Origin: an uncultured Granulosicoccaceae bacterium
Lineage (GTDB): Bacteria > Pseudomonadota > Gammaproteobacteria > CALCKW01
Reading direction: 5' to 3'
Assembly (NCBI GenBank): GCA_937965695.1
Contig: CALCKW010000007.1
Location: 7,106-71,105 of the forward strand
Length of the DNA: 64,000 bases
Shown here: piece after piece, positions 1 to 64,000 of the stretch
How the letters are laid out: every line of letters starts with the position of its first letter
How positions within the stretch are numbered: position 1 is the stretch's first letter
The notes under the pieces: generated by a model
What the model was told of the DNA's origin: nothing
What the model saw: only the letters and a program-made list of their open reading frames with translations
Database searches by the model: none
Program-made: the position numbers and the translations under genes

Positions 1-136
1 CGTTTAGTAGGCAGCACAGCTTCAATGCTGGAGACCGCTGACTCAAGCCTAGTTGTCACCAATTGTGAGTCGATTCACACAAGTCACTAGCAAGCACAGC
101 TGTGAGATACTCCAGCGCAGTAGTAGTGAGCCGTGT

Positions 137-553
137 CTAAGCGCCCAGCAGCGGTAAGTGCTTTCGCTGTTTGTAGGTCAAAGCCAAAGAAAGGCAGTGT
201 TTTAGAATTTCTGTGGGAATTTTCTGCCTGACAGAAAAAACGATTGCTCGGTTGCCATCAAAGTTCATCTCTTCTCCATACAGCTCTCTAAAGGTACTTA
301 TCAAGCTAGTTTGGCAATTGAACAAAACACAGTATTTTTCAGCAGAATCGGGCTTCCATCCAAGACGAATCGCGCTGCCTTTTGTCGCGATGAACGATGG
401 CTCCCCCCAACGAAGGCATTCTTGTAGTGTCGCCACTTGCATCTCATCGGCGACCTGCCTTATCAAGCCGCGAATCTCCAACAGGCGTTTAGAAACATCT
501 GGAGGAAAGTCAGCAAAAACATTTTCTACATTTTCATCGGTGACGCATTCCAT
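137..553 (-). CDS. DUF1801 (YdhG-like) domain protein
   Basis: 138-aa ORF. Sequence pattern resembles the DUF1801/YdhG family. No close named homologue recognised. Confidence 0.45.
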   Translation of the reverse strand: MECVTDENVENVFADFPPDVSKRLLEIRGLIRQVADEMQVATLQECLRWGEPSFIATKGSAIRLGWKPDSAEKYCVLFNCQTSLISTFRELYGEEMNFDGNRAIVFSVRQKIPTEILKHCLSLALTYKQRKHLPLLGA

Positions 554-589
554 CGCTCTACTCCAGAATCGATTAAAACATTGTGGATA

Positions 590-2251
590 TCATCCTGCCC
601 GCAATACCAAGACCAACCAGACAAAAACTCCTGCACCGCCTAACATCAGACTGATACTAGGCGTTGCTTCTCCTGCCAGCTGGGCAAACCCGGCTAAAAG
701 AGTAGCGGACAATACAGCCACTCCGGCACCCATAGCTAACAAACTACTGCGCTGTCCCTTGCCTTGTCGCGTGTTCTCCACGAGCTGCTGCAGTTGAGCG
801 CGTTGCACACCACCTACGTCTTGCTGTTGCTTTAACACCGTGTGAACAAGGCGCGGTAACTCTGGAAGTACTTCTCCCCAACCGGGCGCTTCATCGCGCA
901 ACCTTTTGCCCAATGCTCGGTGTCCCACTTGTTCAGACAACCATCGCTCAATCTGCGGCTTGGCTGTTTTCCAAAGATCCAGTTCGGGGTAAAGCACTCG
1001 GCCTAATCCTTCGATGTGCAGCATTGTTTTTTCAAGCAACACTAATTGCGGCTGTACCTGCATGTTGAATCTGCGGGCCGTCTGGAATAAACGTATAAGC
1101 ACTAAACCAAAAGAGATCTCCGCTAGGGGTTTTTCGAATATGGGCTCACAGACCGTACGAATAGCTGCCTCGAAATCTTCCACACGAGTATCTGCTGGCA
1201 CCCAACCTGTCTCAACATGCAACCGTGCCACCCTGGCGTAATCTCGGTGAAAAAAGGCGACGAGATTTTCTGCCAGATACCGCCGATCGCGCTCGGTCAG
1301 ACTGCCGACAATACCGAAGTCAACCGCGATATATTTAGGTTTATCCGGGTTGCTGACATCAATAAATATGTTGCCAGGGTGCATGTCAGCGTGGAAAAAA
1401 TTGTCTCTGAACACTTGAGTAAAAAAAACTTCAACTCCGCGCTCTGCCAAAGCCAACATATTTACATTCGCCGACTTAAGCGTAGCCATGTCCGAGACTT
1501 GTACGCCATAGATGCGCTCCATCACCAAGACATTCTGACGGGTATAATCCCAAAATATTTCTGGAACGTATAGATTTTCAGAGTCGACGAAATTGCGTCG
1601 TAGCTGCGCTGCATTTGCACCTTCTCGAACGAGATCCAACTCGTCGAAAATAGTTTTCTCAAACTCAGCCACGACCTCTACAGGTCGTAAACGTCGACCA
1701 TCAGGCCAATACTTTTCCGCCAGACGTGCAACGTGGTACATCAACCCTATGTCACGGCGGATTATTTTTTCCATGTCCGGCCGCAGCACTTTGACCACAA
1801 CTTCGCGCCCATCTTTTAGTGTCGCGGCATGGACCTGCGCTATCGACGCGGACGCCAATGGCTCACTCTCAAAACTGCCAAACGCCTCATCAACCGTCTG
1901 GCCCAGCGCATCTTCTATCAGAGTACGAGCTTGGGCGCTGTCAAAGGGAGTGACTTGATCTTGAAGCTTTGCCAGCTCATCAGCTATGTCGTCGGGTAAC
2001 AGGTCACGTCGTGTAGACAGCGTTTGCCCGAGTTTGACGAAGATAGGCCCTAAATCCTCCAGCGCACGGTGCACCCTAACAGCGCGAGGCAGAGCGCGCG
2101 TCTCGCGACTTAGAATACGATCGGGGGCAAACTTAAAGACCAAGCGAAGCGGCCATGCCGCCGGCGCTCGGAATAGCACATCGTCCAAGGCGTAACGAGC
2201 GAGTACGCGCTGGATTGACGCAAAGCGAATTGTCTCACCGACGATACTCAT
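590..2251 (-). CDS. ubiB: Ubiquinone biosynthesis protein kinase UbiB (ABC1/ADCK family)
   Basis: 553 aa with ABC1 kinase-like motifs and C-terminal TM helices. Last gene of a ubiE-ubiJ-ubiB arrangement with 4-nt overlaps. Confidence 0.9.
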
Positions 2252-2844
2252 GACTCTGCTCGCTGCATGCGCACGGTTAAACGGTCTACGCGTTCTCGCA
2301 GTTGGTCAGCTTCCTGCTCCAATTCTCGCCACTCACTTTGGGTGACTAGAACTCGCGCCTCTTCTTGTAAGTACTCTCCTACATCTTCCGCACCCCGTTC
2401 GCGCGTCTGCGATATCCAAGCGCTTAGGCCCCTAGATGCGGTGCCGACTTTATGTGCCAGAGCGTCACCCATAAAGGGCGACAGTTGCTCTTCCCAATCA
2501 CTGGTAAGCACCACTAGCAGCTGTTGTACAAGCCGCGCTAGTTCCATATCGCCCTCTGCCTGCACGCGTCCGTCCAGCAGGGCGTCGTGAGCGGAATCAG
2601 CCAAAGCCATTAAAGCCGGGACATCGGCGCTAAGCTCTAGCTCAGGCTCGGCGTCAAAGTCACTTAGCAATTCAATGCCATTACACAAAATCGCAACGCG
2701 GATCGAGACACTGGGGTTTCGAAGCTCCAGTGCAACCACACCGCCATCACTGGCCGCCAAGAGCTGGAGTGCCTCAGCGTTTTTGCGGATAACTCCGTTG
2801 ATCGCGGCGTTAGCTACCACTGTGACTGGGAAGGGCAGTTGCAT
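2248..2844 (-). CDS. ubiJ: Ubiquinone biosynthesis accessory protein UbiJ (SCP2 domain plus C-terminal coiled coil)
   Basis: 198 aa, position between ubiE and ubiB, and same architecture as E. coli YigP/UbiJ. Start overlaps the ubiE stop. Confidence 0.7.
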
Positions 2845-3602
2845 CAGAGTTTAAAACCCTTATGCAGAGCAACGACACCCGCCGTTAGGTTGTGAAAAAC
2901 CACGCGCTCGAAGGCGACATCTCGCATCATTTTTGCGAGCGTTTCTTGGTCAGGATGTTTGCGAATAGACTCCGCGAGATAGCGGTAGCTCTCTGCATCA
3001 CCAGCGATAAACTTGCCCATCTCTGGCAGTATTTTAAAAGAGTACTGATCATAGATCGTTGCAAATCCTTTGACCGTCGGCTTGGAAAATTCCAACACCA
3101 ACAGACGGCCGCCAGGTTTTAGCACCCGGTACATACTGGCCAAAGCCTTGGATTTGTCGGTGACGTTGCGAAGACCAAATGCGATAGTGATGCAATCAAA
3201 AGTGTTGTCTGCAAATGGCAGTGCTTCAGCATTAACCTGCGCATACTGCAGGTTGCCTAAGATACCTTGATCGATAAGCTTGTCTCGCCCCACTCGCAGC
3301 ATTGAATCGTTAATATCGGCCAGAACGACTTGGCCCGTTGGCCCCACTCGACCTGAAAATTTTGCCGCTAGATCACCCGTGCCACCGGCAAGATCCAATA
3401 CCTTTTGACCTTTGCGTACACCGCTGTGCTGCAGCGTAAATGCTTTCCAAAGGCGATGCACACCAAAAGACATGACATCGTTCATCAAATCATACTTTCC
3501 GGCCACCGAGTGAAAGACATCGGCCACCATACCCGCCTTTTCGTCCGCTTTGACTTCCTGATAACCGAAGTGTGTTGTGTCTTGATTCTCGTTGACTGTC
3601 AT
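2844..3602 (-). CDS. ubiE: Ubiquinone/menaquinone C-methyltransferase UbiE
   Basis: N-terminus [17 protein letters not shown]...[25 protein letters not shown] is classic UbiE, with an SAM-binding motif [10 protein letters not shown]. The ORF track extends to 3656, but the conserved start is the ATG at 3602. Confidence 0.9.
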
Positions 3603-3997
3603 CCGCTCACCCGCTGGTGTCCGGCCTCGGCCAGACGGCCAAGGTAGTCGGCCCAATTGGCCTCTTGTTTCTGGCCCAGCTCGTAGAGATAGTCCCAGCC
3701 ATAAATACCTGAATCGTGTCCGTCGTCAAAAACCAGCTTCACGCCGTAATTGCCGACGGGCTCCACAGCAGTGATGTTGACTTGTTCTTTGCCAACTTGC
3801 AGCACCTCTTGGCCGACACCATGACCTCGCACCTCTGCAGAGGGAGAATACACTCGTAAGTATTCGCAACTCAGCGTACAACTGGTGTCGTCGTCAAAGC
3901 CCAGTACAAGTTGGCGGCTGCTCTGTTGCAGTCGAATTTCGGTAGGTCGAGGCATGCGGGGCAACTCAGCTGTTAAAACGCCCATTCTACCAGCCAA
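3599..3997 (-). CDS. DUF971 (gamma-butyrobetaine hydroxylase-like N-terminal domain) protein
   Basis: 132 aa. The C-x-C...[15 protein letters not shown] pattern is typical of DUF971. Overlaps the ubiE start (ATGA), so probably co-transcribed with the ubi operon. Confidence 0.5.
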
Positions 3998-4217
3998 GCG
4001 GGCAACGAGATACGCGCGATCGATCCTCCTGTTGATTGACGGGCCTCAGGAGCAAAGGTTCGCTTTTAGTTGACGGTGCAAATAAGTTAGCCCAGGAAAA
4101 ACCCTGTCTTTCAAGGGCGAGTGTCGTGCACCCGGGACAAGTCAAAGATCACGACAATAATCAGCTGGCAATGCATAGAAGGGAGACTGCCACAGGCGTG
4201 TGGCAGTCGAAGTGACC

Positions 4218-4673
4218 TCAACTAATTGAAGTGCGCCAGCGGCCATCTTTAAAGCCTTCGAGGACAGACTTCGCTCTACCTTCGTCTAAATTTTGGAAAC
4301 AGCTGCCTGACTTGAAAAAATTGTTTAGCCCTGAAATTTGATCCAAATCTTCGGTCTTAACTTCCGAATAGCCCATTGTCCACTCAGCGAAATCCCGAGA
4401 TTCAATCTCTTCATAGATGATTCTCACAACCCCATTATGGCGGCCATCGAGCTTGAGCTTTTCGAGCAGCGGGTTAACGATGTCGGGGTGACCTTCTAGC
4501 ACTTGAAAAAACGAGCCAGAGTCATACAGCAACATACCAGTCACACCTAACTTTTGGTTATTCTTTCTCGCGACTTCTAACAGCTTAAAGATGTCCTCCT
4601 TAGAGAACTCCACTGTGCTAACACTAGAATAAATGCAGTGGACAAGCGGTTCATTGGCTTCGACATCGTCCAT
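4218..4673 (-). CDS. Short BLUF-domain blue-light photoreceptor
   Basis: 151 aa. IYSSVST...(K)..GVTGMLLYDSGSFFQVLEG matches the BLUF core (conserved Tyr, Gln and flavin-binding strands). No output domain is attached (PixD/BlrB-like). A hairpin follows the stop. Confidence 0.75.
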   Translation of the reverse strand: MDDVEANEPLVHCIYSSVSTVEFSKEDIFKLLEVARKNNQKLGVTGMLLYDSGSFFQVLEGHPDIVNPLLEKLKLDGRHNGVVRIIYEEIESRDFAEWTMGYSEVKTEDLDQISGLNNFFKSGSCFQNLDEGRAKSVLEGFKDGRWRTSIS

Positions 4674-5164
4674 ACTTTTCTCCTACAGAGTTTTGTTGAT
4701 ATTTGGTGTACATCAACCTCTGTGGACTTATGGATCTTGCGGTTGAACGGGTAAGCAGTTAAATAAACCGGCTGCCGCACTGCGCAGAGTTAATGTATGT
4801 ACACAGGCTAACGGCGAATGAAGAACAACCTAGAGCCGCAGAATTGCTAATCCTGTCCAAAATTAGGAAACGTGTAGCCTTGTGTTAAACAACACGACAT
4901 TCATCCTGAGACAGCCGCCAAAAACTTATTCACTGCATCCGCATGGTGTTTTTAAACCGAGATAGTTAGAGACTCGACGGAAATTGCAAAGTTTGTTCAT
5001 TCTGCAGTTCCGCAGTTGTCATTAATCGTGACAAACCGTAGCCTGACGATAAAATCGACTTAAAAATCTGCACTCAACTTTTTGTGCGGTCTGAACACAG
5101 AGCGATCAACGTCGCAAAACCGACAATATAGCGACATATCAGGGGGTATACTCCAAGGTCAGGT

Positions 5165-5325
5165 GCTGTGTACATCACAGATAATTGGGAAGTCGGTGTA
5201 AATCCGACGCTGCCCCCGCAACGGTAAACAGAGAAAGACTCTCATGCCACTGAGCTCAACGCTTGGGAAGGCGAGTCAACAGGTCATCGACCTCTCTCAA
5301 GCCCGGAAACCAGCCTGAACACTCA
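5165..5325 (+). ncRNA. Cobalamin (B12) riboswitch
   Basis: AATTGGGAAGTCGGTGTAAATCCGACGCTGCCCCCGCAACGGTAA ... GCCACTG ... GGGAAGGC ... AGCCCGGAAACCAGCC. These match the conserved core, the GCCACTG element and the B12 box of RF00174-type riboswitches on the + strand. Confidence 0.7.
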
Positions 5326-5436
5326 TCCGAAAAATCGCGGCGGGCGATGGATACGGGCTGTTGCTCTTGGCGACTCCTCATCACTACCCCTGCGACTTCT
5401 CGGTCTTTTGCGTATCAACAGTACGGGGTAAGCACC

Positions 5437-5709
5437 ATGTCTACGCACAAAACCATTCGCAGTAAACGTCGTCGCGCTGTTCAACTCGCTGGCTTAGACG
5501 AGCAACCTAAACCAAACTACGCACGTCCCTCAGCACACGATGCAATCTTTGCATGGCTCTTGTGGCTTCCCAGCGAAGCTGACCCGCGAAAAGAAGCGCT
5601 GCTGGAGCTGGATCGCTTAGCCGCACGCGGCGAATTGCCAGAGCAAGCGAAAGAGCTGCAAAATTTTCTGATAGAAATAGCGTCTAGCGAAGCCCCACCC
5701 ATCCGCTAG
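5437..5709 (+). CDS. Small hypothetical protein (~90 aa) downstream of the B12 riboswitch
   Basis: Only + strand ORF downstream of the riboswitch. An ATG at 5437 gives MSTHKTIRSKRRRAVQ... The track ORF 5263..5709 would begin inside the riboswitch. No family recognised. Confidence 0.35.
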   Translation: MSTHKTIRSKRRRAVQLAGLDEQPKPNYARPSAHDAIFAWLLWLPSEADPRKEALLELDRLAARGELPEQAKELQNFLIEIASSEAPPIR

Positions 5710-5722
5710 ACCGCAATACACG

Positions 5723-5891
5723 CTAGGGAGCCTCATAATAAAGTCCGGTCAGTGACCTCAGCGTAAAAAACCTGGTCCCAGCAAGGCGCGAATCTAAAGC
5801 AAGTGTGATGCTATTGGCTAGATTTGCAACGCGGCTCGGCCGAATTTAGTACGTCGATGGTACGAGCATGGCTTGATCTGAGGGTCCTTAG
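5723..5891. mobile_element. MITE-like intergenic repeat, copy A (169 bp) with 9-bp imperfect TIRs
   Basis: Starts CTAGGGAGC and ends GGTCCTTAG. Its core GGTCAGTGAC..GTAAAAAAYYTGGWCCCAGCAAGGCGC...CATGRCTTGATCTGAGG is shared with copy B at 16912-17005. Copy A carries a ~70-bp internal insertion. Confidence 0.5.
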
Positions 5892-5905
5892 TTAAAGCCT
5901 GCCGC

Positions 5906-6895
5906 TTATCTGGCCGCAGGCATTTTACGAACATGGTGGAAAACGCCAAAAATGACATCCGCCATTTTACCGTAGTCCAGCCTGTCCGCCGTGTCGCTCA
6001 ATGTGTGATAAGCAAAGTTTCGATAGAAAGCCGTGTCTGTCACCATTACTGCTGATTTGCCGTGCGCCCAGAAATTTCGATGGTCCGAGAAATCGATACC
6101 AGGAACGGATCTTGGCGCATTTATCGAATAGACAGGCAGGCTTATTACTTCACTCATGCTCTTTTTTAAGCGTTGTGCCTGCATGGAAAAAATTTGATCG
6201 ACAATAGCAATGTAGTTCCCTGTTAAGGGATAGAGCAGCTTTAACAAGGGCATGGGGTAGGTCTGGCTTCCAGGCTCGTCAGAAAAATAACCAATCATCT
6301 CAAGCGAGATCATCAATTCTACATTTTTAGACTGCTCTGCCAAATATTTTGCAAACACGGCACTGCCCATATTTTCGCTGGCAAAGTACGGTGGCTCTTC
6401 AAGGCTAAAAGCCACCAACATGACGTGGACATTCAGTTTTTGGTTGGCAAGTAAACGCCCCAATTGCAATAGACCTACCACACCACTGGCGTTATCGTCA
6501 GCCGCCGGAAGAGGCCCGGCACTGTCATAGTGAGCACCAATAACAACCAACGGCGCGCCGACGGGTCCATATTCCGCTACAACATTTTTGTATTCCAATC
6601 CGTCAACACTGAAGTTTTGCTGCCAAACGGTACCGCCATGGTCACTAAAATAGTCCGCGACAAATTTAGCGAGCCGATTTAGATTCTCAGGGAAGTGGTG
6701 ACTTCTAGGGAAATAATCTTCTGACAGATGCCGAACCTGCTGTTCTAGTTCAACCACGTCAATGTGTTTGCTCGCATGGCCAAGCGCTACATGTGCCGGA
6801 CTAAATACTGGCCGAGCAACGACGTGCCAAAGCAATACAAGCGCGACTAGCACGATCACTGTAAAACGAAACATCCATTTTCTAATTATTTTCAC
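5906..6895 (-). CDS. M28-family zinc peptidase (aminopeptidase-like) with N-terminal signal/anchor
   Basis: 329 aa with an N-terminal hydrophobic segment. The HYDS...DDNASG...EE region is typical of the M28 metal-binding core. Confidence 0.7.
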   Translation of the reverse strand: MKIIRKWMFRFTVIVLVALVLLWHVVARPVFSPAHVALGHASKHIDVVELEQQVRHLSEDYFPRSHHFPENLNRLAKFVADYFSDHGGTVWQQNFSVDGLEYKNVVAEYGPVGAPLVVIGAHYDSAGPLPAADDNASGVVGLLQLGRLLANQKLNVHVMLVAFSLEEPPYFASENMGSAVFAKYLAEQSKNVELMISLEMIGYFSDEPGSQTYPMPLLKLLYPLTGNYIAIVDQIFSMQAQRLKKSMSEVISLPVYSINAPRSVPGIDFSDHRNFWAHGKSAVMVTDTAFYRNFAYHTLSDTADRLDYGKMADVIFGVFHHVRKMPAAR

Positions 6896-6986
6896 TTGAG
6901 CCTAGTCAAAGGAATACCACTTTATTTTACTCAAATAAATATCCTGCTACATGACATGTTCTATCAGATACAACCTATTTGAGGCA

Positions 6987-7020
6987 TAAAAAAACCCGCA
7001 CGGTTATTCACCCAGCGGGC
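6987..7020 (-). terminator. Rho-independent terminator downstream of hslU
   Basis: On the minus strand the hairpin CCCGCTGG-loop-CGTGCGGG is followed by TTTTTTT, immediately after the hslU stop. Confidence 0.6.
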
Positions 7021-7044
7021 CTTAAGTGCAAAGTCTAAGTTAGA

Positions 7045-8367
7045 CTATAAAATGTAACGGCTCAGGTCCTCATCTTGTGCCAACTCGCCCAAGTTCTTGT
7101 CCACATAGTCGGCATCAATCACCACATCCTCGCCACTGCGGTCGGAGGCCGTAAAAGAAACTTCATCGAGCAACCTCTCCAGCAAAGTATGCAACCGACG
7201 GGCACCAATGTTGTCGGTAGATTCATTGACCTGCCATGCTATTTCGGCAACACGGCGAATAGCCGCATCGGCAAAACTGATTTTTACGCCTTCTGTCTGT
7301 AGGAGCGCTTCGTATTGCTGCTTTAAGGATGCATCGGGCTCATGCAATATACGCTCAAAATCGTCAACACTGAGAGCCTTCAGCTCTACCCTAATCGGCA
7401 ATCGACCCTGCAATTCGGGAATTAAATCCGAGGGTTTACACACGTGAAATGCACCAGAGGCGATAAACAGAATGTGGTCCGTATTAACCGTGCCAAATTT
7501 GGTTGTGACCGTACTACCCTCCACCAATGGCAGTAAGTCACGTTGCACACCCTCACGTGATACGTCTCCTCCACTGCCACCACCTGCGTCTGAGCGTCTG
7601 GCCACTTTGTCTATCTCATCAAGAAACACAATGCCGTTTTGCTCGACGTTTTCCACCGCCTTGCGCTTGATCTCATCTTCATCCACCAAGGAGCGGGCTT
7701 CTTCGTCAGCCAGCTGCTCCATCGCGTCGGCAATTCGCAACTTGCGCTTTTGCTTGTTGGCCTGACCCATATTGGAGAACATGCCCTGCAGCTGTTCAGC
7801 CATTTGTTCCATACCGGGCGGTGTCATAATTTCTACACCGGCGGGCTGAGCACTGACTTCTATTTCAATCTCTTTGTCATCTAAGTCCCCTTCGCGCAGT
7901 TTCTTGCGAAACTTCTGCCGGGTATCGGTATTGGGGGCTTCTTCGCCACGCGGGGGTGGCAATAAAATATCCAAAACTCGATCTTCTGCCGCATCAACCG
8001 CACGCGTGCGCACTCGGACTTTCTCCGACTCGCGTGACTCTTTGATAGCGACATCCACCAAGTCACGAATAATCGACTCGACATCCCGGCCCACATAACC
8101 AACTTCGGTAAATTTGGTCGCCTCTATTTTGATAAATGGAGCCTGCGCTAACTTGGCTAGGCGTCTGGCGATTTCGGTTTTACCCACACCCGTTGGACCG
8201 ATCATCAATATGTTTTTGGGGGTGATTTCACTGCGCAACGGTTCGTCTATTTGCTGACGGCGCCATCGATTGCGCAATGCAATAGCCACAGAGCGCTTGG
8301 CATCGTGTTGGCCAACAATGTGTTTATCCAGTTCTTGGACAATTTCACGTGGGGTCATGTGCGACAT
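7045..8367 (-). CDS. hslU: ATP-dependent protease ATPase subunit HslU
   Basis: 440 aa. [37 protein letters not shown] and Walker [16 protein letters not shown] are near-identical to the HslU consensus. Confidence 0.95.
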
Positions 8368-8386
8368 GCTTTGAGTGCTCCAGCCT

Positions 8387-8944
8387 TCAGTAATCGAGAG
8401 TTTCGATGTTGAGATTTTTATTGGTGTAAATGCAGATATCCGCTGCGATATTCAAACTTGCCTCAGCGATCTCTTGAGCACTCATCTCCGTGTGATCAAA
8501 CAGACCGCGAGCAGCAGCTTGCGCAAACGGACCGCCAGAACCAATGGCTATCAATCCATGCTCTGGCTCTATCACATCTCCATTGCCTGAAATAATCAGC
8601 GATGCGGTATGATCGGCAACGGCCAAAAGCGCTTCTAACTTGCGTAGCACTCGGTCGGTACGCCAGTCCTTTGCCATCTCGACCGCGGCACGAGTGAGTT
8701 GACCTCCGTGCGCCTCCAGTTTCGCTTCAAATCGTTCAAACAGCGTGAATGCGTCGGCAGTGCCGCCTGCAAAACCGGCCAAAACTTTGCCTTTATACAG
8801 ACGCCTGACCTTACAGGCGTTACCTTTCATGACGGTATTCCCCAAGGTCACCTGACCGTCGGCGCCGATAACCACTTGATTACCGCGGCGAACGCCGACA
8901 ACCGTGGTTCCTCTAAATTGTTCCACGCGTGTTTCTCCGTGCAT
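8387..8944 (-). CDS. hslV: ATP-dependent protease subunit HslV
   Basis: [31 protein letters not shown]...[14 protein letters not shown] matches HslV. The catalytic Thr-Thr is preceded by an in-frame 12-codon extension (alternatively a GTG 6 codons upstream), so the start is uncertain. Confidence 0.9.
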
Positions 8945-9205
8945 TGTTCACATTTTGACTCTGCCACTCGATGTACCATATGGCTGCAGAGACTTGAGAT
9001 CTACTTGACTAAATATGCCCTAAACCACGATTGTAGCCGGACAGTTAAAAATTAGTTGAATTCGCCTTGGCCCAATCACCAGAAAACAGTAAATCGTATC
9101 TATGACCTTGATTAATAACAGCTTATGGCGATTTGGTACGCCGCATGGCTTGCGACAGAGGCTAACAATGCCCTGTGTGCAGTCAGCTGTAGAAGGTAAC
9201 TGGGT

Positions 9206-10783
9206 ATGAACCTTGCCAAAAGCAAGTATTGGTTGCGTCTGGCAGCCTGGTTTAAGAAGGACAAGGCAATCGTCACCACCGCTGAGAGACACGACACTGC
9301 GCTGATCATACCGCGCAGACGACCTGCACCCAAGAAAGCCCTGCCCGCCACGGCTGCGGCTTGGTCTAAATGGATTCACGGCCTAGAACGCCTGCCCACG
9401 GGTGAGCGTGCGCGTTCGCTAAGTCAGCAGATCAAATTGTTCAACCGCTCCGAGTGCAAACCCGACGCACGATTGGCTGTGGCGAACAAGCTGCAAAGTT
9501 TCTGGCAAGAACGCCTCGGCGATCTCCTGCCAGTGTTTACTGCACAAGACTCTCCGATGACCGCAAATGCGGCACGCGCTTATCACGAATCTCTGAGCAT
9601 GCTGACGGAGCAAAGCTATTGCTTCATGGCCGCATTAGACGACGATGCCAGCCACAATCTATTGACCGATGTACAACGCACCTGGGCTTGCCTAGGCGGT
9701 ATTCGAGCGTTGCGCCAGAAAATAGAAATCTTATTAGACCGCTATCACACTATCCCTGTTGGTTTACTCGGCGATCTTTACAGCCTTTATCGGCTAGCAC
9801 GAAGAGGTGGTTACAACAATTTGCAGCTCAAAAACCACCCCGAGACTGTTGAACATGCCTTCAAACATGCTTTGATGCTGACAGTGGTTGACGCTTGGGG
9901 ATTGCGTCAGGGAGAACTTCGACGCTACAGTGAAAAATTACAACTCTGGTGCAAGGATGTCAGTTTACGCGACCGAGCCAACAAAAGCGGTACCGGCTGC
10001 TACGCCGTAGACCTAAACAGCGACAGCTTACCCGCCGCCTATGAGTTTAGCGACGTTGACCCAAACATTTTTTGGTTAGACACCAGCGAGTTACTCTCTC
10101 AATTGCAAATGAGTTGCGACAGTGCCGTGCGATCTGATGCCGATTCAGAAGCACCTCGCAGCCTTAGCACCGCGACACTAAATCACCTGCACCGCACCTG
10201 GCTGTCTCGACCAGTACGTATGAGCGCACGCGCGCACCGTGCAGATGCGGCTGCGCTTGAGATTGGTTTGAAAGACATTCACAGCCGAATGGAGCACGGT
10301 GTTCGATTTGGATTGCCGCCTAATCCAGAGTGGCAACTCAACAATCAAAGTACCGAAGGCCTAGGACTGATAAAAACTCGCGACACGGCACTACCGCTTC
10401 ATGTAGGAGAACTCGTCGCGGTCAGCGGCCTTAGCCGTGATGGAGGCAACTCAGTTCTACGCATTGGCACCACGCAGTGGTTGCGCTATGACATCGCCGG
10501 AGATCTGCGTTGCGGCATACACCTGATTGCTAATAATGCTCGACCCGTTATCGTCAGCCACAGCGTAGACGGTAGCGAGAACGCCCGCGTCAGCCATGAG
10601 TGCTTGTATGTCTCACCCGAACCCGGAATGGCTTACGCCACATTGATTGCCCCACCGCGTGATTTTGCGGCGGGACAAGTTATCGCTCTGCACCATAACG
10701 GACGAGCGGGAAAAAAATGGCGCCTGACCAGCCAGACACGCCACACAAATTCAGTCGCGTGTTATCGCATGGAACCCATTTAA
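9206..10783 (+). CDS. Hypothetical protein (525 aa)
   Basis: Long ORF with an ATG start and coding-like composition. No confident family. The C-terminal ~120 aa is beta-rich and possibly PilZ-like (weak). Convergent with the T4CP-like gene. Confidence 0.4.
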   Translation: MNLAKSKYWLRLAAWFKKDKAIVTTAERHDTALIIPRRRPAPKKALPATAAAWSKWIHGLERLPTGERARSLSQQIKLFNRSECKPDARLAVANKLQSFWQERLGDLLPVFTAQDSPMTANAARAYHESLSMLTEQSYCFMAALDDDASHNLLTDVQRTWACLGGIRALRQKIEILLDRYHTIPVGLLGDLYSLYRLARRGGYNNLQLKNHPETVEHAFKHALMLTVVDAWGLRQGELRRYSEKLQLWCKDVSLRDRANKSGTGCYAVDLNSDSLPAAYEFSDVDPNIFWLDTSELLSQLQMSCDSAVRSDADSEAPRSLSTATLNHLHRTWLSRPVRMSARAHRADAAALEIGLKDIHSRMEHGVRFGLPPNPEWQLNNQSTEGLGLIKTRDTALPLHVGELVAVSGLSRDGGNSVLRIGTTQWLRYDIAGDLRCGIHLIANNARPVIVSHSVDGSENARVSHECLYVSPEPGMAYATLIAPPRDFAAGQVIALHHNGRAGKKWRLTSQTRHTNSVACYRMEPI

Positions 10784-10789
10784 AGCCGG

Positions 10790-12310
10790 TTACCCACGAC
10801 GTCTGCGTTTCGCATCAAACAACACGATGTTGGCAGCAGGCGGAATCTTGAGCGATTGCGGTTCAAACAAATTAAGCTGGGTGTTTACACGCTTTAAATG
10901 CAGCCGGTTGTCGTCGAAGTGGTTTCTAAACATCGCATCGTTGAGATAGTCCACTTTCTTAAGAATTACCGTGCGCTTGCTACCCTCGTATAAAACCGCC
11001 AACTGGTCGCGCTCCAGCTCCAGTAGCATTTCGCCGTCGACATCCCCAAGTAAAGCTGCATAGTCATTGGCCACCCGCATGTTGCCAGGACCAAAGAGCT
11101 GCAAAGTTGCACAATTATTAAGCAACATTTCCCAGTCCTCGGCGTAGTTTTTTCGCAGTTGACTAAGGTCTTGCCAAAGTGTCCAAACCCGGACACCCAG
11201 CCCGCGCAGCATCGACATCGCCATCGGTAAAGTCTCCACACGGCCAATCGTTCCAGCTTCATCGATCAAGAACAGTGTTCGTTCGTCTGGTGCATGCCTA
11301 CGGGTAGCCAGCGCCATTGTCAGCGCACTGATCCAAAGCCGTAAAAGATTTTTGTGGGAGTGTAACTTGTGGCCAGGGACCACAAAATAAATCGTGAGAG
11401 ACTCGCCGTCGATAATGTGTTGCAACGGAAAACTCGAGAGATCCGTCGCCGCTCTTACAGATTCTGAGCCAAACAGCTGAACGTGATGTTGAGCAGACGA
11501 CTGCACTGATGGCCGAGTTGTGCCCTGCGCATGCTGAAGAAAAGCACTGAACTCCTGCTTAGCTAGCTTGCTTTTAACTTCACCACTGTCCAACAGCTGG
11601 ATTAAGAGCTCGCTAAAATCACTGTCATTGAACATATCCCTAAGTTGACTTATACAACACTTCTCTCTGTCACCACAGGTGGCCAGATGCGCGATCATAC
11701 CGGACAAGATCCCTTTGGCGGTTTCACTCCAAAATGCTTCCTTGTGACAAGATTCGTGACCAACAATCTCGTCAGCTAAACTCATCGCCGCATCGTCTAT
11801 CTCAACATCAGGCAAGAAGAGAATATCCATAGGATTAAACCCCGCAGTTACCTGCCCGCAAACCTTCCAAGGGTCGATACAAATCACTCGATGCCCCATC
11901 TCTTGGCGACGGCGCGATGTAATATGATGTAGTTCGCCTTTGGCATCCATCACAATCATCGGGCCGGTGAACTCTAACAATGCAGGCACAGCGGCACCTC
12001 GAGTTTTACCGGATCCAGTAGGTGCGATGGTTATTAAATGCCCTTCACCGCCCACTTCAAGCAATTCAGGTCTTTGAGGCGATTTTTTTTGGAGATCTTG
12101 GGTGAAGCCTAAGCCACCCCCCGTTTGAGGGATAGTCCAGCCGAGGGGGAGTTCGTCAACAACAAAGGGATATTCATTTTCTTGCACAGTCGTATTCCTT
12201 ATCGGGTGAGTGAGGATACTTAGTGAATGATGCTGGAGGTGTGAGCAATCGCTGGAGCGCCACCTTTGACGATAAACAGCAAAAGCAAACATCTCTAACT
12301 CAGCAATCAC
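10790..12310 (-). CDS. Soluble TraG/VirD4-like type IV coupling protein (T4CP) family ATPase lacking the N-terminal TM domain
   Basis: Walker A HLITIAPTGSGKTRGAAVPALLEFTGPMIVMDAKGEL...RVICIDPW is the TraG/VirD4 signature. Walker B is LFLIDEAGTIGRV. No hydrophobic N-terminus. The start may be GTG 12310 or the RBS-preceded GTG at 12187. Confidence 0.7.
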   Translation of the reverse strand: MIAELEMFAFAVYRQRWRSSDCSHLQHHSLSILTHPIRNTTVQENEYPFVVDELPLGWTIPQTGGGLGFTQDLQKKSPQRPELLEVGGEGHLITIAPTGSGKTRGAAVPALLEFTGPMIVMDAKGELHHITSRRRQEMGHRVICIDPWKVCGQVTAGFNPMDILFLPDVEIDDAAMSLADEIVGHESCHKEAFWSETAKGILSGMIAHLATCGDREKCCISQLRDMFNDSDFSELLIQLLDSGEVKSKLAKQEFSAFLQHAQGTTRPSVQSSAQHHVQLFGSESVRAATDLSSFPLQHIIDGESLTIYFVVPGHKLHSHKNLLRLWISALTMALATRRHAPDERTLFLIDEAGTIGRVETLPMAMSMLRGLGVRVWTLWQDLSQLRKNYAEDWEMLLNNCATLQLFGPGNMRVANDYAALLGDVDGEMLLELERDQLAVLYEGSKRTVILKKVDYLNDAMFRNHFDDNRLHLKRVNTQLNLFEPQSLKIPPAANIVLFDAKRRRRG

Positions 12311-12908
12311 CTACTGCCTTGTGGGCAGGGATCACATCATCACCCTATAAATAATTTAGGCAAGCATTTTTTACCCTTTAAATACAGGTGCGCCCCCGTG
12401 CTTTATCACTTGGTAAGATAAATACATCAAGTATGTTGACTTATAACACTAGATTTAATTACATCTATGGCCCTTTGCGATGATAGAAATTCTGTACAAT
12501 TCAAATCTTTGCTGAACTCTTATGAGAGTTAATGGAGAAAAAGACTATTCTGATAATCTAAGAAATCACAAACATTACATTTTTGTTATATTTGACATTA
12601 GGACACCGCGAGCTTTCTCTTGTAGAAACCCGGAGGCTTTTATATCCAGCTACACGACCTGAGACTCAGATCAAAAAGCCAGAGCTGCAATATAGAAACA
12701 ATGAATTTTCGAAGAATGGATAAAAAGTACTGATGGGACAGTCGCAGCGCTTTCACGACATGTAGTATTACACGGCCTCAGAGAAAATTTACAACAAGAG
12801 AACCAAGCGATCTAAGGAAGTTTTTATGCCCAATGCGCTTGTCGTATTGAAGCATTGCAAGGTCAAAGCAAGAAAGAAAAATCCGGCCTCATTCAAGAGA
12901 TGGGAGTT

Positions 12909-13688
12909 TTATGTCAGCTGTTGTCGATGTTGTTTTACCCAGCTACGCACTTGCCCCAGCAGGTTTTCAGCAGCATAACGTCCAGCAATACCTTCAGCCA
13001 GTTGATGAGTCACCCCTTGACGGCGAAACACCAAGGAATAATATTCGTGGCCTTTCTCATCGTAGCCCAGTGTCTCTGAAGTGCGCTTAGTGAATATGCG
13101 TTCCGCTTCTGGCAATTCGACACTTTGCTGATACAGCGGTTTATCAAAAAAACTGCGTCTGACTCGGACCTCGTCATCAGCCATATAAACCTCTAAACGA
13201 AGACCCCAAGACCAGAAACCCAACCAGAGAAAAATAAGACCCGCGGCGCTAGATAGCCCACCGAAAAGCCAAAACAACGACCCTGCAACAACAGCATAGT
13301 TGAAGAAATAGACCCCACTTCCTAACAACATCAACCCCATAAAGAGCATGCACAACGATGAAGATAGAAGCCAGCCAGACCGGCTAACCAATTGGAGCGA
13401 ATGGCGGTCGCTGTCCAATGAGATTCGTTCAACTGCAACAGACTCTGTCCTAGCTGACGATTGGACCTCGCATGCTGCACTACACCGCTCTGATGTGGCG
13501 GTTGGATGACTCTTGAAAGCAGATTCAAAATGACGCCAGAGTTGCCGGATCACTCTATTTGAATCACCGATAACGGTGTTAACTGACAAACCGGCAGCTA
13601 AGCCCGCCACAATTTTAGATTTTGACTTCAGCCCATATTGAAGCTTTGTCGCCCAGTTTCCAGTCATGCAAATGCTCTCGTGATCCAA
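12909..13688 (-). CDS. Membrane protein with 2 TM helices plus a C-terminal cytoplasmic domain, paralogous to the C-terminus of the 15037..16806 product
   Basis: Residues ~90-259 (ISLDSDRHSLQLVSRSG...WSWGLRLEVYMADDEVRVRRSFFDKPLYQ...EYYSLV...IAEGIAGRYAAENLL) align with the 589-aa protein C-terminus (ISLISDSDALQLISRSG...WSWGRKLEVVMQADELWLVRSLFGKALYQ...EYFALV...IAESIEGRHAAEALL). Confidence 0.5.
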   Translation of the reverse strand: MDHESICMTGNWATKLQYGLKSKSKIVAGLAAGLSVNTVIGDSNRVIRQLWRHFESAFKSHPTATSERCSAACEVQSSARTESVAVERISLDSDRHSLQLVSRSGWLLSSSLCMLFMGLMLLGSGVYFFNYAVVAGSLFWLFGGLSSAAGLIFLWLGFWSWGLRLEVYMADDEVRVRRSFFDKPLYQQSVELPEAERIFTKRTSETLGYDEKGHEYYSLVFRRQGVTHQLAEGIAGRYAAENLLGQVRSWVKQHRQQLT

Positions 13689-13753
13689 ATCATTCTTGGA
13701 AACACTATCAGCTCAAAACATGCCACTAGTTTCATAGTTCAGCGAAAATTCTA

Positions 13754-14389
13754 TCAATCCAGCAAGCTACTCCAATCTAGTGGGCTATTGAACCAATACT
13801 CAGGCGAGTTGGCTTGTAACTCAGACCGAGAGCCATGACCCCAAAGCACTGCACCTGCAGCGATACCATTTTTGTGCGCTGCTTGTAAATCGACACCGCG
13901 ATCACCAATCATTAAGGCATTCCTGTCGATCCCACCCGCGGTGAGCAACGCTTCAATTTGCATCCACTTACGTACTCCAATACCTCCACCACTGACAAAT
14001 TCAAAGAAGTGCTGGAGATCAAACAGCTGTAGAACCATTCTCGCTGTGCGTTCAGGCTTTGAGGTGCACACCGCCAGTCGCTGACCATGCTGCTTAAGCA
14101 GCTCCAAGCTTTCTCTGATTTCCGGGTAGAGCGTATTTTCCTTGAAACCCACGTCTAAATAGCGTTCGCGGTACTTGGCAACCATCGACGCAATTAACGC
14201 CGTATCACTGCTCCCTATCAAGTCACCAAGGCTCTCTTCTAGGGGTGGCCCAATGTAGACAGACAGATCCGCTTCATTCCGTGGATTAAACCCATAGAAT
14301 TCAAGCGCAAAGTTGAATGAACGGGCAATTCCCACTAAGGGATCACTCAGCGTTCCATCTAAGTCAAAGAGCAGGGTATTGAAGGCCAC
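13754..14389 (-). CDS. HAD-IA family hydrolase (phosphoglycolate phosphatase-like)
   Basis: Motif I is FDLDGTL. Also carries the Ser/Thr motif II, K...GDRGVD motif III and a cap domain. Confidence 0.7.
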   Translation of the reverse strand: MAFNTLLFDLDGTLSDPLVGIARSFNFALEFYGFNPRNEADLSVYIGPPLEESLGDLIGSSDTALIASMVAKYRERYLDVGFKENTLYPEIRESLELLKQHGQRLAVCTSKPERTARMVLQLFDLQHFFEFVSGGGIGVRKWMQIEALLTAGGIDRNALMIGDRGVDLQAAHKNGIAAGAVLWGHGSRSELQANSPEYWFNSPLDWSSLLD

Positions 14390-14419
14390 TATAGAATTTG
14401 GCCCGTGAGGATTGTCTGA

Positions 14420-14857
14420 CTATTCATCCGGTTGCCGAGAACCAGCTATAGCAATAACTCCCGTGTCAGGCCACTCGCCATAACTGTTCATTTGGCGCGT
14501 GGGTTCGTCCCAACTTGCACGGTGATCCATGAAAATATGCGCAGAAGGTGATTGCTCAAAATCTGAATCTAACGAACCTAGCCGGACTCGAACAAAAGGT
14601 GGATCATCACCCACCTTGGTAAACAGGGGGCTGCCACAACTTTTACAAAAGTGCCGTCGTTTTCCGGGCGATGATTCGTAAATACCAATATTGTCTTCAC
14701 CGTGTTGAATCTGCAACTCACTTGTCGGCACAGAAATGTTGGCGCCAAAAGCACTGCCCGAGGCTTTTCGACAACTGCGGCAGTGGCAGTAGACAAAATC
14801 ACCGACAGAGCGCGGGAAACTAAACTGAACCGCTTTACACAAACAAGAAGCTTCCAT
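14420..14857 (-). CDS. GFA/CENP-V family zinc-binding protein (glutathione-dependent formaldehyde-activating enzyme-like)
   Basis: CLC...CHCRSCRK...CKSCGSPLF cysteine pattern is typical of the GFA fold. Confidence 0.65.
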   Translation of the reverse strand: MEASCLCKAVQFSFPRSVGDFVYCHCRSCRKASGSAFGANISVPTSELQIQHGEDNIGIYESSPGKRRHFCKSCGSPLFTKVGDDPPFVRVRLGSLDSDFEQSPSAHIFMDHRASWDEPTRQMNSYGEWPDTGVIAIAGSRQPDE

Positions 14858-15036
14858 CGCATTGACTCACTCGTGGAGAAACCAGAGCACCAGCTTGCCA
14901 TAGACGGACTAGCCATGAAACACAATGGCGACATAGAGTGCCTAGACAACAGACTGGGCGGATCTGCCGTTTCTCCGAATTGTGCGAGCGCCCTTAAGCT
15001 TAACCGCACCTTGCCACACCACTTCGTTGTGGAGGA

Positions 15037-16806
15037 TCACACGGTGTCCGCTTCACGGTCAGGTTCGCGTGAATGCTGAGACCGTATCCATGCTTGGATT
15101 TCTGCTAAAAGCGCTTCAGCTGCATGGCGGCCTTCTATGCTTTCAGCAATTTTTTGCTTTTTGCCGTTGGCGTGTGAAACCAAGGCGAAGTATTCTACGG
15201 TCTTCTGACCTGAAGCGGTTGAAGTCATGATGCTTTTGGCTTGTATGTCATCGGCACCAGGCAAGGGCAAAGTACGCTGGTACAACGCTTTGCCAAACAA
15301 ACTGCGAACAAGCCACAACTCGTCTGCCTGCATAACAACTTCAAGTTTCCGGCCCCATGACCAAATACCACCCCAAACGATCAACGATCCAATTAAACTA
15401 AAAACAATACCGATAAACCAACTTCCGGAGTCGCCAACCCAGGCAAAGTACACTAGAGCAAATCCGATCGAAGCAAAGATTCCGCCTATACCGCTGAACA
15501 CAAGCGCATTGGATGTGTTACGACCAGATCGACTGATTAGCTGCAGTGCATCAGAATCGCTGATTAGTGAGATCTGCTCGTTGGCGCTGGATTTAGCATC
15601 TGCTTGTTTTCGTTCTTTTGCTTGTGCTCTAAAAGTGGCTGAACCAATATCCGCTGTTTTAGCGACACCTTGAATCACCGGCACTTCCCAAGTGCGTTTG
15701 AAAGGCTGGCTATCGCCGTTGACAGAGAACTCTCCTTCGGCACGCAGCAACCACTGTATTTTGGTGCGACCTTCAACATCTGTCGCAGGCAGTTCATTGG
15801 GCACATCAAAACAAAAAGTGTGCTTACTTCCAGCCGCGCCTCTCTCCGCAAATGCTTGTTGATGATCCTGCCAGATTAAGCTGCGATGCGAAGACTTACG
15901 ACCACGGGTGATTTTTACACACTCGAGGTGCACCATAAGCACTTGGTTTGAGCTGTCAGCCGAAACGTCAAAAGAACCACCAACCTGCCCGCCAGCACAA
16001 CCGGGCAAAGGGTCCGCCTTTAGCAGAGCAGGGCCAAAAAGCCGTAGATTTTTTACTGTTTTAAATCCGTGGTATAAAAAGCCTAAGCCGATTAAAGGAA
16101 CCATCAAAACAAACAAAATCGCATGTTTACCTTTTGCAACTTCAGCTGGCATCAGCATAAGTAAAGGCACAGAAACCAGCAAAATAAACGCTGCGATAAA
16201 GAAAAAAACCTTGCCGATAAAACCTTCTTGAGGCTTTATACCCTCAGCAAATTGCTCCAACGGCTGCGGATGAATTGTTTTACGTGTAGAAAGCCACATC
16301 ACACCGCAACCAGCGCCACCAAAGATCAGCAAGAACACGACGCCGATGATCGCTTTAAACCAACGAAAGCTTCGGTCTAGCAGAGCTTCTTGGGGATCAC
16401 TCGGATTTACCCATGCTTGCAATTCAGATCGACTCGATTTATTGCGAACTTGTGATTCCAACTGGCGCCAGTAGTCTTCATCACTGTCAAAACTGTCGTC
16501 AAGAGTAATTTGGGAACCCACGTACTGAGCACCCCGAAACTGATAACTGTAAGAGGCTCTGAGGCTATAGACCCGAGTTGTTTTACCATCACTGCGATGC
16601 AGCTCACTGTCGCGCTGGATCGACATCAAAGAGGTCGGCACCGCTTGCCATGATGCACTGCCAAAATAACCGACGACTTGAGGTCCAGAGATAAACACGC
16701 AGGCCAGCAAGCCCGCCAAAACGAAGATAGCGCCGAAAATAACACCACCATTTAACCAAGAACGTTTAGCTTTCGAGCTCTGCTGATCCATTACACCGCG
16801 CCTCAT
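15037..16806 (-). CDS. Multi-domain membrane protein: N-terminal DUF3592 domain, central TM/beta-rich region, and a C-terminal 2-TM + cytoplasmic module shared with the 12909..13688 product
   Basis: The N-terminus has TM-beta-domain-TM with AWVNPSDPQEALL, which is DUF3592-like. The C-terminal ~180 aa is paralogous to the neighbouring 259-aa protein. Confidence 0.6.
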   Translation of the reverse strand: MRRGVMDQQSSKAKRSWLNGGVIFGAIFVLAGLLACVFISGPQVVGYFGSASWQAVPTSLMSIQRDSELHRSDGKTTRVYSLRASYSYQFRGAQYVGSQITLDDSFDSDEDYWRQLESQVRNKSSRSELQAWVNPSDPQEALLDRSFRWFKAIIGVVFLLIFGGAGCGVMWLSTRKTIHPQPLEQFAEGIKPQEGFIGKVFFFIAAFILLVSVPLLMLMPAEVAKGKHAILFVLMVPLIGLGFLYHGFKTVKNLRLFGPALLKADPLPGCAGGQVGGSFDVSADSSNQVLMVHLECVKITRGRKSSHRSLIWQDHQQAFAERGAAGSKHTFCFDVPNELPATDVEGRTKIQWLLRAEGEFSVNGDSQPFKRTWEVPVIQGVAKTADIGSATFRAQAKERKQADAKSSANEQISLISDSDALQLISRSGRNTSNALVFSGIGGIFASIGFALVYFAWVGDSGSWFIGIVFSLIGSLIVWGGIWSWGRKLEVVMQADELWLVRSLFGKALYQRTLPLPGADDIQAKSIMTSTASGQKTVEYFALVSHANGKKQKIAESIEGRHAAEALLAEIQAWIRSQHSREPDREADTV

Positions 16807-16911
16807 GACGATAAGTCTGATGCGCAGTTAATAGCGGTATTCGTGCCTATCGAACCCACGCTGTCCGTTAAAAGCTGTCATGTTGGTCACCTCATGCAAC
16901 CAGTAAATCTT

Positions 16912-17005
16912 CTAGGGAGCTTCAGATTTAGTTCGGTCAGTGACTTTGGTGTGAAAAATTTGGACCCAGCAAGGCGCTAACATGACTTGATCTGAGGTTC
17001 CCTAG
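16912..17005. mobile_element. MITE-like intergenic repeat, copy B (94 bp) with 9-bp TIRs
   Basis: CTAGGGAGC ... GTTCCCTAG, 8 of 9 bases complementary. The internal sequence is homologous to copy A at 5723-5891 without the ~70-bp insert. Confidence 0.5.
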
Positions 17006-17046
17006 TATCTCCACCAAAAAGCTACTGCGTTATCTAAGGCCGCGTT

Positions 17047-18465
17047 TCAACCCCTCTCTGAGTGCCTCTGCAGCAAAGTCCACAGGGCTTCTAGGTGTTC
17101 TCGTTCGGTGGCTTCCACCCCAACAGATACCCGCACCATCCAGTTACCGCCCAACATACTCGGTGACATAAAGGCTTCGCCACTGTCGTTGATTTCACCC
17201 ACCCAGCGCAGCGTGTGCCTATCCAGCGCCTCACCCGATAGCTTTCCGCCAGGGTTATGCCGAATGGCCAGAGTTTGCAGTGTCAACGGGGTAAGCATTT
17301 CCCAATCTGGATGTGCTGCCACTTGATCGGCAAGCCAACGGGCATTTTGCAAATCGCGTCGCAATCTCTTGCGCAGCGCGTCAGGACCATCCAGCGCAAG
17401 ATGAAACCAGAGCTTCAAGGCACGAAAGCGACGACCCAAAGGAATGCCCCAATCACGATACTGAGTGACTTCTCCGTCAGTACTGCCACGTAAGTAGCTT
17501 GGATTTGTGGACAACACTTGCTGCAAATGATCGGTGTCACGGACGTAAAAAAGAGAGCAGTCGAGTATAGTGCCCAGCCATTTGTGCGGGTTCCAAGCCA
17601 TCGAATCAGCACGCTCAACGCCTTGCCACAGGTGTCGGCACTCGGGCAATAACATGGCGCTGCCCGCCATGGCCGCATCAACATGCAACCAGATATTTTG
17701 CTCTGCACAAACATCGGCAATCTCATCAATAGAATCAAATGCCGTGACTGCAGTAGAGCCTGAGCAGGCGACGACGCAAGCAGGGGTCATGCCTGCTGTA
17801 GTGTCTTCACGTATGCAACGAGCCAAAGCTGAGACGTCCATCGCATGGGTTTGCGGATCAACGTCCACCATCACCAAGTTTGAATCACCTATGCCCGCCA
17901 TTTGCACGGCCTTAGCGACAGACGAATGTGCCTGTGCTGTGGTGTATACCCGCAAGGGCGATTTGAGTGCCTGCAATCCCCCTGCGTTTTTGCACAGTTT
18001 GCTGGCGCGCTCGCGCGCGAGCAATATACCCACCAGACAAGCCGAAGAAGCCGTGTCGTGAATGGTGCCCTGCCATTGCTCCGACAGTCCAGTAAGCTCG
18101 CGCATCCAGTCGCAGGTGACTTCTTCTACTTCCGTTAGCGCCGGGCAACTCTCCCAGCTGATGCCAAGTGTGCCCATACCGGCGCAGGCGATGTCTCCCA
18201 ATACCGAAGCGGGACTTGCATTTGAAGGGAACCAGCCATAGTGCATAGGGTGCTGTACTTGTGTCACACCCGGCACCACCACGGTATCGAGCGCTTGCAG
18301 CAGACTTTGCATAGATTGCGGCTGGTCGGGCAACGGTGGCATATTCTTGCTGACCTCACCCGGGCCAACTTGCGCAAGCACCGGTCGCTCTGGAACGGAT
18401 AGGCGGTAGTCTGCAATCCAGTCTATAAGCTGGTGGCCTGCTTCGCGAAAGCTCTCGTTGTCCAC
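17047..18465 (-). CDS. Pyridoxal-phosphate-dependent aromatic-L-amino-acid (tyrosine/tryptophan-type) decarboxylase, group II
   Basis: 472 aa. HYGWFPSNASPASVLGDI..., the SSACLVG region and the Lys-containing PLP region are typical of DDC/TDC family decarboxylases. Confidence 0.85.
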   Translation of the reverse strand: MDNESFREAGHQLIDWIADYRLSVPERPVLAQVGPGEVSKNMPPLPDQPQSMQSLLQALDTVVVPGVTQVQHPMHYGWFPSNASPASVLGDIACAGMGTLGISWESCPALTEVEEVTCDWMRELTGLSEQWQGTIHDTASSACLVGILLARERASKLCKNAGGLQALKSPLRVYTTAQAHSSVAKAVQMAGIGDSNLVMVDVDPQTHAMDVSALARCIREDTTAGMTPACVVACSGSTAVTAFDSIDEIADVCAEQNIWLHVDAAMAGSAMLLPECRHLWQGVERADSMAWNPHKWLGTILDCSLFYVRDTDHLQQVLSTNPSYLRGSTDGEVTQYRDWGIPLGRRFRALKLWFHLALDGPDALRKRLRRDLQNARWLADQVAAHPDWEMLTPLTLQTLAIRHNPGGKLSGEALDRHTLRWVGEINDSGEAFMSPSMLGGNWMVRVSVGVEATEREHLEALWTLLQRHSERG

Positions 18466-18603
18466 GCAAGTCTCCTCAATAAGGTGGTTCCCCTACAATT
18501 TAACACGTTAAGGACTTTTGGAAAACCTGCCAAATACTTCCGTATACGAGGCCGCAAACGCTCGCAGCTCAAGCAACATCTGCAAAGTTGGCTAGCTCGA
18601 GGT

Positions 18604-19845
18604 CTAAAACTTACTCAGATTAAACGGTGCAGCATCAGTCAGCATCAGAGAATCGAGTTGCCGCACTGCGTCAACAGGGCCAGTGATTTCGCCCAGTTGG
18701 TGTAATCGGACGACACGCGTATTACCCAAGACAAAAGCAGCTAATTGCTCTGGACCAAATTGCAGCACCTGCTGACTATCTGTCTCAAGGCGTTCGACAG
18801 AGATTCCAGACGTTGTCACCACCAGCTGGAAACGCCCAGAAAATTCAGGCAGCATCGGATCGTGGTAGTCAAAGCTAATGTCACCCGTCCCGTTGTATTG
18901 TCGTTGACGCAATAGTCGTGGCATGTCCAAAACCCGCAACCACAGCATATCCGTGCGACTGACTTGCACGAGTTGGCGCGGGTCTGTCATGAAGTTTCTT
19001 ATGATTGGATCGATCGGTGCCAGCTGCCAGCGTAGTTCGCGCACCCATGCGATCTTGCACAAGTACTGAAACATCGCTTGCTCCGCAGTTGCATTAAGAG
19101 CAACAAGCTCCCGCAACACGAGCTGGCAGCGCTGCAAACCATCGACCACACCGCTGCTGTGAGACTGCTGAATAACCACATACAATGCATAGGCATCCGC
19201 TATGCCATCTACATCGTAGTGAACCGCAACAAACTGTGGGCCACCGCCGAGCCAGCTGCGTTTACCCGAACAAATGATTTGCTGCCACCACCCTGCACTG
19301 CGCTGTATTTCCCCGGCCAGACTTTGTGCCTGATGTATCTGCGCGCAAACAGCCCTGCCTTCTTCTTCACCACTGATTAGCCGTACTTTGCCTCGCTGCT
19401 GCAAGGGAGCTCTCAATGAAAAATTTGCCGTCTCTAAACGGTACTCTGCCATCTCGGTAGAAACGCCGTAGCCAAACCGCCCGTACAAACCTGACTCTGA
19501 GGCCATCAGACCTGAAACCACGTCTCCCTGTTCTAAGCAATTGTGTAAGTGAGCTTCGATCAATAAGCGCAAGCCACCCGCGCCTTGCTCACTGGCGACA
19601 ATGCCAACACCCGCCAGTCCAGCTGCTGGCACAAAGCTCCCTCCAGGCAACGCCAGAGGAAACTGATAAGCCAGACAACCGCCAACGATGTCGCCCTCTC
19701 TTGCCAATGCAATACGATGTGCTTGAGGTCTTAGGTAATCTCGCGCCTGATCGTCGTCCTCGCAGACGCCAAAGGCGAACATAATGGCGTCACGGGTAGC
19801 GGGCCATTGAGACTCATCGGGTTGAAACACTCGCAACTGTGGCAT
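18604..19845 (-). CDS. Eis-like GNAT N-acetyltransferase with C-terminal SCP2-like domain
   Basis: ~413 aa from the ATG at 19845 (MPQLRVFQPDESQWPATRDAIMFAFGV). Tandem GNAT folds and a C-terminal sterol-carrier-like tail resemble Eis family acetyltransferases. 138 bp upstream of the decarboxylase on the same strand. Confidence 0.6.
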   Translation of the reverse strand: MPQLRVFQPDESQWPATRDAIMFAFGVCEDDDQARDYLRPQAHRIALAREGDIVGGCLAYQFPLALPGGSFVPAAGLAGVGIVASEQGAGGLRLLIEAHLHNCLEQGDVVSGLMASESGLYGRFGYGVSTEMAEYRLETANFSLRAPLQQRGKVRLISGEEEGRAVCAQIHQAQSLAGEIQRSAGWWQQIICSGKRSWLGGGPQFVAVHYDVDGIADAYALYVVIQQSHSSGVVDGLQRCQLVLRELVALNATAEQAMFQYLCKIAWVRELRWQLAPIDPIIRNFMTDPRQLVQVSRTDMLWLRVLDMPRLLRQRQYNGTGDISFDYHDPMLPEFSGRFQLVVTTSGISVERLETDSQQVLQFGPEQLAAFVLGNTRVVRLHQLGEITGPVDAVRQLDSLMLTDAAPFNLSKF

Positions 19846-19870
19846 GGGGTGACATATCCTTGTACACATT

Positions 19871-19901
19871 GATCTAGGAAGCTTCAGATTAAAACTAGAT
19901 C
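19871..19901. repeat. Solo fragment related to the MITE 5' end (palindromic GATCTAGGAAGCTTCAGATT...CTAGATC)
   Basis: CTAGGAAGCTTCAGATT matches the first 17 nt of copy B (CTAGGGAGCTTCAGATT). Lies in the divergent GNAT/polB promoter region. Confidence 0.3.
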
Positions 19902-19971
19902 AACACAGCGTGCAACGTTTTCGTTTGAATCAACCAAATGGAACGGCGATGACTTTTTAACTGAACATCAA

Positions 19972-22275
19972 GTGACTATGCTCAAACAAGGCTATCTCCT
20001 GCAACGTCAATGGCGCGATACAGACAAAGGGCTGGAATATACCCTCTGGCTAGCCAGCGACGAAGGTCCTCTAAAGCTGGTGTTCGAGAAACAACAGGCG
20101 ATTTGTTTCGTGCCGCGCGACGCAGAGTTTCCTGCCGCAAACTTCCAGCGCAGATCCAGCCAGCTGCGGTCACAGGAAGGTGAACCCGTCGATTCTCTCT
20201 ACTTTGATCGACAACGAGATCTAGAGCAGTGGCTGGATCAAGGTTCACACCGATACCTCGCGTTTGAAGCTGACATTAAACCTGTAGAACGCTTTTTGAT
20301 GGAGCGTTTCGTTCGGGGTGGTATGGAAGTCAGTGGTGATTGGTTTGCCGAAAAAGGTGTGATGACTTGCCGCAACCCGCAGATCAGATCCGTGGATTGG
20401 CAACCCAACTTGAAAGTGATGTCCTTAGACATAGAGACAGGCGGTAGCGAAGGAGAAGCACTCTATAGTGTCGGGCTGAGCGCACAAGATTTTGGCAAAG
20501 TATTCATGGCTCGTCGCGCTCCCGACGACGGCTCAGACCATTCCAGCATTGTCTGGTGCGGCAATGAGCGAGCAACTTTGAAAGCTGCACTGGCCTGTAT
20601 TGCAGAGCACGATCCAGACGTTTTGATCGGCTGGAACATTGTCGGTTTTGACCTGAGCTTCATGGCATCGGTTAGCAAGCGCTGCGGTTTGCGATTTAGT
20701 CTTGGTCGCGCAGGCGAGAACGCACAAGTGCTACCACCTGGCCAAGGAGGCACCCACATCGCGCGTGTACCTGGACGTGTGGTGCTGGACGGCGTAGCAC
20801 TGCTTAAAGCGGCTTTCTATCAGTTTGAATCCTTTGCGCTAGACAATGTAGCCCATGAACTTCTAGGCGAGCGCAAACTCATCCAGGCACATGGCCTAGA
20901 CAAACTCAGAGAGATCAAACGCCAGTACCGCGAAGATCCCGTTGCACTCGCTGCTTACAATTTGCAGGACTGTGTATTGACGCATCGGGTCTTCGAACAC
21001 GCTGAGCTGGTCGCATTCGCCCTCGCGAGAACAGGGGCAACTGGGTTGCCATTGGACCGCGTGGGAGGGTCGGTAGCCGCGTTCGACTATTTGTATTTAC
21101 CACGCATGCACCGCAAGGGCACGGTTGCCCTGTCAATGATACAAGTCAATGAAGGCGAAAACAGCCCAGGCGGTTACGTGCTGGATTCCACCCCAGGTCG
21201 TTTTGCCAACGTGCTGCTGTTCGACTTTAAATCACTGTACCCTTCCATCATTCGGAGCTTTTTAATCGATCCCGCTGGCCTTTGCGCAGAACACCCCGAT
21301 GCAGTTCCAGGGTTTCGCGAAGCTTGGTTCAACCGCGAAACGCCCATTCTGCCCGCGCTAATAACCGAGCTTTGGGAAGCGCGAGACGCCGCGAAGTTAG
21401 ATAAAAATACACCGCTGTCGCAAGCAATAAAAATCATCATGAACAGCTTTTATGGTGTACTCGGCTCAAGTGGTTGTCGATTCCACGACCCGAGATTGGC
21501 GAGTAGCATTACACTCCGCGGTCACCAAATTATCTACGACAGCAAACAATGGTTTGAACAGCAAGGAGAGCGTGTTATTTACGGTGACACAGATTCCCTG
21601 TTTATCGCCATGAGCCCAAGCTTGAGCTTGGAAGAATGCCAATCAAAGGGTGAGATCTATCGCGATCAGCTAAACCACTATTGGCGAGAACGATTGCAGA
21701 CCGAGTTTAAACTGGAGAGCCATTTAGAAATAGAATTTGAAACACTCTTCAGCCAATTTTGGATGCCTTCTATCCGTGGCAGTGAGCTTGGCAGTAAGAA
21801 ACGCTATGCAGGGCAAGTTCAAAAACCCGACAAAACTGAGCTGATTATTAAAGGCTTGGAATCAGTAAGATCAGATTGGACACATTTAGCACAGCGTTTT
21901 CAACGAGAGCTATTGGAGCGTTGGTTTGCCGATCAAGATCTAACGGGTCTTTGCCGTGAAATACATTTGGGATTGATGCAAGGGGAATTTGACAAAGAGC
22001 TGGTTTTTAAAAAACGCATTCGACGTCCGCTGGACAGTTATCAAAAAAATGTTCCGCCGCATATCCAGGCCGCTCGAAAACATCCCAGACGCCCTAGCAG
22101 ACAAATCGAATATTTGTTTACGCTGAATGGCCCTGAACCTCTGGGACATTTAACGACTACTCTAGACTACGACCGATATGCTGAAAAACAGCTTGCTCCA
22201 ATTGCTGACGCCATTCTAATGTTTGAAGGATTAAACTACGCTGAGCTAGTGGGAAAACAAATGGATCTATTTTAG
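19972..22275 (+). CDS. polB: DNA polymerase II (family B)
   Basis: 767 aa. The N-terminus LLQRQWRDTDKGLEYTLWLASDEGPLKL parallels E. coli Pol II. Exonuclease motifs and the polymerase motif YGDTDS are present. Confidence 0.9.
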   Translation: MTMLKQGYLLQRQWRDTDKGLEYTLWLASDEGPLKLVFEKQQAICFVPRDAEFPAANFQRRSSQLRSQEGEPVDSLYFDRQRDLEQWLDQGSHRYLAFEADIKPVERFLMERFVRGGMEVSGDWFAEKGVMTCRNPQIRSVDWQPNLKVMSLDIETGGSEGEALYSVGLSAQDFGKVFMARRAPDDGSDHSSIVWCGNERATLKAALACIAEHDPDVLIGWNIVGFDLSFMASVSKRCGLRFSLGRAGENAQVLPPGQGGTHIARVPGRVVLDGVALLKAAFYQFESFALDNVAHELLGERKLIQAHGLDKLREIKRQYREDPVALAAYNLQDCVLTHRVFEHAELVAFALARTGATGLPLDRVGGSVAAFDYLYLPRMHRKGTVALSMIQVNEGENSPGGYVLDSTPGRFANVLLFDFKSLYPSIIRSFLIDPAGLCAEHPDAVPGFREAWFNRETPILPALITELWEARDAAKLDKNTPLSQAIKIIMNSFYGVLGSSGCRFHDPRLASSITLRGHQIIYDSKQWFEQQGERVIYGDTDSLFIAMSPSLSLEECQSKGEIYRDQLNHYWRERLQTEFKLESHLEIEFETLFSQFWMPSIRGSELGSKKRYAGQVQKPDKTELIIKGLESVRSDWTHLAQRFQRELLERWFADQDLTGLCREIHLGLMQGEFDKELVFKKRIRRPLDSYQKNVPPHIQAARKHPRRPSRQIEYLFTLNGPEPLGHLTTTLDYDRYAEKQLAPIADAILMFEGLNYAELVGKQMDLF

Positions 22276-22322
22276 CTATTCTGGAGAGCGTTAGTGGTGC
22301 GGCCAGACTATCAATTTTGTAG

Positions 22323-23453
22323 TTACTGCAATCTTGCTGGTGAAACACTCGTTGAGTCAAAGCCCGCCGCTACTATATTTCGAGGCAGCTCTTTGTTGAG
22401 AATTTGAGAAGCAGCAAATCGTGATAACGCTGGGGCACTCTGTATGCCATATCCACCTTGTCCAGCGAGCCAATAAAAACCCTCGACTTTATTTGAAAAC
22501 CCAGCAACTGGGCTTTTGTCCGCAACAAAGCTGCGCAATCCGGCCCAACGACTTTCAATATTCCGGACTTGTATTTTAAACGCTCGCTCGATGCGATCAA
22601 CACAAAGAGCGACATCCATTTCGGTTGCCTGAACATCGCAGGGTTCCTCAGGGTCTTCATTGGCAGGCGAAATCAACAAGCGACTCGCTTCTGGTTTGAG
22701 ATAAAACTGTTCATCAATATCAAGGGTTAAGGGCAGTTGCTCCGTGACAATTTCAGCAGGCGCATCAACAATAAGTGCTGACCGGCGCTTGGGCACTAAC
22801 CCGATTATTTCAGCCCCTGCTAAAGCACCGACTTTGTCTGCCCATGCCCCGGCGGCATTGACTACAATAGGGGCTTCAAACTGACCGACGGGTGTGTGAA
22901 ACTCCCACTTCCGTCCCACACGCCTCAATGTGCTCGCTTCGGCGTCGCTGATCAACTCACCACTATTTGCCTTGAACTGTCGCAAGTATCCTTGATGCAA
23001 AGCGTGCACATCAATGTCTTGCCCGCTTGGGTCAAGCAGGCCTGTCGTCGCGTAGTTATCACGCAGTAGAGGCTGTATTTCCATCAACTGGCGAGCGTCT
23101 AGCTCGTGTATTGATCCCTCTGCCGATAACTCGCCTTGAAGCGTCTGCAAGGAGAACTCTTGGTCTTCACGTGCAAGCATCAAGATTCCGCGAGCTGACA
23201 ACAGAGCTTGAGGTGTAAAACCGTCAGGTGGTTCTTTGAAAAATATCTCTGAAGCCCGGGTTAAAACTCGAATGGGTTTTGGCCCGTAGATCGGCGCGAA
23301 GATAGCAGCCGACCGGCCCGTGGTGTGGTAACCGGGCTGGCCCTCGGCTTCCAGTAAGATGACGCTTGCATCCAAGGACAATTCCGAGGCGACGGAAGAT
23401 CCGGCTATTCCAGCTCCAATAACAATAACGTCTGTCTGTGTTTTGTTTTTCAC
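22323..23453 (-). CDS. FAD-dependent oxidoreductase (DadA/glycine-oxidase superfamily)
   Basis: N-terminal dinucleotide-binding motif DVIVIGAGIAGSSVA. 376 aa. Confidence 0.7.
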   Translation of the reverse strand: MKNKTQTDVIVIGAGIAGSSVASELSLDASVILLEAEGQPGYHTTGRSAAIFAPIYGPKPIRVLTRASEIFFKEPPDGFTPQALLSARGILMLAREDQEFSLQTLQGELSAEGSIHELDARQLMEIQPLLRDNYATTGLLDPSGQDIDVHALHQGYLRQFKANSGELISDAEASTLRRVGRKWEFHTPVGQFEAPIVVNAAGAWADKVGALAGAEIIGLVPKRRSALIVDAPAEIVTEQLPLTLDIDEQFYLKPEASRLLISPANEDPEEPCDVQATEMDVALCVDRIERAFKIQVRNIESRWAGLRSFVADKSPVAGFSNKVEGFYWLAGQGGYGIQSAPALSRFAASQILNKELPRNIVAAGFDSTSVSPARLQ

Positions 23454-23522
23454 GGCTTAGCCGCTCCCGTCTCTTCGCCAACGTAACGGCAGGCTATGCC
23501 AAGAAGGTGCCTCGGTAAGGGT

Positions 23523-24446
23523 TTAGTCTTCTTTTTCACGCCGCGCCCTTGGGTGAGCTTTGTCGTATACATCCGCTAGATGCTGAAAATCTAGATGGGT
23601 ATAGATCTGTGTGGTGCTGATGTCCGCGTGACCCAGCAGCTCCTGCACGGCACGCAGGTCACCGCTTGATTCGAGCAAATGCGTCGCAAATGAATGACGC
23701 AACATGTGAGGGTGCACATGCAAAGGTAAGCCACGCTCTTGCGCCATCCTTTTTAGTCGATGTTGAACCGTACGCGCTCCCATACGGTTACCGCGCTGAT
23801 TTACAAACAAAGCTTGCTCATCCGACCTAGCCATGGTCTCTCTCACCGCTATCCAAGCCTTCAATGCACTTAGTGCTTGTCGACCGACAGGCAATTCACG
23901 CTCTTTGCCGCCCTTGCCTACCACCCGCAGCTGAGCATTGTCTTGGTCAACCGTGTCTATATCCAGCCCGATAACTTCCGCTAGACGCAGACCACAGGAG
24001 TAGACCAATTCGAACATGGCTTGATCGCCAAACTCCGGTGCACTCTGGGGCTTACCCGCTAGCAGCTGATCCGCTTGATCGACGGCGAGCACACGAGGCA
24101 GTGGTTTGTCGCGCTTAGGGGCAGCAATGTCTTGAGCGGGGTTGTGCTCAAAAAGACCATGAGTAATCCCGTACTTGTAAAATGAACGGATTGCCGATAG
24201 GCGTCGTGACAGACTGCGAGGTGCTTGCCCACGTCTGTGCCAAGTGGCCACCATGCTGCGAAGCTCTCGACCCGTTAAACTAGTCCAGCCCGCACAATCG
24301 CGCTCTTGCATTAAAGCGATAGCGGCATTGAGGTCACGTTGGTAATTGCTTAAGGTGTGCGGCGAATAGCGCCGCTCTTCGCGCAGGTGGCGAAGATAGT
24401 CCGCCACAGGTGCTAGAGGATCTGAATCCGTCGATGAGACAGGCAT
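23523..24446 (-). CDS. xerC: Tyrosine recombinase XerC
   Basis: The catalytic region HMLRHSFATHLLE...LGHADISTTQIYTHL gives the R..HxxR..Y signature. Sits in the conserved dapF-DUF484-xerC arrangement. Confidence 0.85.
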   Translation of the reverse strand: MPVSSTDSDPLAPVADYLRHLREERRYSPHTLSNYQRDLNAAIALMQERDCAGWTSLTGRELRSMVATWHRRGQAPRSLSRRLSAIRSFYKYGITHGLFEHNPAQDIAAPKRDKPLPRVLAVDQADQLLAGKPQSAPEFGDQAMFELVYSCGLRLAEVIGLDIDTVDQDNAQLRVVGKGGKERELPVGRQALSALKAWIAVRETMARSDEQALFVNQRGNRMGARTVQHRLKRMAQERGLPLHVHPHMLRHSFATHLLESSGDLRAVQELLGHADISTTQIYTHLDFQHLADVYDKAHPRARREKED

Positions 24447-24469
24447 GTCAGCCCCAATGTTGAAACGTG

Positions 24470-25174
24470 TTAGCGCAGGAAGCGATTGACACCGCTGCTG
24501 ACCAACTGACCTACACGTTCAAGGAACAAATGGCCTTGATCACGCGTGTATGTCAGTTCACTGCGTGAGCCCAAGCTTAGAACACCCAACTCTCGACCCG
24601 CAATAAGCGGCACAATAGCCACCGACGACTGTTGATCAGCCCGCTCACCAAACAACACTTGTTTCTGGCTTTCACTGGCAAGGCCACAGCGGATTTTTCG
24701 GTTTTTGAGCACGTCACTTAAACATTGCAAATCGGGGTGATCATGGCTGACGTAGCGCCAAGGTTGCTCTACGCTACGCTCGCCCTGCTCCGCGTCAATC
24801 AACAAAACAGAAACATCATCAGCTGAGAAATGTTCCAACATCAGATCACGACTGGCGGCCAATAGATCGTCAAGCGAGTCTGCTGCCATCAGCTCCAAGG
24901 AGAACTGATGCACACTCGAAGCGATACGATCGTTGTCACGCGCGGCGCTGATCATCTCGTGCAGTTGGCGTTTTACTTTAGAGTTTGTTTCGCGCAGAGC
25001 GCTGAGCTGACGCTCAACCAATGAGACGGCTGTGCCGCTCTGATGCGGAACACGCAGTTCTTCTAACAGGCGTGGATGCTGCACAAAAAAATCAGGGTTA
25101 TCGCGCAAAAAGCGAGCAACGCTGCGGTCATCATCCAGAGCAGGACGCTCGGCTACAGCAGTGAGTTCACTCAT
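24470..25174 (-). CDS. DUF484 (YigA-like, GAF-related) protein
   Basis: MSELTAVAE...[17 protein letters not shown] is typical of the DUF484 N-terminus. Start at 25174 overlaps the dapF stop. E. coli yigA sits in the same place. Confidence 0.75.
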
Positions 25175-26001
25175 AATTCTAAAGTTCCGTCGTAAACATG
25201 GGCCGCGGGGCCGGTCATCAACAAGTCTGACCCTTCCCCATCCCATTTAATTGTCAGTTGCCCGCCAAGTAAATCTACCGCCACTTCAGGGCCTAATAAC
25301 CCCCACTGACGGCCAACGGCCACGGCTGCACAAGCCCCTGTACCGCAGGCTCTTGTTTCGCCAACACCACGCTCAAAAACGCGCAGTGCAATATGGCTGT
25401 CTGACAGCACTTGCATAAAACCAGCGTTAACTCGACGCGGAAAATCCGTGTGAACCTCAATGGCTGGGCCCAGAGTCTCGACCGGTGCGGTCTCAGTATT
25501 GTCGACGCGAAGCACTGCGTGTGGATTGCCCATAGAGACCGCCCCCACTTGCAACGTTTCATCACCGACTCTAAGAGCATAGTCGTTTTGCCTGTTCTTG
25601 CTGATAAAGGGCAGTGATGCGGGCTCAAAATTGGGCACGCCCATGTTGACGGTAACCATGTCTGCGCCCTGTACCAGCAAACGAATATCACCGTTGTGGG
25701 TTCGTACGGGTATTTCAGTTTTGTCGCTCAAACCCTGTCGGCGCACAAACACCGCAAAACAACGTGCGCCGTTACCGCAGTGCTCGACTTCGCCACCATC
25801 GGCGTTATAGATGCGATAGTTAAAATCAACGCTGGCATCCCCTGGTGGTTCCACCACTAACAGTTGGTCAAAACCAATTCCGGTTTTGCGGTCAGCCAAT
25901 GCCATGATGGCTTGAGTTTCCAACGGCATAGGCTGCTGGGTGGCATCGATGACAATAAAATCGTTGCCCAATCCGTGCATTTTGGCGAAGGGTAGCTTCA
26001 T
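25171..26001 (-). CDS. dapF: Diaminopimelate epimerase
   Basis: [19 protein letters not shown] plus the two catalytic Cys regions (GNGARC, CGTGACA). Confidence 0.9.
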
Positions 26002-26003
26002 CT

Positions 26004-27251
26004 TCAGCTGCCAAAAGTTGATTCTAGTGAGTACAGCTCTGGCACAGACTCACGACGACGCACCAATTGATACTTGTCACCGTCGACCATGGCCTCTGGC
26101 GTGCGCGGACGAGAATTGTAGTTTGAGCTCATGGCTGCACAATAAGCACCGGCTGAAAGCACAGCCAATAAGTCACCGGCCTGCACGGCAAGTTCACGCT
26201 GCTTGCCAAGAAAATCGGCGGATTCACAGACAGGACCTACAACATCCATCAGCACCGGCTGCTGATCTCGCGGCTTTACCTCCGTGATTTCCTGCCAAGC
26301 ACTGTAAAGAGCGGGTCGCAGCAAATCATTCATCGCGCCGTCGACAATGGCGAAGTTTCGATCTCCGTTCTCTTTAAGGTATTGCACTTCAGTGAGCATA
26401 ACGCCTGCATTGCCCACAATTGCTCGACCTGGTTCTACGATGATTTTCAAACCGCGCCCATCGATAAGCGGCGCGAGTGCAGCCTGCCAAGCCGAAAGAT
26501 CCATCGGCGTTTCGTCTTTATAGCAAATACCCTGACCGCCGCCGAGATCGAGCTCACTGATGATAATGCCCTCTTCTGCCAGCAAATCGATCAGACCCAA
26601 CAAGCGCTTTGCCGCATCGATATAGGGGTCAATCTCTGTCAGCTGAGACCCAATGTGGCAATCCATCCCAATCACGTTGATATGAGGCAATTCGGCCGCA
26701 CGACGATAAACGGAGAGCGCCACCTCGTGTCCAATGCCAAATTTGTTCTCTTTCAAACCTGTGGAGATATAAGGATGGGTCTGCGCGTCTACGTCTGGGT
26801 TGATGCGCAAGGAGATCTGTGCCACGGCACCCTGGGCACCGGCCACCTCATTGAGGCGCTCCAGCTCAGCAGCGGACTCCACGTTAAAGCTGTGAATGCC
26901 CACTTCCAGTGCGCGAGCCATTTCGTCAGCCTTTTTGCCGACACCTGAGAAGACAATTTTGCTGGCTTCACCACCAGCGGCCAACACCCGCTCTAGCTCA
27001 CCGACCGAAACAATATCAAAACCAGAGCCCAGCTTTGCCAACACGCCCAAAACGGCCAGATTAGAGTTCGCTTTAACCGCATAACAAACTTGGTGGTCCC
27101 AGCCCGCCAGCGATTGATCGAACTGGCGCCAAGCGTCCTCAATCGCGGCACGCGAGTAGACGTAAAGCGGTGTGCCGTACTCTGAAGCCAATTGACTCAT
27201 GGGTACATCTTCGGCGTGAAGTTCGCCATTTTGTTGCCTAAAAGCTTTCAT
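26004..27251 (-). CDS. lysA: Diaminopimelate decarboxylase
   Basis: 415 aa PLP fold-III decarboxylase (YAVKAN, GxDCHIGSQ) immediately upstream of dapF. Confidence 0.9.
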
Positions 27252-27439
27252 TTTTCTAGTTCTTTTTCTGGGGATTCAACGAGTTCACTATCTACTTCGG
27301 TTGCGGCTGATTCAACCGACTTGGGCTCCACACCTTCTGAGCCTGGTACCACCAAAGGGCCTTTGTTACCGCAACCACCCAGCAGTATCGTCAACAAAAT
27401 GACGAATTGTGAACTGAGACACGTTTTTGTCTGTTTCAT
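27248..27439 (-). CDS. Small lipoprotein (LptM/YifL-like)
   Basis: MKQTKTCLSSQFVILLTILLGGC has a lipobox followed by an acidic low-complexity tail. Overlaps the lysA start and occupies the yifL position. The ORF track extends to 27505. Confidence 0.5.
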   Translation of the reverse strand: MKQTKTCLSSQFVILLTILLGGCGNKGPLVVPGSEGVEPKSVESAATEVDSELVESPEKELEK

Positions 27440-27577
27440 CTTTGTATCATTCTTTCCAGTTTCGGGGTCCGAGACAAATTTTGTAACGCTTAAACCTTTT
27501 TGCATACTTGCCCATAGTGCATGGTCTTAGTAAAGTCAAAATGAATTTATGCCTTCTTCAAGCTTAGGAGCGAGAAA

Positions 27578-27685
27578 ATGCAGTTATCAGGCAAATCTAA
27601 CTATTGTGGGTCTTATCTCGGACTAGCTTTGGCTTCAAGTATTGGTGTTTGGGCTCTACTAGCCATCGTCTTCAGTTACCTCTAA
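27578..27685 (+). CDS. Candidate small membrane peptide (35 aa)
   Basis: An AGGAG RBS lies 7 nt before the ATG. Product MQLSGKSNYCGSYLGLALASSIGVWALLAIVFSYL is one predicted TM helix. Divergent from the lptM-lysA-dapF operon. Absent from the ORF track (<60 aa). Confidence 0.3.
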   Translation: MQLSGKSNYCGSYLGLALASSIGVWALLAIVFSYL

Positions 27686-27731
27686 GAAGCTGCGGTGGTC
27701 AAAGTTTCTGACCATCCTCACCTGACCTAGA

Positions 27732-29147
27732 TTATTCGGTTCCCACCGCCAACCACGCTTTTCTAGCGCGTCCGCGCTTAACGGCTTCTCGCACTTGATT
27801 TGGCGCGGTGCCGCCGAAATGATCGCGACTCGCCACTGACCCCTCTAAACTAAGCACACCAAATACATCCTGCTCAATGGCCGCAGAAAACTCTTGCAAC
27901 TCTGACAGTTCCATCTCAGCCAAGTCTCGCTTAGTCTCTAAACCCAATCGAACAGCTTGTCCGACCACCTCGTGTGCGTCTCTAAAAGCCAAGCCTTTAA
28001 CCACAAGGTAGTCCGCCAAGTCTGTCGCGGTGGAGAAACCGCGCAAAGCGGCCTCGCGCATGTCGTCGTGTCTGAAACTGATCGCTGGGACCATATCGGC
28101 AAAAGCCCGCAACGAACCCATCAACGTATCGACGGTATCGAACAGCGGTTCTTTATCTTCTTGGTTATCTTTGTTGTAGGCCAGAGGCTGAGACTTCATC
28201 AGCGTCAACAGGCTAAACAAGTGCCCATAGACACGGCCACTCTTGCCACGGATCAGCTCGGGCACATCAGGGTTTTTCTTCTGCGGCATGATAGAGCTGC
28301 CCGTACAAAAGCGATCGGGCAAGTCGATGAAACTAAATTGCGCGGATGACCACAGCACCAGTTCTTCACTGATACGCGATAAGTGCATCATTAGAATCGC
28401 TGCATCCGAACAAAACTCAATAGCGAAATCACGATCGCTCACCGCATCTAGGGAGTTTTCAGCCGGGCCAGTAAAACCCATTTGCTCAGCCGTAAAATGA
28501 CGGTCAATCGGGTAACTCGTGCCAGCCAAAGCGGCAGCACCCAATGGCGATACATTCATGCGGCGGCGGCAATCACGAATACGGTCTGCATCACGCAGCA
28601 GCATTTCAAACCACGCCATCAAGTGATGACCCACCGTGACTGGCTGCGCTGTTTGCAGATGAGTAAAACCTGGCATCACGGCATCAGCATTTGCGTCCGC
28701 TTGCATCAGCAACCCTTCCAATAGACGATCTATCTCAGCGGAGATCTCATCCAATGCGGTACGCAGATATAGCCGGATATCGGTAGCCACTTGGTCGTTG
28801 CGCGAACGCCCTGTGTGCAACCGCTTGCCCGCCATACCGACCTTTTCAGTCAGGCGTGCTTCGATGTTCATGTGCACATCTTCAAGGCCGACAGACCAAG
28901 GGAAGGTACCAGCCGTTACCTCGGCGCTGATTTCGTCAAGGCCACGAAGAATATCCGCTTTATCCTGCGCACTGATGATGTCTTGTTTTGCCAACATCGC
29001 CGCGTGCGCGCGCGAGCCTTCAATGTCTTGATGCGCCATGCGCTGGTCGAACATCACTGAAGCGGTAAACTCTTCAACAAAGGCATCGGTATCTTCGGCA
29101 AACCGGCCGCCGATAAGCTGCCGACTGGGGGGTGTTTGATTGCTCAT
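27732..29147 (-). CDS. argH: Argininosuccinate lyase
   Basis: 471 aa fumarase/aspartase superfamily protein with the [12 protein letters not shown] signature. Confidence 0.9.
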
Positions 29148-29419
29148 GTTTGAACGGGTCCGACCTAGGCTAAACCCGCTATTTTACACAGTTCTTTAGG
29201 GTGATATGGGCTCAAGCTGGAATGGAATTTATTGAGATGCTTTGTGGTTGAAAATGGCCGCTACCGAAAAGGAAATTCAGACTGCCCCCTAAACACGTTT
29301 TCTCCATGGTGGTGCAGCCAAAGGTAAAGGAGAAGTGGAAGAGTTGCTCAACGTTAAATCGCTGCAATTAGCCATCACTATTTGCCACTGCAGTCCGTGT
29401 TGAACAAACAGCACCAACG

Positions 29420-30286
29420 CTAAATCATGGAGCCAAATCGAGCGGATATCTTAGCTGCTGCGTCAAGTAAGAGCGGCGCTTTGCTTTTTAGCTCTTCCAT
29501 CGAACCAAATCGTGTTGGCGTCCAGAGACTCAAAGTTGCCAAAATGCGTTTGTCGTAATCGACGATAGGTGCAGCAATACCAACTACCTGCCAAAACTCT
29601 TCTCGATTGGAAATAGCATAGCCATTTTTATTGATTAACTTTAAGTCTGTTAGCAGTGTTTTTTGATCAATTAACGTGTTTTCGGTAAATTTCTCGAGTT
29701 CGGCAATATCTAAATATTGATCTAAAGCGGGTTTGTCCATGAATGCCAAAAACATCTTTCCAGCAGCCGTACAATGCAGATCAGACTGCCCACCGAGCTT
29801 AACGGCTAACCGATAAGGATTGATAATGTGAGTGCGAATGAAAGTGACCGAATAATCACTCAGCACGGAAACCGCGACATTCATACCGGAAGCACCACTG
29901 AGCTCCAAGAGATCTTGATCTTCAATTTGAGCTAAGTCAGTTTTTTGCCAGGCCGCCTTAGCCCAACGCATAAGTTTAGGGCCGACAGAATAAGACTTGT
30001 CTCTTTCGTCGAATTGCACCAGTTTCTGACCCAACAAGATCGATAATATCCGGTGAGTCGAACTTTTATTAAACCCTGTCGCGGCCACTATTTCAGAATA
30101 GCTCAGCTTACCCGGTGACTCGGCCAACAGGTCCAACACCACCACAAGCTTATCGACAATAGAGCTCTGTATCTCCCTCGCCACACACCACTCCCACCCT
30201 AAACTGGAAGGGGCATTATACGGAACACCCACTGCTTGATGAAAAATCCTAGTTTCAGCGAGACTGTGCGCTTCACTGCAAATCAT
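29420..30286 (-). CDS. IclR-family transcriptional regulator
   Basis: N-terminal HTH (LSYSEIVAATGFNKSSTHRILSIL) plus a C-terminal IclR effector domain. Divergent from the oxidoreductase/cupin genes. Confidence 0.75.
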   Translation of the reverse strand: MICSEAHSLAETRIFHQAVGVPYNAPSSLGWEWCVAREIQSSIVDKLVVVLDLLAESPGKLSYSEIVAATGFNKSSTHRILSILLGQKLVQFDERDKSYSVGPKLMRWAKAAWQKTDLAQIEDQDLLELSGASGMNVAVSVLSDYSVTFIRTHIINPYRLAVKLGGQSDLHCTAAGKMFLAFMDKPALDQYLDIAELEKFTENTLIDQKTLLTDLKLINKNGYAISNREEFWQVVGIAAPIVDYDKRILATLSLWTPTRFGSMEELKSKAPLLLDAAAKISARFGSMI

Positions 30287-30514
30287 TTAAATAACCGTTT
30301 GACTGAAGGTCCGATTATTCGTATCTTGCATTACAATATTTAATTTTGATATTGTGAAACTCATGTCATGACCCCACTTAACCATCGCCGAAGCACCTAT
30401 TGCAGGGCAACAAACCACTAATTTCAGCCCAACAGGCTGTTCATAATCCCAGCTTGCCAACATTCATCCGACAAAAAATTCACTGGCTTACAAAGCCCTT
30501 TTTGAGACAAGTCA

Positions 30515-31822
30515 TTGAACTCTAAAAACAATCCGAAGGAAGAAATTCACTGGCAAGTGACGGCCAATCCCCCACCGGAGTCTAGTGCCATCTCATCCGA
30601 TCTTACGGTTGACACCGTCGTCATCGGCGGAGGTTTGACTGGGTGCAGAACCACTCTGGGACTGGCGGAAAGCGGGATGTCTGTTGCGCTTTTGGACGCT
30701 CATGACATTGGCTGGGGTGCTTCCGGCCGAAGCGGTGGTCAATGCAATCCGATATGGCGTGAAACACCTGAGCAACTGATCAAGAGATTTGGTGAGTCCC
30801 AAGCTGAGCGTCTAATTAATACGACCATTAATTCAGCTGATGCTCTTTTCTCGGACATTGCAAAGTACAAAATAAATTGTGATGCAGTGCAGGCTGGTTG
30901 GCTGCAAAATGCACACAGCACTGCCGCTGTAAAATCGCTAGAAAAACTGGCCTCTGGATGGTCAGCGGCTGGTGCTACTATCGAATCCATCGAGGGAGAT
31001 GCACTGAGGCAAGCAACAGGTTCACCGGCATATAACTTTGGACTACGCCACGCTGCAGGTGGTCACGTACACCCACTGTCATTGACCAGAGGTTATGCGC
31101 AAGTAGCCCAAGAGAAAGGTGCTCAGCTTTTCAGCAATAGCCCCGTCACTTCAATCGAACAAAAAGGCAAGCAGTGGAAGGTTAAATGCCCGAATGGTTC
31201 GCTCACGGCCGAAAGGGTTGTCTTGGCCACAAACGCGTATTCAAAAGACTTGTTGCCAGGCTTGCAACAAACTTTTCTACCCATGGTTAGCATTGCCATT
31301 GCAACCGAACCACTGACAGCGGATCTTCAAGCGCAAATTTTGCCGAAAAAAGTGACATTCTCTGATTCTCGCTTGGCAATCTATTTTGCGCGATACGATG
31401 CAGACGGTCGTTTGATTTTCGGCTGCGTCGGCAGCAGTGAAACGGTCGGTACACTCGGTGGCCACCAGCGCTTGCGACAGGGGTTACTCACCGTATTTCC
31501 TGAGCTTAAAAACACCAAATTAGAGCGAACTTGGGCCGGAAGAATAGCGGTCACTCCCGAAATGATGCCGCACTTGCACGAGCCTGCACCGGGTCTGCTG
31601 GCGGCGGTCGGTTTTAGCGGTCGCGGTATTGCCATGACATCTGTGATGGGTCGAACCTTGAGTGCAAAAATACTCGGTGCGGAAGACAATACTCTGCCGT
31701 TCCCGGTCACGCCTCTAGAAAAGGTGCCCATGCACGCAATCTTGCGTAGAGTGTTACCGTTATCTGCACCAGCCATGAGCTTAAAAGACAAACTAGATAC
31801 GGTCTTGCAGAAAGCTAAATAA
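30515..31822 (+). CDS. FAD-dependent oxidoreductase (PuuB/OrdL-like amine oxidase family)
   Basis: VVIGGGLTGCRTTLGLAESG Rossmann motif, 435 aa. Confidence 0.7.
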   Translation: MNSKNNPKEEIHWQVTANPPPESSAISSDLTVDTVVIGGGLTGCRTTLGLAESGMSVALLDAHDIGWGASGRSGGQCNPIWRETPEQLIKRFGESQAERLINTTINSADALFSDIAKYKINCDAVQAGWLQNAHSTAAVKSLEKLASGWSAAGATIESIEGDALRQATGSPAYNFGLRHAAGGHVHPLSLTRGYAQVAQEKGAQLFSNSPVTSIEQKGKQWKVKCPNGSLTAERVVLATNAYSKDLLPGLQQTFLPMVSIAIATEPLTADLQAQILPKKVTFSDSRLAIYFARYDADGRLIFGCVGSSETVGTLGGHQRLRQGLLTVFPELKNTKLERTWAGRIAVTPEMMPHLHEPAPGLLAAVGFSGRGIAMTSVMGRTLSAKILGAEDNTLPFPVTPLEKVPMHAILRRVLPLSAPAMSLKDKLDTVLQKAK

Positions 31823-31893
31823 GCGGCGAGTATTCATAACTATTTTATGAATAAAAACATCCAAATTTTTAATAACAGAGTGATTTTTAAGCC

Positions 31894-32247
31894 ATGACAA
31901 CACTGACAAAATTTGCAGATTGCGACACAGCAGCAGTGATCAAAGATACCACAGAGGTCACTATATCAGGCGCACCTGAGCACACAGCATGGCCGCACTT
32001 TGTCAGCAGCGACGGGCGTACAAAATCAGGCATGTGGCAAAGCACAGCGGGTGTTTTTCATGGCCCGATAAACAACCAAGTAGAGTTCTGCCACATTCTG
32101 GAAGGCGAGGCATTGATCAAGACAGAAGACGGGAAAGAATTTACCGTGCGAGCCGGTGACGCTTTCACCATGGACAACGGCTTACAACCTATCTGGCATG
32201 TGCACGAGTTCGTGAAAAAGCACTACGTGATAGTGGCAGCAGACTGA
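31894..32247 (+). CDS. Cupin-domain protein (DUF861/cupin_3-like)
   Basis: 117 aa small beta-barrel. The FCHILEGEALIKTEDGKEFTVRAGDAF pattern is typical of cupin_3. Confidence 0.55.
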   Translation: MTTLTKFADCDTAAVIKDTTEVTISGAPEHTAWPHFVSSDGRTKSGMWQSTAGVFHGPINNQVEFCHILEGEALIKTEDGKEFTVRAGDAFTMDNGLQPIWHVHEFVKKHYVIVAAD

Positions 32248-32379
32248 ACCTTTAATCGGTATGAAAAGAGTGTCTGCTCAGTTACCTTCGGATGCTCACA
32301 AACGAAGCAAACGATTAAATCCCGTTGAGTAAATAAAGTAGATCCTTCTCGCTAAAGAGAATAACTTTTTTGTGAGCAA

Positions 32380-33813
32380 TTAGGACGTATTGCGTATACT
32401 TTGCCAAGCATCAAGTGCTCGTTCACGTCCTTCTTTGAGATCAACAATAGGGGCTGGGTAGTGCTCATCTATGTTGCAGCTACTAGCTTGTTGCATACGT
32501 TGATCCATCAACCACGGTTCGTGGATGAATTTCTTAGGCACTTTTTTCAGCTGCGGTAACCACCGACGGACATACTCGCCATTGGGGTCGAATTTTTTAC
32601 CTTGGCCCACTGGGTTAAACACTCTAAAAAATGGCGATGCATCAGCGCCACATCCAGCTGTCCACTGCCACCCCTGTGTGTTCGACGCGATATCCGCATC
32701 CACGAGCGTTTGCATAAACCAGTCAGCGCCTTCTTGCCAAGGTTGCATTAGGTGTTTAACTAAAAAAGACGCGACAATCATGCGCACACGGTTGTGCATC
32801 CAGCCGGTGTGCCATAGTTCCATCATGCCAGCGTCAATGATGGGGTAACCCGTCTTTCCGCGTTGCCAAGCGTTCAACAAATCTTGGTCTTTTTTCCAGG
32901 GAAAGTGATTGAAGTTTGCTTGCATGGGTTGATCTAGACAATGCGGGAAGTGATACAGCAAATATGTAGAGAACTCACGCCAACCTAATTCCGCCACTAA
33001 CTTTCGACGGCCATGTGCCTGCTCTACGGATTCTTGTTTAAGACGTTTGGGATCTTCCAATATTGCTATCAGCTCGCCTACGCCAATCATCCCCGAACGT
33101 AAAAAGGGCGATAGTCGGGTGGTCCCCGCTCGATCAGGCCGATCCCGATCAGCGTCGTAATTCTCAATGGGGACGTCGATAAAGGATTGAAACTCTTGCA
33201 GCGCATGTTCTCTGCTGGGTTTCCAATGATCACCGAACTCACTATCCCAGCCAATTTCAGACAGCATGTTCAGTTGTCCTAAAGTCAGAGAGTCATTAAC
33301 AGATGCCCAGTTGATGACCTCTAAACTGTCACCCGCTGGGATAGGCAGACCCTTTTCTACACAGGCGCGCCAGTAGGGAGTAAATACTCGGTACGGCTTT
33401 CCAGACTTGTTGAGCAGTGTCCAGGGCTCTAGTAGAAGCGAGCCATTGAAAGAACTCACCGCTATACCCTGATCTTTTAAAACGGTTTTTAGCGCGGTGT
33501 CTTGTGCCATTTCTACTGGCGTGTAACGCCGATTCCAAAAGACAGCGCTAATGCCATGATCATCTATCACACGTTGCAGAACTAATTTGGATTCGCCCTG
33601 ATAAAGGGCCAACTGCCCGCCAATCGATTCGATCGATTGCGCAAGTTCAGCCAAAGCATAATGATTCCACCAACTCGACGCGCTAGCGCGCAAGTCAGTA
33701 CGCTCATCAATATACACGGCCAACACACGATAGCCGGCCGAAATCGCGGCCTGTAATGCGGGATTGCTCTGTAACCGCAAATCGTTTCTAAACCAGACGA
33801 CGGCTGTTTTCAT
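32380..33813 (-). CDS. phrB: Deoxyribodipyrimidine (CPD) photolyase, class I
   Basis: N-terminus AVVWFRNDLRLQSNPAL. The FAD-binding C-terminal region has the W...W triad region. Confidence 0.9.
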   Translation of the reverse strand: MKTAVVWFRNDLRLQSNPALQAAISAGYRVLAVYIDERTDLRASASSWWNHYALAELAQSIESIGGQLALYQGESKLVLQRVIDDHGISAVFWNRRYTPVEMAQDTALKTVLKDQGIAVSSFNGSLLLEPWTLLNKSGKPYRVFTPYWRACVEKGLPIPAGDSLEVINWASVNDSLTLGQLNMLSEIGWDSEFGDHWKPSREHALQEFQSFIDVPIENYDADRDRPDRAGTTRLSPFLRSGMIGVGELIAILEDPKRLKQESVEQAHGRRKLVAELGWREFSTYLLYHFPHCLDQPMQANFNHFPWKKDQDLLNAWQRGKTGYPIIDAGMMELWHTGWMHNRVRMIVASFLVKHLMQPWQEGADWFMQTLVDADIASNTQGWQWTAGCGADASPFFRVFNPVGQGKKFDPNGEYVRRWLPQLKKVPKKFIHEPWLMDQRMQQASSCNIDEHYPAPIVDLKEGRERALDAWQSIRNTS

Positions 33814-34028
33814 TTTCGTTATACCGAGTATGTTTAATTAGTTTAAGTCATGCCATCTGGCTGTCACATTTGTGAAGCGAGTCGCCGTCAACAAGAAAGT
33901 TACCAGAGCGCATGACACCCGTATTGTCGCACCTATCGGTCTAGCTTCCGTACACTGGGTACAAATCGCGACAACTTGCTCCAATTCTGGGAAAATCTAT
34001 CGGATATTAACAACGAGCTTCGCAACTC

Positions 34029-34985
34029 ATGGTAGAAACCCTTCGAATCGCCACACGTCAGAGCCCCCTTGCCCTTTGGCAAGCTGAAGACGCAGCAGCC
34101 CGCCTGCGTGCTGAACACCCAGATCTGACTGTCGAGCTAGTCACTATGGTGACACGTGGCGACAAGTTACTCGACAGCCCGCTGGCGAAAATTGGCGGCA
34201 AAGGCCTGTTTGTGAAGGAGCTAGAAACAGCCATCTATGAAGGTCGAGCCGACATCGCTGTGCACTCCATGAAAGACGTGCCATCAGTGCTACCAGAGGG
34301 TTTACATCTAGCAACAATTATCGAACGCGAGAACCCACACGACGCACTGGTAAGTAACAAATATAAAAGCATTAATGCGCTGCCAAAAGGCGCAATTTTA
34401 GGGACAAGCAGTCTTAGACGCGAAGTACTAATGCGCAAATGCCGACCAGATCTGCAGTTCAAAACTCTGCGCGGGAATGTAAACACTCGCTTGAGTAAAT
34501 TGGATGCGGGCGAGTACGACGCCATCGTGTTGGCTTGTGCTGGGCTTCAGCGCTTAGACATGGACGATCGCATAGCGCAGGAACTGCCACCAGAAATCAG
34601 CCTACCAGCAGTTGGTCAGGGTGCGGTTGGCATTGAGTGCCGAGTAGACGATAAGCGTATCAACGCCTTGTTGGCGCCGCTGCATCACAAGGATACTGCT
34701 ACACGTGTGCTTGCCGAACGTGCCATGAACTACCACCTCGACGGAGGCTGTCAGGTGCCGATTGCTGGGTACTCGATGCTTGAAGGTAATCAACTTTGGA
34801 TGCGTGGTATGGTTGGCGGTCCGCGAGACGACCGCTACTACGAAGCAGAAATCCGCGGCGCAGTTGGCAATGCTAACAACATCGGGCTGGCTGTCGCACA
34901 AGCGCTGTTAGATCAAGGAGCAGGTGACCTCCTCCGTGAATTAGGTCTTCAGCCAGGGCAACGAGTTGACGGTGCGAAGCGATAA
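34029..34985 (+). CDS. hemC: Porphobilinogen deaminase (hydroxymethylbilane synthase)
   Basis: [16 protein letters not shown]...[11 protein letters not shown]. Heads the hemCDXY order. Confidence 0.9.
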
Positions 34986-35763
34986 AAAAATACTACAGCC
35001 CACACGGGTACTCGTCACTCGGCCTGAGCATCAAGCAGATGGATTTTGCCAATTGTTACAAGATGCTGGGTTTGAGCCTTTGCGGTGCCCCACGGTCGAG
35101 ATAAGTAACGTGCAAAACAAGGTGCTCGCTGCTGAACAATTGATGGCAATTAGCGACGCTGATATCGTGATTTTTACCAGTGCGAATGCTGTACGGTACG
35201 CCGAAAAAATCACCTCACTAAAAGATACGATTGCAGAAAACGCCAAAGTATTGGCTATCGGCCCAGCGACAGCAGCAACGCTTAGCCAATGCGGGCTAGA
35301 AGCCCAGCTGCCCGAGCAGAACTTCAGTAGCGCTGGCTTGCTGGCGATGAAAACGCTGCATAATGTCATCGGAAAAACGGTCATAGTTATAAGAGGCTGC
35401 GGTGGCCTGGCCACACTGCCAGACGCTTTACACTCAGCAGGTGCCAATTTAGGTATTGCAGAGGTCTATCAGCGACGAATCCCCGCAAGTGATTCAATTT
35501 TGAGACGCCTTTTCCATTCCGAATTGCCACAGATCATAAGCACCACGAGTAACGAGACGCTCTCGAACCTTGTTACACTAACACCTGTGGAAGAGCGCCC
35601 GCGGCTGTGGCAGTTACCTGTTATCGTCAACAGCAAAAGAGGCGAACAGTTAGCGTATTCGCTTGGCTTTAGCGACGACATCCTGCGCGCTAGCCCCGTT
35701 AGTGATTACGGACAGATCAATACACTTAAAGCTTGGATAACCCAGAGACTCACACAGCGATGA
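34966..35763 (+). CDS. hemD: Uroporphyrinogen-III synthase
   Basis: 265 aa HemD-fold protein between hemC and hemX. Overlaps the hemC stop. Confidence 0.8.
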
Positions 35764-37172
35764 AAACTCAATATACGGCCGACAAACCCGCCAAGGCCGA
35801 ACAAGGGGAAACCCCAGCCGCCAGCAAGAGCAGCGGTGGCGGAAAAGGAAATGGATTAACACTCGTAGCTTTGGCCGTGGCAGTCGCCGCCGCCGGTGGT
35901 GCTTGGTACAACAACACTCAGCTTGGCAAACAAGTGGGCCAGCTGCAGCAAGTCATAGAAGAACAAAAAGATAGTCTGCAAACCGCTTTGAGTGAGCAGT
36001 CTGAGAAATCTTCTTCCGCTGTTAGTGGTTTGGATCAAAAGGCGACTGAACTAGCTACAGCGCTTGATGAGAAAACCGTAAGTTTGGGGGACCGGGCAAC
36101 CGCCCTCGAAGAGCAGACCACGAACCTGCAAGGTGCCACTAAAGCTCTCTCGGGCGACATTGAAAGCGCACGCACAGCCTTGACAGAAGCGATGCAGAGC
36201 AAAGCAACAGAGCTTACCTCTTCCATGGAAACGCGCAGCGCTGACATGAATACGGCATTAGAGGCTCGGTCAGCCGAGTTGCTAGCCCAGCTAACTGAAG
36301 CACGCGAGACCATGTCTCAGTCTTTGGACTCACGCAGTCAAGAGATTACGGGCCTCGTCGAAACTCGAACAAACGAGCTGAGCAACAGTCTGCAAGATAC
36401 GCAGATGAAACTTAACCGCAATCAGCGTTCGTGGTTATTGTCTGAAGTAGAATATCTGCTGCGTACCTCAGTGCATCGCGTCATGCTAGCTGGTGATACC
36501 GACTCTGCTGTCGAGGCATTAAAAGCTGCTAAAAGCCAGCTCAGTGTTTTGGGAGAAGTCGAGTATCTACCGGTTACACACGAGATTGGCGAAGAGATAA
36601 CCGAACTTCGCAGCACTGACCAACCAGATATAGAGCAGTTAATCCTTTCTCTGAGAAAACTTTCCGATCAAACGGGTGAGCTGCGTATGGCTAAGCCTGA
36701 AGAAGAGATAGAAGAAGCACCAGTTGAGGAGGTTGCTGATACAGAAACAGCCGAAGCTACAACTGGAAGTGTGGCCAAAGAGGGTATCGGTTCTGTTGTC
36801 AGTGGTTTGTTCAGCAATATTCAACAGCATATTTCTGTAAAGACTCCCGAAGGTACACAGTTTGGTAACCGCGAAGAAAACTCCGTTTTCGCGCCGACCA
36901 CCGAAGAGAGCACCAATGCTGAGTTGATCAAACTCAACTTGCAGGCCGCTCAGCTTGCAGCCTTACGGAGAGATCAAAACGACTACACCGCGCAGCTCGA
37001 TAAGGCGCGTTCAAACGTTAAATCAATTTACGACCCTGAATCGGAACTAACGACTGCATTTATTAAGCAGATTGATTTGCTGACCGAAAAGACCGTCGTC
37101 CCTTACACCGAAAAACTGGGCGGAGCCTTACGTTTGCTTCGTGAAACCAACAAAAAACTTGGAGCAAATTAA
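35760..37172 (+). CDS. hemX: HemX-like membrane protein (uroporphyrinogen-III methyltransferase-like, coiled-coil rich)
   Basis: One TM near the N-terminus followed by long repetitive coiled-coil segments. The ATG at 35760 overlaps the hemD stop (ATGA). Confidence 0.7.
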   Translation: MKTQYTADKPAKAEQGETPAASKSSGGGKGNGLTLVALAVAVAAAGGAWYNNTQLGKQVGQLQQVIEEQKDSLQTALSEQSEKSSSAVSGLDQKATELATALDEKTVSLGDRATALEEQTTNLQGATKALSGDIESARTALTEAMQSKATELTSSMETRSADMNTALEARSAELLAQLTEARETMSQSLDSRSQEITGLVETRTNELSNSLQDTQMKLNRNQRSWLLSEVEYLLRTSVHRVMLAGDTDSAVEALKAAKSQLSVLGEVEYLPVTHEIGEEITELRSTDQPDIEQLILSLRKLSDQTGELRMAKPEEEIEEAPVEEVADTETAEATTGSVAKEGIGSVVSGLFSNIQQHISVKTPEGTQFGNREENSVFAPTTEESTNAELIKLNLQAAQLAALRRDQNDYTAQLDKARSNVKSIYDPESELTTAFIKQIDLLTEKTVVPYTEKLGGALRLLRETNKKLGAN

Positions 37173-38344
37173 TGAAGGCTTTTTTACTGGTCCTCTTCCT
37201 GAGTGCTTTGGCGATCATTGCAGCAATATTTTTACACCAAGATGCCGGCTCTGTGCAGGTTCAATTCCAAGGTAATAGCTTTGCTGCACCTTTGGTCTAT
37301 GTATTCTTCGGAATCATCATCGCATTCCTAGCGCTTTACATTTTATTTAGAATTGTCGGCATGCTGTTCCGTGCTCCATCTAGCTTCGGCAAAGCACTGG
37401 ATCGTCGTGCGGCTGATTCTGCATCTGAGCGTTTAGTCACTGGCACTTTAGAGTTAAACGAAGGTAAATTCACCAGTGCAGAAAAACAACTGATCAAGGA
37501 CGTACCTGAAGGTCCTACCGCTGCTCTACACTACATCGCTGCAGCAGAAGCTGCCGAAGCTCGAAACAAGCCTGAGCAACGTGATCAATACCTCAAACAA
37601 GCGGTTGAGCACAACCAATCAGCAAAGTTTGGTATCGACTTGAACGAAGCAAAGCGATTACTAGAAGCAGGTGAGGCCAACGCTGCTCTTGAAATTGTTC
37701 GTCCCTTGGTCAAGTCGCGACCGAAGAACTCACGTGCCTTTGCTTTGCTTGGAAAATCTCTAGCAGCCTCCGGTAACTGGTCAGAGTTAAATGACCTACT
37801 GCCAGATTTGCGCAAACGTACCGTCTACAGTGAAAGCGAAATAGATTCCATAGAAGCCAAGACTGGCGCTTCTCTACTAGCTTCCGCAGAAGATTCAGAA
37901 CTTGAAAGTGTCTGGAAAAGCCTGACCAATGAGGCACGTGATCTACCTGTACTGCTCAGCATGTACGCAAAGCGCCTACAAGCAAGTGGGCAAGGTGAAG
38001 TAGCAGAGCGCACTTTGCGTACAACTCTCAACAAGAAATGGGTACCTGAGCTTGTGGGCACTTATGCCACAACTGAGGCTGCAAAAGCAGACCAACAGCT
38101 CTCTCAACTGCAAAAATGGATCGAAGAACATGGCGAGAATGCAAATCTATTAGCAGCCGCAGGTCAGGTAAGTGTTCGTGAAGAGCTATGGGGTAAAGCG
38201 CATAGCTATCTAGAGCAAGCTGCAAAATTAGGTGACTCAGCGGCGATTCAACAAGCTTTGTCAAAAATTGCAGATAACAAAGGCGATGCTGACGCTTCTC
38301 GAGCTCACTTAGAGCGAGGCTTAAGCTTGGCGCTTAAAGGCTAA
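37172..38344 (+). CDS. hemY: HemY-like TPR membrane protein (protohaem IX biogenesis)
   Basis: Two N-terminal TM helices plus TPR repeats. Last gene of hemCDXY. Confidence 0.8.
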   Translation: MKAFLLVLFLSALAIIAAIFLHQDAGSVQVQFQGNSFAAPLVYVFFGIIIAFLALYILFRIVGMLFRAPSSFGKALDRRAADSASERLVTGTLELNEGKFTSAEKQLIKDVPEGPTAALHYIAAAEAAEARNKPEQRDQYLKQAVEHNQSAKFGIDLNEAKRLLEAGEANAALEIVRPLVKSRPKNSRAFALLGKSLAASGNWSELNDLLPDLRKRTVYSESEIDSIEAKTGASLLASAEDSELESVWKSLTNEARDLPVLLSMYAKRLQASGQGEVAERTLRTTLNKKWVPELVGTYATTEAAKADQQLSQLQKWIEEHGENANLLAAAGQVSVREELWGKAHSYLEQAAKLGDSAAIQQALSKIADNKGDADASRAHLERGLSLALKG

Positions 38345-38365
38345 CGAGCCAAGCCTACTTAAGGT

Positions 38366-38388
38366 GCCGCAAACAGCGGCATCTTTTT
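38366..38388 (+). terminator. Putative intrinsic terminator after hemY
   Basis: Hairpin TGCCGC-aaaca-GCGGCA followed by TCTTTTT. Confidence 0.4.
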
Positions 38389-38741
38389 CCAACAGTCACT
38401 CTCGTATTAACGACTCAATCCCGCACGTGTTTCTCTTCATAGCCCCCTACAAATAATGTTTCACTTCTTTTTCTACCGTCGTAATTAGGATTTAGTTGGT
38501 TTTAAATCACTGAAATCCCTAAACAAGCGCGCGCCCTTATAATCTGTCTTATCAACAAATGTCTGATAGTTTGTAAAGAACGACTTCTGAGGAACAGATT
38601 CATTGGTTCCGGTTATCCAATTACAAATTGCTAGGTCTTAGGGGGCCGCATATAAATAGAAATACAATATGCATCATCTCGCATATCAATAAGAAATTAT
38701 ACGTACAAACCTTTGTATCCAAGTAATTTAAGTATTGATTC

Positions 38742-39335
38742 TTGTCGCCCGATAATCTCGCTAGACATACGAATAGTAAACTGAGTATTCCTTTGATATT
38801 TCACAAACTCGGACTGAAGGGAAGCCAAAACTTTTCAATTAATCAACGTGGGTTTACTTTGATAGAACTACTCATTGTTGTTGTCATCCTCTCCTCTTTA
38901 GCCACACTAGTCCTACCGAATTTCAGTAACTCTGTCGCTGTTTCCCAAAATAGTGCTGTGAATCAAAATGTGAAAATCGTGCAGGCAGCCCTGGACAGAT
39001 TTCATGCCTCTCAGGGGTTCTATCCTGGACCTAGCAACTGGGGATCAATTTGCAAAGGGTTCAATAGGAATTTCTATGCATCAACCAAAGGAGAGCTTCT
39101 GCGTAATCGGCTAACCATGTACACAGATTCAAATGGGGTGGTTTGCGATTCTAGAATAGCTAGCGATGGAAAAAAGTACCTATACGGTCCGTATCTGCAC
39201 AAGGATCTTCCTATTAATCCCATAAAAAAGAGTAGCGAAGTTCAGGTTGTTGCCAACGAATCAATCCTTTCAGACCCCAAGTTTGGTTGGAGATACAACT
39301 ACAGTAGCGGAGAGTTTACTGCGACAAAAAACTAA
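38742..39335 (+). CDS. Prepilin-type N-terminal cleavage/methylation domain protein (orphan type IV pilin/pseudopilin-like)
   Basis: G|FTLIELLIVVVILSSLATLVLP is the class III signal peptide. About 40% GC versus ~50% for neighbours, with ~400 bp of AT-rich DNA upstream. No pilus or T2SS genes are adjacent. Confidence 0.6.
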   Translation: MSPDNLARHTNSKLSIPLIFHKLGLKGSQNFSINQRGFTLIELLIVVVILSSLATLVLPNFSNSVAVSQNSAVNQNVKIVQAALDRFHASQGFYPGPSNWGSICKGFNRNFYASTKGELLRNRLTMYTDSNGVVCDSRIASDGKKYLYGPYLHKDLPINPIKKSSEVQVVANESILSDPKFGWRYNYSSGEFTATKN

Positions 39336-39355
39336 TTCGCTGAAATGTTTACAAA

Positions 39356-40819
39356 TTACAGTTTCAAGTCTGACCACATATCATCTACACGGTTTTTGAC
39401 TTCAATTGACATTTCAATGGGTTCCCCCCACTCGCGTGTCGTTTCACCCGACCATTTATTGGTGGCATCAATTCCCATTTTTGAACCCAACCCGGAAACT
39501 GGCGACGCAAAATCTAGATAATCTATCGGAGTGTTTTCAACCAAAGTCGTATCACGACTGGGGTCCACTCTTGTCGTAAGTGCCCAGATCACATCTTCCC
39601 AATTACGTACATCAATATCCTCATCCACCACGATGACGAACTTGGTATACATGAACTGGCGAAGATAGGACCAAACACCCATCATCACGCGCTTCGCATG
39701 ACCTGCGTAAGCCTTACGCATACTGACAACTGCCATGCGGTAGGAGCAGCCTTCGGGGGGCAGATAGAAGTCGACAATCTCGGGAAACTGCTTTTGCAAG
39801 ATTGGCACAAAAACTTCATTGAGTGCTACTCCCAGTATCGCGGGCTCATCAGGAGGGCGACCAGTGTAAGTACTATGATAAATCGGGTCTTTGCGCTGGG
39901 TGATGCGCTTTACTGTAAGTACAGGGAAGCTATCGACTTCGTTATAGTATCCTGTGTGATCACCAAAAGGGCCTTCTTCGGCCTCTTCTCCGGGTGTCAG
40001 TACACCTTCCAACACAATCTCGGCAGAGGCTGGCACCTGTAAGTCGGAATTAACACATTTTACAAGGCGAGTACGTTCTCCTCTCAGCAAGCCGGCAAAT
40101 GCATATTCAGATAGGCTATCGGGTACAGGCGTCACAGCACCTAGAATAGTGGCTGGGTCACAACCGAGCACTATAGCAATTGGAAACGGCTCTCCAGGTC
40201 GCTCGCGCTGCCAATCGGCATAGTCTAATGCGCCACCACGGTGTGCAAGCCAACGCATGATAGTTTTATCACGAGCTATAACCTGATTGCGGTAAATGCC
40301 TAAGTTTTGCCGTTTTTTTTCAGGCCCGCGTGTGACGACGAGCCCCCAAGTGATCAACGGGCCAGCATCGCCGGGCCAGCATGTCTGGATAGGGTAACGC
40401 CCTAAATCTATGTCGTCACCCGTGAACTGCAACTCCTGACAGACAGCGCTGCGAACAACCTTTGGCGCCATGTCCAGCACTTTGCGAAACACTGGCATGT
40501 TGTCCCAAGCGTCTTTCAGGCCCTTAGGTGGCTCGGGTTCCTTCAAGAAAGCGAGCAGCTTGCCCACTTCCCGTAATGCTTCAACAGAGTCTTCGCCCAT
40601 ACCCAATGCAACCCGCTTTGGTGTGCCAAACAAGTTGGCCAACACTGGGACATCAGAGCCTTTAGGGTTTTCAAACAGAATTGCAGGACCGCCTTTGCGT
40701 AGCACTCTGTCGCAAATTTCTGTCATTTCCAGCACTGGATCAACTTCGCGGTTGACCCGACGCAGTTCACCGATATCCTCCAAACGCTGGATGAAGTCTC
40801 GAAGATCGCGGTATTTCAT
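39356..40819 (-). CDS. ubiD: 3-octaprenyl-4-hydroxybenzoate decarboxylase UbiD
   Basis: [22 protein letters not shown]... is near-identical to the UbiD N-terminus. 487 aa. Confidence 0.9.
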
Positions 40820-40827
40820 GGCGATCC

Positions 40828-42846
40828 CTAGGCGGCTAAACCGTTGTGTCTAAGAAGAGCATCTATGTCGGGCTGCCTACCTCGGAAGTCAACGAAGTTC
40901 TGCATGGCAGGCCTAGATCCACCCTTTTCGAGCACGGCTAGCTTAAAGTGCGCACCCGCTTCCGCTGAAAAAATACCCTCTTCCTCGAAACGTGAAAAGG
41001 CATCTGCAGACAAAACTTCAGCCCATTTGTAGCTGAAATACCCAGCCCCATAGCCGCCGGCAAATATATGCATAAAACCGTGCTGAAAACGGTTTTCAGC
41101 AGGAGGATTCAACACAGAAACTTCTGCTCGCACCGCGTTGAGTTCTTCTTGCACGTCTACATCGGTCGTCGAGTTGTGTATGTTGATATCAAAAAGGCTG
41201 AATTCGAGCTGACGAACCATTTGCATACCTGCCCCAAAATTTCTTGCTGCTTGGGCACGCTCTAAAAGATCATTGGGAATCAAAGCGCCTGTTTCGTGAT
41301 GAGCTGCGATTAGATCCAAAGACTCTCGCTGCCAGCACCAATTCTCTAAGAATTGCGAGGGCAGTTCCACCGCATCCCACTCAACACCGTTGATGCCAGA
41401 TATGGCTCCAGCGTCAACGCGAGTCAACATATGGTGCAAGCCATGGCCAAACTCGTGGAATAGCGTTATGACTTCATCGTGGTTAAACAAAGCGGGCTCA
41501 TCGCCGATCGGTGGTGTTAGGTTGCAAGTCAAAAAAGCGACCGGCAACTGAATTTCATTGGTTGTGGCACTGCGGTCTACACAGCCCGCCATCCAAGCTC
41601 CAGAACGCTTGTTAGCACGAGCATACATGTCCAGATAAAACAGTCCCTGTTCTTGTCCTTGCTCGTCAAGAATGCGGAAAAGTTCAACGTCATCGTGGTA
41701 GGTCTGTGCATCTTGGACTTTTTCTATTTGAATGCCAAACAATCTTGCTGAGACTGCAAACAAACCCTCAACAGCGCGCGCTGCAGGAAAATAGGGCTTC
41801 AACTCTTCACTGCTGAAGTTGTGTTTCTGTTCGCGCAGTTTTTCAGCGTAGTAGCCTGCATCCCATGCTTGCAATTCTCCTTCTAAGCCCTGCTCCGTTG
41901 CAAATTGTTGTAGTTCTGCTAACTCTGCAGTAGCCATCGTCTTACTACGGTCTGCAAGTTTTCTCAAAAAGTCGGTCACTTGCAGCGGAGAGTCGGCCAT
42001 TTTAGTGGCGAGCGATAAATCTGCGTAGGTAGAGAAACCCAGCAACTGAGCTTTTTCACCACGTAGCTGCAAGATTTCGTCGATGACAGGTGAGTTGTCC
42101 CACTCTCCAGCATTTGGGCCTTGATCAGAGGCACGTGTACAAAAAGCCAAATAGGTATTTCGCCGTAACTCGCGATCATCTGCATAGGTCATTACAGCAA
42201 TGTACGAAGGCTGTTCCAGCGTCACAAGCCATCCACTCAAATCTTTCGCTTCTGCAGCTTGAGCCAACATTGCTTTGCTGTGTTCAGGTAGCCCCGCCAA
42301 GTCACTTTCGTTGTTAAGGTTGGTCTGCCAAGCATTTGTTGCGTCTAAGACGTTATCTTGGAACTTACTGCCTAATTCGGATTGGCGAAGGCTAATTTCT
42401 TTATAACGCGCTTTTGCCTCTCCTTCCAGTCCAACACCGGACAGCTTGAAGTCCCTTACCGCATGATCAATGACGGTTTGCTGTTCACCGTTTAATGTTT
42501 TGTAAACCTCAGGGACCTGGATCTTTAAATACTGCTGATAGAGCTTGGAATTTTGGCCTAAGTCTGTGTAAAAACTCTGCAACGTCTGCAAGCCGTTGTT
42601 GTATGCATCGCGCAATTCTTCAGAATTCATCACTGCATTTAGGTGGCTCACAGGAGACCATAAACGACCCAGTGCATCCATATGCGTAGTGAGAGGTTCT
42701 ACAAAATTGTTCCAATCAGGTGATTCAATTTCCACAAGCTTATCTATTTGGGCCTGCAGATCAGCGATCATGTCCTTTAACGAACCGGCTAATTCTGACG
42801 GTTCAACAGAGGAAAAATCGGGTAGACGACGAATTGCACTGGGCAT
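40828..42846 (-). CDS. prlC: Oligopeptidase A (M3 family)
   Basis: 672 aa with the [12 protein letters not shown] zinc motif and M3A architecture. Confidence 0.9.
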
Positions 42847-42948
42847 GGATTGTTCCCGTTTGAAAACGGAGCTTAGTCACTCCGTGTGAGCTAATTTGAG
42901 ACAGCCGCCCCGCTTTATTTAGCAGGGCAGCTATAAGACGTTCTTGAA

Positions 42949-45372
<2,424 letters not shown>

Positions 45373-45524
45373 TTAAGGCAGGCAATCGATTATTATAGCA
45401 TCAAACAGTGCGCACGATGCGGTTTAGCTTCATCTGGAGAGCTGTTGTTCAACAGTAAATCGTGGGGTTTCTCGGACATCTTCGACAACGCGTTACTGAA
45501 GTTTATAGAGCCAATTTAATCACG

Positions 45525-45540
45525 TGTTTCACGTGAAACA
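45525..45540. promoter_or_regulatory. parS: parS site 1 (TGTTTCACGTGAAACA, perfect 16-bp palindrome)
   Basis: Exact match to the ParB-binding consensus tGTTtCAcGTGAAAcA. Lies in the gyrB-recF intergenic region. Confidence 0.75.
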
Positions 45541-45627
45541 TTTCTTAGAAATTATTGCCTTTCTGACAAACCAAACATTACCCACACCATGTTAGTTTGA
45601 GTACAAAACAGATTTATGAAGAGTGTT

Positions 45628-46704
45628 TTAAACAGCGGAGATTTCGCCTTGTTTCACGTGAAACATCACTTTAGTGCACTCAAAATCTGGATCTAGCGTA
45701 TTTGTTCCAGTTACGAACAACTGGTGGCCTTGCGCCAATAACAATTGCGTCAATCTGCGGGTTCTTGTGTCATCCAACTCTGATTGCAGATCATCACACA
45801 ACATCAACATATGACTTTTACGACGGCGATGAAAGTCAGTCACCTGTGCCAAAGTCAACGCGTAGAGAACCAATTTTTGCTGTCCTCTCGACAGGACCTC
45901 TCTAGCAGGCTTGCCGTCTGCAAGGAGCTGGAGATCAGCTCTATGCGGTCCAACAGATGTCGTTTTGAATCGCCTGCATTGTTCGTGACGGGTGCTTAGT
46001 GTTTGCCCAAATGACTCGCCTCTACCCCATCCTTGTTGATGGCCGATACTCAACGAAATGTTGCTATCGAGAGATTCGAGTATTTCAGGTAATAAAGCGT
46101 CAATACGTTCACAGTAGTTATCGCGAGCCAATGAGATCGCGTCGCCTAGTGTTCCAAAGAGACTGTCAATTGCCTTGATTTGCTTAGTGTCCCAAGTTGT
46201 CTTAAGCAAACTATTACGCTGGGCTAACAGTCTGTTGTATTCACGCCATGGAAAAGAGACACCCTGTTCCACGTGAAACACGCCCCAATCCATATACCTT
46301 CGACGAAGTCCGGGGCTGCCGCTGACTAGTGCATGTGAATCTGGCGTCACAGACCGCAGTGGAACCAAAGTAGCTAAATCCGAGATGCGCTTTACATCAG
46401 CTTGATTGTGACGAATTTGAGTAGAGCCATCTCTAGACTTTTCGATGCCTAATGTTTGTGAAGGTTCTTTAGCGTTTAGACGAAGTGTCGCGCGAACTCG
46501 TAGTTCTGATTTATCGTATTGGATAAGGTTGCGTTGCTGCGTGCTACGAAAACTCTGCCCTGTGGCCAAAAGATGAATTGCTTCGAGGACAGAAGTCTTG
46601 CCAGAACCATTTTCTCCCGATAAATAAACAAAAGAGGCATCACTTTGCAGTGATACCTCTTTGAGAATTCGTACATTTTGAATACACAGCGATTCTAATC
46701 TCAA
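45628..46704 (-). CDS. recF: DNA replication and repair protein RecF
   Basis: Walker A GENGSGKTS plus an SMC-like signature. Conserved position between dnaN and gyrB. Confidence 0.9.
   Translation of the reverse strand: MRLESLCIQNVRILKEVSLQSDASFVYLSGENGSGKTSVLEAIHLLATGQSFRSTQQRNLIQYDKSELRVRATLRLNAKEPSQTLGIEKSRDGSTQIRHNQADVKRISDLATLVPLRSVTPDSHALVSGSPGLRRRYMDWGVFHVEQGVSFPWREYNRLLAQRNSLLKTTWDTKQIKAIDSLFGTLGDAISLARDNYCERIDALLPEILESLDSNISLSIGHQQGWGRGESFGQTLSTRHEQCRRFKTTSVGPHRADLQLLADGKPAREVLSRGQQKLVLYALTLAQVTDFHRRRKSHMLMLCDDLQSELDDTRTRRLTQLLLAQGHQLFVTGTNTLDPDFECTKVMFHVKQGEISAV
45650..45665. promoter_or_regulatory. parS: parS site 2 (TGTTTCACGTGAAACA), inside the recF 3' end
   Basis: Perfect 16-bp palindrome identical to site 1. 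Confidence 0.75.
46265..46280. promoter_or_regulatory. parS: parS site 3 (TGTTCCACGTGAAACA, one mismatch), inside recF
   Basis: 15 of 16 match to the palindrome. The half-site TGTTCC is the Pseudomonas-type variant. Confidence 0.55.
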
Positions 46705-46710
46705 GCTTTC

Positions 46711-47808
46711 CTACAACCTCATCGGCATGATGACATATTTATGATTTTCGGTTCCTGCTGCAGTGACGAGACAGCTACTGTTCCCATCACTGAGCTTCAA
46801 TGATACTTCGTCACCTTCAATAGCGCCCAAAACATCAATGACGTATCCCACGTTGAAACCGATTTCTATATTTGGTCCAGTGTATTCGATAGCCAACTCT
46901 TCTTCAGCTTCTTCTTGTTCTGGGTTATTTGTTTGAATTTTAACCTGACCAGCTTGAAACTCTAATCGAACGCCTTTGTATTTTTCATTCGCCAAAATAG
47001 CGACCCTAGACAAAGCCTGCCTAAGCGTGCCTTTGTCCACCAACGCGACATGGCCTTCTCCACTCGGTATAACGCGATTGTAGTCTGGGAAACGACCATC
47101 TATTAATTTTGAAGTAAACCGTAAGCTTCCCATTTGGAATTGAATGTGATTATCGGTCATCGCTACTTCGACATCAGGTGTTCCAACGTCCAACAACCTG
47201 ATTAATTCACTGACACCTTTGCGAGGAATAATGGCCTGTCTATTTTCAACGCCTGCCTCAGTTTTTGCTTCCGAAAACGATAAGCGATGCCCGTCTGTGG
47301 TTATTGCCTTAACCGAATCGGCGCTGATTTCAAGTAATAGGCCGTTTAAGTAATAACGAACATCTTGTTGAGCCATTGAAAAAGCTGTTTTTGCTAAAGC
47401 ACCAGACAAAGCACTACAACCCAGCTGAAATTTAACAGCAGACTGCAGTTCTTCAGTTTTGGGAAACTGGTTTGCAGGGAGCGTGGCTAAGTTAAACCGA
47501 CTTCGTCCCGAACGAACTAATGCTTTTCCGTCACTGACTTCAATGTTTATATCAGATCCTTCAGCCAGGGTTTTGCAAATATCAAACAATTTGCGTGCTG
47601 GCAGAGCTGCTTCGCCTTCTACATCGATACTGGCAGCAATACTGTCGTTTAACTCGATCTCAGTGTCTGTTGCCGTCAGGTTTAAAATGCTGTTCTCAGC
47701 GTTAATTAGCACATTGCCCAATATAGCCAGAGTGTTGCGTCGTTCTACTGCGCCAATTACGCGCTGTAGCGGTTGAAGTAGCTCTTCACGCGATAGGCTG
47801 AACTTCAT
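46711..47808 (-). CDS. dnaN: DNA polymerase III beta sliding clamp
   Basis: MKFSLSREELLQPLQRVIGAVERR...VIMPMRL is the canonical DnaN. Confidence 0.95.
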   Translation of the reverse strand: MKFSLSREELLQPLQRVIGAVERRNTLAILGNVLINAENSILNLTATDTEIELNDSIAASIDVEGEAALPARKLFDICKTLAEGSDINIEVSDGKALVRSGRSRFNLATLPANQFPKTEELQSAVKFQLGCSALSGALAKTAFSMAQQDVRYYLNGLLLEISADSVKAITTDGHRLSFSEAKTEAGVENRQAIIPRKGVSELIRLLDVGTPDVEVAMTDNHIQFQMGSLRFTSKLIDGRFPDYNRVIPSGEGHVALVDKGTLRQALSRVAILANEKYKGVRLEFQAGQVKIQTNNPEQEEAEEELAIEYTGPNIEIGFNVGYVIDVLGAIEGDEVSLKLSDGNSSCLVTAAGTENHKYVIMPMRL

Positions 47809-48053
47809 ACTATATATATCCTTTATATTTTAAAGATTTTTTATTACTACTATTACTAGTCCTGTGCATAAGTGTACAAGTCAAATAAAAGCAATACTAT
47901 CAAAGACCTATAAAGCCTTTGTCGGTGTACAAATGCTCTACTAAGTGAGCAGTTATACTGTTGATCATATGTGTATAACTTTGTGCACTCACTTATGCGC
48001 AGACTTCTACAGTCGTTATCCACAGGATTTAAAAGTCGCTTTTTAGCAACTCA
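47809..48053. other. AT-rich dnaA-dnaN intergenic region with a DnaA box (TTATCCACA at 48016-48024)
   Basis: About 30% GC over 245 bp with a perfect DnaA box. Probably a dnaN promoter/auxiliary DnaA-binding region, possibly a DUE. Confidence 0.45.
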
Positions 48054-49502
48054 TCATCCTTCTAGTGCTCTTACCAGCATCAGGTAATCTTCGTTCAATC
48101 GAGTTTCAGTTTCTCGCAACTTGTCAATAGTGCGACAGGCATGCATGACCGTGGTGTGGTCGCGGCCGCCAAAGGCGTCCCCTATTTCAGGCAAGCTATG
48201 GGTTGTCATTTCCTTGGTCAGTGCCATTGCAACCTGTCTTGGTCTAGCTATGGAGCGTGTACGTTTCTTCGAGAGCATCTCTTTTGAAGAGAGTTTGTAG
48301 TATTCACACACGGTTTTTTGTATGTTCTCTATGGTGATCTGCTTGTCTTGTACAGAGATCAGATCACGTAAGGCCTCTCTGGTGAATTCGACCGTTATCG
48401 CTTTAGCTGAGAATTGTGACTCAGCAATGACTCGTCTCAGAGCACCTTCTAATTCTCGTACATTGGAGCGCACTCTTTTACCAATAAAAAAGGCTACATC
48501 TGTGGGTAACTCGACACCCGATTGTTCGGCTTTACTGTGTAATATTGCAACTCTGGTTTCTAGCTCTGGAGGGTCTATACAGACTGTCAGTCCCCAACCA
48601 AATCGAGATTTTAATCGGTCCTCCAATCCCTCCACATCTTTGGGGTAGCGGTCACAAGTAAATATCATCTGTTGCTTGCCTTCCATCAGGGAGTTGAAAT
48701 TGTGAAAAAATTCTTCCTGGGACTTAGCCTTGTCTGCAAAAAATTGAATGTCATCGACCAGCAGTACATCAAGCGAACGGTAAAACTGTTTGAATTCATT
48801 AATGGTGTTGCGCTGCATTGATCTAACCATCTCTCGAACGTATTTCTCGGAGTGGAGATAGGCAATACGTGCGTTGGGCTTGGCGGCCAAAATAGTATTA
48901 CCCACAGCATGCATAAGATGGGTTTTACCTAGACCGACGCCACCGTAAATAAAGAGAGGGTTGTAACCAGTGCCAGGGTTTTCTGAAATTTGCAAAGCAG
49001 CTGCACGACCGAAGTGATTGGATTTACCTTCCACAAAAGTTTCAAAAGTGAAATGCGGGTTGAGATTTGAATCGAAGCTGCTGTCGAGTATCTCAATGTG
49101 TTGTTCCTCTTCCGGTTTTTTCGGAAAAGAAACGGCCTCGTCGCCAGCAATGGCCATTCTGCGTTTCGCAGGCGTAGGTCGAGCAGTCGCCTTTAAAGTG
49201 TTGTGTGTTGCAGCAGCCTTGTTTTCCAAAACCACAGCTGTATCACTGCCTATCACTAAAAAAACACCTCGAGTTCTGTCCGAATCGAGTTCTGCAAGTA
49301 TTTCCTCAATTCTAGAGAGATATTTTTGACGCACACATTCAAGCACAAACCGATTGGGTGCGAGTAATCGCAACGCCATATCAGTCTCTTGAAGCTGCAG
49401 TGGTCTAACCCATGTGTTCAGCTGCTTCACAGGTAATTCCTGCTCCAGCAAATCAAGGCAGTTGCTCCAGAGTGTTGAATTCAAATGGCCCCCTCTAGTC
49501 AT
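48054..49502 (-). CDS. dnaA: Chromosomal replication initiator DnaA
   Basis: AAA+ Walker A GGVGLGKTHLM and the C-terminal DNA-binding domain. The conserved start is the ATG at 49502 (MTRGGHLNSTLWSNCLDLLEQELP); the ORF track extends to 49622. Confidence 0.9.
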   Translation of the reverse strand: MTRGGHLNSTLWSNCLDLLEQELPVKQLNTWVRPLQLQETDMALRLLAPNRFVLECVRQKYLSRIEEILAELDSDRTRGVFLVIGSDTAVVLENKAAATHNTLKATARPTPAKRRMAIAGDEAVSFPKKPEEEQHIEILDSSFDSNLNPHFTFETFVEGKSNHFGRAAALQISENPGTGYNPLFIYGGVGLGKTHLMHAVGNTILAAKPNARIAYLHSEKYVREMVRSMQRNTINEFKQFYRSLDVLLVDDIQFFADKAKSQEEFFHNFNSLMEGKQQMIFTCDRYPKDVEGLEDRLKSRFGWGLTVCIDPPELETRVAILHSKAEQSGVELPTDVAFFIGKRVRSNVRELEGALRRVIAESQFSAKAITVEFTREALRDLISVQDKQITIENIQKTVCEYYKLSSKEMLSKKRTRSIARPRQVAMALTKEMTTHSLPEIGDAFGGRDHTTVMHACRTIDKLRETETRLNEDYLMLVRALEG

Positions 49503-49622
49503 GTCTATCGATTGATGCAGCACCACAGAACCGTCTACTGGAAACCACAATAAAATGGCAGGAGATTCTGAGGCTACGCAAGATAACGTTCGCAGGTGAC
49601 GCGGAAGGCTCGCAGAAATCAC

Positions 49623-49961
49623 TTGTCTATTTCAGTCCGAGGAACTACCCCGAGCCGCGGAGAGCTACTGTAACGACTCAAGAAATGAAATCGTCAAGGG
49701 TACTTCCGCAAAGGATAAGAGCTAAGCGGTTTTTGCTGCCTTTAAAGAACGCGACGTGCAGGTAATTTAGGCCTAAATCGCGTTTTTCATAGCAAACTAA
49801 AATTTATCTGCTACCGGATTTAAGCGGACTGCTAGTCTAGCGCGAAGATAGAAAGTTATCCACAGGCAATGGCAAGCTATTTTTCGTGAATACATATTGA
49901 CTGTTAGACAATGTATGCAGTAAGCTTGTCGGCTTGGCCAAATTGTCTGAGTTAGACTCCC
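49623..49961. other. oriC: Candidate oriC / dnaA promoter region (rpmH-dnaA intergenic) with DnaA box TTATCCACA at 49856-49864
   Basis: The Pseudomonas-type origin lies between rpmH and dnaA. A perfect DnaA box sits inside an identical 12-mer GTTATCCACAGG that is also found at 48015-48026. AT-rich stretches are present. Confidence 0.45.
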
Positions 49962-50099
49962 ATGAAAAGAACATTTCAGCCCAACGTCTTGCGCCGCAAG
50001 CGTACACACGGTTTTCGCGCACGCATGGCTACCCGAGGTGGTCGCGCAGTTATTCGCGCTCGTCGCGCTAAAGGTCGCAAGCGTCTCGCTCCGTCCTGA
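49962..50099 (+). CDS. rpmH: 50S ribosomal protein L34
   Basis: [45 protein letters not shown] (45 aa) is near-identical to L34. Absent from the ORF track (<60 aa). Confidence 0.9.
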
Positions 50100-50107
50100 T
50101 TTTCCCT

Positions 50108-50506
50108 GTGAGCGCAAGCAGTGACAGCTGCGGCTCGTTTGCGTTCACGCGGGAACAGCGACTGCTTTCCCCAGCTCAGTACAAGCATGTTCTGAGCAGC
50201 GGCAAGCGCGTCTCTGGTAAATACTTTCGCTTGTGCGGTGCTCCACGCGCTGATCGGCAAGCGGGTGCACGTCTGGGTTTGACGATAGCGAAACGGTCTG
50301 TCAAAAGATCTGTTGATAGAAATCGCGTCAAACGTTTGGCGAGAGAGAGCTTCCGACACCAACAAGGTAATATGCCTGCTGTCGATGTGGTAGTGTTCGC
50401 CAATCCCTCGGTTGTAGGGGCAGATCTTGCGGATATGCGCCGTCATTTGGATCGCCAATGGCTTCAGCTGTGTCGAAAATTTGTACCCTCCTCAAAAAGC
50501 TCGTGA
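50108..50506 (+). CDS. rnpA: RNase P protein component
   Basis: Basic ~130-aa protein with the RnpA motif [25 protein letters not shown]. Directly follows rpmH. GTG start. Confidence 0.85.
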
Positions 50507-50727
50507 TCGGTCTGGTCCGGGTGTATCAGTGGTGCATCAGTCCTTTTTTACCGCGCAGTTGTCGTTACTGGCCCACCTGTTCAAACTATGCCGTTGAAGC
50601 TATTGCCGTTCATGGTGTATTTCGTGGCGGTATCATGGCTGCAAAGCGCATAGGTCGTTGTAATCCCTGGTCTGCTGGCGGTATAGATCCCGTCCCTGAA
50701 AGACACGACCCGGACATCATTCACTAA
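50458..50727 (+). CDS. yidD: Membrane protein insertion efficiency factor YidD
   Basis: [59 protein letters not shown] is highly conserved YidD. The start is probably internal to the track ORF. Confidence 0.8.
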
Positions 50728-50747
50728 CGAGTTAGCACCAATTTCTT

Positions 50748-52418
50748 ATGGACAACCAACGTCTGTTTTTATACCTCGGATTAGGCTTTTTGATCATGCT
50801 GATTTGGCAGACATGGCAAATTGACTATGTCTACGCCCCCCAACAAGCCGCCGAAAGGCTTGCCAATCCAGCTCAAAATCAAGCGAGTGGTGATATCAGC
50901 TCCACGAGCGATGGTGCTGTACCTACTGTTGCGCCTTCTGGTCAGCAAATCGTTCAAAATGAAGCCTCTGCCACCGCCAAGAGTGTCAATATTTCAACAG
51001 ATACGTTTGAGATAACGCTCAATAGCCAGGGTGCCGATTTGGCGAATATCGATTTGCCACTGTATCCCGTGTCACTGGAAGAAAAAGATTCCCCCATCAG
51101 GTTGGTCGGCCCGACGAACGATCGTTACATGGGTATTCAGACTGGATTGCAGAGTAGCGAAGGTAGCGCTCCAAACCATTTAGCGCAATATGCTCTCAGT
51201 GAAGAAAGCTACTCCTTACAAGATGGTCTGAACACGCTTCAAGTCGACGCACAGTGGTCTGATGCAGGCATTGACGTGGTTAAGTCGTGGTTTTTTAATC
51301 GCGCTGCTTATGACTATAAAGTGCGGTTCACGGTCACCAACAATAGCCAAAGTGTCTGGACTGGTTGGCAATATCGTCAACTGCAGCGTTCTGAGGTGGC
51401 TGATTCTGAGACTTCGACGGGAATGGCTACTTACACGGGGGGCGTGATCAGCTCTCCAGAAGACATTTACGAAAAAATTGCACTGGATGACATTGCTGAT
51501 GCACCGCTTAAGCGCACAGTCGCTGGTGGTTGGGCCGCAATGATTCAACACTACTTCGCCAATGCTGTCGTGCCGTCTCAAGAAGAAGAAAATACTTTTT
51601 ATACTCGTTACTGGGCAGAGCGTGATCGCTATATTCTAGGACTTAGCTCCACCCCTGTATCTCTACAACCCGGTGAATCTCATACTTTTGAGACGGTTTT
51701 TTATGTCGGTCCAAAACTTCAGGACGATATGGAAAAACTCGCGCCTAACCTCCGCCTGACGGTCGACTATGGCTATTTGACCTTTTTGGCACAACCCCTA
51801 TTCTGGCTCATCAACAAAATTCACGGTGTGGTCAATAACTGGGGTTGGTCGATCATCCTACTAACGTTGGTGGTTAAGGGTATTTTTTATAAGCTGTCTG
51901 AAATGGGCTATAAATCGATGGCTCGCATGAAAAAATTGCAGCCAAAAATGGAAGAGCTTAAAAGCCGACACGGTGATGACCGAGAAGCCATGGGTCGGGC
52001 TACCATGGAACTGTATAAAAAAGAAAAGGTTAATCCGCTTGGCAGCTGTTTCCCTATGTTGCTGCAAATACCTGTTTTTATTGCACTTTATTGGACACTG
52101 ATGGAAAGTGTCGAGCTGCGCCAAGCTCCTTGGATTGGTTGGATCACGGATCTATCTGTTATGGATCCGTACTACATTCTTCCAGTCCTGATGGGAGCAA
52201 GTATGTTTATTCAGCAACGCCTCAATCCGGCACCAGTGGATCCTATCCAGCAGAAGATATTCATGTTTATGCCTTTGATATTCACCGTTTTCTTCGCTTT
52301 CTTTCCGTCTGGGTTAGTTCTTTACTGGATTACAAATAACGTCCTGTCCATTGCTCAGCAGTGGTACATCACGCGTATCGTTATTGGTGTGGATAGTGCG
52401 CCAGTCAAAAAGGACTGA
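50748..52418 (+). CDS. yidC: Membrane protein insertase YidC
   Basis: 556 aa with an N-terminal TM, large periplasmic domain and the C-terminal 5-TM insertase core. Confidence 0.95.
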   Translation: MDNQRLFLYLGLGFLIMLIWQTWQIDYVYAPQQAAERLANPAQNQASGDISSTSDGAVPTVAPSGQQIVQNEASATAKSVNISTDTFEITLNSQGADLANIDLPLYPVSLEEKDSPIRLVGPTNDRYMGIQTGLQSSEGSAPNHLAQYALSEESYSLQDGLNTLQVDAQWSDAGIDVVKSWFFNRAAYDYKVRFTVTNNSQSVWTGWQYRQLQRSEVADSETSTGMATYTGGVISSPEDIYEKIALDDIADAPLKRTVAGGWAAMIQHYFANAVVPSQEEENTFYTRYWAERDRYILGLSSTPVSLQPGESHTFETVFYVGPKLQDDMEKLAPNLRLTVDYGYLTFLAQPLFWLINKIHGVVNNWGWSIILLTLVVKGIFYKLSEMGYKSMARMKKLQPKMEELKSRHGDDREAMGRATMELYKKEKVNPLGSCFPMLLQIPVFIALYWTLMESVELRQAPWIGWITDLSVMDPYYILPVLMGASMFIQQRLNPAPVDPIQQKIFMFMPLIFTVFFAFFPSGLVLYWITNNVLSIAQQWYITRIVIGVDSAPVKKD

Positions 52419-53796
52419 TCTGCTCCCGTCAGATCTGAATGAATTAGAAGCTCACGGCGACACGATAGTCGCCGTGGCCACTGCCCCAGGACGTGGTGGA
52501 ATCGGCATTGTCCGTCTTAGCGGTCCTCTGTCGCTGCTGATTGCAGAGCAAGTTTGTCAACGAAGCTTGCCACCACGAACGGCTACCCTCGCCTACTTTC
52601 ACGATCACAACGATCAACAATTAGATCAAGGTATCGCCCTCTTTTTTCCTGCACCGGGTTCTTTCACCGGTGAAGCGGTTGTCGAGCTTCAAGGTCACGG
52701 CGGTCCAGTAATTTTGGATGCGGTCGTGGAAGCGTGTCTCGGCTTCGGGGCCAGGAAAGCGAGGCCTGGTGAGTTTAGTGAGCGCGCCTTTATCAATGAT
52801 AAATTGGATTTAGCTCAGGCAGAGGCTGTTGCGGACTTGATTGCAGCCTCAACTCGGGGTGCAGCTCGTTCCGCACTGCGGTCACTACAAGGTGATTTCT
52901 CAAAACGAATCAGTAGCTTACAAAATTCTTTAACCCGATTTCGAGTACAGGTGGAAGCGGCTTTAGATTTCCCTGACGAAGACATAGATCTAATTGCTGA
53001 GGGTGCGTTAGATGGCGATTTTGACCATTTAACCGACGAATTAACTGAACTTTTGTCGGAAACAAAGCGAGGCGCCCTGCTTCGAGACGGCGCAGTTGTC
53101 GTGCTCGCTGGTCAACCGAATGCCGGTAAAAGCAGTCTGTTAAATTGCCTAGCAGGCGATGAATTGGCCATTGTGACAGAGATTGCGGGTACAACACGGG
53201 ACTCATTAAGTCACCATGTACAAATAGGAGATTTGGCTGTAGAGCTCGTTGATACCGCCGGTCTTCGTGAAACACAAGATCCTATTGAACAAGAAGGTGT
53301 AAGACGCGCAAGACAGCGAATAGAGCGTGCCGATGCCCTGCTTTTAGTCGTCGATAGTCATCTTGGTTTTAATGAGCGAGATCAGGCTTTGTTAAATGAA
53401 TTTGGGGACCTTCCGAGGCTACTAGTTCTAAATAAAGCAGACTTATCCACAGCAGAGAGCCCCGATATTGATTGCGTGAGTTGTTTGATTTCTGCGAAAA
53501 AACAGATAGGTATCAAAGAGTTAGAGAAAGAGATAGGTTCTTTGTTAGGTTTGAATAAGGAATTTGAAGGTACTTTTTCAGCACGACAGCGTCATGTGGA
53601 TTGTTTGTGGAAAACTCAGCAACACATATCCACAGCCCGGGATTGGCTAGATGCTGGCCGTCGCGGAGCGGTCTGTGGTGAGTTTCTAGCCGAGGAGCTT
53701 CGTTTAGGGCAAGAGTGTTTGTCGGGTGTGACAGGCGAATTTGCAGCAGATGATTTGTTAGGGGAAATATTTGGTAGTTTTTGCATCGGAAAGTAG
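52351..53796 (+). CDS. mnmE: tRNA modification GTPase MnmE (TrmE)
   Basis: DTIVAVATAPGRGGIGIVRLSG, G-domain GQPNAGKSSLLN and the C-terminus GEFAADDLLGEIFGSFCIGK. The start is uncertain, probably a GTG near 52387-52396 overlapping the yidC end. Confidence 0.9.
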   Translation: MLSSGTSRVSLLVWIVRQSKRTDLLPSDLNELEAHGDTIVAVATAPGRGGIGIVRLSGPLSLLIAEQVCQRSLPPRTATLAYFHDHNDQQLDQGIALFFPAPGSFTGEAVVELQGHGGPVILDAVVEACLGFGARKARPGEFSERAFINDKLDLAQAEAVADLIAASTRGAARSALRSLQGDFSKRISSLQNSLTRFRVQVEAALDFPDEDIDLIAEGALDGDFDHLTDELTELLSETKRGALLRDGAVVVLAGQPNAGKSSLLNCLAGDELAIVTEIAGTTRDSLSHHVQIGDLAVELVDTAGLRETQDPIEQEGVRRARQRIERADALLLVVDSHLGFNERDQALLNEFGDLPRLLVLNKADLSTAESPDIDCVSCLISAKKQIGIKELEKEIGSLLGLNKEFEGTFSARQRHVDCLWKTQQHISTARDWLDAGRRGAVCGEFLAEELRLGQECLSGVTGEFAADDLLGEIFGSFCIGK

Positions 53797-54050
53797 GGCG
53801 CAAGCGACTCCTATACATTGCCTTTTAAATTCAAATCGAAAAAATCAGTGCCTTGAATGAAGTAGGGTGACCTCCTAATAGGAGCAATTCACTTAACCGC
53901 AGCTGCACTATTACAATACCGTGGTTCCATAGTTGGCATAAATGCTAAGAATGTTCTGGATTTACCGGAAAAATGGACGATAGCGGCAATTAAATGCCGC
54001 TATCCACTTTACAAATACATAAAATTTGACGCAAAAAAGATTTAGCAATT

Positions 54051-55439
54051 CTATATTTTGACCCGCTGCCCAGCTACTGCTAGATTTCCTTCCCAATTGA
54101 AAGAACTCCTTGCGAGCTCCAATAAACCCTTCTTTCCATCGTCATTTCCGTGCACCACATAGAGTTCTGGTTTGTTTTTAAAACCGCTCATCCAACGCTT
54201 GAGATCCACTTGGTCGCCGTGGGCTGATAGACCGCCTACGGTGTGAATTTTTGCATTGTTCTTCAGCCATTTTCCGTGGATTTTTATATCTTCTTCACCC
54301 CTAACCAGTCTACCACCCAGAGTTCCCGGGGACTGATATCCACAAATAATGACGTGGGAATTGGCATTTTCTAGGTTATTTTTTAGGTGATGCAAAATAC
54401 GGCCGCCGTTACACATGCCCGAACCGGCGATGACAATGGCTCCGCCTTTGTGCCTGGCGATGGCTTTGCTCTCATCAACACTTGTCGTTAATCTCAAGTT
54501 CTTCAATGTCGGCATATCTAGCAAGTCTCGACGGAACTTTGTGGCTTCTTTATCGTAAAGATTAGGATGGTCCCAATAGACTTTACTTGCTGCTATTGCC
54601 ATCGGTGAATCTAAATATACTTGCCAATTTTCCATATCCCAATCAACGTAGTGCTCGCCTAAAAGATAAAGTAGCTCCTGACTGCGACCGATTGAAAAAG
54701 CTGGAATTAGAACGTTACCTCCATCCTTAGCAGAAGCGGCCAGTATTTCTCCAAGTTCTTTAACGGTTTCCTCACGCTTGCGGTGTATTCGATTGCCGTA
54801 AGTACTTTCCATCAGTAGCAGGTCCGCATGTGGAATAGGGTAGGGGTCATTGATGATTGGTGTGTCGTATTGTCCAATGTCACCGCTAAATACAAGCGTG
54901 CGCTGTCGATCACCTTCGGTGAGTTTTATCTCTACGATTGCAGAACCCAGTATGTGTCCAGCGTTGTAAAAGCAGACTTCAATTCCAGGTAATAGCTCAA
55001 ATGCATTTTTGTAGTTATGCCCTTTTAAACCGGTAAACACGCCGTTTGCATGCTCTTCGGTGTATAGTGGTAGACGGGGAGATTCGTCTTTCTTCTTTCT
55101 TTTGCGGTTGTAGTAGTCGGCATCTTGTTGCTGCAGTCGCGCAGAGTCTTTGAGTAAAATTTCCACTAGATCTTTTGTGGCGTGCTGGCAATGAATATCA
55201 CCCCGATAGCCTCTGCTTACCAATAGCGGTAGGCGGCCAGAGTGGTCTATGTGTCCGTGGGATAGAACCACTGCATCTATTTTTTCTGCGTCGAAGGGGA
55301 AAGATTCTCGATTGAGTTCTGCGGATGCACGAGAGCCTTGAATTAAGCCGCAATCCAATAACACCGTATGACCATTGCAGCGAAGCAAATGGCAAGAGCC
55401 TGTGACTCGATCAGTGGCTCCATAAAATTCTATGTCCAT
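54051..55439 (-). CDS. MBL-fold metallo-hydrolase of the beta-CASP (RNA-metabolising) family
   Basis: HxHxDH motif LSHGHIDHSG and a C-terminal beta-CASP/RMMBL region. The ATG at 55439 (MDIEFYGATDRVTGSCHLL) is preferred over the track start at 55577. Confidence 0.7.
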   Translation of the reverse strand: MDIEFYGATDRVTGSCHLLRCNGHTVLLDCGLIQGSRASAELNRESFPFDAEKIDAVVLSHGHIDHSGRLPLLVSRGYRGDIHCQHATKDLVEILLKDSARLQQQDADYYNRKRKKKDESPRLPLYTEEHANGVFTGLKGHNYKNAFELLPGIEVCFYNAGHILGSAIVEIKLTEGDRQRTLVFSGDIGQYDTPIINDPYPIPHADLLLMESTYGNRIHRKREETVKELGEILAASAKDGGNVLIPAFSIGRSQELLYLLGEHYVDWDMENWQVYLDSPMAIAASKVYWDHPNLYDKEATKFRRDLLDMPTLKNLRLTTSVDESKAIARHKGGAIVIAGSGMCNGGRILHHLKNNLENANSHVIICGYQSPGTLGGRLVRGEEDIKIHGKWLKNNAKIHTVGGLSAHGDQVDLKRWMSGFKNKPELYVVHGNDDGKKGLLELARSSFNWEGNLAVAGQRVKI

Positions 55440-55470
55440 CAAAAAATTCCTAAATAATTGTTCGTCGGTG

Positions 55471-55498
55471 CTTGAAAAAGAATTGCAGAGCCCTAGAT
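55471..55498 (+). promoter_or_regulatory. Candidate sigma32 heat-shock promoter for ibpA
   Basis: CTTGAAA followed by 13 nt then CCCTAGAT, against the consensus CTTGAAA-N13-15-CCCCATNT. Sits 79 nt upstream of the Hsp20 ATG. Confidence 0.45.
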
Positions 55499-55576
55499 AG
55501 TGGGTGCGGGGGTGAGTCTCTAAGAAGATCATTGCCGCATAATTTGAACCTATCGCTTCACAGTAAGGATATAACA

Positions 55577-56053
55577 ATGACTACTATCGATTTTTCTCCA
55601 CTATTTCGCAACAGTGTTGGTTACGACCGCATGGCTCATATGCTTAATTCTACTCTGCGCACAGAGCAACCGAGCCAAGGTTATCCGCCTTATAACATTG
55701 AAGTCACCGAAGAGAATCACTATGCCATAACTCTTGCAATTGCTGGTTTCACGGAATCAGAGTTGGATATCCAGTCAGAGAAAGGTGTACTGACCATACG
55801 GGGGCGTAAGGCAAGTGATACCGAAGATACAGAGCGTAACTTTCTGTACCGCGGCATTGCAAATCGTAGCTTTGAACGCAAATTTAATCTAGCGGACCAT
55901 GTGGAGGTCACCGGCGCTGAATTACGCGACGGAATACTGAGTGTGGGCCTCGTGAAAGAGGTACCTGACGCAATGAAACCTCGGAAAATTTCGATTAACG
56001 GTAAAAGCACCCAGCCGCTTGATCACCAGCCGAGAACGGTAACTGCTGCGTAA
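55577..56053 (+). CDS. ibpA: Small heat-shock protein (Hsp20/alpha-crystallin, IbpA-like)
   Basis: AAGGA RBS then ATG. MTTIDFSPLFRNSVGYDRMAHMLN...NYHAITLAIAGFTESELDIQSEKGVLTIRGRK is IbpA-like. The track start at 55472 falls inside the promoter. Confidence 0.85.
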   Translation: MTTIDFSPLFRNSVGYDRMAHMLNSTLRTEQPSQGYPPYNIEVTEENHYAITLAIAGFTESELDIQSEKGVLTIRGRKASDTEDTERNFLYRGIANRSFERKFNLADHVEVTGAELRDGILSVGLVKEVPDAMKPRKISINGKSTQPLDHQPRTVTAA

Positions 56054-56071
56054 AAAACGCCGCTATTTAGA

Positions 56072-56108
56072 AGGGGCCCCCATTTAGAGCATGGGGGCCT
56101 TTTTTTTG
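56072..56108 (+). terminator. Rho-independent terminator after ibpA
   Basis: AGGGGCCCCCAT-ttagagc-ATGGGGGCCT followed by TTTTTTTT. Confidence 0.7.
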
Positions 56109-56414
56109 CGCTAATAACTTCAAAACATGATCCTACCAAGACCTAAACCAAAAGCATTTTTTCTAATAGCGCTTTCTGGCCTTGCACTTGCAGTAGCAGA
56201 ACTGTCCCTAGCTTAAAGCTAAGTGGACGTCGCTTGATGATACATGCTCGATTTGCCAGATTTGACTGGTAACGGAATATTGAAATTAAGAGCACGGCTG
56301 AGTTTTTAGCCCCACAGATTATCGGTGACGGAATCAGCAGAACGCCGCTTGAGTTGAACTCCTGCGTGGCGTGCAAACTGAAAGAATTCGAGCTACAAAA
56401 TTTGAGAGTTGATT

Positions 56415-57227
56415 ATGGCGAAGCGATTGGCCCCTAGCGGCCGCCAGAAGTTAGAAAAAGAGATTTGTCACAATATCTCGTTGTTGAGAGACAACACGGA
56501 CGATTGCGAAGACTACATTGCTGAACTAGAAGCGATGCTGAGACAACAGAAATCGGAGACTGAGGCTGCTAAATCTGCGTTGGCTGACTCTAATAACAAG
56601 TTAGCGCAGGCTACTGGCCGCATTGAAGCACAAAAAGACGATATTCAAACCATGCGCACTGACGCGAAACTAGCCGCTTTGCAGCAAGCGGCAAGTGACA
56701 AAGAGTTAGCGGGTTTGCAGACGCAGTTACAAGACGCTTTGAACGACGGACAGCTTTTCGCCGACGAGCTGCGCAGTAAACTGGCTGCCGAACAAAAGGC
56801 CAATGAAGCCGAATTGGAGCGTCGTGACGCTTTAGAGAAAGAGATCAGCAACAAGTTTGAAGCTGCTGAGGCGGCACGGGTTGAACAAGTCGCTGTTAGT
56901 GAGGCTCTCAAAGAAGAATTAGATCAATTGCACCTGACTATCAATGAATACCGTGAATGTGACACAGCATTGCGCGAACGCATAGCTGTTCTTGAACAAT
57001 TATTGTCTGAGGAACGTAAAAAGGCTGGTCAAGATCTGCTGTTACGAATCATGGAGCTTGAGACAATGTTGGAATCCGAGCGTACAAAGGTAGACGACTT
57101 GGATGAGATGCCAACAGTTGTTCACGTGAGTCATGCCAGCGCTCTTAAGCCTTCTGTTACCAAAACAACGACAACTACAAGCAGTATTAGCTCGCAGAAA
57201 AAGAGTAACAAGCGCAACAACGGGTAG
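56415..57227 (+). CDS. Coiled-coil protein with Ser/Thr-rich basic C-terminal tail (hypothetical)
   Basis: ~270 aa, almost entirely heptad-like A/E/L/K/Q-rich sequence ending TKTTTTTSSISSQKKSNKRNNG. ATG at 56415 with a GAGAG RBS. Confidence 0.45.
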   Translation: MAKRLAPSGRQKLEKEICHNISLLRDNTDDCEDYIAELEAMLRQQKSETEAAKSALADSNNKLAQATGRIEAQKDDIQTMRTDAKLAALQQAASDKELAGLQTQLQDALNDGQLFADELRSKLAAEQKANEAELERRDALEKEISNKFEAAEAARVEQVAVSEALKEELDQLHLTINEYRECDTALRERIAVLEQLLSEERKKAGQDLLLRIMELETMLESERTKVDDLDEMPTVVHVSHASALKPSVTKTTTTTSSISSQKKSNKRNNG

Positions 57228-57570
57228 TTTCAAGCCTGGTTTAGGGCTATAGACTGACTTCCCCTTAGAGAAAGTCAGTCATTTTGCGTGCATGAAATAT
57301 TGAAAGTGAGCTTTGTTCTCCACCTTACATCGATGTCAGCGTTATACTAGGGTGCTTTCCTTAAAACGGCTAAAAGCTTAATGAACGAATGTTGAGGCTG
57401 ATCAGGAGTGGTTTTCTCACGAAAATTTAGGTTGTCGCGATGTCACTTACATCCTGATGCCCCTTTCCGATGCTGGAACCCGTTTTTTCTCGGGTTTGTT
57501 GACTCACATACCTCGTTTTATTCGAGCCGCGTTTTCTGGATTACTTTTATTATTTAAGTAGAACTCCAGT

Positions 57571-59451
57571 ATGCAATACCCAGATAAATTTGATGTCCTC
57601 GTTGTTGGTGGTGGCCATGCTGGAACTGAAGCTGCGCTAGCTGCAGCTCGCATGGGCGCACGTACTCTTTTGCTTACGCACAATATTGAAACCATTGGTC
57701 AGATGAGCTGCAATCCAGCCATCGGTGGTATCGGTAAAGGCCATTTGGTCAAAGAGATCGATGCACTCGGTGGCGCCATGGCGACGGCGGCCGATTTTGG
57801 TGGAATTCAATTTCGTACGCTGAATGCGCGCAAAGGTCCGGCTGTTCGCGCTACTCGAGCACAGGCTGATCGTGCCCTATACAAAGCTGCCATTCGTAGG
57901 ATTGTCGAAAACCAACCCAATCTCACTTTATTTCAGCAGTCTGCAGATGATTTGCTCTTAAAGGGAGACAAGGTTGTTGGCGTACTTACCCAAAGCGGAA
58001 TTGAGTTTTCTGCGCAAAAAGTTGTTCTGACTGCCGGCACCTTTTTGGGTGGTTTAATACATATTGGGCCCACCAAGTTACAAGGTGGTCGGGCCGGAGA
58101 TCCTGCGTCACTTAGTTTGGCTGCGAGGCTTCGGGAGTTAGAGCTGCGAGTTGGCCGTCTGAAGACCGGCACTCCTCCGCGCTTGGATGCACGCAGCTTA
58201 GACTTTTCATTGATGGCTGAGCAGCCTGGCGATGAGCCTGTGCCAGTGTTTTCATACTTAGGCAGCGCGAAAGATCATCCGCAACAAATTAGCTGTCATA
58301 TCACTTACACTAACGAAAAAACTCACCAAATAATTGCTGATAATTTGCACCAGTCGGCTATGTATGCGGGAGAAATTGAGGGTACAGGTCCGCGCTATTG
58401 CCCTTCGATAGAAGATAAAGTTGTTCGCTTTGCTGATAGAGACCGGCATCAGATCTTCGTTGAGCCGGAAGGGCTAGAGACGCATGAAATCTATCCCAAT
58501 GGACTTTCAACGAGCTTACCTTTTGAAGTTCAACTCGATTATATAAGATCTATAGAGGGTTTTGAGCGAGCTCATATTACAAGGCCGGGATATGCCATAG
58601 AATATGATTATTTTGACCCGCGAGACTTGGGTCAGGATTTACAGTGTCGTGATATTTCAGGCTTGTATTTCGCAGGGCAAATAAATGGCACCACTGGGTA
58701 CGAAGAGGCTGGTGCTCAAGGATTGCTTGCTGGTGCGAATGCCGTGCTTGCGTTAAGAGGAGAGCCTGCTTGGAGCCTTCGTCGAGACGAGGCGTATATC
58801 GGCGTGATGGTCGATGATTTGACCACATTGGGCACGCATGAACCCTATCGCATGTTTACCAGTAGAGCGGAACACCGGTTGCTGTTGCGTGAAGATAATG
58901 CGGATGTTCGCTTAAGCGAGACAGGCTATCGCTTAGGTTTAGTGGATGAGGCACGCTGGTCTTCATTCAATCATAAGCGAGATGCTGTGGCTCGAGAGCA
59001 GCAACGTCTCAAAGAGACGTTTATTCGCCCAGGCGACTTAGGTGATGCTCGGGAGAAAATCCTATTGGGGGATAAACTCGGCAAAGAACAGCGTTTAGAT
59101 GAATTGTTGCGAAGACCAGAGGTCACCTATGAGGGTATTTTGGCGGCGGATTTAGGGCCGGAAGAAACGATTAACCCGGAAATAGCCCAGTTAGTCGAAA
59201 CCCAGATTAAGTATGCTGGTTATATCGATCGTCAGCAGGCAGAAATTTTAAAAGCACGGCGATTAGAGAACACAGTTTTGCCTGAGAGTATGAATTTTGA
59301 AGGTCTAACTGGGCTTTCTAATGAAGTTCAGCAAAAATTAGTGCAGGCAAGGCCAGGCACTATTGGGCAAGCAGCTAGGATTCCCGGTGTGACACCCGCA
59401 GCGGTTTCTTTATTGCTGGTGCACGCGCGCAAACATCGATATGCGGGCTGA
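57571..59451 (+). CDS. mnmG: tRNA uridine 5-carboxymethylaminomethyl modification enzyme MnmG (GidA)
   Basis: [29 protein letters not shown]..., 626 aa. Confidence 0.95.
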
Positions 59452-59814
59452 ACTATCCATTGATCAACTAGCGCACATGTCTTCTTGATGGTCAGTCTTC
59501 ACCCAATAACTTGTCTAAGGTGCTGTGGGCATCACAAGGATTAGTTGAGTAGGGCTAATGCCGTCGATTGTAAAAGTCGAGGTTGTTTTTTGTCTTCTAG
59601 CAGTAGCGGGCTTTTATATTACTGCTCGCTTAAAGGCGGCGCGGTATACTGAAGCGATCTAATTCAAGCTTCACCCGATCTTTCATTCCTAGTAGAGCGA
59701 GCGCGTCGTGTTGCAATTGTCACGCGATTTTCTGCGATTCTATATTAAGAGCTTTTGTCAATTTTTTGCATCGCTCAGGTGACGTGAGAGCTTTACAAGT
59801 AAGCCAAGGACAAA

Positions 59815-60441
59815 ATGACGCCAGAACAAAGATTGAATGAGGGCCTAGTTGGCCTAGATGTCAGGTTGCCTGATGATACGAAGACGCAACTTTTGCGCTA
59901 TGTTGGCGAACTGTTTAAGTGGAACAAAGCCTACAACCTTACGGCAGTTAGAGATGTCGAAGGCATGGTAATTCGCCATCTTCTTGACAGTATCAGTGTA
60001 CTATCGGTAGTGACCGACGAGCGTTGTCTAGATCTGGGCACTGGGGCCGGGTTGCCTGGACTCGTGTTGGCCATTATCAACCCAGATCAACACTGGACTC
60101 TGCTCGACAGTAACGGTAAAAAAACAAGATTTCTCACGCATGCCAGAATTGTTTTGGATCTGAAAAACGTAACTGTAGTCAACGCTCGTGTTGAAAAGTG
60201 GCAGAATGATGAGTTGTTTGACGTAGTTGTATCTAGGGCGTTTACCGAGTTGTCGAGATTTGCGGAACTCGCCAGTCCTTTTTGTTCACCTGGAGGCCGA
60301 GTCATTGCAATGGTCGGCAAGGACCCAGACGTGGCGATTGATGACGTAGTAGGGGGTTGCAGAGTGAGCTCGGTAAAATCGCTGAAAGTGCCGTTTGATG
60401 AAGCAGAGCGCCATTTGGTGCAACTACAACCAACCAACTGA
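59815..60441 (+). CDS. rsmG: 16S rRNA (guanine527-N7)-methyltransferase RsmG (GidB)
   Basis: 208 aa SAM-dependent methyltransferase (LDLGTGAGLPGL) directly before parA. Confidence 0.9.
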   Translation: MTPEQRLNEGLVGLDVRLPDDTKTQLLRYVGELFKWNKAYNLTAVRDVEGMVIRHLLDSISVLSVVTDERCLDLGTGAGLPGLVLAIINPDQHWTLLDSNGKKTRFLTHARIVLDLKNVTVVNARVEKWQNDELFDVVVSRAFTELSRFAELASPFCSPGGRVIAMVGKDPDVAIDDVVGGCRVSSVKSLKVPFDEAERHLVQLQPTN

Positions 60442-60464
60442 AGTCGAGAATTCTGGCGAGTTTT

Positions 60465-61313
60465 ATGGCACGTACCATTGCAATAACCAATCAAAAAGGC
60501 GGTGTGGGTAAAACCACGACGGCAGTCAATCTAGCGGCGTCTCTCGCGGCGACAAACCGTCGAGTGCTACTGATCGACATGGATCCGCAGGGAAACGCTA
60601 CGACGGGCAGTGGTATTGATAAAAACGACGTGTCGTTGTCTGCTTACCATGTATTGGTTGGGGAGAGCAGTGCTGCTGAAGCAGTTATACCGGTGGCCGA
60701 TTACCAGTTCGATGTACTGGCCGCCAACGGTGATTTGACTGCGGCAGAAGTGAAATTGATGGATAAATTAGCGCGAGAGCAAAAGCTTCATAAAGCAATG
60801 GAGCCTATCCAGCCTCACTATGATTATATTCTGATCGATTGCCCTCCCTCACTGAATTTGCTCACTTTAAACGCGTTGGTTGCCGCAGATGGTGTGATGA
60901 TACCGATGCAGTGCGAGTACTATGCACTTGAAGGGCTGTCGGCACTTATTTCCACCATTGAAGATGTGAGGCATTCAGTCAATCCTAGACTCACTATTGA
61001 AGGGCTTCTGCGCACAATGTACGACGGGCGCAGTAATTTAGGTAACGATGTTTCGCAGCAATTGGTCAGGCACTTTGGCGATAAGGTGTATCGGACAATC
61101 GTTCCTCGCAATATTAGGTTGGCTGAAGCGCCTAGCCATGGGATGCCTGTGATATATCACGACAAAACCTCTCGCGGAGCGCTAGCCTATCTGGCGCTCG
61201 CGGGAGAGATAATTCGACGAGATGCCCTGAAGCGAAAACTCGAAGCTCCCGCCACCCATTCCCATGACGCAACAACGAATAACAACGAGACGGAGACTTC
61301 CAATGGCCACTAA
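60465..61313 (+). CDS. parA: Chromosome partitioning ATPase ParA (Soj)
   Basis: MARTIAITNQKGGVGKTTTAVNLAASLA has the deviant Walker A. Confidence 0.9.
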   Translation: MARTIAITNQKGGVGKTTTAVNLAASLAATNRRVLLIDMDPQGNATTGSGIDKNDVSLSAYHVLVGESSAAEAVIPVADYQFDVLAANGDLTAAEVKLMDKLAREQKLHKAMEPIQPHYDYILIDCPPSLNLLTLNALVAADGVMIPMQCEYYALEGLSALISTIEDVRHSVNPRLTIEGLLRTMYDGRSNLGNDVSQQLVRHFGDKVYRTIVPRNIRLAEAPSHGMPVIYHDKTSRGALAYLALAGEIIRRDALKRKLEAPATHSHDATTNNNETETSNGH

Positions 61314-62214
61314 AAAACGCGCGCTCGGCAAAGGCCTTGAAGCACTGCTCGGCGGTGGCTCCGATTTAAACGCACTAGAGCAGCCGCTGCAGCGCGCTGA
61401 GCCCCAGGCAGTACCGCTTGAACAAGCATTGAACAGTGGGGATTCATTGCGTGAAATTCCCGTCGATCTTATCGCCCGATGCGCCTTTCAGCCGCGCCGA
61501 CACTTTGACGAGAGTGCGCTAAAAGAGCTGGCAGACTCCATAAAATCGCAAGGCTTGATACAACCTATAGTGGTTCGTCCCAAAGCAGATGGTTATGAGT
61601 TGGTGGCTGGCGAGAGACGTTGGAGAGCAATGCAGATAGCGCAGTTGCACACCATAAAGGCTATTGTGCGCAATCTGAGTGACGGTGAGGCCGCCGCTCA
61701 TGCGCTCATTGAGAACATTCAGCGAAAAGACCTTAACCCCATTGAAGAAGCCTCAGCCCTCGACAGGTTATTAAAAGAATTTGGTCAGACTCACGCCCAA
61801 GTTGCTGAAAGCGTTGGTCGATCCAGAGCGGCCGTGAGCAATTTGCTGCGCCTTTTAGAGTTGCGAGAAGAGATCAAAGAGCTATTAGAAAGCGAGCAAC
61901 TGAGTATGGGTCATGCGCGTGCCTTGATTCCGCTTGACGGTGCAGAGCAGCTGACCATTGCGCAACGCGTGATCCAAGATGACTTGAGCGTCAGAGCGAC
62001 AGAAACGTTAGTAAAACAACGTTTAACTCAGGGTATCGAAAAGACAAAATCAGCCGTTGTTATAGATCCTAACATTCGAGACTTGGCTGAAAACCTAGGT
62101 CAAAGACTGGGGGCAAAAGTTCTTATAAAACAAGGACAGAAAGGAAAGGGGCAGGTGGTCATATCCTACGACTCTCTGATTCAGCTAGACGGTATACTCA
62201 GTCACATCAAATAG
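61303..62214 (+). CDS. parB: Chromosome partitioning protein ParB
   Basis: MATKKRALGKGLEALLG plus the ParB box GERRWRA and an HTH. The ATG at 61303 is preferred. Confidence 0.9.
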   Translation: MATKKRALGKGLEALLGGGSDLNALEQPLQRAEPQAVPLEQALNSGDSLREIPVDLIARCAFQPRRHFDESALKELADSIKSQGLIQPIVVRPKADGYELVAGERRWRAMQIAQLHTIKAIVRNLSDGEAAAHALIENIQRKDLNPIEEASALDRLLKEFGQTHAQVAESVGRSRAAVSNLLRLLELREEIKELLESEQLSMGHARALIPLDGAEQLTIAQRVIQDDLSVRATETLVKQRLTQGIEKTKSAVVIDPNIRDLAENLGQRLGAKVLIKQGQKGKGQVVISYDSLIQLDGILSHIK

Positions 62215-62247
62215 AGCTCTGAGTTTAGATTATAAAGCCGACGCAGC

Positions 62248-62276
62248 TTGACCCTCCTCCGTGCTGTACCTATAAT
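62248..62276 (+). promoter_or_regulatory. Near-consensus sigma70 promoter for the atp operon
   Basis: TTGACC followed by 17 nt then TATAAT, upstream of atpI. Confidence 0.55.
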
Positions 62277-62317
62277 CTCATCGGTTCACAAGCTTATGCC
62301 GCGGCGCACAATAGCGC

Positions 62318-63584
<1,267 letters not shown>

Positions 63585-63617
63585 CTTTACCTTTTTATCT
63601 TTAAACCAATTCATTGA

Positions 63618-63863
<246 letters not shown>

Positions 63864-63936
63864 TTAAAGCTGTTGAAAAAGGGGTGCGACTGGCTAAGCC
63901 GGTTGCGCAAACACAGGCGAACTTGAGAGGTGTGAC

Positions 63937-64000
63937 GTGAATCTCAATCTCACGATTTTAGGACAAGCGATTTCCTTCGGGATCTTCGTGTGGTTCTGTA
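63937..64000 (+). CDS. atpF: F0F1 ATP synthase subunit b (5' partial, runs off the window)
   Basis: GTG start. VNLNLTILGQAISFGIFVWFC is typical of the AtpF N-terminus. Confidence 0.55.
   Translation, partial: MNLNLTILGQAISFGIFVWFC

What the first reader, a model, noticed from the sequence alone, without database searches (positions are those of the whole stretch)
4218..5709. Short BLUF photoreceptor divergently paired with a cobalamin riboswitch that controls only a ~90-aa unknown ORF
A stand-alone BLUF protein has no output domain and must signal through a partner. 490 bp away on the opposite strand is a well-formed B12 riboswitch (core GGTGTAAATCCGACGCTGCCCCCGCAACGGTAA, GCCACTG, B12 box AGCCCGGAAACCAGCC). 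Its only downstream gene is a small basic/acidic protein of no recognisable family, rather than a transporter, cobalamin-biosynthesis or B12-independent isozyme gene. B12 is itself a photolabile cofactor, so a light (BLUF) and B12 co-regulated small protein is an attractive candidate partner/antirepressor. The arrangement is not a described module. The whole insert lies between the ubi operon and a MITE-like repeat.
Basis: partly seen in the sequence, partly recalled or inferred. Interest (0 to 1): 0.65.

Follow-up and report, generated by a model that had tools for sequence, protein, structure and literature searches.

The report
B12-riboswitch-controlled small protein beside unrelated BLUF
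A genuine vitamin-B12 riboswitch here controls a single 90-residue protein from an unannotated family that sat behind a B12 riboswitch in nine of the ten places examined (the tenth could not be checked), while the neighbouring blue-light sensor gene appears to be a chance neighbour.

Summary
There is a 151-aa BLUF gene (4218-4673, -) and a full-length RF00174 cobalamin riboswitch (5144-5332, +; 118.7 bits, cut-off 31.5). The riboswitch has one downstream gene, a 90-aa ORF (5437-5709, +).

The ORF is not an orphan. An exhaustive HMMER search plus a profile search found about 27 small proteins (72-102 aa) sharing a core motif, PEDVFLAWLLWLPxGADxxxAAxxEIARL. AlphaFold2 predicts a three-helix bundle behind a disordered basic tail.

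- **Riboswitch link:** nine of ten distinct loci have RF00174 upstream on the same strand. The tenth could not be assessed.
- **Contexts:** alone (three loci), or last gene after gbcAB-like genes (four), nrdAB (one) or btu-like transport genes (one), or first before two further genes (one).
- **No BLUF link:** no small-ORF locus has a BLUF gene. No BLUF-homologue locus has the riboswitch or the ORF. A syntenic relative keeps ubi-riboswitch-ORF but has a dehydrogenase in place of BLUF.

Most likely this is a new, uncharacterised member of the B12 regulon, translationally repressed by cobalamin and made when B12 is scarce. Its molecular target is unknown. BLUF adjacency is incidental.

The parts
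4218..4673 (-). Stand-alone short BLUF photoreceptor gene (151 aa). Adjacent to the riboswitch unit but not part of it.
   Evidence: PF04940 E=1.1e-28. 452 homologues at E<=1e-10, mostly about 151 aa, from Marinomonas, Vibrio, Photobacterium and Halioglobus among others, best 65% identical. Their neighbourhoods vary and carry no riboswitch.
5028..5055 (+). Candidate sigma-70 promoter for the riboswitch transcript (GTGACA-16-TAAAAT). A consensus match only.
   Evidence: 10 of 12 matches. The region gave 5 such sites against 2.2 expected, so this is weak evidence.
5144..5332 (+). Cobalamin riboswitch aptamer (RF00174).
   Evidence: 118.7 bits (gathering score 31.5), E=3.8e-29, full model. 75% nucleotide identity to the aptamer at the syntenic locus L011.
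5333..5436 (+). Expression platform. It holds a P13-like hairpin at 5334-5348 (loop GGCGG), an anti-SD UACCCC at 5385-5390 and an SD GGGGUA at 5425-5430.
   Evidence: No intrinsic terminator was found on the + strand. The platform is 78% identical to L011, whereas the ORF behind it is only 51% identical at nucleotide level. Two nearly isoenergetic folds exist (-33.7 and -33.5 kcal/mol). Enforcing the P13 hairpin pairs the SD completely: its unpaired probability falls from 0.33 to 0.00.
5437..5709 (+). 90-aa protein of an unannotated small-protein family: a disordered basic N-terminal tail (residues 1-32) and a three-helix core (33-83) carrying the AWLLWLP motif.
   Evidence: Exhaustive HMMER search found 8 distant homologues. 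A profile search found 27, aligned as A3. Closest full-length relative is P0150, 56% identical over 85 aa, sharing the MSTH N-terminus. AF2: mean pLDDT 78.6, core above 90, helices 33-43, 50-64 and 69-83. dN/dS is 0.27 for the core in a Phyllobacterium pair.
5725..5893 (.). MITE-like repeat downstream of the ORF. Not shown to be functionally linked.
   Evidence: The 51-nt core at 5742-5792 is 80% identical to 16930-16980. Ends CTAGGGA...TCCCTAG are visible in both copies.

Best explanation
The locus holds two independent units.

(1) A short BLUF blue-light sensor gene.

(2) A cobalamin riboswitch that controls translation of a single 90-aa protein. This protein belongs to a previously unannotated family of small three-helix proteins that forms part of the cobalamin-riboswitch regulon of Alpha- and Gammaproteobacteria.

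Shown:
- The aptamer is canonical.
- The protein family is real and under purifying selection.
- Its gene lies behind an RF00174 riboswitch in every locus that could be assessed. It is either alone or translationally coupled to the last gene of operons that replace B12-dependent enzymes (gbcAB-like, nrdAB) or resemble B12/iron-complex uptake operons (btuBFCD-like).

Inferred mechanism:
- When cobalamin is plentiful, the ligand-bound aptamer stabilises the P13-like hairpin (5334-5348), probably through an L5-L13 kissing loop.
- This frees the anti-SD UACCCC (5385-5390) to pair with the SD GGGGUA (5425-5430), and translation is blocked.
- When cobalamin is scarce, the SD is open and the protein is made.

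Inferred function: the protein acts in trans through protein-protein contacts of its hydrophobic WLLWLP helix. It would form part of the switch to low-B12 physiology and is not the subunit of one particular enzyme. The best candidate partner is MetH or the B12-dependent/independent enzyme pairs, because metH lies within about 2 kb in 4 of 10 loci.

The confidence given applies to the two-unit reading and to B12-regulon membership of the small protein. Confidence in the specific platform model is about 0.5, and in any specific molecular target about 0.25.
For: - **Riboswitch:**
- **Family:**. No Pfam, NCBIfam or PDB relative.
- **Fold:**. Foldseek found nothing significant in the PDB.
- **RF00174 upstream on the same strand, 9 of 9 assessable distinct loci:**
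  - window
  - L008, L009, L010, L011, L012/L013
  - L014, L016
  - L017
  - Background rate: 1 hit in the 64-kb window and 0 in 55.6 kb of BLUF loci.
- **Operon types:**
  - GbcA/GbcB-like genes then the small ORF, with start and stop 2 nt apart or overlapping.
  - nrdA-nrdB then the small ORF, whose ATG overlaps the end of nrdB.
  - TonB receptor, Peripla_BP_2, FecCD, ABC and Peripla_BP_2 genes, then the small ORF.
  - Stand-alone (window, L011, L008).
- **A natural deletion:** L008 equals L017 minus nrdAB. The nrdA leader and first codons are fused in frame to the small-ORF core, so the ORF stays under the riboswitch.
- **Leader more conserved than the protein:** between the window and L011 the leader is 78% identical and the ORF 51% at nucleotide level, while UbiE is 91% identical as protein.
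- **SD sequestration model:**
- **Published precedent:** gbcAB is a Cbl-riboswitch-controlled, B12-independent isozyme (bioRxiv 10.64898/2025.12.19.695462), and so is nrdAB (PMC12528414).
Against: - No experiment or homology gives the protein a biochemical activity, so the molecular target is a guess.
- The protein evolves fast: 33% identity between the window and L011, where UbiE is 91%. Orthology between those two copies is uncertain.
- Only ten distinct contexts could be retrieved, and several come from metagenome bins.
- L015 could not be tested for a riboswitch because the operon start lies outside the fetched DNA.
- The platform model rests on thermodynamic folding of two nearly identical sequences. 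There is no covariation support, and overall folding z-scores are unremarkable.
- Tight coupling to gbcB and nrdB would equally fit an enzyme-specific accessory role.
- metH adjacency may simply reflect general clustering of B12-related genes.
Confidence: 0.75

Rival explanations
1. The small protein is the signalling partner or antirepressor of the adjacent short BLUF protein, so its level (set by B12) and its activity (set by blue light) are integrated at this locus.
For: The two genes are physically adjacent and divergent, 470 nt apart. Short BLUF proteins do need partners (established knowledge: PixD-PixE, PapB-PapA, BlsA). AdoCbl is photolabile. The small protein looks like a protein-protein interaction module.
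Against: There is no co-occurrence outside this window.
- 0 of 5 distinct BLUF-homologue neighbourhoods (six loci) have the riboswitch or a family member.
- 0 of 9 other small-ORF loci have BLUF.
- Syntenic L011 keeps the riboswitch and ORF without BLUF.
- No paper in the library links BLUF with cobalamin riboswitches.
Confidence: 0.04
2. The protein is a dedicated accessory or maturation factor for the O2- and iron-dependent enzymes that substitute for B12 enzymes (GbcAB-like Rieske oxygenase, class Ia RNR). Stand-alone copies would serve enzymes encoded elsewhere in the genome.
For: It is translationally coupled to gbcB-like reductase genes in four loci and to nrdB in one. Both upstream partners are iron or electron-transfer proteins.
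Against: - It also follows a periplasmic-binding-protein gene in a btu-like transport operon.
- In four loci it is the first gene behind the riboswitch: alone in the window, L011 and L008, and followed by two further genes in L012.
- In L008 nrdAB was deleted yet the ORF stayed intact under the riboswitch.
- There are no conserved Cys or His residues for metal or cluster handling.
Confidence: 0.22
3. The protein is a nucleic-acid-binding regulator, with a basic tail and a helical bundle. It would feed back on B12-regulon transcripts or promoters.
For: The N-terminus is Arg/Lys-rich (KRRR). The weak top Foldseek hits include phage and plasmid transcriptional regulators (E>=4.7, not significant).
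Against: The basic tail is not conserved outside the gammaproteobacterial subgroup, and in L008 it is replaced by NrdA's first residues. The helix lengths (11, 15 and 15 residues) do not suggest a helix-turn-helix (my reading of the model). No significant structural or sequence match exists.
Confidence: 0.12
4. The riboswitch is an orphan left behind by gene loss, and the 90-aa ORF is non-functional or fortuitous.
For: The ORF has no homologue in the word-indexed search other than itself. It evolves quickly. The L008 arrangement did arise by deletion.
Against: - A 27-member family shares a conserved motif.
- A full-length relative is 56% identical.
- dN/dS is 0.27.
- AF2 gives a confident fold from the family alignment.
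- The SD and ATG context is conserved in four loci.
- No gene remnants lie between 5333 and 5906.
Confidence: 0.04

Closest known systems
Cobalamin-riboswitch-controlled B12-independent isozyme operons: metE, nrdAB (P. aeruginosa, PMC12528414) and gbcAB (Phaeobacter inhibens, bioRxiv 10.64898/2025.12.19.695462)
   Same: The same RF00174 aptamer sits in the 5' leader, with genes repressed when cobalamin is available. In five related loci the small ORF is the last gene of exactly such operons (gbcAB-like, nrdAB).
   Different: In the window the riboswitch controls only the small protein. That protein has no enzyme, transporter or biosynthesis domain. In the passages searched, the gbcAB preprint does not mention a third small gene.
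E. coli btuB riboswitch (translational control by RBS sequestration with an L5-L13 kissing loop)
   Same: It belongs to the same family. No intrinsic terminator is present. A G-rich hairpin loop lies directly after the aptamer and could kiss the C-rich L5, and an anti-SD/SD helix is present.
   Different: The regulated gene differs. The platform architecture here is inferred from folding only and has not been probed.
Short BLUF photoreceptors with separate partners (PixD-PixE, PapB-PapA, BlsA; AppA-PpsR)
   Same: The window's BLUF protein is a short BLUF with intact photocycle residues and a roughly 50-aa C-terminal extension. It must signal through a partner.
   Different: No partner gene is identifiable here. 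The small riboswitch-controlled protein does not co-occur with BLUF in any other locus.
Mycobacterium tuberculosis B12 riboswitch upstream of ppe2 (PMC11260477)
   Same: It is a precedent for a cobalamin riboswitch governing a gene of uncertain, non-canonical function, with translation-level control.
   Different: The protein is unrelated, the organism is different, and that riboswitch is atypical and works through a uORF.

Membership tests
Cobalamin riboswitch (Rfam RF00174) | Covariance-model score at or above the curated gathering score, over the full model | tested here: met
   118.7 bits against 31.5; model positions 1-189 of 189.
Cobalamin riboswitch (Rfam RF00174) | Conserved B12 box and core motifs | tested here: met
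   GCCACUG and AGCCCGGAAACCAGCC align to the consensus and are visible.
Cobalamin riboswitch (Rfam RF00174) | Located in the 5' leader of a same-strand gene, with an expression platform able to occlude the RBS or terminate transcription | tested here: met
   The aptamer ends 104 nt before the ATG at 5437. An anti-SD/SD helix is predicted and no terminator was found. Regulation itself has not been shown.
Cobalamin riboswitch (Rfam RF00174) | Binds a corrinoid and changes gene expression | not testable with these tools
   Needs in-line probing, ITC or reporter assays.
BLUF domain (PF04940) | Profile match above the gathering score across the whole domain | tested here: met
   99.7 bits against 25; profile positions 1-92 of 92.
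BLUF domain (PF04940) | Photocycle residues Tyr, Gln and Met/Trp (AppA Y21, Q63, W104, M106; from established knowledge) | tested here: met
   CIYSS, FFQVLEG and AEWTMGY were read directly from the translation. No formal alignment to AppA was made.
BLUF-plus-partner gene module (e.g. PixD-PixE, PapB-PapA) | Recurrent genomic co-occurrence of the BLUF gene with the proposed partner gene | tested here: not met
   0 of 5 distinct BLUF-homologue neighbourhoods carry the small ORF or riboswitch. 0 of 9 other small-ORF loci carry BLUF.
New small-protein family (provisional: Cbl-riboswitch-associated WLLWLP protein) | Match to the family profile with the core motif AWLLWLP...A...E..R | tested here: met
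   E=3.7e-25 against profile A1. 79.8 bits against the A3 HMM. W40, L41, L44, P45, A54 and L77 are invariant or nearly so.
New small-protein family (provisional: Cbl-riboswitch-associated WLLWLP protein) | Gene lies in a transcription unit headed by RF00174 | tested here: met
   9 of 9 assessable distinct loci, including the window.
Canonical B12-regulon classes (transporter, cobalamin biosynthesis, B12-independent isozyme) | Recognisable transporter, biosynthetic or enzyme domain | tested here: not met
   No Pfam, NCBIfam or PDB match for the protein or the family. No hydrophobic segment long enough to span a membrane, and no conserved Cys or His.

The most novel reading that the evidence does not exclude
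The small protein is a dedicated effector of B12 starvation. It would be a trans-acting three-helix adaptor, made only when the riboswitch is unliganded, that binds MetH or another B12-dependent enzyme or regulator. Its role would be to reallocate or spare scarce cobalamin, or to license the B12-independent isozymes. This would make it a protein-level output of a riboswitch regulon that has so far been thought to consist only of transporters, biosynthetic enzymes and isozymes.
Probability: 0.25. Interest if true: 0.75.

Novelty: new variant of a known kind. Interest (0 to 1): 0.5.

Why it matters
Cobalamin riboswitch regulons are used to predict B12 physiology in genomes and in marine and soil microbiomes. 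They are thought to contain transporters, biosynthetic genes and B12-independent isozymes.

This work points to a conserved small non-enzymatic protein that:
- repeatedly rides at the 3' end of such operons (nrdAB, gbcAB-like, btu-like);
- in several lineages has a whole riboswitch to itself;
- stays under riboswitch control even after the enzyme genes are deleted.

That pattern suggests an unrecognised component of the low-B12 response. The hypothesis is cheap to test with a reporter, a deletion and a pull-down. It could also explain phenotypes in the recently described switch between MtgBCD and GbcAB.

The work also removes a tempting but unsupported light-plus-B12 story from the candidate list.

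Tried and rejected
- **Word-indexed homology search of the ORF.** It found only the ORF itself. The exhaustive HMMER search was needed.
- **The search for related loci.** A2 on genome contigs gave one locus. A2 and A5 on metagenome contigs gave nothing.
- **tblastn of family members against plasmids.** P0140, P0134 and P0148 gave no hit. P0129 gave the informative Phyllobacterium replicon, but its record carries no annotation.
- **Profile against PDB sequences and Pfam.** Only chance-level hits.
- **A recurrent small neighbour of BLUF homologues.** DUF2164 lies next to BLUF in L005 and L006 and 4.7 kb away in L007. It is absent from the window and unrelated to the small ORF.
- **Relation of other small ORFs next to BLUF homologues to the family.** The 88-aa ORF after BLUF in L002 and the 87-aa ORF in L004 are not related to it.
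- **Whole-leader folding.** The z-scores are unremarkable (-1.28 and -0.70), so the platform model rests on constrained folding only.
- **The TTG start at 5263 (148 aa).** Rejected because it lies inside the aptamer.
- **Twin-arginine signal reading of KRRRAVQL.** Rejected because no hydrophobic h-region follows (read directly from the sequence).
Full report
**1. What is in the sequence**

The stretch 4218-5709 contains three real features.
- ORF 4218-4673 on the minus strand encodes a 151-aa protein. It matches the whole BLUF profile (PF04940, E=1.1e-28). Read directly, it keeps the photocycle residues (CIYSS, FFQVLEG, AEWTMGY).
- On the plus strand, Rfam finds one family in the whole 64-kb window. 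This is a full-length cobalamin riboswitch aptamer at 5144-5332, at 118.7 bits against a gathering score of 31.5 (E=3.8e-29).
- A 90-codon ORF follows, from the ATG at 5437 to the stop at 5709, with GGGG 8 nt before the ATG.

The next gene is a convergent M28 peptidase (5906-6895, -), then hslU and hslV. To the left lie DUF971/GBBH-like_N, ubiE, an SCP2 (ubiJ-like) gene and ubiB. The ORF has no Pfam or NCBIfam match.

**2. The small ORF is not an orphan**

The word-indexed search found only the ORF itself. Exhaustive HMMER against 1.84 billion cluster representatives found eight distant relatives of 43-102 aa. A profile built from them recovered 27 proteins of 72-102 aa. All are unnamed or 'hypothetical'. 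They include Inquilinus limosus, Afifella pfennigii and a Bauldia bin.

The alignment shows a core motif, PEDVFLAWLLWLPxGADxxxAAxxEIARL...RLRxL. L44, P45 and A54 are invariant. W40, L41 and L77 are nearly so. There is no conserved Cys or His.

A gammaproteobacterial subgroup also shares the N-terminus MSTH...KRR...SEQPxP. The closest full-length relative, P0150, is 56% identical over 85 residues from the first Met. This supports the ATG at 5437.

Between two Phyllobacterium copies the 59-codon core has dN/dS = 0.27.

AlphaFold2 with the family alignment gives a disordered N-terminal tail and three helices (33-43, 50-64, 69-83), with core pLDDT above 90. Foldseek against the PDB, a profile search of PDB sequences and Pfam scans of all members gave nothing significant.

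**3. Where the family's genes sit**

I retrieved ten distinct loci, counting the window. Nine have RF00174 upstream on the same strand, at 81-128 bits. The tenth, L015, could not be assessed.

| Locus | Source | Arrangement |
|---|---|---|
| window | this sequence | riboswitch, small ORF alone |
| L011 | metagenome, syntenic with the window | riboswitch, small ORF alone |
| L008 | Phyllobacterium bin | riboswitch, small ORF, then metH 100 nt downstream |
| L012/L013 | Bauldia-type | riboswitch, small ORF, weak DUF2946-like protein, cytochrome c |
| L009, L010, L016 | metagenomes | riboswitch, Rieske oxygenase, reductase, small ORF |
| L014 | Inquilinus | as above, followed by cobF |
| L017 | Phyllobacterium sp. 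A18/5-2, 1.59-Mb replicon | riboswitch, nrdA, nrdB, small ORF |
| L015 | Afifella | TonB receptor, Peripla_BP_2, FecCD, ABC and Peripla_BP_2 genes, small ORF, DUF1289 |

Further details:
- In the Rieske/reductase loci the small ORF's start lies 2 nt after the reductase stop or overlaps it.
- The two enzymes are GbcA/GbcB-like, at 515-519 and 374 bits. Both are below the equivalog cut-offs.
- metH lies immediately upstream in L009 and L016.
- In L017 the small ORF's ATG overlaps the end of nrdB.
- In L015 the operon start lies outside the fetched DNA, so no riboswitch test was possible.

For scale, RF00174 occurs once in the 64-kb window and not at all in 55.6 kb of unrelated control loci.

Both gbcAB and nrdAB are documented cobalamin-riboswitch-controlled, B12-independent substitutes for B12 enzymes (bioRxiv 10.64898/2025.12.19.695462; PMC12528414). 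In the passages searched, the gbcAB preprint does not mention a third small gene.

**4. A natural deletion**

L008 and L017 are collinear, except that L008 lacks L017 positions 950-5030 and a RES-Xre toxin-antitoxin gene. The deletion removed nrdAB. It fused the nrdA leader and first codons in frame to the core of the small ORF.

The small protein therefore remains directly under the riboswitch, with a new N-terminal tail. This shows how a stand-alone arrangement can arise. It also suggests that the core matters more than the tail. It is compatible with selection for keeping the protein cobalamin-regulated, though it does not prove this.

**5. The BLUF hypothesis**

BLUF homologues are abundant: 452 at E<=1e-10, with the best 65% identical, from Marinomonas, Vibrio, Photobacterium, Halioglobus and many metagenomes. 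Five distinct neighbourhoods (six loci, L002-L007) have no conserved neighbour, no RF00174 and no match to the family HMM in any frame. Conversely, none of the other nine small-ORF loci has a BLUF gene.

The most telling case is L011. It shares ubiB-ubiJ-ubiE-DUF971 with the window (UbiE 91% and DUF971 89% identical as protein). It also shares the riboswitch plus leader (blastn 83% over window 5178-5449). However, it has a short-chain dehydrogenase where the window has BLUF, and an LRR protein where the window has the M28 peptidase.

The riboswitch-ORF unit is thus anchored next to the ubi operon in this lineage, and its other neighbours vary. No paper in the library connects BLUF with cobalamin riboswitches. 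I conclude that the adjacency is incidental.

**6. How the switch probably works (inferred)**

No intrinsic terminator lies between the aptamer and the ATG. The leader is better conserved between the window and L011 (78% nt) than the ORF behind it (51% nt, 33% aa).

- Directly after the aptamer is a hairpin, AUCGC-GGCGG-GCGAU (5334-5348). Its G-rich loop is complementary to the C-rich L5 loop (GCCCCCGC). From general knowledge of btuB-type riboswitches, this fits an L5-L13 kissing loop.
- Further on, UACCCC (5385-5390) can pair either with the G-run of that hairpin region or with the SD GGGGUA (5425-5430).
- The two folds are nearly isoenergetic (-33.7 and -33.5 kcal/mol).
- Enforcing the hairpin drops the unpaired probability of the SD from 0.33 to 0.00, and of the AUG from 0.79 to 0.35.

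This is a reasonable translational OFF-switch model. It has no covariation support, and whole-leader folding z-scores are unremarkable.

**7. What the protein may do**

The gene is attached to four different kinds of riboswitch unit and in several lineages has a riboswitch of its own. The common denominator is therefore the regulation (made only when cobalamin is scarce), not a particular enzyme.

This favours a general trans-acting role in low-B12 physiology over a subunit or maturase role for GbcAB or NrdAB. Tight translational coupling keeps the latter alive as a rival. metH lies within about 2 kb in four of ten loci, in two different operon types, which makes MetH the best single candidate partner. 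None of this has been shown.

**8. Verdict**

What remains is an ordinary short BLUF gene beside an ordinary cobalamin riboswitch. That riboswitch controls a member of an unannotated, conserved small-protein family which appears to be an unrecognised part of the B12 regulon.

This is of moderate interest and easily testable. I cannot exclude that regulon catalogues outside the searched library already list these genes as hypothetical.

Noticed in passing
window 5725-5893 and 16913-17010: A short MITE-like element with terminal inverted repeats CTAGGGA...TCCCTAG. The copy after the small ORF is about 170 nt and carries an internal insertion relative to the roughly 98-nt second copy. A 51-nt core is 80% identical between them.
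   Followed up: partly
L008 4595-5206 versus L017 564-5230: One Phyllobacterium genome has riboswitch-nrdA-nrdB-small ORF. The other has a clean deletion of nrdAB that fuses the nrdA leader and first codons in frame to the small-ORF core. It also lacks the RES-Xre gene (L017 5236-6135, -).
   Followed up: yes
L009 1449-3998, L010 1589-4004, L014 1628-3998, L016 1644-3998: The riboswitch-controlled Rieske oxygenase and reductase pairs are GbcA/GbcB-like but score below NCBIfam's equivalog cut-offs (515-519 against 670; 374 against 500). They may be a divergent clade, or may act on a different N-methylated substrate. They sit next to metH (L009, L016), a cobW-like gene (L010) or cobF (L014).
   Followed up: partly
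L005 5539-5784, L006 1693-1938, L007 7321-7563: An 80-81-aa DUF2164 protein lies directly downstream of BLUF homologues in L005 and L006 (the same neighbourhood recovered from two samples) and 4.7 kb away in L007. It is a possible recurrent BLUF neighbour. It is absent from the window.
   Followed up: partly
L012 about 3890-4001: Between the riboswitch and the small ORF of the Bauldia-type locus there is a 19-codon uORF (MDADRDMAGRPVRAGRREA). Its stop overlaps the main ORF's start region. This was read by hand from the alignment and may be chance in GC-rich DNA.
   Followed up: no
window 9206-12310 and 23523-24446: A 525-aa ORF has no Pfam match. It lies next to a type IV secretion coupling protein (TraG/TrwB-like, 10790-12310, -). 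A tyrosine recombinase of the XerC/D type is at 23523-24446.
   Followed up: no
L005 7588-7670, L006 3742-3824: Rfam 'Pseudomonas sRNA P9' (RF00624, 57.3 bits) lies about 2 kb downstream of a BLUF homologue in a metagenomic gammaproteobacterial contig.
   Followed up: no
window 5437-5709 versus L011 4001-4264: The small protein is only 33% identical between two genomes whose UbiE is 91% identical, while the riboswitch leader is 78% identical at nucleotide level. Either the protein evolves unusually fast or the ORF has been replaced behind a conserved leader.
   Followed up: partly

Follow-up and report, generated by a model that had tools for sequence, protein, structure and literature searches.

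Results

Gene content of the locus

The window, by which we mean the whole analysed stretch of 64,000 nucleotides, carried five co-directional ORFs on the minus strand at 10790-16806, with hslVU adjoining the cluster. The ORF list and Pfam confirmed these ORFs and the domain calls of the initial annotation (T4CP-like, DUF3592, GFA, and HAD), which had described the cluster as headed by the coupling-protein-like (T4CP-like) ATPase; the ATPase gene is instead the last of the array. Three loci from related Granulosicoccaceae (L001, L004, and L094), in which the ATPase was 65-66% identical, were used for comparison. The features were as follows.

9206..10783, plus strand: FimW_N-family gene, 525 aa (orthologues in L001, L002/L004, and L094 annotated PF27104 FimW_N; ORF cluster c29)
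10790..12187, minus strand: gene for a stand-alone, TM-less T4CP-like (VirD4/TraG/TrwB-family) ATPase, 465 aa (Pfam, motifs, AF2/Foldseek, pN/pS)
12188..12908, minus strand: AT-rich upstream intergenic region, 721 bp (GC 0.386; alignment with L001 and L004)
12909..13688, minus strand: two-TM protein, 259 aa, partly paralogous to the DUF3592 protein (C-terminal module)
13754..14389, minus strand: HAD-family phosphatase, 211 aa (PF13419, E=7.6e-28)
14420..14857, minus strand: GFA-family zinc protein, 145 aa (PF04828, E=4.3e-28)
15037..16806, minus strand: DUF3592 multi-pass membrane protein, 589-aa ORF, 584 aa in the database model (PF12158, E=5.5e-07)
16912..17005, no strand: imperfect palindromic (REP/MITE-like) element, 94 nt, in the spacer between the DUF3592 and decarboxylase genes

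The two membrane proteins had about 2 (259 aa) and about 6 (589 aa) hydrophobic segments, and BLASTP bore out the proposal that they have a C-terminal module in common (~250 aa, 35% identity, E=3e-35). The 259-aa protein had no match in Pfam, NCBIfam, or PADLOC and was seen in this genome only, not in L001, L004, or L094; its gene is a partial copy, specific to this lineage, of the DUF3592 C-terminal module. Full-length homologues of the DUF3592 protein were recovered (P0244-P0269), with the family also present in Alcanivorax and Pseudomonadales, and no T4CP-like gene lay within ±8 kb of the homologue at the Alcanivorax locus L093. The DUF3592 protein is a family independent of the ATPase. A gap of 30 bp separated the GFA gene from the downstream HAD gene, whose product scored under every NCBIfam equivalog cut-off, and this pair was also present in L004 and L094, not in L001. 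The MITE-like element reported at one boundary was indeed there, as a palindrome with 35-nt arms that were 71% complementary; one arm recurred at 19873-19890, an 18-mer seen twice versus 0.02 expected. On the other side, the FimW_N gene converged on the ATPase gene, their stop codons separated by 6 bp, and a Pfam scan (local copy) of the 525-aa protein itself gave no match.

Ten large window ORFs that were scanned, together with locus look-ups, yielded only housekeeping genes (dnaA, dnaN, recF, gyrB, yidC, mnmE, mnmG, ubiD, argH, lysA-like, and photolyase). No T4SS or relaxase gene was found among 18 window proteins scanned with Pfam and in three short-contig look-ups, and a search of the window for tRNA genes found none. 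The description of a housekeeping backbone next to hslVU, with no tra, vir, or relaxase gene nearby, thus held for the parts of the window examined by Pfam.

The conserved gene encodes a TM-less ATPase of the T4CP superfamily

The ATPase had been read as a 506-aa ORF. That ORF was real, matching PF02534 (E=3.8e-47) as well as PF12696 and PF10412 (the last at E=3.4e-17), and its length had to be corrected: the start codon is a GTG at 12187, giving 465 aa, where the RBS and a 40-nt leader were kept in the alignment with two orthologous loci and with which the database gene model (P0001) agreed. The P-loop nucleotide-binding domain (NBD) of the superfamily was intact. Walker A (APTGSGKT), Walker B (LFLIDEA(G)), and the RG..W..WQDLSQL block (LRGLGVRVWTLWQDLSQL) of the arginine-finger/sensor region all fell in invariant or near-invariant columns of a 28-sequence family alignment. 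The maximum Kyte-Doolittle hydropathy over 19 residues was 1.19, and the protein therefore has no transmembrane segment and lacks the N-terminal membrane-anchoring domain of T4CPs, as its initial description as a soluble, TM-less member of the superfamily had it.

The AF2 model (pLDDT 87.6) placed helices at residues 119-259, corresponding with the PF10412 match to the inserted all-alpha domain of a TrwB-like fold, and its top Foldseek matches were Cagβ (8dol, E=5e-18), TrwB (1e9s, 1e-15), and DotL (6sz9, 9e-09), with probability 1.00. FtsK/HerA-superfamily ATPases were weaker neighbours (E about 1e-8 to 1e-7). A C-terminal DYLxD..NPxY motif was common to the ATPase and TM-anchored TraG-like relatives such as P0075. 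Curated equivalog models (NCBIfam VirD4, TraG, TraD, and CD1115) did not claim the protein: it scored 92-131 bits on seven VirD4/TraG models versus cut-offs of 250-728, and lower still on TraD; the best score was 130.9 bits versus 250 (CD1115), the remaining models giving 30-110 bits versus 443-728. The gene was intact in all four Granulosicoccaceae orthologues (461-465 aa), its GC content was like that of the flanking genes, and comparison with the orthologues indicated purifying selection (pN 0.14-0.24, saturated pS 0.77-0.83, pN/pS 0.18-0.31).

The ATPase gene is set apart by an AT-rich spacer

An AT-rich block had been taken as bounding the cluster. The block exists (GC 0.39 at 12250-12749 versus about 0.50 elsewhere), and it lies inside the cluster, within the 721-bp spacer between the ATPase gene and its four co-directional neighbours. 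This spacer contained, at about 12188-12225, a leader/RBS of ~40 nt that alignment with L001 and L004 showed to be kept in the orthologous loci. It also held a CCTGC-N6-GCAGG stem-loop, as well as a TAAGTCAA..TTGAT motif common to the orthologous loci. Rfam gave no match to the spacer at E<=1, and no ORF of >=50 aa lay wholly within it. Because of the AT-rich spacer and the conserved leader, we regard the ATPase gene as its own transcription unit, with the spacer probably holding its promoter and regulatory region. A long, AT-rich, and partly conserved upstream region suggests that expression of the ATPase is regulated and not constitutive.

Synteny in related Granulosicoccaceae

The block of ATPase, FimW_N, and hslVU was fixed in L001, L004, and L094, the FimW_N gene being the only immediate neighbour with a conserved position in all four Granulosicoccaceae loci. 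Genes upstream of the ATPase differed in content and order, and neither co-occurrence nor order of the five genes was conserved. LtrA, ion channel, MscL, and YjeF genes were variably present upstream of the ATPase across related loci, and tblastn found all four absent from the window. L004 had no DUF3592 gene; in L094 the GFA-HAD pair preceded DUF3592; in both L001 and L094 the DUF3592 gene was <5 kb from the ATPase gene, with opposite-strand YjeF and MscL intervening between the membrane-protein gene and the ATPase. The region is therefore likely to combine one conserved, separately transcribed gene with a neighbouring stretch of small, unrelated units that varies between loci. These units are the DUF3592 membrane protein, the GFA-HAD pair, and the partial DUF3592 C-terminal duplicate.

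The ATPase belongs to a large TM-less clade

Species-representative genomes yielded at least 547 loci of the TM-less ATPase clade, with a patchy distribution across phyla that included Planctomycetota, Caulobacterales, Bacteroidota, and Granulosicoccaceae. The best 150 representatives of clusters at 50% identity all had E<1e-119 and were mostly 425-480 aa. A hydrophobic segment before Walker A was present in one of 214 family-level proteins and missing from the other 213; most lower-scoring T4CPs had 2-5 such segments. In an NJ tree, computed with no bootstrap support, 68 proteins from P0001-P0070 formed one clade, all of them TM-less. The anchor-less state is a trait of the clade, whose proteins are about 430-480 aa long. 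We found no description of a TM-less solo clade in the literature, and the family is large and apparently unstudied.

The genes of the clade nearly always stood alone: ORF clustering of 83 loci revealed no universal partner, and neither membrane protein stood beside the ATPase at any of 80 other family loci. Co-occurrence with the membrane-protein genes, set beforehand as a test of the five-gene proposal, was thus absent outside one bacterial family. In a Pfam census of 136 near and 111 farther neighbours (247 ORFs, about 40 non-syntenic loci), families were listed when they had at least two members, a level at which lone T4SS genes at single loci could escape. None of the families listed was a T4SS, relaxase, or integrase family; genetic linkage to a T4SS (VirB4 etc.) or relaxase, as expected of a T4CP, was thus not seen. 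In Hyphomonadaceae the neighbours were core genes (POT transporter, gshA, rsmE, ubiA, TonB receptor, and SMC). IMG/VR gave only 2 weak matches to the family, and 72,556 plasmids gave about 4 family-level matches among the best matches listed. We consider it probable that in Granulosicoccaceae and Hyphomonadaceae the clade is inherited vertically and holds fixed places in the core genome, and equally that its members in Planctomycetota and Bacteroidota occupy scattered, mostly solitary positions.

A sister subclade was operonic with an unnamed partner domain of ~250 aa and a patatin phospholipase, both on a Sinorhizobium plasmid and in a metagenome contig, where PIN and integrase genes lay alongside. 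The partner domain was fused to the ATPase in P0034, and it was absent from the window and from 90-odd loci examined. Other family members stood beside TPR-CHAT/caspase genes. These partners and neighbours hint that the ancestral role was possibly in conflict systems and not in housekeeping.

Discussion

Alternative explanations

The initial annotation had proposed a single, hitherto undescribed five-gene system, with the DUF3592 protein and its 259-aa paralogue possibly serving as split-off anchors or partners of the ATPase. Such an arrangement would be like TraI/TraJ of pIP501. All five genes being on one strand, the paralogy of the two membrane proteins, the precedent of TM-less T4CPs with a small adjacent membrane protein (PMC7434980), and the proximity (<5 kb) of a DUF3592 gene to the ATPase gene in L001 and L094 spoke for the proposal. 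Synteny nevertheless largely refuted it: upstream content and order were different in every related locus, L004 had no DUF3592 gene, YjeF and MscL intervened on the opposite strand in L001 and L094, and the 259-aa gene was missing from all three. With the spacer and its conserved leader setting the ATPase gene apart, a DUF3592 homologue in Alcanivorax with no T4CP-like gene nearby, and no such membrane-protein neighbour at 80 other family loci, a single system with dedicated anchors is very improbable. The decaying remnant of an integrated conjugative element, which that annotation had itself named as the reading against its proposal, is extremely improbable. A chromosomal T4CP homologue does lie beside a variable region with a palindromic repeat nearby. 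Against decay stand four intact orthologues of 461-465 aa, invariant catalytic motifs, pN/pS of 0.18-0.31, GC like that of the surrounding genes, and a TM-less state common to the whole clade; no tRNA gene was present in the window that could mark an att site, no integrase or tra gene in the examined parts of the window or in related loci, and no recurrent integrase or tra family among the neighbours.

Two further explanations leave the ATPase gene on its own. It could be an orphan coupling protein acting in trans: a membrane adaptor encoded at another site would dock it onto a T4SS, itself encoded elsewhere in the genome or by a resident plasmid, to which it would recruit DNA or effectors. 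We consider this unlikely, even though the ATPase keeps every T4CP requirement except the anchor and has the DYLxD..NPxY motif in common with TM-anchored relatives (P0075): no relaxase, oriT-type gene, or effector family recurred among the sampled neighbours, core-genome synteny was fixed across genera, which is unusual in conjugation genes, and the family is present in Bacteroidota. T4SSs of Bacteroidota use a different T4CP type. T4CPs are known to work with heterologous T4SSs, and mobilisable elements may carry a T4CP without a T4SS (PMC7434980, PMC4027160); canonical T4CP mutants without the transmembrane domain (TMD) were, however, non-functional in transfer (PMC7431656). Unlikely, too, is a role in immunity or against plasmids, whether as a single gene or as part of a dispersed system. 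On this view, incoming conjugative DNA, relaxosomes, or phage DNA would be recognised by the T4CP-derived domain, which would then either sequester its target or switch on an effector encoded elsewhere. The patatin operon of the sister subclade, the partner-ATPase fusion in P0034, the TPR-CHAT/caspase neighbours, and the patchy spread across phyla are in its favour, as is the report that three Menshen NsnA proteins carry T4SS-DNA_transf domains as putative sensors (PMC12065111). The subclade of our ATPase nevertheless had no adjacent effector and no partner domain; the gene occupies a fixed, origin-proximal core-genome position and not a defence island, and synteny across genera is atypical of defence genes. 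In agreement with the earlier statement that no known defence system matched, PADLOC-DB 2.0 matched the ATPase only to mad8, marginally and at the P-loop level (E=5.7e-05, 20.8 bits), and gave no match for five other locus proteins.

A probable domesticated T4CP-derived motor or sensor

The best reading of the ATPase is a domesticated T4CP-derived motor or sensor. The conserved gene probably encodes a cytoplasmic ATPase that descended from conjugative T4CPs of the VirD4/TraG branch and lost its membrane anchor and its linkage to a T4SS. By analogy with its relatives, the ATPase would probably form a ring on its substrate, like TrwBΔN70, and may spend ATP on binding or moving that substrate, either a nucleic acid or an unfolded protein, within the cytoplasm; substrate choice would lie with the all-alpha domain. 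The ATPase would act alone or with unlinked partners and would not feed a secretion channel. In canonical T4CPs the TMD is reported to be necessary for hexamer formation and function (PMC7434980), and a lone TM-less ATPase therefore requires another route to oligomerisation. More tentatively, the TM-less clade as a whole may be an unrecognised 'domesticated coupling protein', a cytoplasmic ring ATPase that left conjugation, took on work of its own in the cell or in immunity, and became a permanent part of the core genome in several aquatic lineages; in a sister subclade it would have been coupled to a patatin effector and a new partner domain. If so, it could for instance detect or sequester single-stranded DNA or relaxase-DNA complexes that enter the cell.

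Comparison with known systems

FtsK/HerA defence ATPases (HerA-SIR2, HerA-DUF4297, DndH, and T4SS-DNA_transf-NsnA in Menshen) belong to the same superfamily and are ring-forming P-loop motors outside secretion; their effector is always fused or adjacent, whereas the ATPase gene has none. The 'T4CP lacking TMD' subfamily, exemplified by TraJ of pIP501 with its membrane partner TraI (Llosa & Alkorta classification, summarised in PMC7434980), consists of a soluble NBD plus all-alpha domain only, as does our ATPase. TraJ, however, lies inside a T4SS operon beside a small membrane partner and acts in conjugation; the ATPase has the TM-less state in common with it, without a T4SS operon or a conserved membrane neighbour. 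The closest NCBIfam model was the CD1115 family of Firmicute ICEs, on which the ATPase reached 131 of the 250 bits needed. Unlike T4CPs of the VirD4/TraG/TrwB type (PF02534/PF10412; TrwBΔN70 1E9R/1E9S, Cagβ 8DOL, DotL 6SZ9), the ATPase lacks an N-terminal transmembrane domain, is near no T4SS, relaxase, or effector genes in the parts examined, occupies a fixed position in the core chromosome, and falls far below all equivalog cut-offs; the NBD, the inserted all-alpha domain, and the overall fold are the same in both.

Gene content of the window

ORF calling recovered five minus-strand ORFs between 10790 and 16806. The initial annotation had been largely right in what it observed, and the ORF calls and Pfam E-values returned five co-directional ORFs with the domains it had described. 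The genes and elements in question were as follows.

9206-10783 (+): FimW_N-family gene, convergent with the ATPase gene at 10790-12187 (-)
From 10790 (-): 506-aa ORF; T4SS-DNA_transf (PF02534, E=3.8e-47), TraG-D_C and TrwB_AAD_bind
12188-12908: AT-rich spacer upstream of the ATPase gene, 721 bp overall, GC 0.39 in a block of about 600 bp
(-): protein of 259 aa, no family match, two hydrophobic segments
(-): HAD hydrolase, 211 aa (E=8e-28)
(-): GFA protein, 145 aa (E=4e-28)
Up to 16806 (-): DUF3592 membrane protein, 589 aa (DUF3592 domain E=5.5e-07), with about six hydrophobic segments
16912-17005: imperfect palindrome of 94 nt in an intergenic spacer, one arm of which occurs again at 19873-19890

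The two membrane proteins (589 and 259 aa) had been said to share a C-terminal module, and a common module of about 250 residues was found (35% identity, E=3e-35). The rest of the window was housekeeping, origin-proximal DNA (hslVU, polB, dnaA-dnaN-recF-gyrB, yidC-mnmE, and mnmG), and no tra, vir, or relaxase protein was present among the window ORFs scanned, which agreed with the housekeeping setting beside hslVU that had been proposed. No tRNA genes were found in the window. The region 42949-59451 was the chromosomal origin region, with gyrB, recF, dnaN, and dnaA (48054-49622), then yidD/yidC, mnmE, and mnmG, which puts the ATPase gene about 36 kb from dnaA.

The palindrome had been read as a MITE-like element. 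The repeat itself is there, with arms CTAGGGAGCTTCAGAT... and ...ATCTGAGGTTCCCTAG, a single arm is repeated in the GNAT/polB spacer, and an 18-mer of the arm was observed twice in the window versus 0.02 expected. Its MITE-like nature is only possible: it possibly belongs to a REP/MITE-like repeat family of this genome.

Synteny of the ATPase gene and its upstream genes

The five genes had been proposed to form one undescribed system headed by the ATPase. The ATPase gene is the last in the array, not the first. Orthologues (65-66% identity) were identified in three related Granulosicoccaceae loci (L001, L004, and L094), and in each of them the same convergent FimW_N gene came next to the ATPase gene, the 3' ends of the two touching or overlapping, and hslV-hslU followed it. 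The FimW_N and ATPase stop codons were 6 bp apart in the window, and the two genes converge tightly in all four Granulosicoccaceae loci, from a 4-bp overlap to a 74-bp gap. The genes further upstream were compared in the same loci.

Table. Gene order in the stretch that separates the decarboxylase gene from the ATPase gene
Window: DUF3592, GFA, HAD, 259-aa paralogue
L001: DUF3592, MscL(-), YjeF(-)
L004: LtrA, ion channel, GFA, HAD, YjeF(-)
L094: LtrA, ion channel, GFA, HAD, DUF3592, MscL(-), YjeF(-)

Gene content and order upstream differed in every locus, and the stretch between the PLP-decarboxylase and ATPase genes (window 12909-16806) is therefore a gene-turnover hotspot in Granulosicoccaceae, occupied by small units that are independent of one another, such as the GFA-HAD pair and the DUF3592 gene. 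No trace of YjeF, MscL, LtrA, or ion channel remnants was left in the window. Compared with L001, L004, and L094, only this genome had the 259-aa paralogue, a separate gene that arose here by duplication of the C-terminal module of the DUF3592 protein. Full-length homologues of the DUF3592 protein occurred in Alcanivorax and Pseudomonadales; the Alcanivorax homologue has a rhomboid gene and leuA as its neighbours, and the 8 kb examined to either side held no T4CP-like gene. Among the relatives only the order ATPase-FimW_N-hslVU was constant while the upstream genes turned over. The reading of the five genes as one unit is thus not supported, and the ATPase gene stands apart from the variable genes upstream as a unit of its own with a stable position. 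Known defence systems were also looked for, and PADLOC on six proteins gave a marginal mad8 match only.

Start codon and upstream spacer of the ATPase gene

The length of 506 aa was corrected to 465 aa. The true start is a GTG at 12187, preceded by AAGGA and a leader of about 40 nt that is kept in two orthologous loci, and the database model (P0001) uses the same start. The AT-rich block is real but does not bound the cluster as had been claimed, because this start places it inside the 721-bp spacer that parts the ATPase gene from the 259-aa gene. Short blocks in the spacer were common to the equivalent spacers of L001 and L004, namely TAAGTCAA..TTGAT, a CCTGC-N6-GCAGG hairpin, and the leader with the RBS and GTG start at its end. 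This spacer is a possible conserved regulatory region. Rfam at E<=1 over 8900-20000, AT-rich spacer included, gave no match, and no convincing small ORFs were found inside the spacer. Judged from this arrangement, the ATPase gene appears to be separately transcribed.

A clade of anchor-less coupling-protein homologues

The ATPase had been described as TM-less, and this was borne out by a maximum 19-residue hydropathy of 1.19 with no hydrophobic stretch. A scan with one genome per species found at least 547 loci with relatives of the ATPase, the closest being in Granulosicoccaceae, Planctomycetota (Gemmata, Zavarzinella), Caulobacterales/Hyphomonadaceae, and Bacteroidota (Spirosoma, Runella). 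Genomes with a clade member include those of Zavarzinella formosa DSM 19928, Spirosoma oryzae DSM 28354, Spirosoma sordidisoli TY50, and Granulosicoccus isolates. Among 1.8 billion cluster representatives, a profile search returned 5,429 matches below 1e-30; the best 150 of these all had E<1e-119, and most were 425-480 aa long and started a few residues before the nucleotide-binding domain. A hydrophobic segment N-terminal to Walker A was present in 1 of 214 family-level proteins, versus two to five segments in most lower-scoring T4CPs from the same search. In a neighbour-joining tree without bootstrap, all 68 clade proteins included (from P0001-P0070) formed one clade, sister to TM-bearing T4CPs. 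Anchor loss is therefore an old, clade-defining event and not a local truncation. Domain fusions were looked for in 20 longer family members, whose extensions matched no Pfam domain.

The family was nearly absent from viral contigs (two weak matches only) and rare on plasmids: 72,556 records gave about four family-level matches among the best matches listed, versus thousands of canonical T4CP matches. Not every clade member is a chromosomal core gene: the distant member P0068 (429 aa) lay in a plasmid-like region (L090:1320-14479) with ArdC, KlcB, H-NS, DnaB, and luxI/luxR.

In an alignment of 28 sequences, Walker A, Walker B, the RGxG arginine region, and the WQDLSQL block were invariant or nearly so. 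The AlphaFold model of the ATPase was confident (pLDDT 87.6) and matched best to Cagβ (E=5e-18), TrwBΔN70 (1e-15), and DotL (9e-09), so the protein is folded like a T4CP, all-alpha domain included; HerA, VirB4, and DndH were more distant matches. Against the NCBIfam equivalog and subfamily models VirD4, TraG, TraD, and CD1115 it scored far below every cut-off, and it is not an ordinary T4CP member.

Neighbours of family members

ORFs were called in 83 family loci and clustered by BLAST at 1e-8 and 1e-3. No universal partner of the ATPase gene emerged from these loci, only lineage-local pairs; ten candidate small partners had no meaningful Pfam match and were not consistently membrane proteins. 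In 33 Hyphomonadaceae/Caulobacterales loci the gene lay in conserved core synteny with genes for a POT-family transporter, glutamate-cysteine ligase, RsmE, an ABC transporter, UbiA, a TonB-dependent receptor, TldD, and SMC, and in about 40 other loci its neighbours were unrelated from locus to locus. The upstream spacer was usually 100-300 bp. In a Pfam census the commonest families among 136 immediate neighbours were Response_reg (6) and LysR (4); a census of 111 farther neighbours returned TPR and sigma-70. A two-component signalling partner (5 loci, Response_reg in 6 of 136 neighbours) was judged too weak and generic, and DprA, with two farther-neighbour cases about 9 kb off in related syntenic MAGs, was put down to coincidence.

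A sister branch of the clade (P0034, P0044-47, P0050, P0057, and relatives) did have partners. On a metagenome contig, overlapping genes lay around the ATPase gene and encoded proteins of 216 and 246 aa and a patatin phospholipase, with a PIN gene and an integrase adjoining. On the Sinorhizobium meliloti plasmid pEm1132b (L095 5816-9422) a homologous 254-aa gene (E=4e-18) preceded the ATPase gene and a patatin gene lay beside it (plasmid positions 197342-199657 for partner domain and ATPase, 196051-197145 for patatin), and in P0034 the partner domain of about 250 aa was fused to the ATPase C-terminus (E=3e-23). This domain had no Pfam match and was absent from the window and about 94 loci searched, except L088 and L089 themselves. 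ATPase, partner, and patatin make up a candidate undescribed conflict module (L088:6552-10594; L095 5816-9422; P0034, P0047, P0050). Elsewhere, T4CP-like genes flanked by small unrelated ORFs were seen on a transposase-rich metagenome contig (L003:4550-10783) and on the Runella plasmid pSP2_1 (L097 4188-14152), with TPR-CHAT or caspase-family genes flanking them on the other strand. These contexts suggest a role in conflict systems for parts of the family.

Interpretation of the ATPase gene

We consider it very probable that the gene encodes a soluble, intact T4CP-type NTPase that has an all-alpha domain, and that the gene is transcribed separately, evolves under purifying selection, and has no linkage to secretion or transfer genes. 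A remnant of an integrative conjugative element would be expected to decay, and this explanation is contradicted by the data: all four Granulosicoccaceae orthologues had intact ORFs, with pS of 0.77-0.83 (saturated) and non-synonymous differences of 0.14-0.24, which is purifying selection and not decay. Alternatively, the ATPase may serve a T4SS encoded elsewhere; its fold is that of a T4CP, and neither neighbour census had a T4SS, relaxase, or integrase family in two or more ORFs. It may also be an immune or anti-plasmid sensor. Three Menshen NsnA proteins carry a T4SS-DNA_transf domain at the N-terminus as a possible sensor (PMC12065111). The hints from the sister branch and the CHAT-caspase loci are not directly applicable to the ATPase gene of the window. 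Two conflict-system surveys that were consulted do not mention T4CP-like ATPases.

As to how the soluble NTPase works, TrwBΔN70 is a DNA-dependent ATPase. It is also a soluble protein that forms oligomers on DNA, G-quadruplex DNA for instance (PMC7434980). By this analogy we tentatively propose a mechanism that we regard as rather doubtful, in which the ATPase would probably assemble in the cytoplasm as a ring on its substrate, a nucleic acid (or an unfolded protein), ATP would be used to hold or move the bound substrate, and specificity would come from the variable all-alpha domain.

Comparison with known systems

The false five-gene system is removed, and attention is narrowed to one gene of real but moderate interest, a member of the anchor-less clade. 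A coupling protein is taken as a hallmark of T4SSs that conjugate or translocate effectors, and genome scanners call mobile elements by it. Here a large clade of intact anchor-less homologues stands alone in chromosomes, some about 40 kb or less from dnaA and in fixed synteny; a T4CP match alone is thus a poor mobility marker, and the T4CP motor has been reused for something besides feeding a secretion channel. Once its substrate is identified, the ATPase could turn out to have a new way of handling DNA or protein in the cytoplasm, or to be a new immune sensor. In the sister branch, the combination of ATPase, unnamed partner domain, and patatin offers a concrete candidate for a conflict system not yet described. 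We found no literature account of a large solo chromosomal TM-less T4CP clade, although absence from the searched literature is not proof of novelty; the clade is one of widespread, T4SS-independent coupling-protein homologues, apparently uncharacterised so far. TM-less T4CPs are a recognised architectural subfamily, exemplified by TraJ of pIP501 with its membrane partner TraI (PMC7434980). However, TraJ and TraI are encoded inside a T4SS operon (PMC7434980), whereas the clade described here is solo in chromosomes.

Follow-up and report, generated by a model that had tools for sequence, protein, structure and literature searches.

Two genes on the minus strand of the window (the whole 64,000-nucleotide stretch of DNA analysed, from an uncultured Granulosicoccaceae bacterium) encode membrane proteins of 589 and 259 aa that resemble each other toward their C-termini. 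What is the common region, how did it come to be present twice at one locus, and is the shorter gene a functional product or the debris of a longer one? The explanation developed below, in which the region is a split-PH domain, the short gene a truncated paralogue under selection and the proteins adaptors, is moderately probable as a whole, and its parts differ in strength.

Two genes with a common C-terminal module

BLASTP aligned the 589-aa and 259-aa proteins over 249 columns at 35% identity (E=3e-35), in agreement with the original prediction that the C-terminus of the first aligns with most of the second, and the motifs by which the similarity was first noticed (ISLxSD..LQLxSRSG, WSWG, KLEV.M..DE, LYQ, EY..LV and AE.I.GR.AAE.LL) all fall inside this alignment. 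The homologous portions, the last 187 aa of the long protein and the last 177 aa of its short counterpart, constitute a module of ~175 residues whose two copies are only 38% identical; the boundaries listed in Table 1 translate as given. Approximately 55 of the ~175 aligned positions lie in the membrane, yet an artefact of hydrophobic or low-complexity composition has next to no chance of accounting for the similarity and is already refuted, since after removal of the hydrophobic helices the soluble tails (104 and 97 aa) still match at E=4e-23 and 39% identity, so that masking fails to overturn the match, and the module profile retrieves 459 proteins at E<=1e-10. Judged by these comparisons, homology of the two modules is practically certain.

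The two genes had been described as neighbours. They do lie near each other and on the same strand, but they are not adjacent: the 589-aa gene sits between a decarboxylase gene and a GFA gene, the 259-aa gene is flanked by genes for a HAD phosphatase and a TraG-like protein, and the GFA and HAD genes intervene. This intervening pair (13754..14857) lies outside the module and is the context that fixes the ancestral gene order.

Table 1. Positions of genes, domains and upstream elements in the window
Feature	Position	Strand	Evidence
Full-length gene, 589 aa	15037..16806	-	ORF; Pfam DUF3592; homologues; AF2 model
Beta-rich DUF3592 domain that TM1 and TM2 flank, residues 54-147	16366..16647	-	PF12158 and AF2
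Predicted arrestin-N-lobe-like beta-sandwich, residues 262-379	15670..16023	-	AF2 strands and Foldseek
Module copy 1, residues 403-589	15040..15600	-	Translation; AF2; Foldseek EROS 8kei_D
Copy 1 TM hairpin, residues 431-485	15352..15516	-	AF2 helices; column conservation
Short paralogue, 259-aa ORF from TTG at 13688	12909..13688	-	ORF
Module copy 2, last 177 aa of short protein	12912..13442	-	Translation; family HMM; dN/dS
Copy 2 TM hairpin	13203..13367	-	Alignment to copy 1
N-terminal ~75 codons of short gene, poorly conserved	13443..13667	-	Comparison with L002
Upstream motif GGCATGTTTTGAGC of short gene	13711..13724	-	Common to leaders of relatives' full-length genes
GFA gene	14420..14857	-	Pfam
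HAD phosphatase gene	13754..14389	-	Pfam

A predicted PH-like fold split by a transmembrane hairpin

The AF2 models, which were built from shallow alignments (14 and 22 sequences), depict the module (pLDDT 83.7) as two strands (b1-b2), a transmembrane hairpin with helices at module positions 29-55 and 60-83, six further strands (b3-b8) and a C-terminal helix; in copy 1 the end of the linker helix comes before all of these. Together with the Foldseek matches described below, this bears out the earlier proposal of a TM hairpin joined to a small, PH-like, beta-rich domain with a C-terminal helix as its cap. Conserved features of the family include strands b1-b2 and small residues of the hairpin at module positions G39, G46, A53 and G71. 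With two strands preceding it, the hairpin is therefore predicted to be inserted inside the PH fold, and we consider it very likely, on the strength of the model, that the module is an autonomous membrane domain of ~175 residues in which a PH-like sandwich is split by a TM hairpin after strand 2.

EROS/CYBC1 is the human ER-membrane chaperone of NOX2, and its loss causes chronic granulomatous disease. A Foldseek search of the PDB with the module model returned a single match at E<=0.001, 8kei_D, which is EROS/CYBC1 (E=6.7e-5 and probability 1.00, with a TM-score of 0.54/0.60 across 178 structurally aligned columns at 14% identity), and after EROS most of the 50 matches listed are PH/PTB domains. 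In the paper on EROS (PMC11161758), the PH domain is described as 'separated by H1 and H2', and helix H4 comes after six strands. The predicted module displays the same order, in which an N-terminal segment leads into an antiparallel TM hairpin, six beta strands follow and a C-terminal helix closes the chain, and the hairpin-interrupted PH-like domain is on the cytoplasmic side in both, for the module by prediction. Its TM helices are 24-27 residues long as opposed to 15-20 in EROS and, unlike EROS, it is bacterial and in most cases joined to arrestin-like and DUF3592 domains. The resemblance, as modelled, lies in fold only. 8kei was absent from the matches when the module profile was run against PDB sequences, a Pfam scan of 14 module sequences gave no match linking the module to EROS, and hhalign of module profile A4 against an EROS sequence, consistent in numbering with 19 residues named in PMC11161758, gave a probability of 0.2. 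A further comparison is with Ycf4 (PF02392), a photosystem I assembly factor called the plant counterpart of EROS in the literature; Ycf4 likewise has two TM helices and a soluble domain, and it serves as an assembly scaffold.

The original prediction had likened the module to the bPH_2/YdbS topology, and the likeness is real insofar as bPH_2 proteins (PF03703, YdbS/YdbT) also combine a two-TM membrane anchor, a PH-like sandwich and a C-terminal helix, and a bacterial PH structure, 3hsa_E, appears among the Foldseek matches. That the module is an ordinary bPH_2 domain is nevertheless highly improbable. In bPH_2 proteins the TM helices precede a complete domain, whereas in the module they split the domain, with two conserved strands ahead of the hairpin; 3hsa_E scores only E=0.22 and TM-score 0.27/0.39, against E=6.7e-5 for EROS; and at E<=10 the 14 module sequences yield no match to PF03703 or to other PH-family models, nor does either whole protein match a PH-family model in Pfam. 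The accompanying remark that the module could not be assigned to a named family was upheld, with no Pfam, NCBIfam or PADLOC model covering it.

Architecture of the full-length protein

The AF2 model of the 589-aa protein (pLDDT 81.8) predicts the order TM1, DUF3592, TM2, TM3, TM4, an arrestin-like sandwich, a linker helix and the split-PH module with TM5 and TM6. As originally called, the protein carries a genuine DUF3592 domain in the segment from TM1 to TM2 (PF12158, residues 69-147, 30.6 bits against a cut-off of 25.3), where AF2 places strands at 54-133 and helices at 20-49 and 149-176 on either side. Public records label homologues 'DUF3592 domain-containing protein', but this domain spans only ~80 of the 589 residues, and PF12158 has no match in the 259-aa protein or in the module itself. 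The N-terminus of the 589-aa protein holds 5 K/R, and by the positive-inside rule alone the DUF3592 domain is probably periplasmic and the arrestin-like sandwich would be cytoplasmic.

The best PDB matches of the full-length model are arrestin-fold proteins: the N-lobe of ARRDC3 (E=1.9e-6), the TXNIP N-domain, Bacillus Spo0M (E=2e-5), VPS26 and arrestins, with E-values from 2e-6 to 2e-4 and target TM-scores, for single-lobe structures, of 0.5-0.6 (TXNIP ~0.6). The Foldseek output for this model prints no query ranges, and the matches are assigned to residues 262-379 because these form the sole predicted beta-sandwich of matching size. In the predicted model this middle domain has the beta-sandwich of an arrestin lobe; unlike the arrestin-fold proteins, it consists of one lobe only and is membrane-tethered. 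The 589-aa protein has no Pfam arrestin or Spo0M match. The arrestin-like domain lies outside the duplicated module.

A large bacterial family

The module had been put forward as a novelty of this locus, a view that did not survive the database searches. A module profile matched 1032 representatives of 50%-identity clusters at E<=1e-3, and by sequence the module is the conserved domain with which the proteins of a large, unnamed bacterial family end, its position being C-terminal in every case. The best 150 of the 1032 comprise 69 proteins of >=540 aa, 45 of 360-539 aa and 36 shorter ones; about half of the best matches are ~575-aa proteins resembling the 589-aa protein. With the latter as query, 26 full-length homologues besides the self-match aligned over 67-98% of its length, and the module is present in 16/16 aligned homologues in alignment A1. 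A Pfam scan found no DUF3592 in three members of the 360-539 aa class (P0032, P0035 and P0061) or in the smaller P0054.

The module also occurs by itself. P0043 (194 aa) is encoded by an intact stand-alone module gene, located well inside a 44-kb contig near its middle, and branches in the tree with a full-length protein; at this locus (L037) no full-length family gene lies within 5 kb on either side. Neighbourhoods vary by lineage, with GFA-HAD here, a rhomboid gene in Alcanivorax and, identified by eye only, GlnE/IlvE-like ORFs in Chromatiales, and no informative conserved partner gene was found across the loci examined. A sizeable bacterial domain family, of more than 1000 clusters at 50% identity and unmodelled in current libraries, thus now has a predicted fold and topology. 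We know of no earlier bacterial proteins predicted to share the split-PH-plus-hairpin design of EROS, and this family would be, as far as we are aware, the first. The joining of an EROS-like design to an arrestin-like domain bears on the origin of both adaptor folds.

Origin of the short gene

The intra-locus duplication suggested originally is substantiated by synteny and phylogeny. The gene order GFA-HAD-full-length gene is found at L003/L004, L040 and L041, so that the slot of the short gene is the position of the full-length gene in these four relatives (the genes of L004 repeat those of L003), and in L040 a TraG-like gene directly follows the full-length gene, matching the flank of the 259-aa gene in the window. 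The short protein aligns with the part of the full-length-family HMM that starts at position ~392 and runs through its last position (E=2e-38). In the tree, the short protein and its orthologue (W259 and P0029, bootstrap 100) nest on a long branch inside the clade of W589, P0002-5 and P0037 (bootstrap 98). This orthologue, encoded by a contig of only 1 kb (L002), is 58% identical, and only two genomes are known to carry the short gene.

The leader adds to this picture. The motif GGCATGTTTTGAGC, whose GG-N10-GC spacing resembles a -24/-12 promoter, occurs 35-68 nt upstream of the annotated start of the family gene in five further loci, each from another genome (L002, L003, L040, L041 and L006; L001 repeats the window's genes). 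The public gene call for the short gene begins at ATG 13667 and yields 252 aa; this ATG and the leader align with the starts and leaders of the relatives' full-length genes, and it is the likely start. The 259-aa gene is thus very probably a truncated, lineage-specific paralogue in the ancestral slot, under selection. It would occupy the original position after GFA-HAD and before the TraG-like gene, with the ancestral upstream motif and start codon kept, and would have lost ~330-390 codons encoding DUF3592, TM1-4 and the arrestin-like domain, while the 589-aa gene, flanked by the decarboxylase gene and GFA, would be the copy that came to occupy a new slot.

Selection on the short gene

Whether the short gene is merely the pseudogene remnant of an ancestral full-length gene after a large deletion is a natural concern, given that it sits in the ancestral slot with ~60% of the gene missing. 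Its N-terminal 75 codons have no homology in any reading frame and an hhalign probability of 0.2 against the full-length profile; between the window and L002 they are weakly constrained (dN/dS ~0.54, 33% identity), and the leader reading frame differs between these two known copies. Copy 2 alone also carries R27W, just before the hairpin, and F42L, at positions otherwise conserved in 23/24 sequences. Against decay, the 177-codon module is intact in two lineages and evolves at 69% aa identity with dN/dS ~0.12, a ratio that is rough because dS between the two short genes is 1.7 and near saturation. The short gene further retains the start codon, the upstream motif and the invariant residues, its hairpin keeps G39, G46, A53 and G71, and independent stand-alone modules exist elsewhere. 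Purifying selection on its module thus indicates that the gene is probably functional and maintained rather than debris, and a pseudogene is distinctly unlikely. The truncated, selected paralogue and the independent stand-alone versions amount to a natural domain-dissection experiment, from which it follows that the module is an autonomous unit.

Relationship and possible roles of the two proteins

An alternative reason for keeping the duplication, in line with the original prediction, would be that the modules bring the two proteins together in a hetero-oligomeric membrane complex or make them a regulator/effector pair. The genes share a strand and fall inside 3.9 kb of DNA, separated by just two small genes and no convincing terminator, the short copy is under purifying selection, and bacterial PH domains often oligomerise. 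However, when other loci with a duplicated module were sought, as had been advised, a second module was found within ~8 kb in 0/30, where the contig reaches that far, and the stand-alone gene of L037 has no full-length companion nearby. The two copies have also diverged to the low identity given above, with substitutions unique to the short one at conserved positions. Proximity is therefore what speaks for such a pairing, which is possible but doubtful.

By analogy, the family proteins can tentatively be viewed as membrane-embedded adaptors or chaperones, although we regard this role as less probable than not to be the right one. As in EROS, the hairpin would pack on the transmembrane helices of a partner protein via its conserved small residues, and the cytoplasmic PH sandwich, accompanied in the long form by the arrestin-like sandwich, would bind the partner's cytoplasmic parts. 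The protein would then act as an adaptor, assembly factor or chaperone and not as an enzyme, and the short form, pared down to a minimum, would bind through the same unit.

Arrestin-like and split PH folds are best known from eukaryotic adaptor proteins. It is enticing, if unlikely, that the module represents a genuine prokaryotic relative of the EROS/Ycf4-type membrane-protein assembly chaperones, and its carriers widespread inner-membrane adaptors. If so, they would make up a bacterial adaptor class joining arrestin-like and split PH folds with a periplasmic DUF3592 domain. In this lineage the module would then have been set free to work alone, either as a chaperone of EROS size or as a regulator of the full-length protein, perhaps under the control of the conserved -24/-12-type promoter. 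Functional work on a family gene could draw on Alcanivorax, which offers suitable cultivated strains. The Alcanivorax family gene overlaps a rhomboid protease gene.

A C-terminal membrane module shared by two genes

Two genes on the same strand of the window, encoding a 589-residue DUF3592 membrane protein (W589) and a short protein with a 259-codon ORF (W259), are homologous (BLASTP E=3e-35, 35% identity). The shared part is a membrane domain of ~175 residues, hereafter the module, which forms the last 187 residues of W589 and the last 177 of W259. All motifs named in the original prediction of a duplicated module recur in this alignment. The two genes are not directly adjacent, since GFA and HAD phosphatase genes on the same strand intervene. 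When the hydrophobic helices are excised, the soluble tails alone still match with E=4e-23 and 39% identity, so that the homology cannot be attributed to low-complexity or transmembrane sequence. The DUF3592 domain of W589 also proved genuine (residues 69-147). W259 has zero matches in Pfam, NCBIfam or PADLOC models, and a search of both proteins against PADLOC and NCBIfam returned nothing except one spurious match driven by transmembrane helices. In public gene calls the short gene starts at the ATG at 13667, yielding 252 residues.

A word-indexed protein search with W589 retrieved 26 homologues, matched along 67-98% of its length. Their sources are Alcanivorax, Alloalcanivorax, Pseudomonadales and further gammaproteobacterial MAGs, and the C-terminal module was present in 16 of the 16 aligned. 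When 1.84 billion representatives were searched with a module profile, 1032 proteins matched at E<=1e-3, of which 459 passed E<=1e-10; the match was C-terminal in every case. Among the best 150 of these 1032 matches, 69 are at least 540 residues long, with DUF3592 in all three that were scanned (P0030, P0118, P0154); 45 have 360-539 residues, and DUF3592 is absent from the scanned P0032, P0035 and P0061. The other 36 are shorter than 360 residues, and many are metagenome fragments cut N-terminally; at least one, the 194-residue P0043, is a complete stand-alone module gene midway along a 44-kb contig.

The module has no model in Pfam or NCBIfam. When 14 module sequences were scanned against Pfam (E<=10), the only matches were weak ones to families of small membrane proteins (Phage_holin_3_6, DUF202, Tetraspanin), taken to be driven by the transmembrane helices. 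Searching PDB sequences with the module profile yielded chance matches alone, a tblastn search of plasmids with W589 found no match, and a broad module alignment used as query in the word-indexed search returned only 6 short proteins.

Predicted fold and its likeness to EROS

An AlphaFold2 model of the module (alignment of 14 sequences, pLDDT 83.7) has the element order b1, b2, two transmembrane helices, b3-b8 and a long C-terminal helix. In Foldseek, its sole PDB match at E<=0.001 is EROS (CYBC1; 8kei chain D), with E=6.7e-5, TM-scores of 0.54/0.60 and 178 aligned columns. EROS is a chaperone, bound in 8kei to NOX2-p22phox. Eukaryotic PH and PTB domains rank below it, and a bacterial PH domain, 3hsa_E, reaches only E=0.22; the BFVD viral fold search gave no significant match. 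The PH domain of EROS is described as 'separated by H1 and H2', with its N-terminal segment buried inside, and H2 is followed by six strands and then helix H4 (PMC11161758). The modelled module thus appears to share the EROS topology, a PH fold interrupted by a transmembrane hairpin, but the likeness is confined to the fold, with 14% identity in the structural alignment. An hhalign comparison of the module profile with a single EROS sequence gave a probability of 0.2; the numbering of the EROS sequence used is consistent with 19 residues cited in the EROS paper (PMC11161758). The earlier suggestion of a PH-like, YdbS/bPH-type domain therefore holds at the level of fold and not of topology: in YdbS/bPH_2 the hairpin precedes a complete domain, whereas the model predicts that it interrupts one.

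The full-length model of W589 (22 sequences, pLDDT 81.8; Table) has arrestin-fold proteins as its top PDB matches, led by the ARRDC3 N-lobe (E=1.9e-6) and followed by TXNIP, Spo0M, VPS26 and arrestins, and these matches were assigned to the predicted beta-sandwich. By the positive-inside rule, the K/R-rich N-terminus and six transmembrane helices would place the DUF3592 domain in the periplasm and the arrestin-like and PH domains in the cytoplasm.

Table. Features of the window, related loci (L-numbers, genome loci of relatives) and the W589 model
Feature	Position	Strand	Basis or remark
Long family gene (W589), 589-aa ORF	15037..16806	-	ORF
Short family gene (W259), 259-aa ORF	12909..13688	-	ORF
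First ~75 codons of short gene	13443-13667	-
23-codon upstream ORF (MKLVACFELIVFPRMIWITRAFA)	13664-13735	-	leader
Upstream motif, window	13711-13724	-
Upstream motif, other loci	L002 35-48; L003 9541-9554; L040 2762-2775; L041 1565-1578; L006 7942-7955
Upstream motif, variant	near L039 5474-5487
Separate GGCACG-N6-GC, 5' of W589 gene	~16843-16856
TraG-like coupling ATPase	10790-12310	-
525-aa protein	9206-10783	+
AT-rich non-coding gap	12311-12908		~600 bp
Rhomboid / family gene, Alcanivorax group	L005 9421-10023 / 10001-11701		also 21 others (L007-L027, L032)
TM1	W589 residues 20-49		full-length model
DUF3592 beta domain	W589 residues 54-147		full-length model
TM2	W589 residues 149-176		full-length model
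TM3	W589 residues 194-224		full-length model
TM4	W589 residues 228-257		full-length model
Beta-sandwich	W589 residues 262-379		full-length model
Linker helix	W589 residues 390-411		full-length model
Module strands b1-b2	W589 residues 412-425		full-length model
TM5 (module)	W589 residues 431-457		full-length model
TM6 (module)	W589 residues 462-485		full-length model
Module strands b3-b8	W589 residues 486-558		full-length model
Final helix (module)	W589 residues 560-579		full-length model

Descent of the short gene

The order GFA, HAD, full-length family gene is found in four relatives (L003/L004, L040, L041), and in L039 GFA is followed by the full-length gene. The TraG-like ATPase gene comes next after the full-length gene in L040, just as it does after the W259 gene in the window, and the window's GFA, HAD, TraG-like and FimW_N-like genes share 59-78% identity with their L003 counterparts. 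The spacer between HAD and the short gene can be aligned with the DNA that separates HAD from the family gene in the relatives, and the ATG at 13667 aligns with the start codons of their full-length genes. The aligned stretch takes in a motif, TGGCAYG-N3-TG[AC]GC followed by TTTGT, which six genomes carry upstream of the family gene, 35-68 nt 5' of its annotated start. Together, the shared gene order and the aligned spacer, motif and ATG argue that the short gene is the positional descendant of an ancestral full-length gene that lost ~330-390 codons. The W589 gene sits in a new slot, between a decarboxylase gene and GFA, and 5' of it the motif is not intact, only a degenerate trace and a separate GGCACG-N6-GC being present.

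Neighbour-joining analysis of 45 modules groups W259 on a long branch with its sole close homologue, P0029 (bootstrap 100), nested inside a clade of W589, P0002-P0005 and P0037 (bootstrap 98); the full-length module closest to W259 is that of W589 (38.5% identity vs 32-35% for others). The stand-alone P0043 groups with a different full-length protein, implying that truncation to the bare module occurred more than once. The family gene evolves faster than its syntenic neighbours: W589 and P0004 share 48% identity, against 59-78% for the GFA, HAD, TraG-like and FimW_N-like genes of these two genomes.

The spacing of the upstream motif, GG-N10-GC, resembles that of a -24/-12 (sigma-54) promoter, but it departs from the canonical consensus at 3 positions and is a look-alike only. 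A scan for sigma-70 promoters and terminators stayed at background level, and an Rfam scan of 12000..17200 found nothing. Of all DNA in the locus, the leader of the short gene is conserved best; the end of the upstream ORF overlaps the gene's ATG within an ATGA. At L002, the locus encoding P0029, one extra T (compare the window T-run 13670-13672) joins the leader in frame with the gene to give 285 residues, a frameshift that may be genuine or may stem from a homopolymer error in the assembly.

Probable maintenance of the short gene

L002 comes from another sample and shows the same truncated architecture and leader, which excludes an assembly artefact. Between the two short genes the module retains 69% amino acid identity with dN/dS of about 0.12, dS being about 1.7 and thus near saturation; the first 75 codons show 33% identity and dN/dS of about 0.54. 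The invariant residues G39, L86 and R99 are retained in W259, as are most of the near-invariant ones; R27W and F42L are unique to it. From this substitution pattern it is concluded that the short gene is probably maintained, with constraint on the module. No homologue of the first ~75 codons could be detected in the full-length genes, whichever frame was read, and they may be either a diverged remnant or new sequence. Their identification as an arrestin-like remnant gained no support from hmmsearch, hhalign, three-frame hmmsearch, blastn or tblastx; the BLASTP alignment had stretched over them.

Possible function and significance

No catalytic signature was found in the family proteins. By analogy with EROS, it is tentatively proposed that they act as membrane-embedded adaptors or assembly factors, in which the hairpin would touch transmembrane helices of a partner and the cytoplasmic sandwiches would grip its cytoplasmic parts; the short form would then be a minimal version. 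That W589 and W259 instead form a hetero-complex, as the original prediction proposed from their duplication, seems unlikely: no such pair within ~8 kb is seen in any of 30 other loci, where the contig reaches. EROS and the PH superfamily already exemplify the fold type, and the DUF3592 domain, although named, is uncharacterised. What is new is the recognition that the module represents a large and as yet unmodelled family of bacterial proteins with a predicted EROS-like split-PH topology, its fusion to a domain of predicted arrestin-like fold, and a documented truncation to the bare module, apparently kept under selection.

Gene neighbourhoods

The neighbourhoods of the family gene differ by lineage, and the idea of a conserved functional gene partner was dropped because of this. 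At 22 loci of the Alcanivorax group the order is groES, groEL, rhomboid, family gene, leuA, with the family gene overlapping the 3' end of the rhomboid protease gene by ~23 nt; this suggests possible co-transcription with a membrane protease, and counts as one lineage. In Chromatiales, adjoining ORFs resemble GlnE and IlvE, as judged by eye only.

In L003 and L039, mscL and a yjeF-type gene take the place of the non-coding gap that in the window separates the TraG-like gene from the short gene. Both are absent from the entire window, and LtrA and ion-channel genes located 5' of GFA in L003 are likewise missing from it. Matches of the TraG-like ATPase to VirD4/TraG models start past the N-terminal membrane-anchor region of those models, and no other type IV secretion genes were found at 9-20 kb of the window. 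The adjoining 525-residue protein has no Pfam match of its own, and the FimW_N label comes from its orthologue in L003, to which it is 78% identical. Both members of this TraG-like and FimW_N-like pair are conserved in L003, and L040 also has the TraG-like one.
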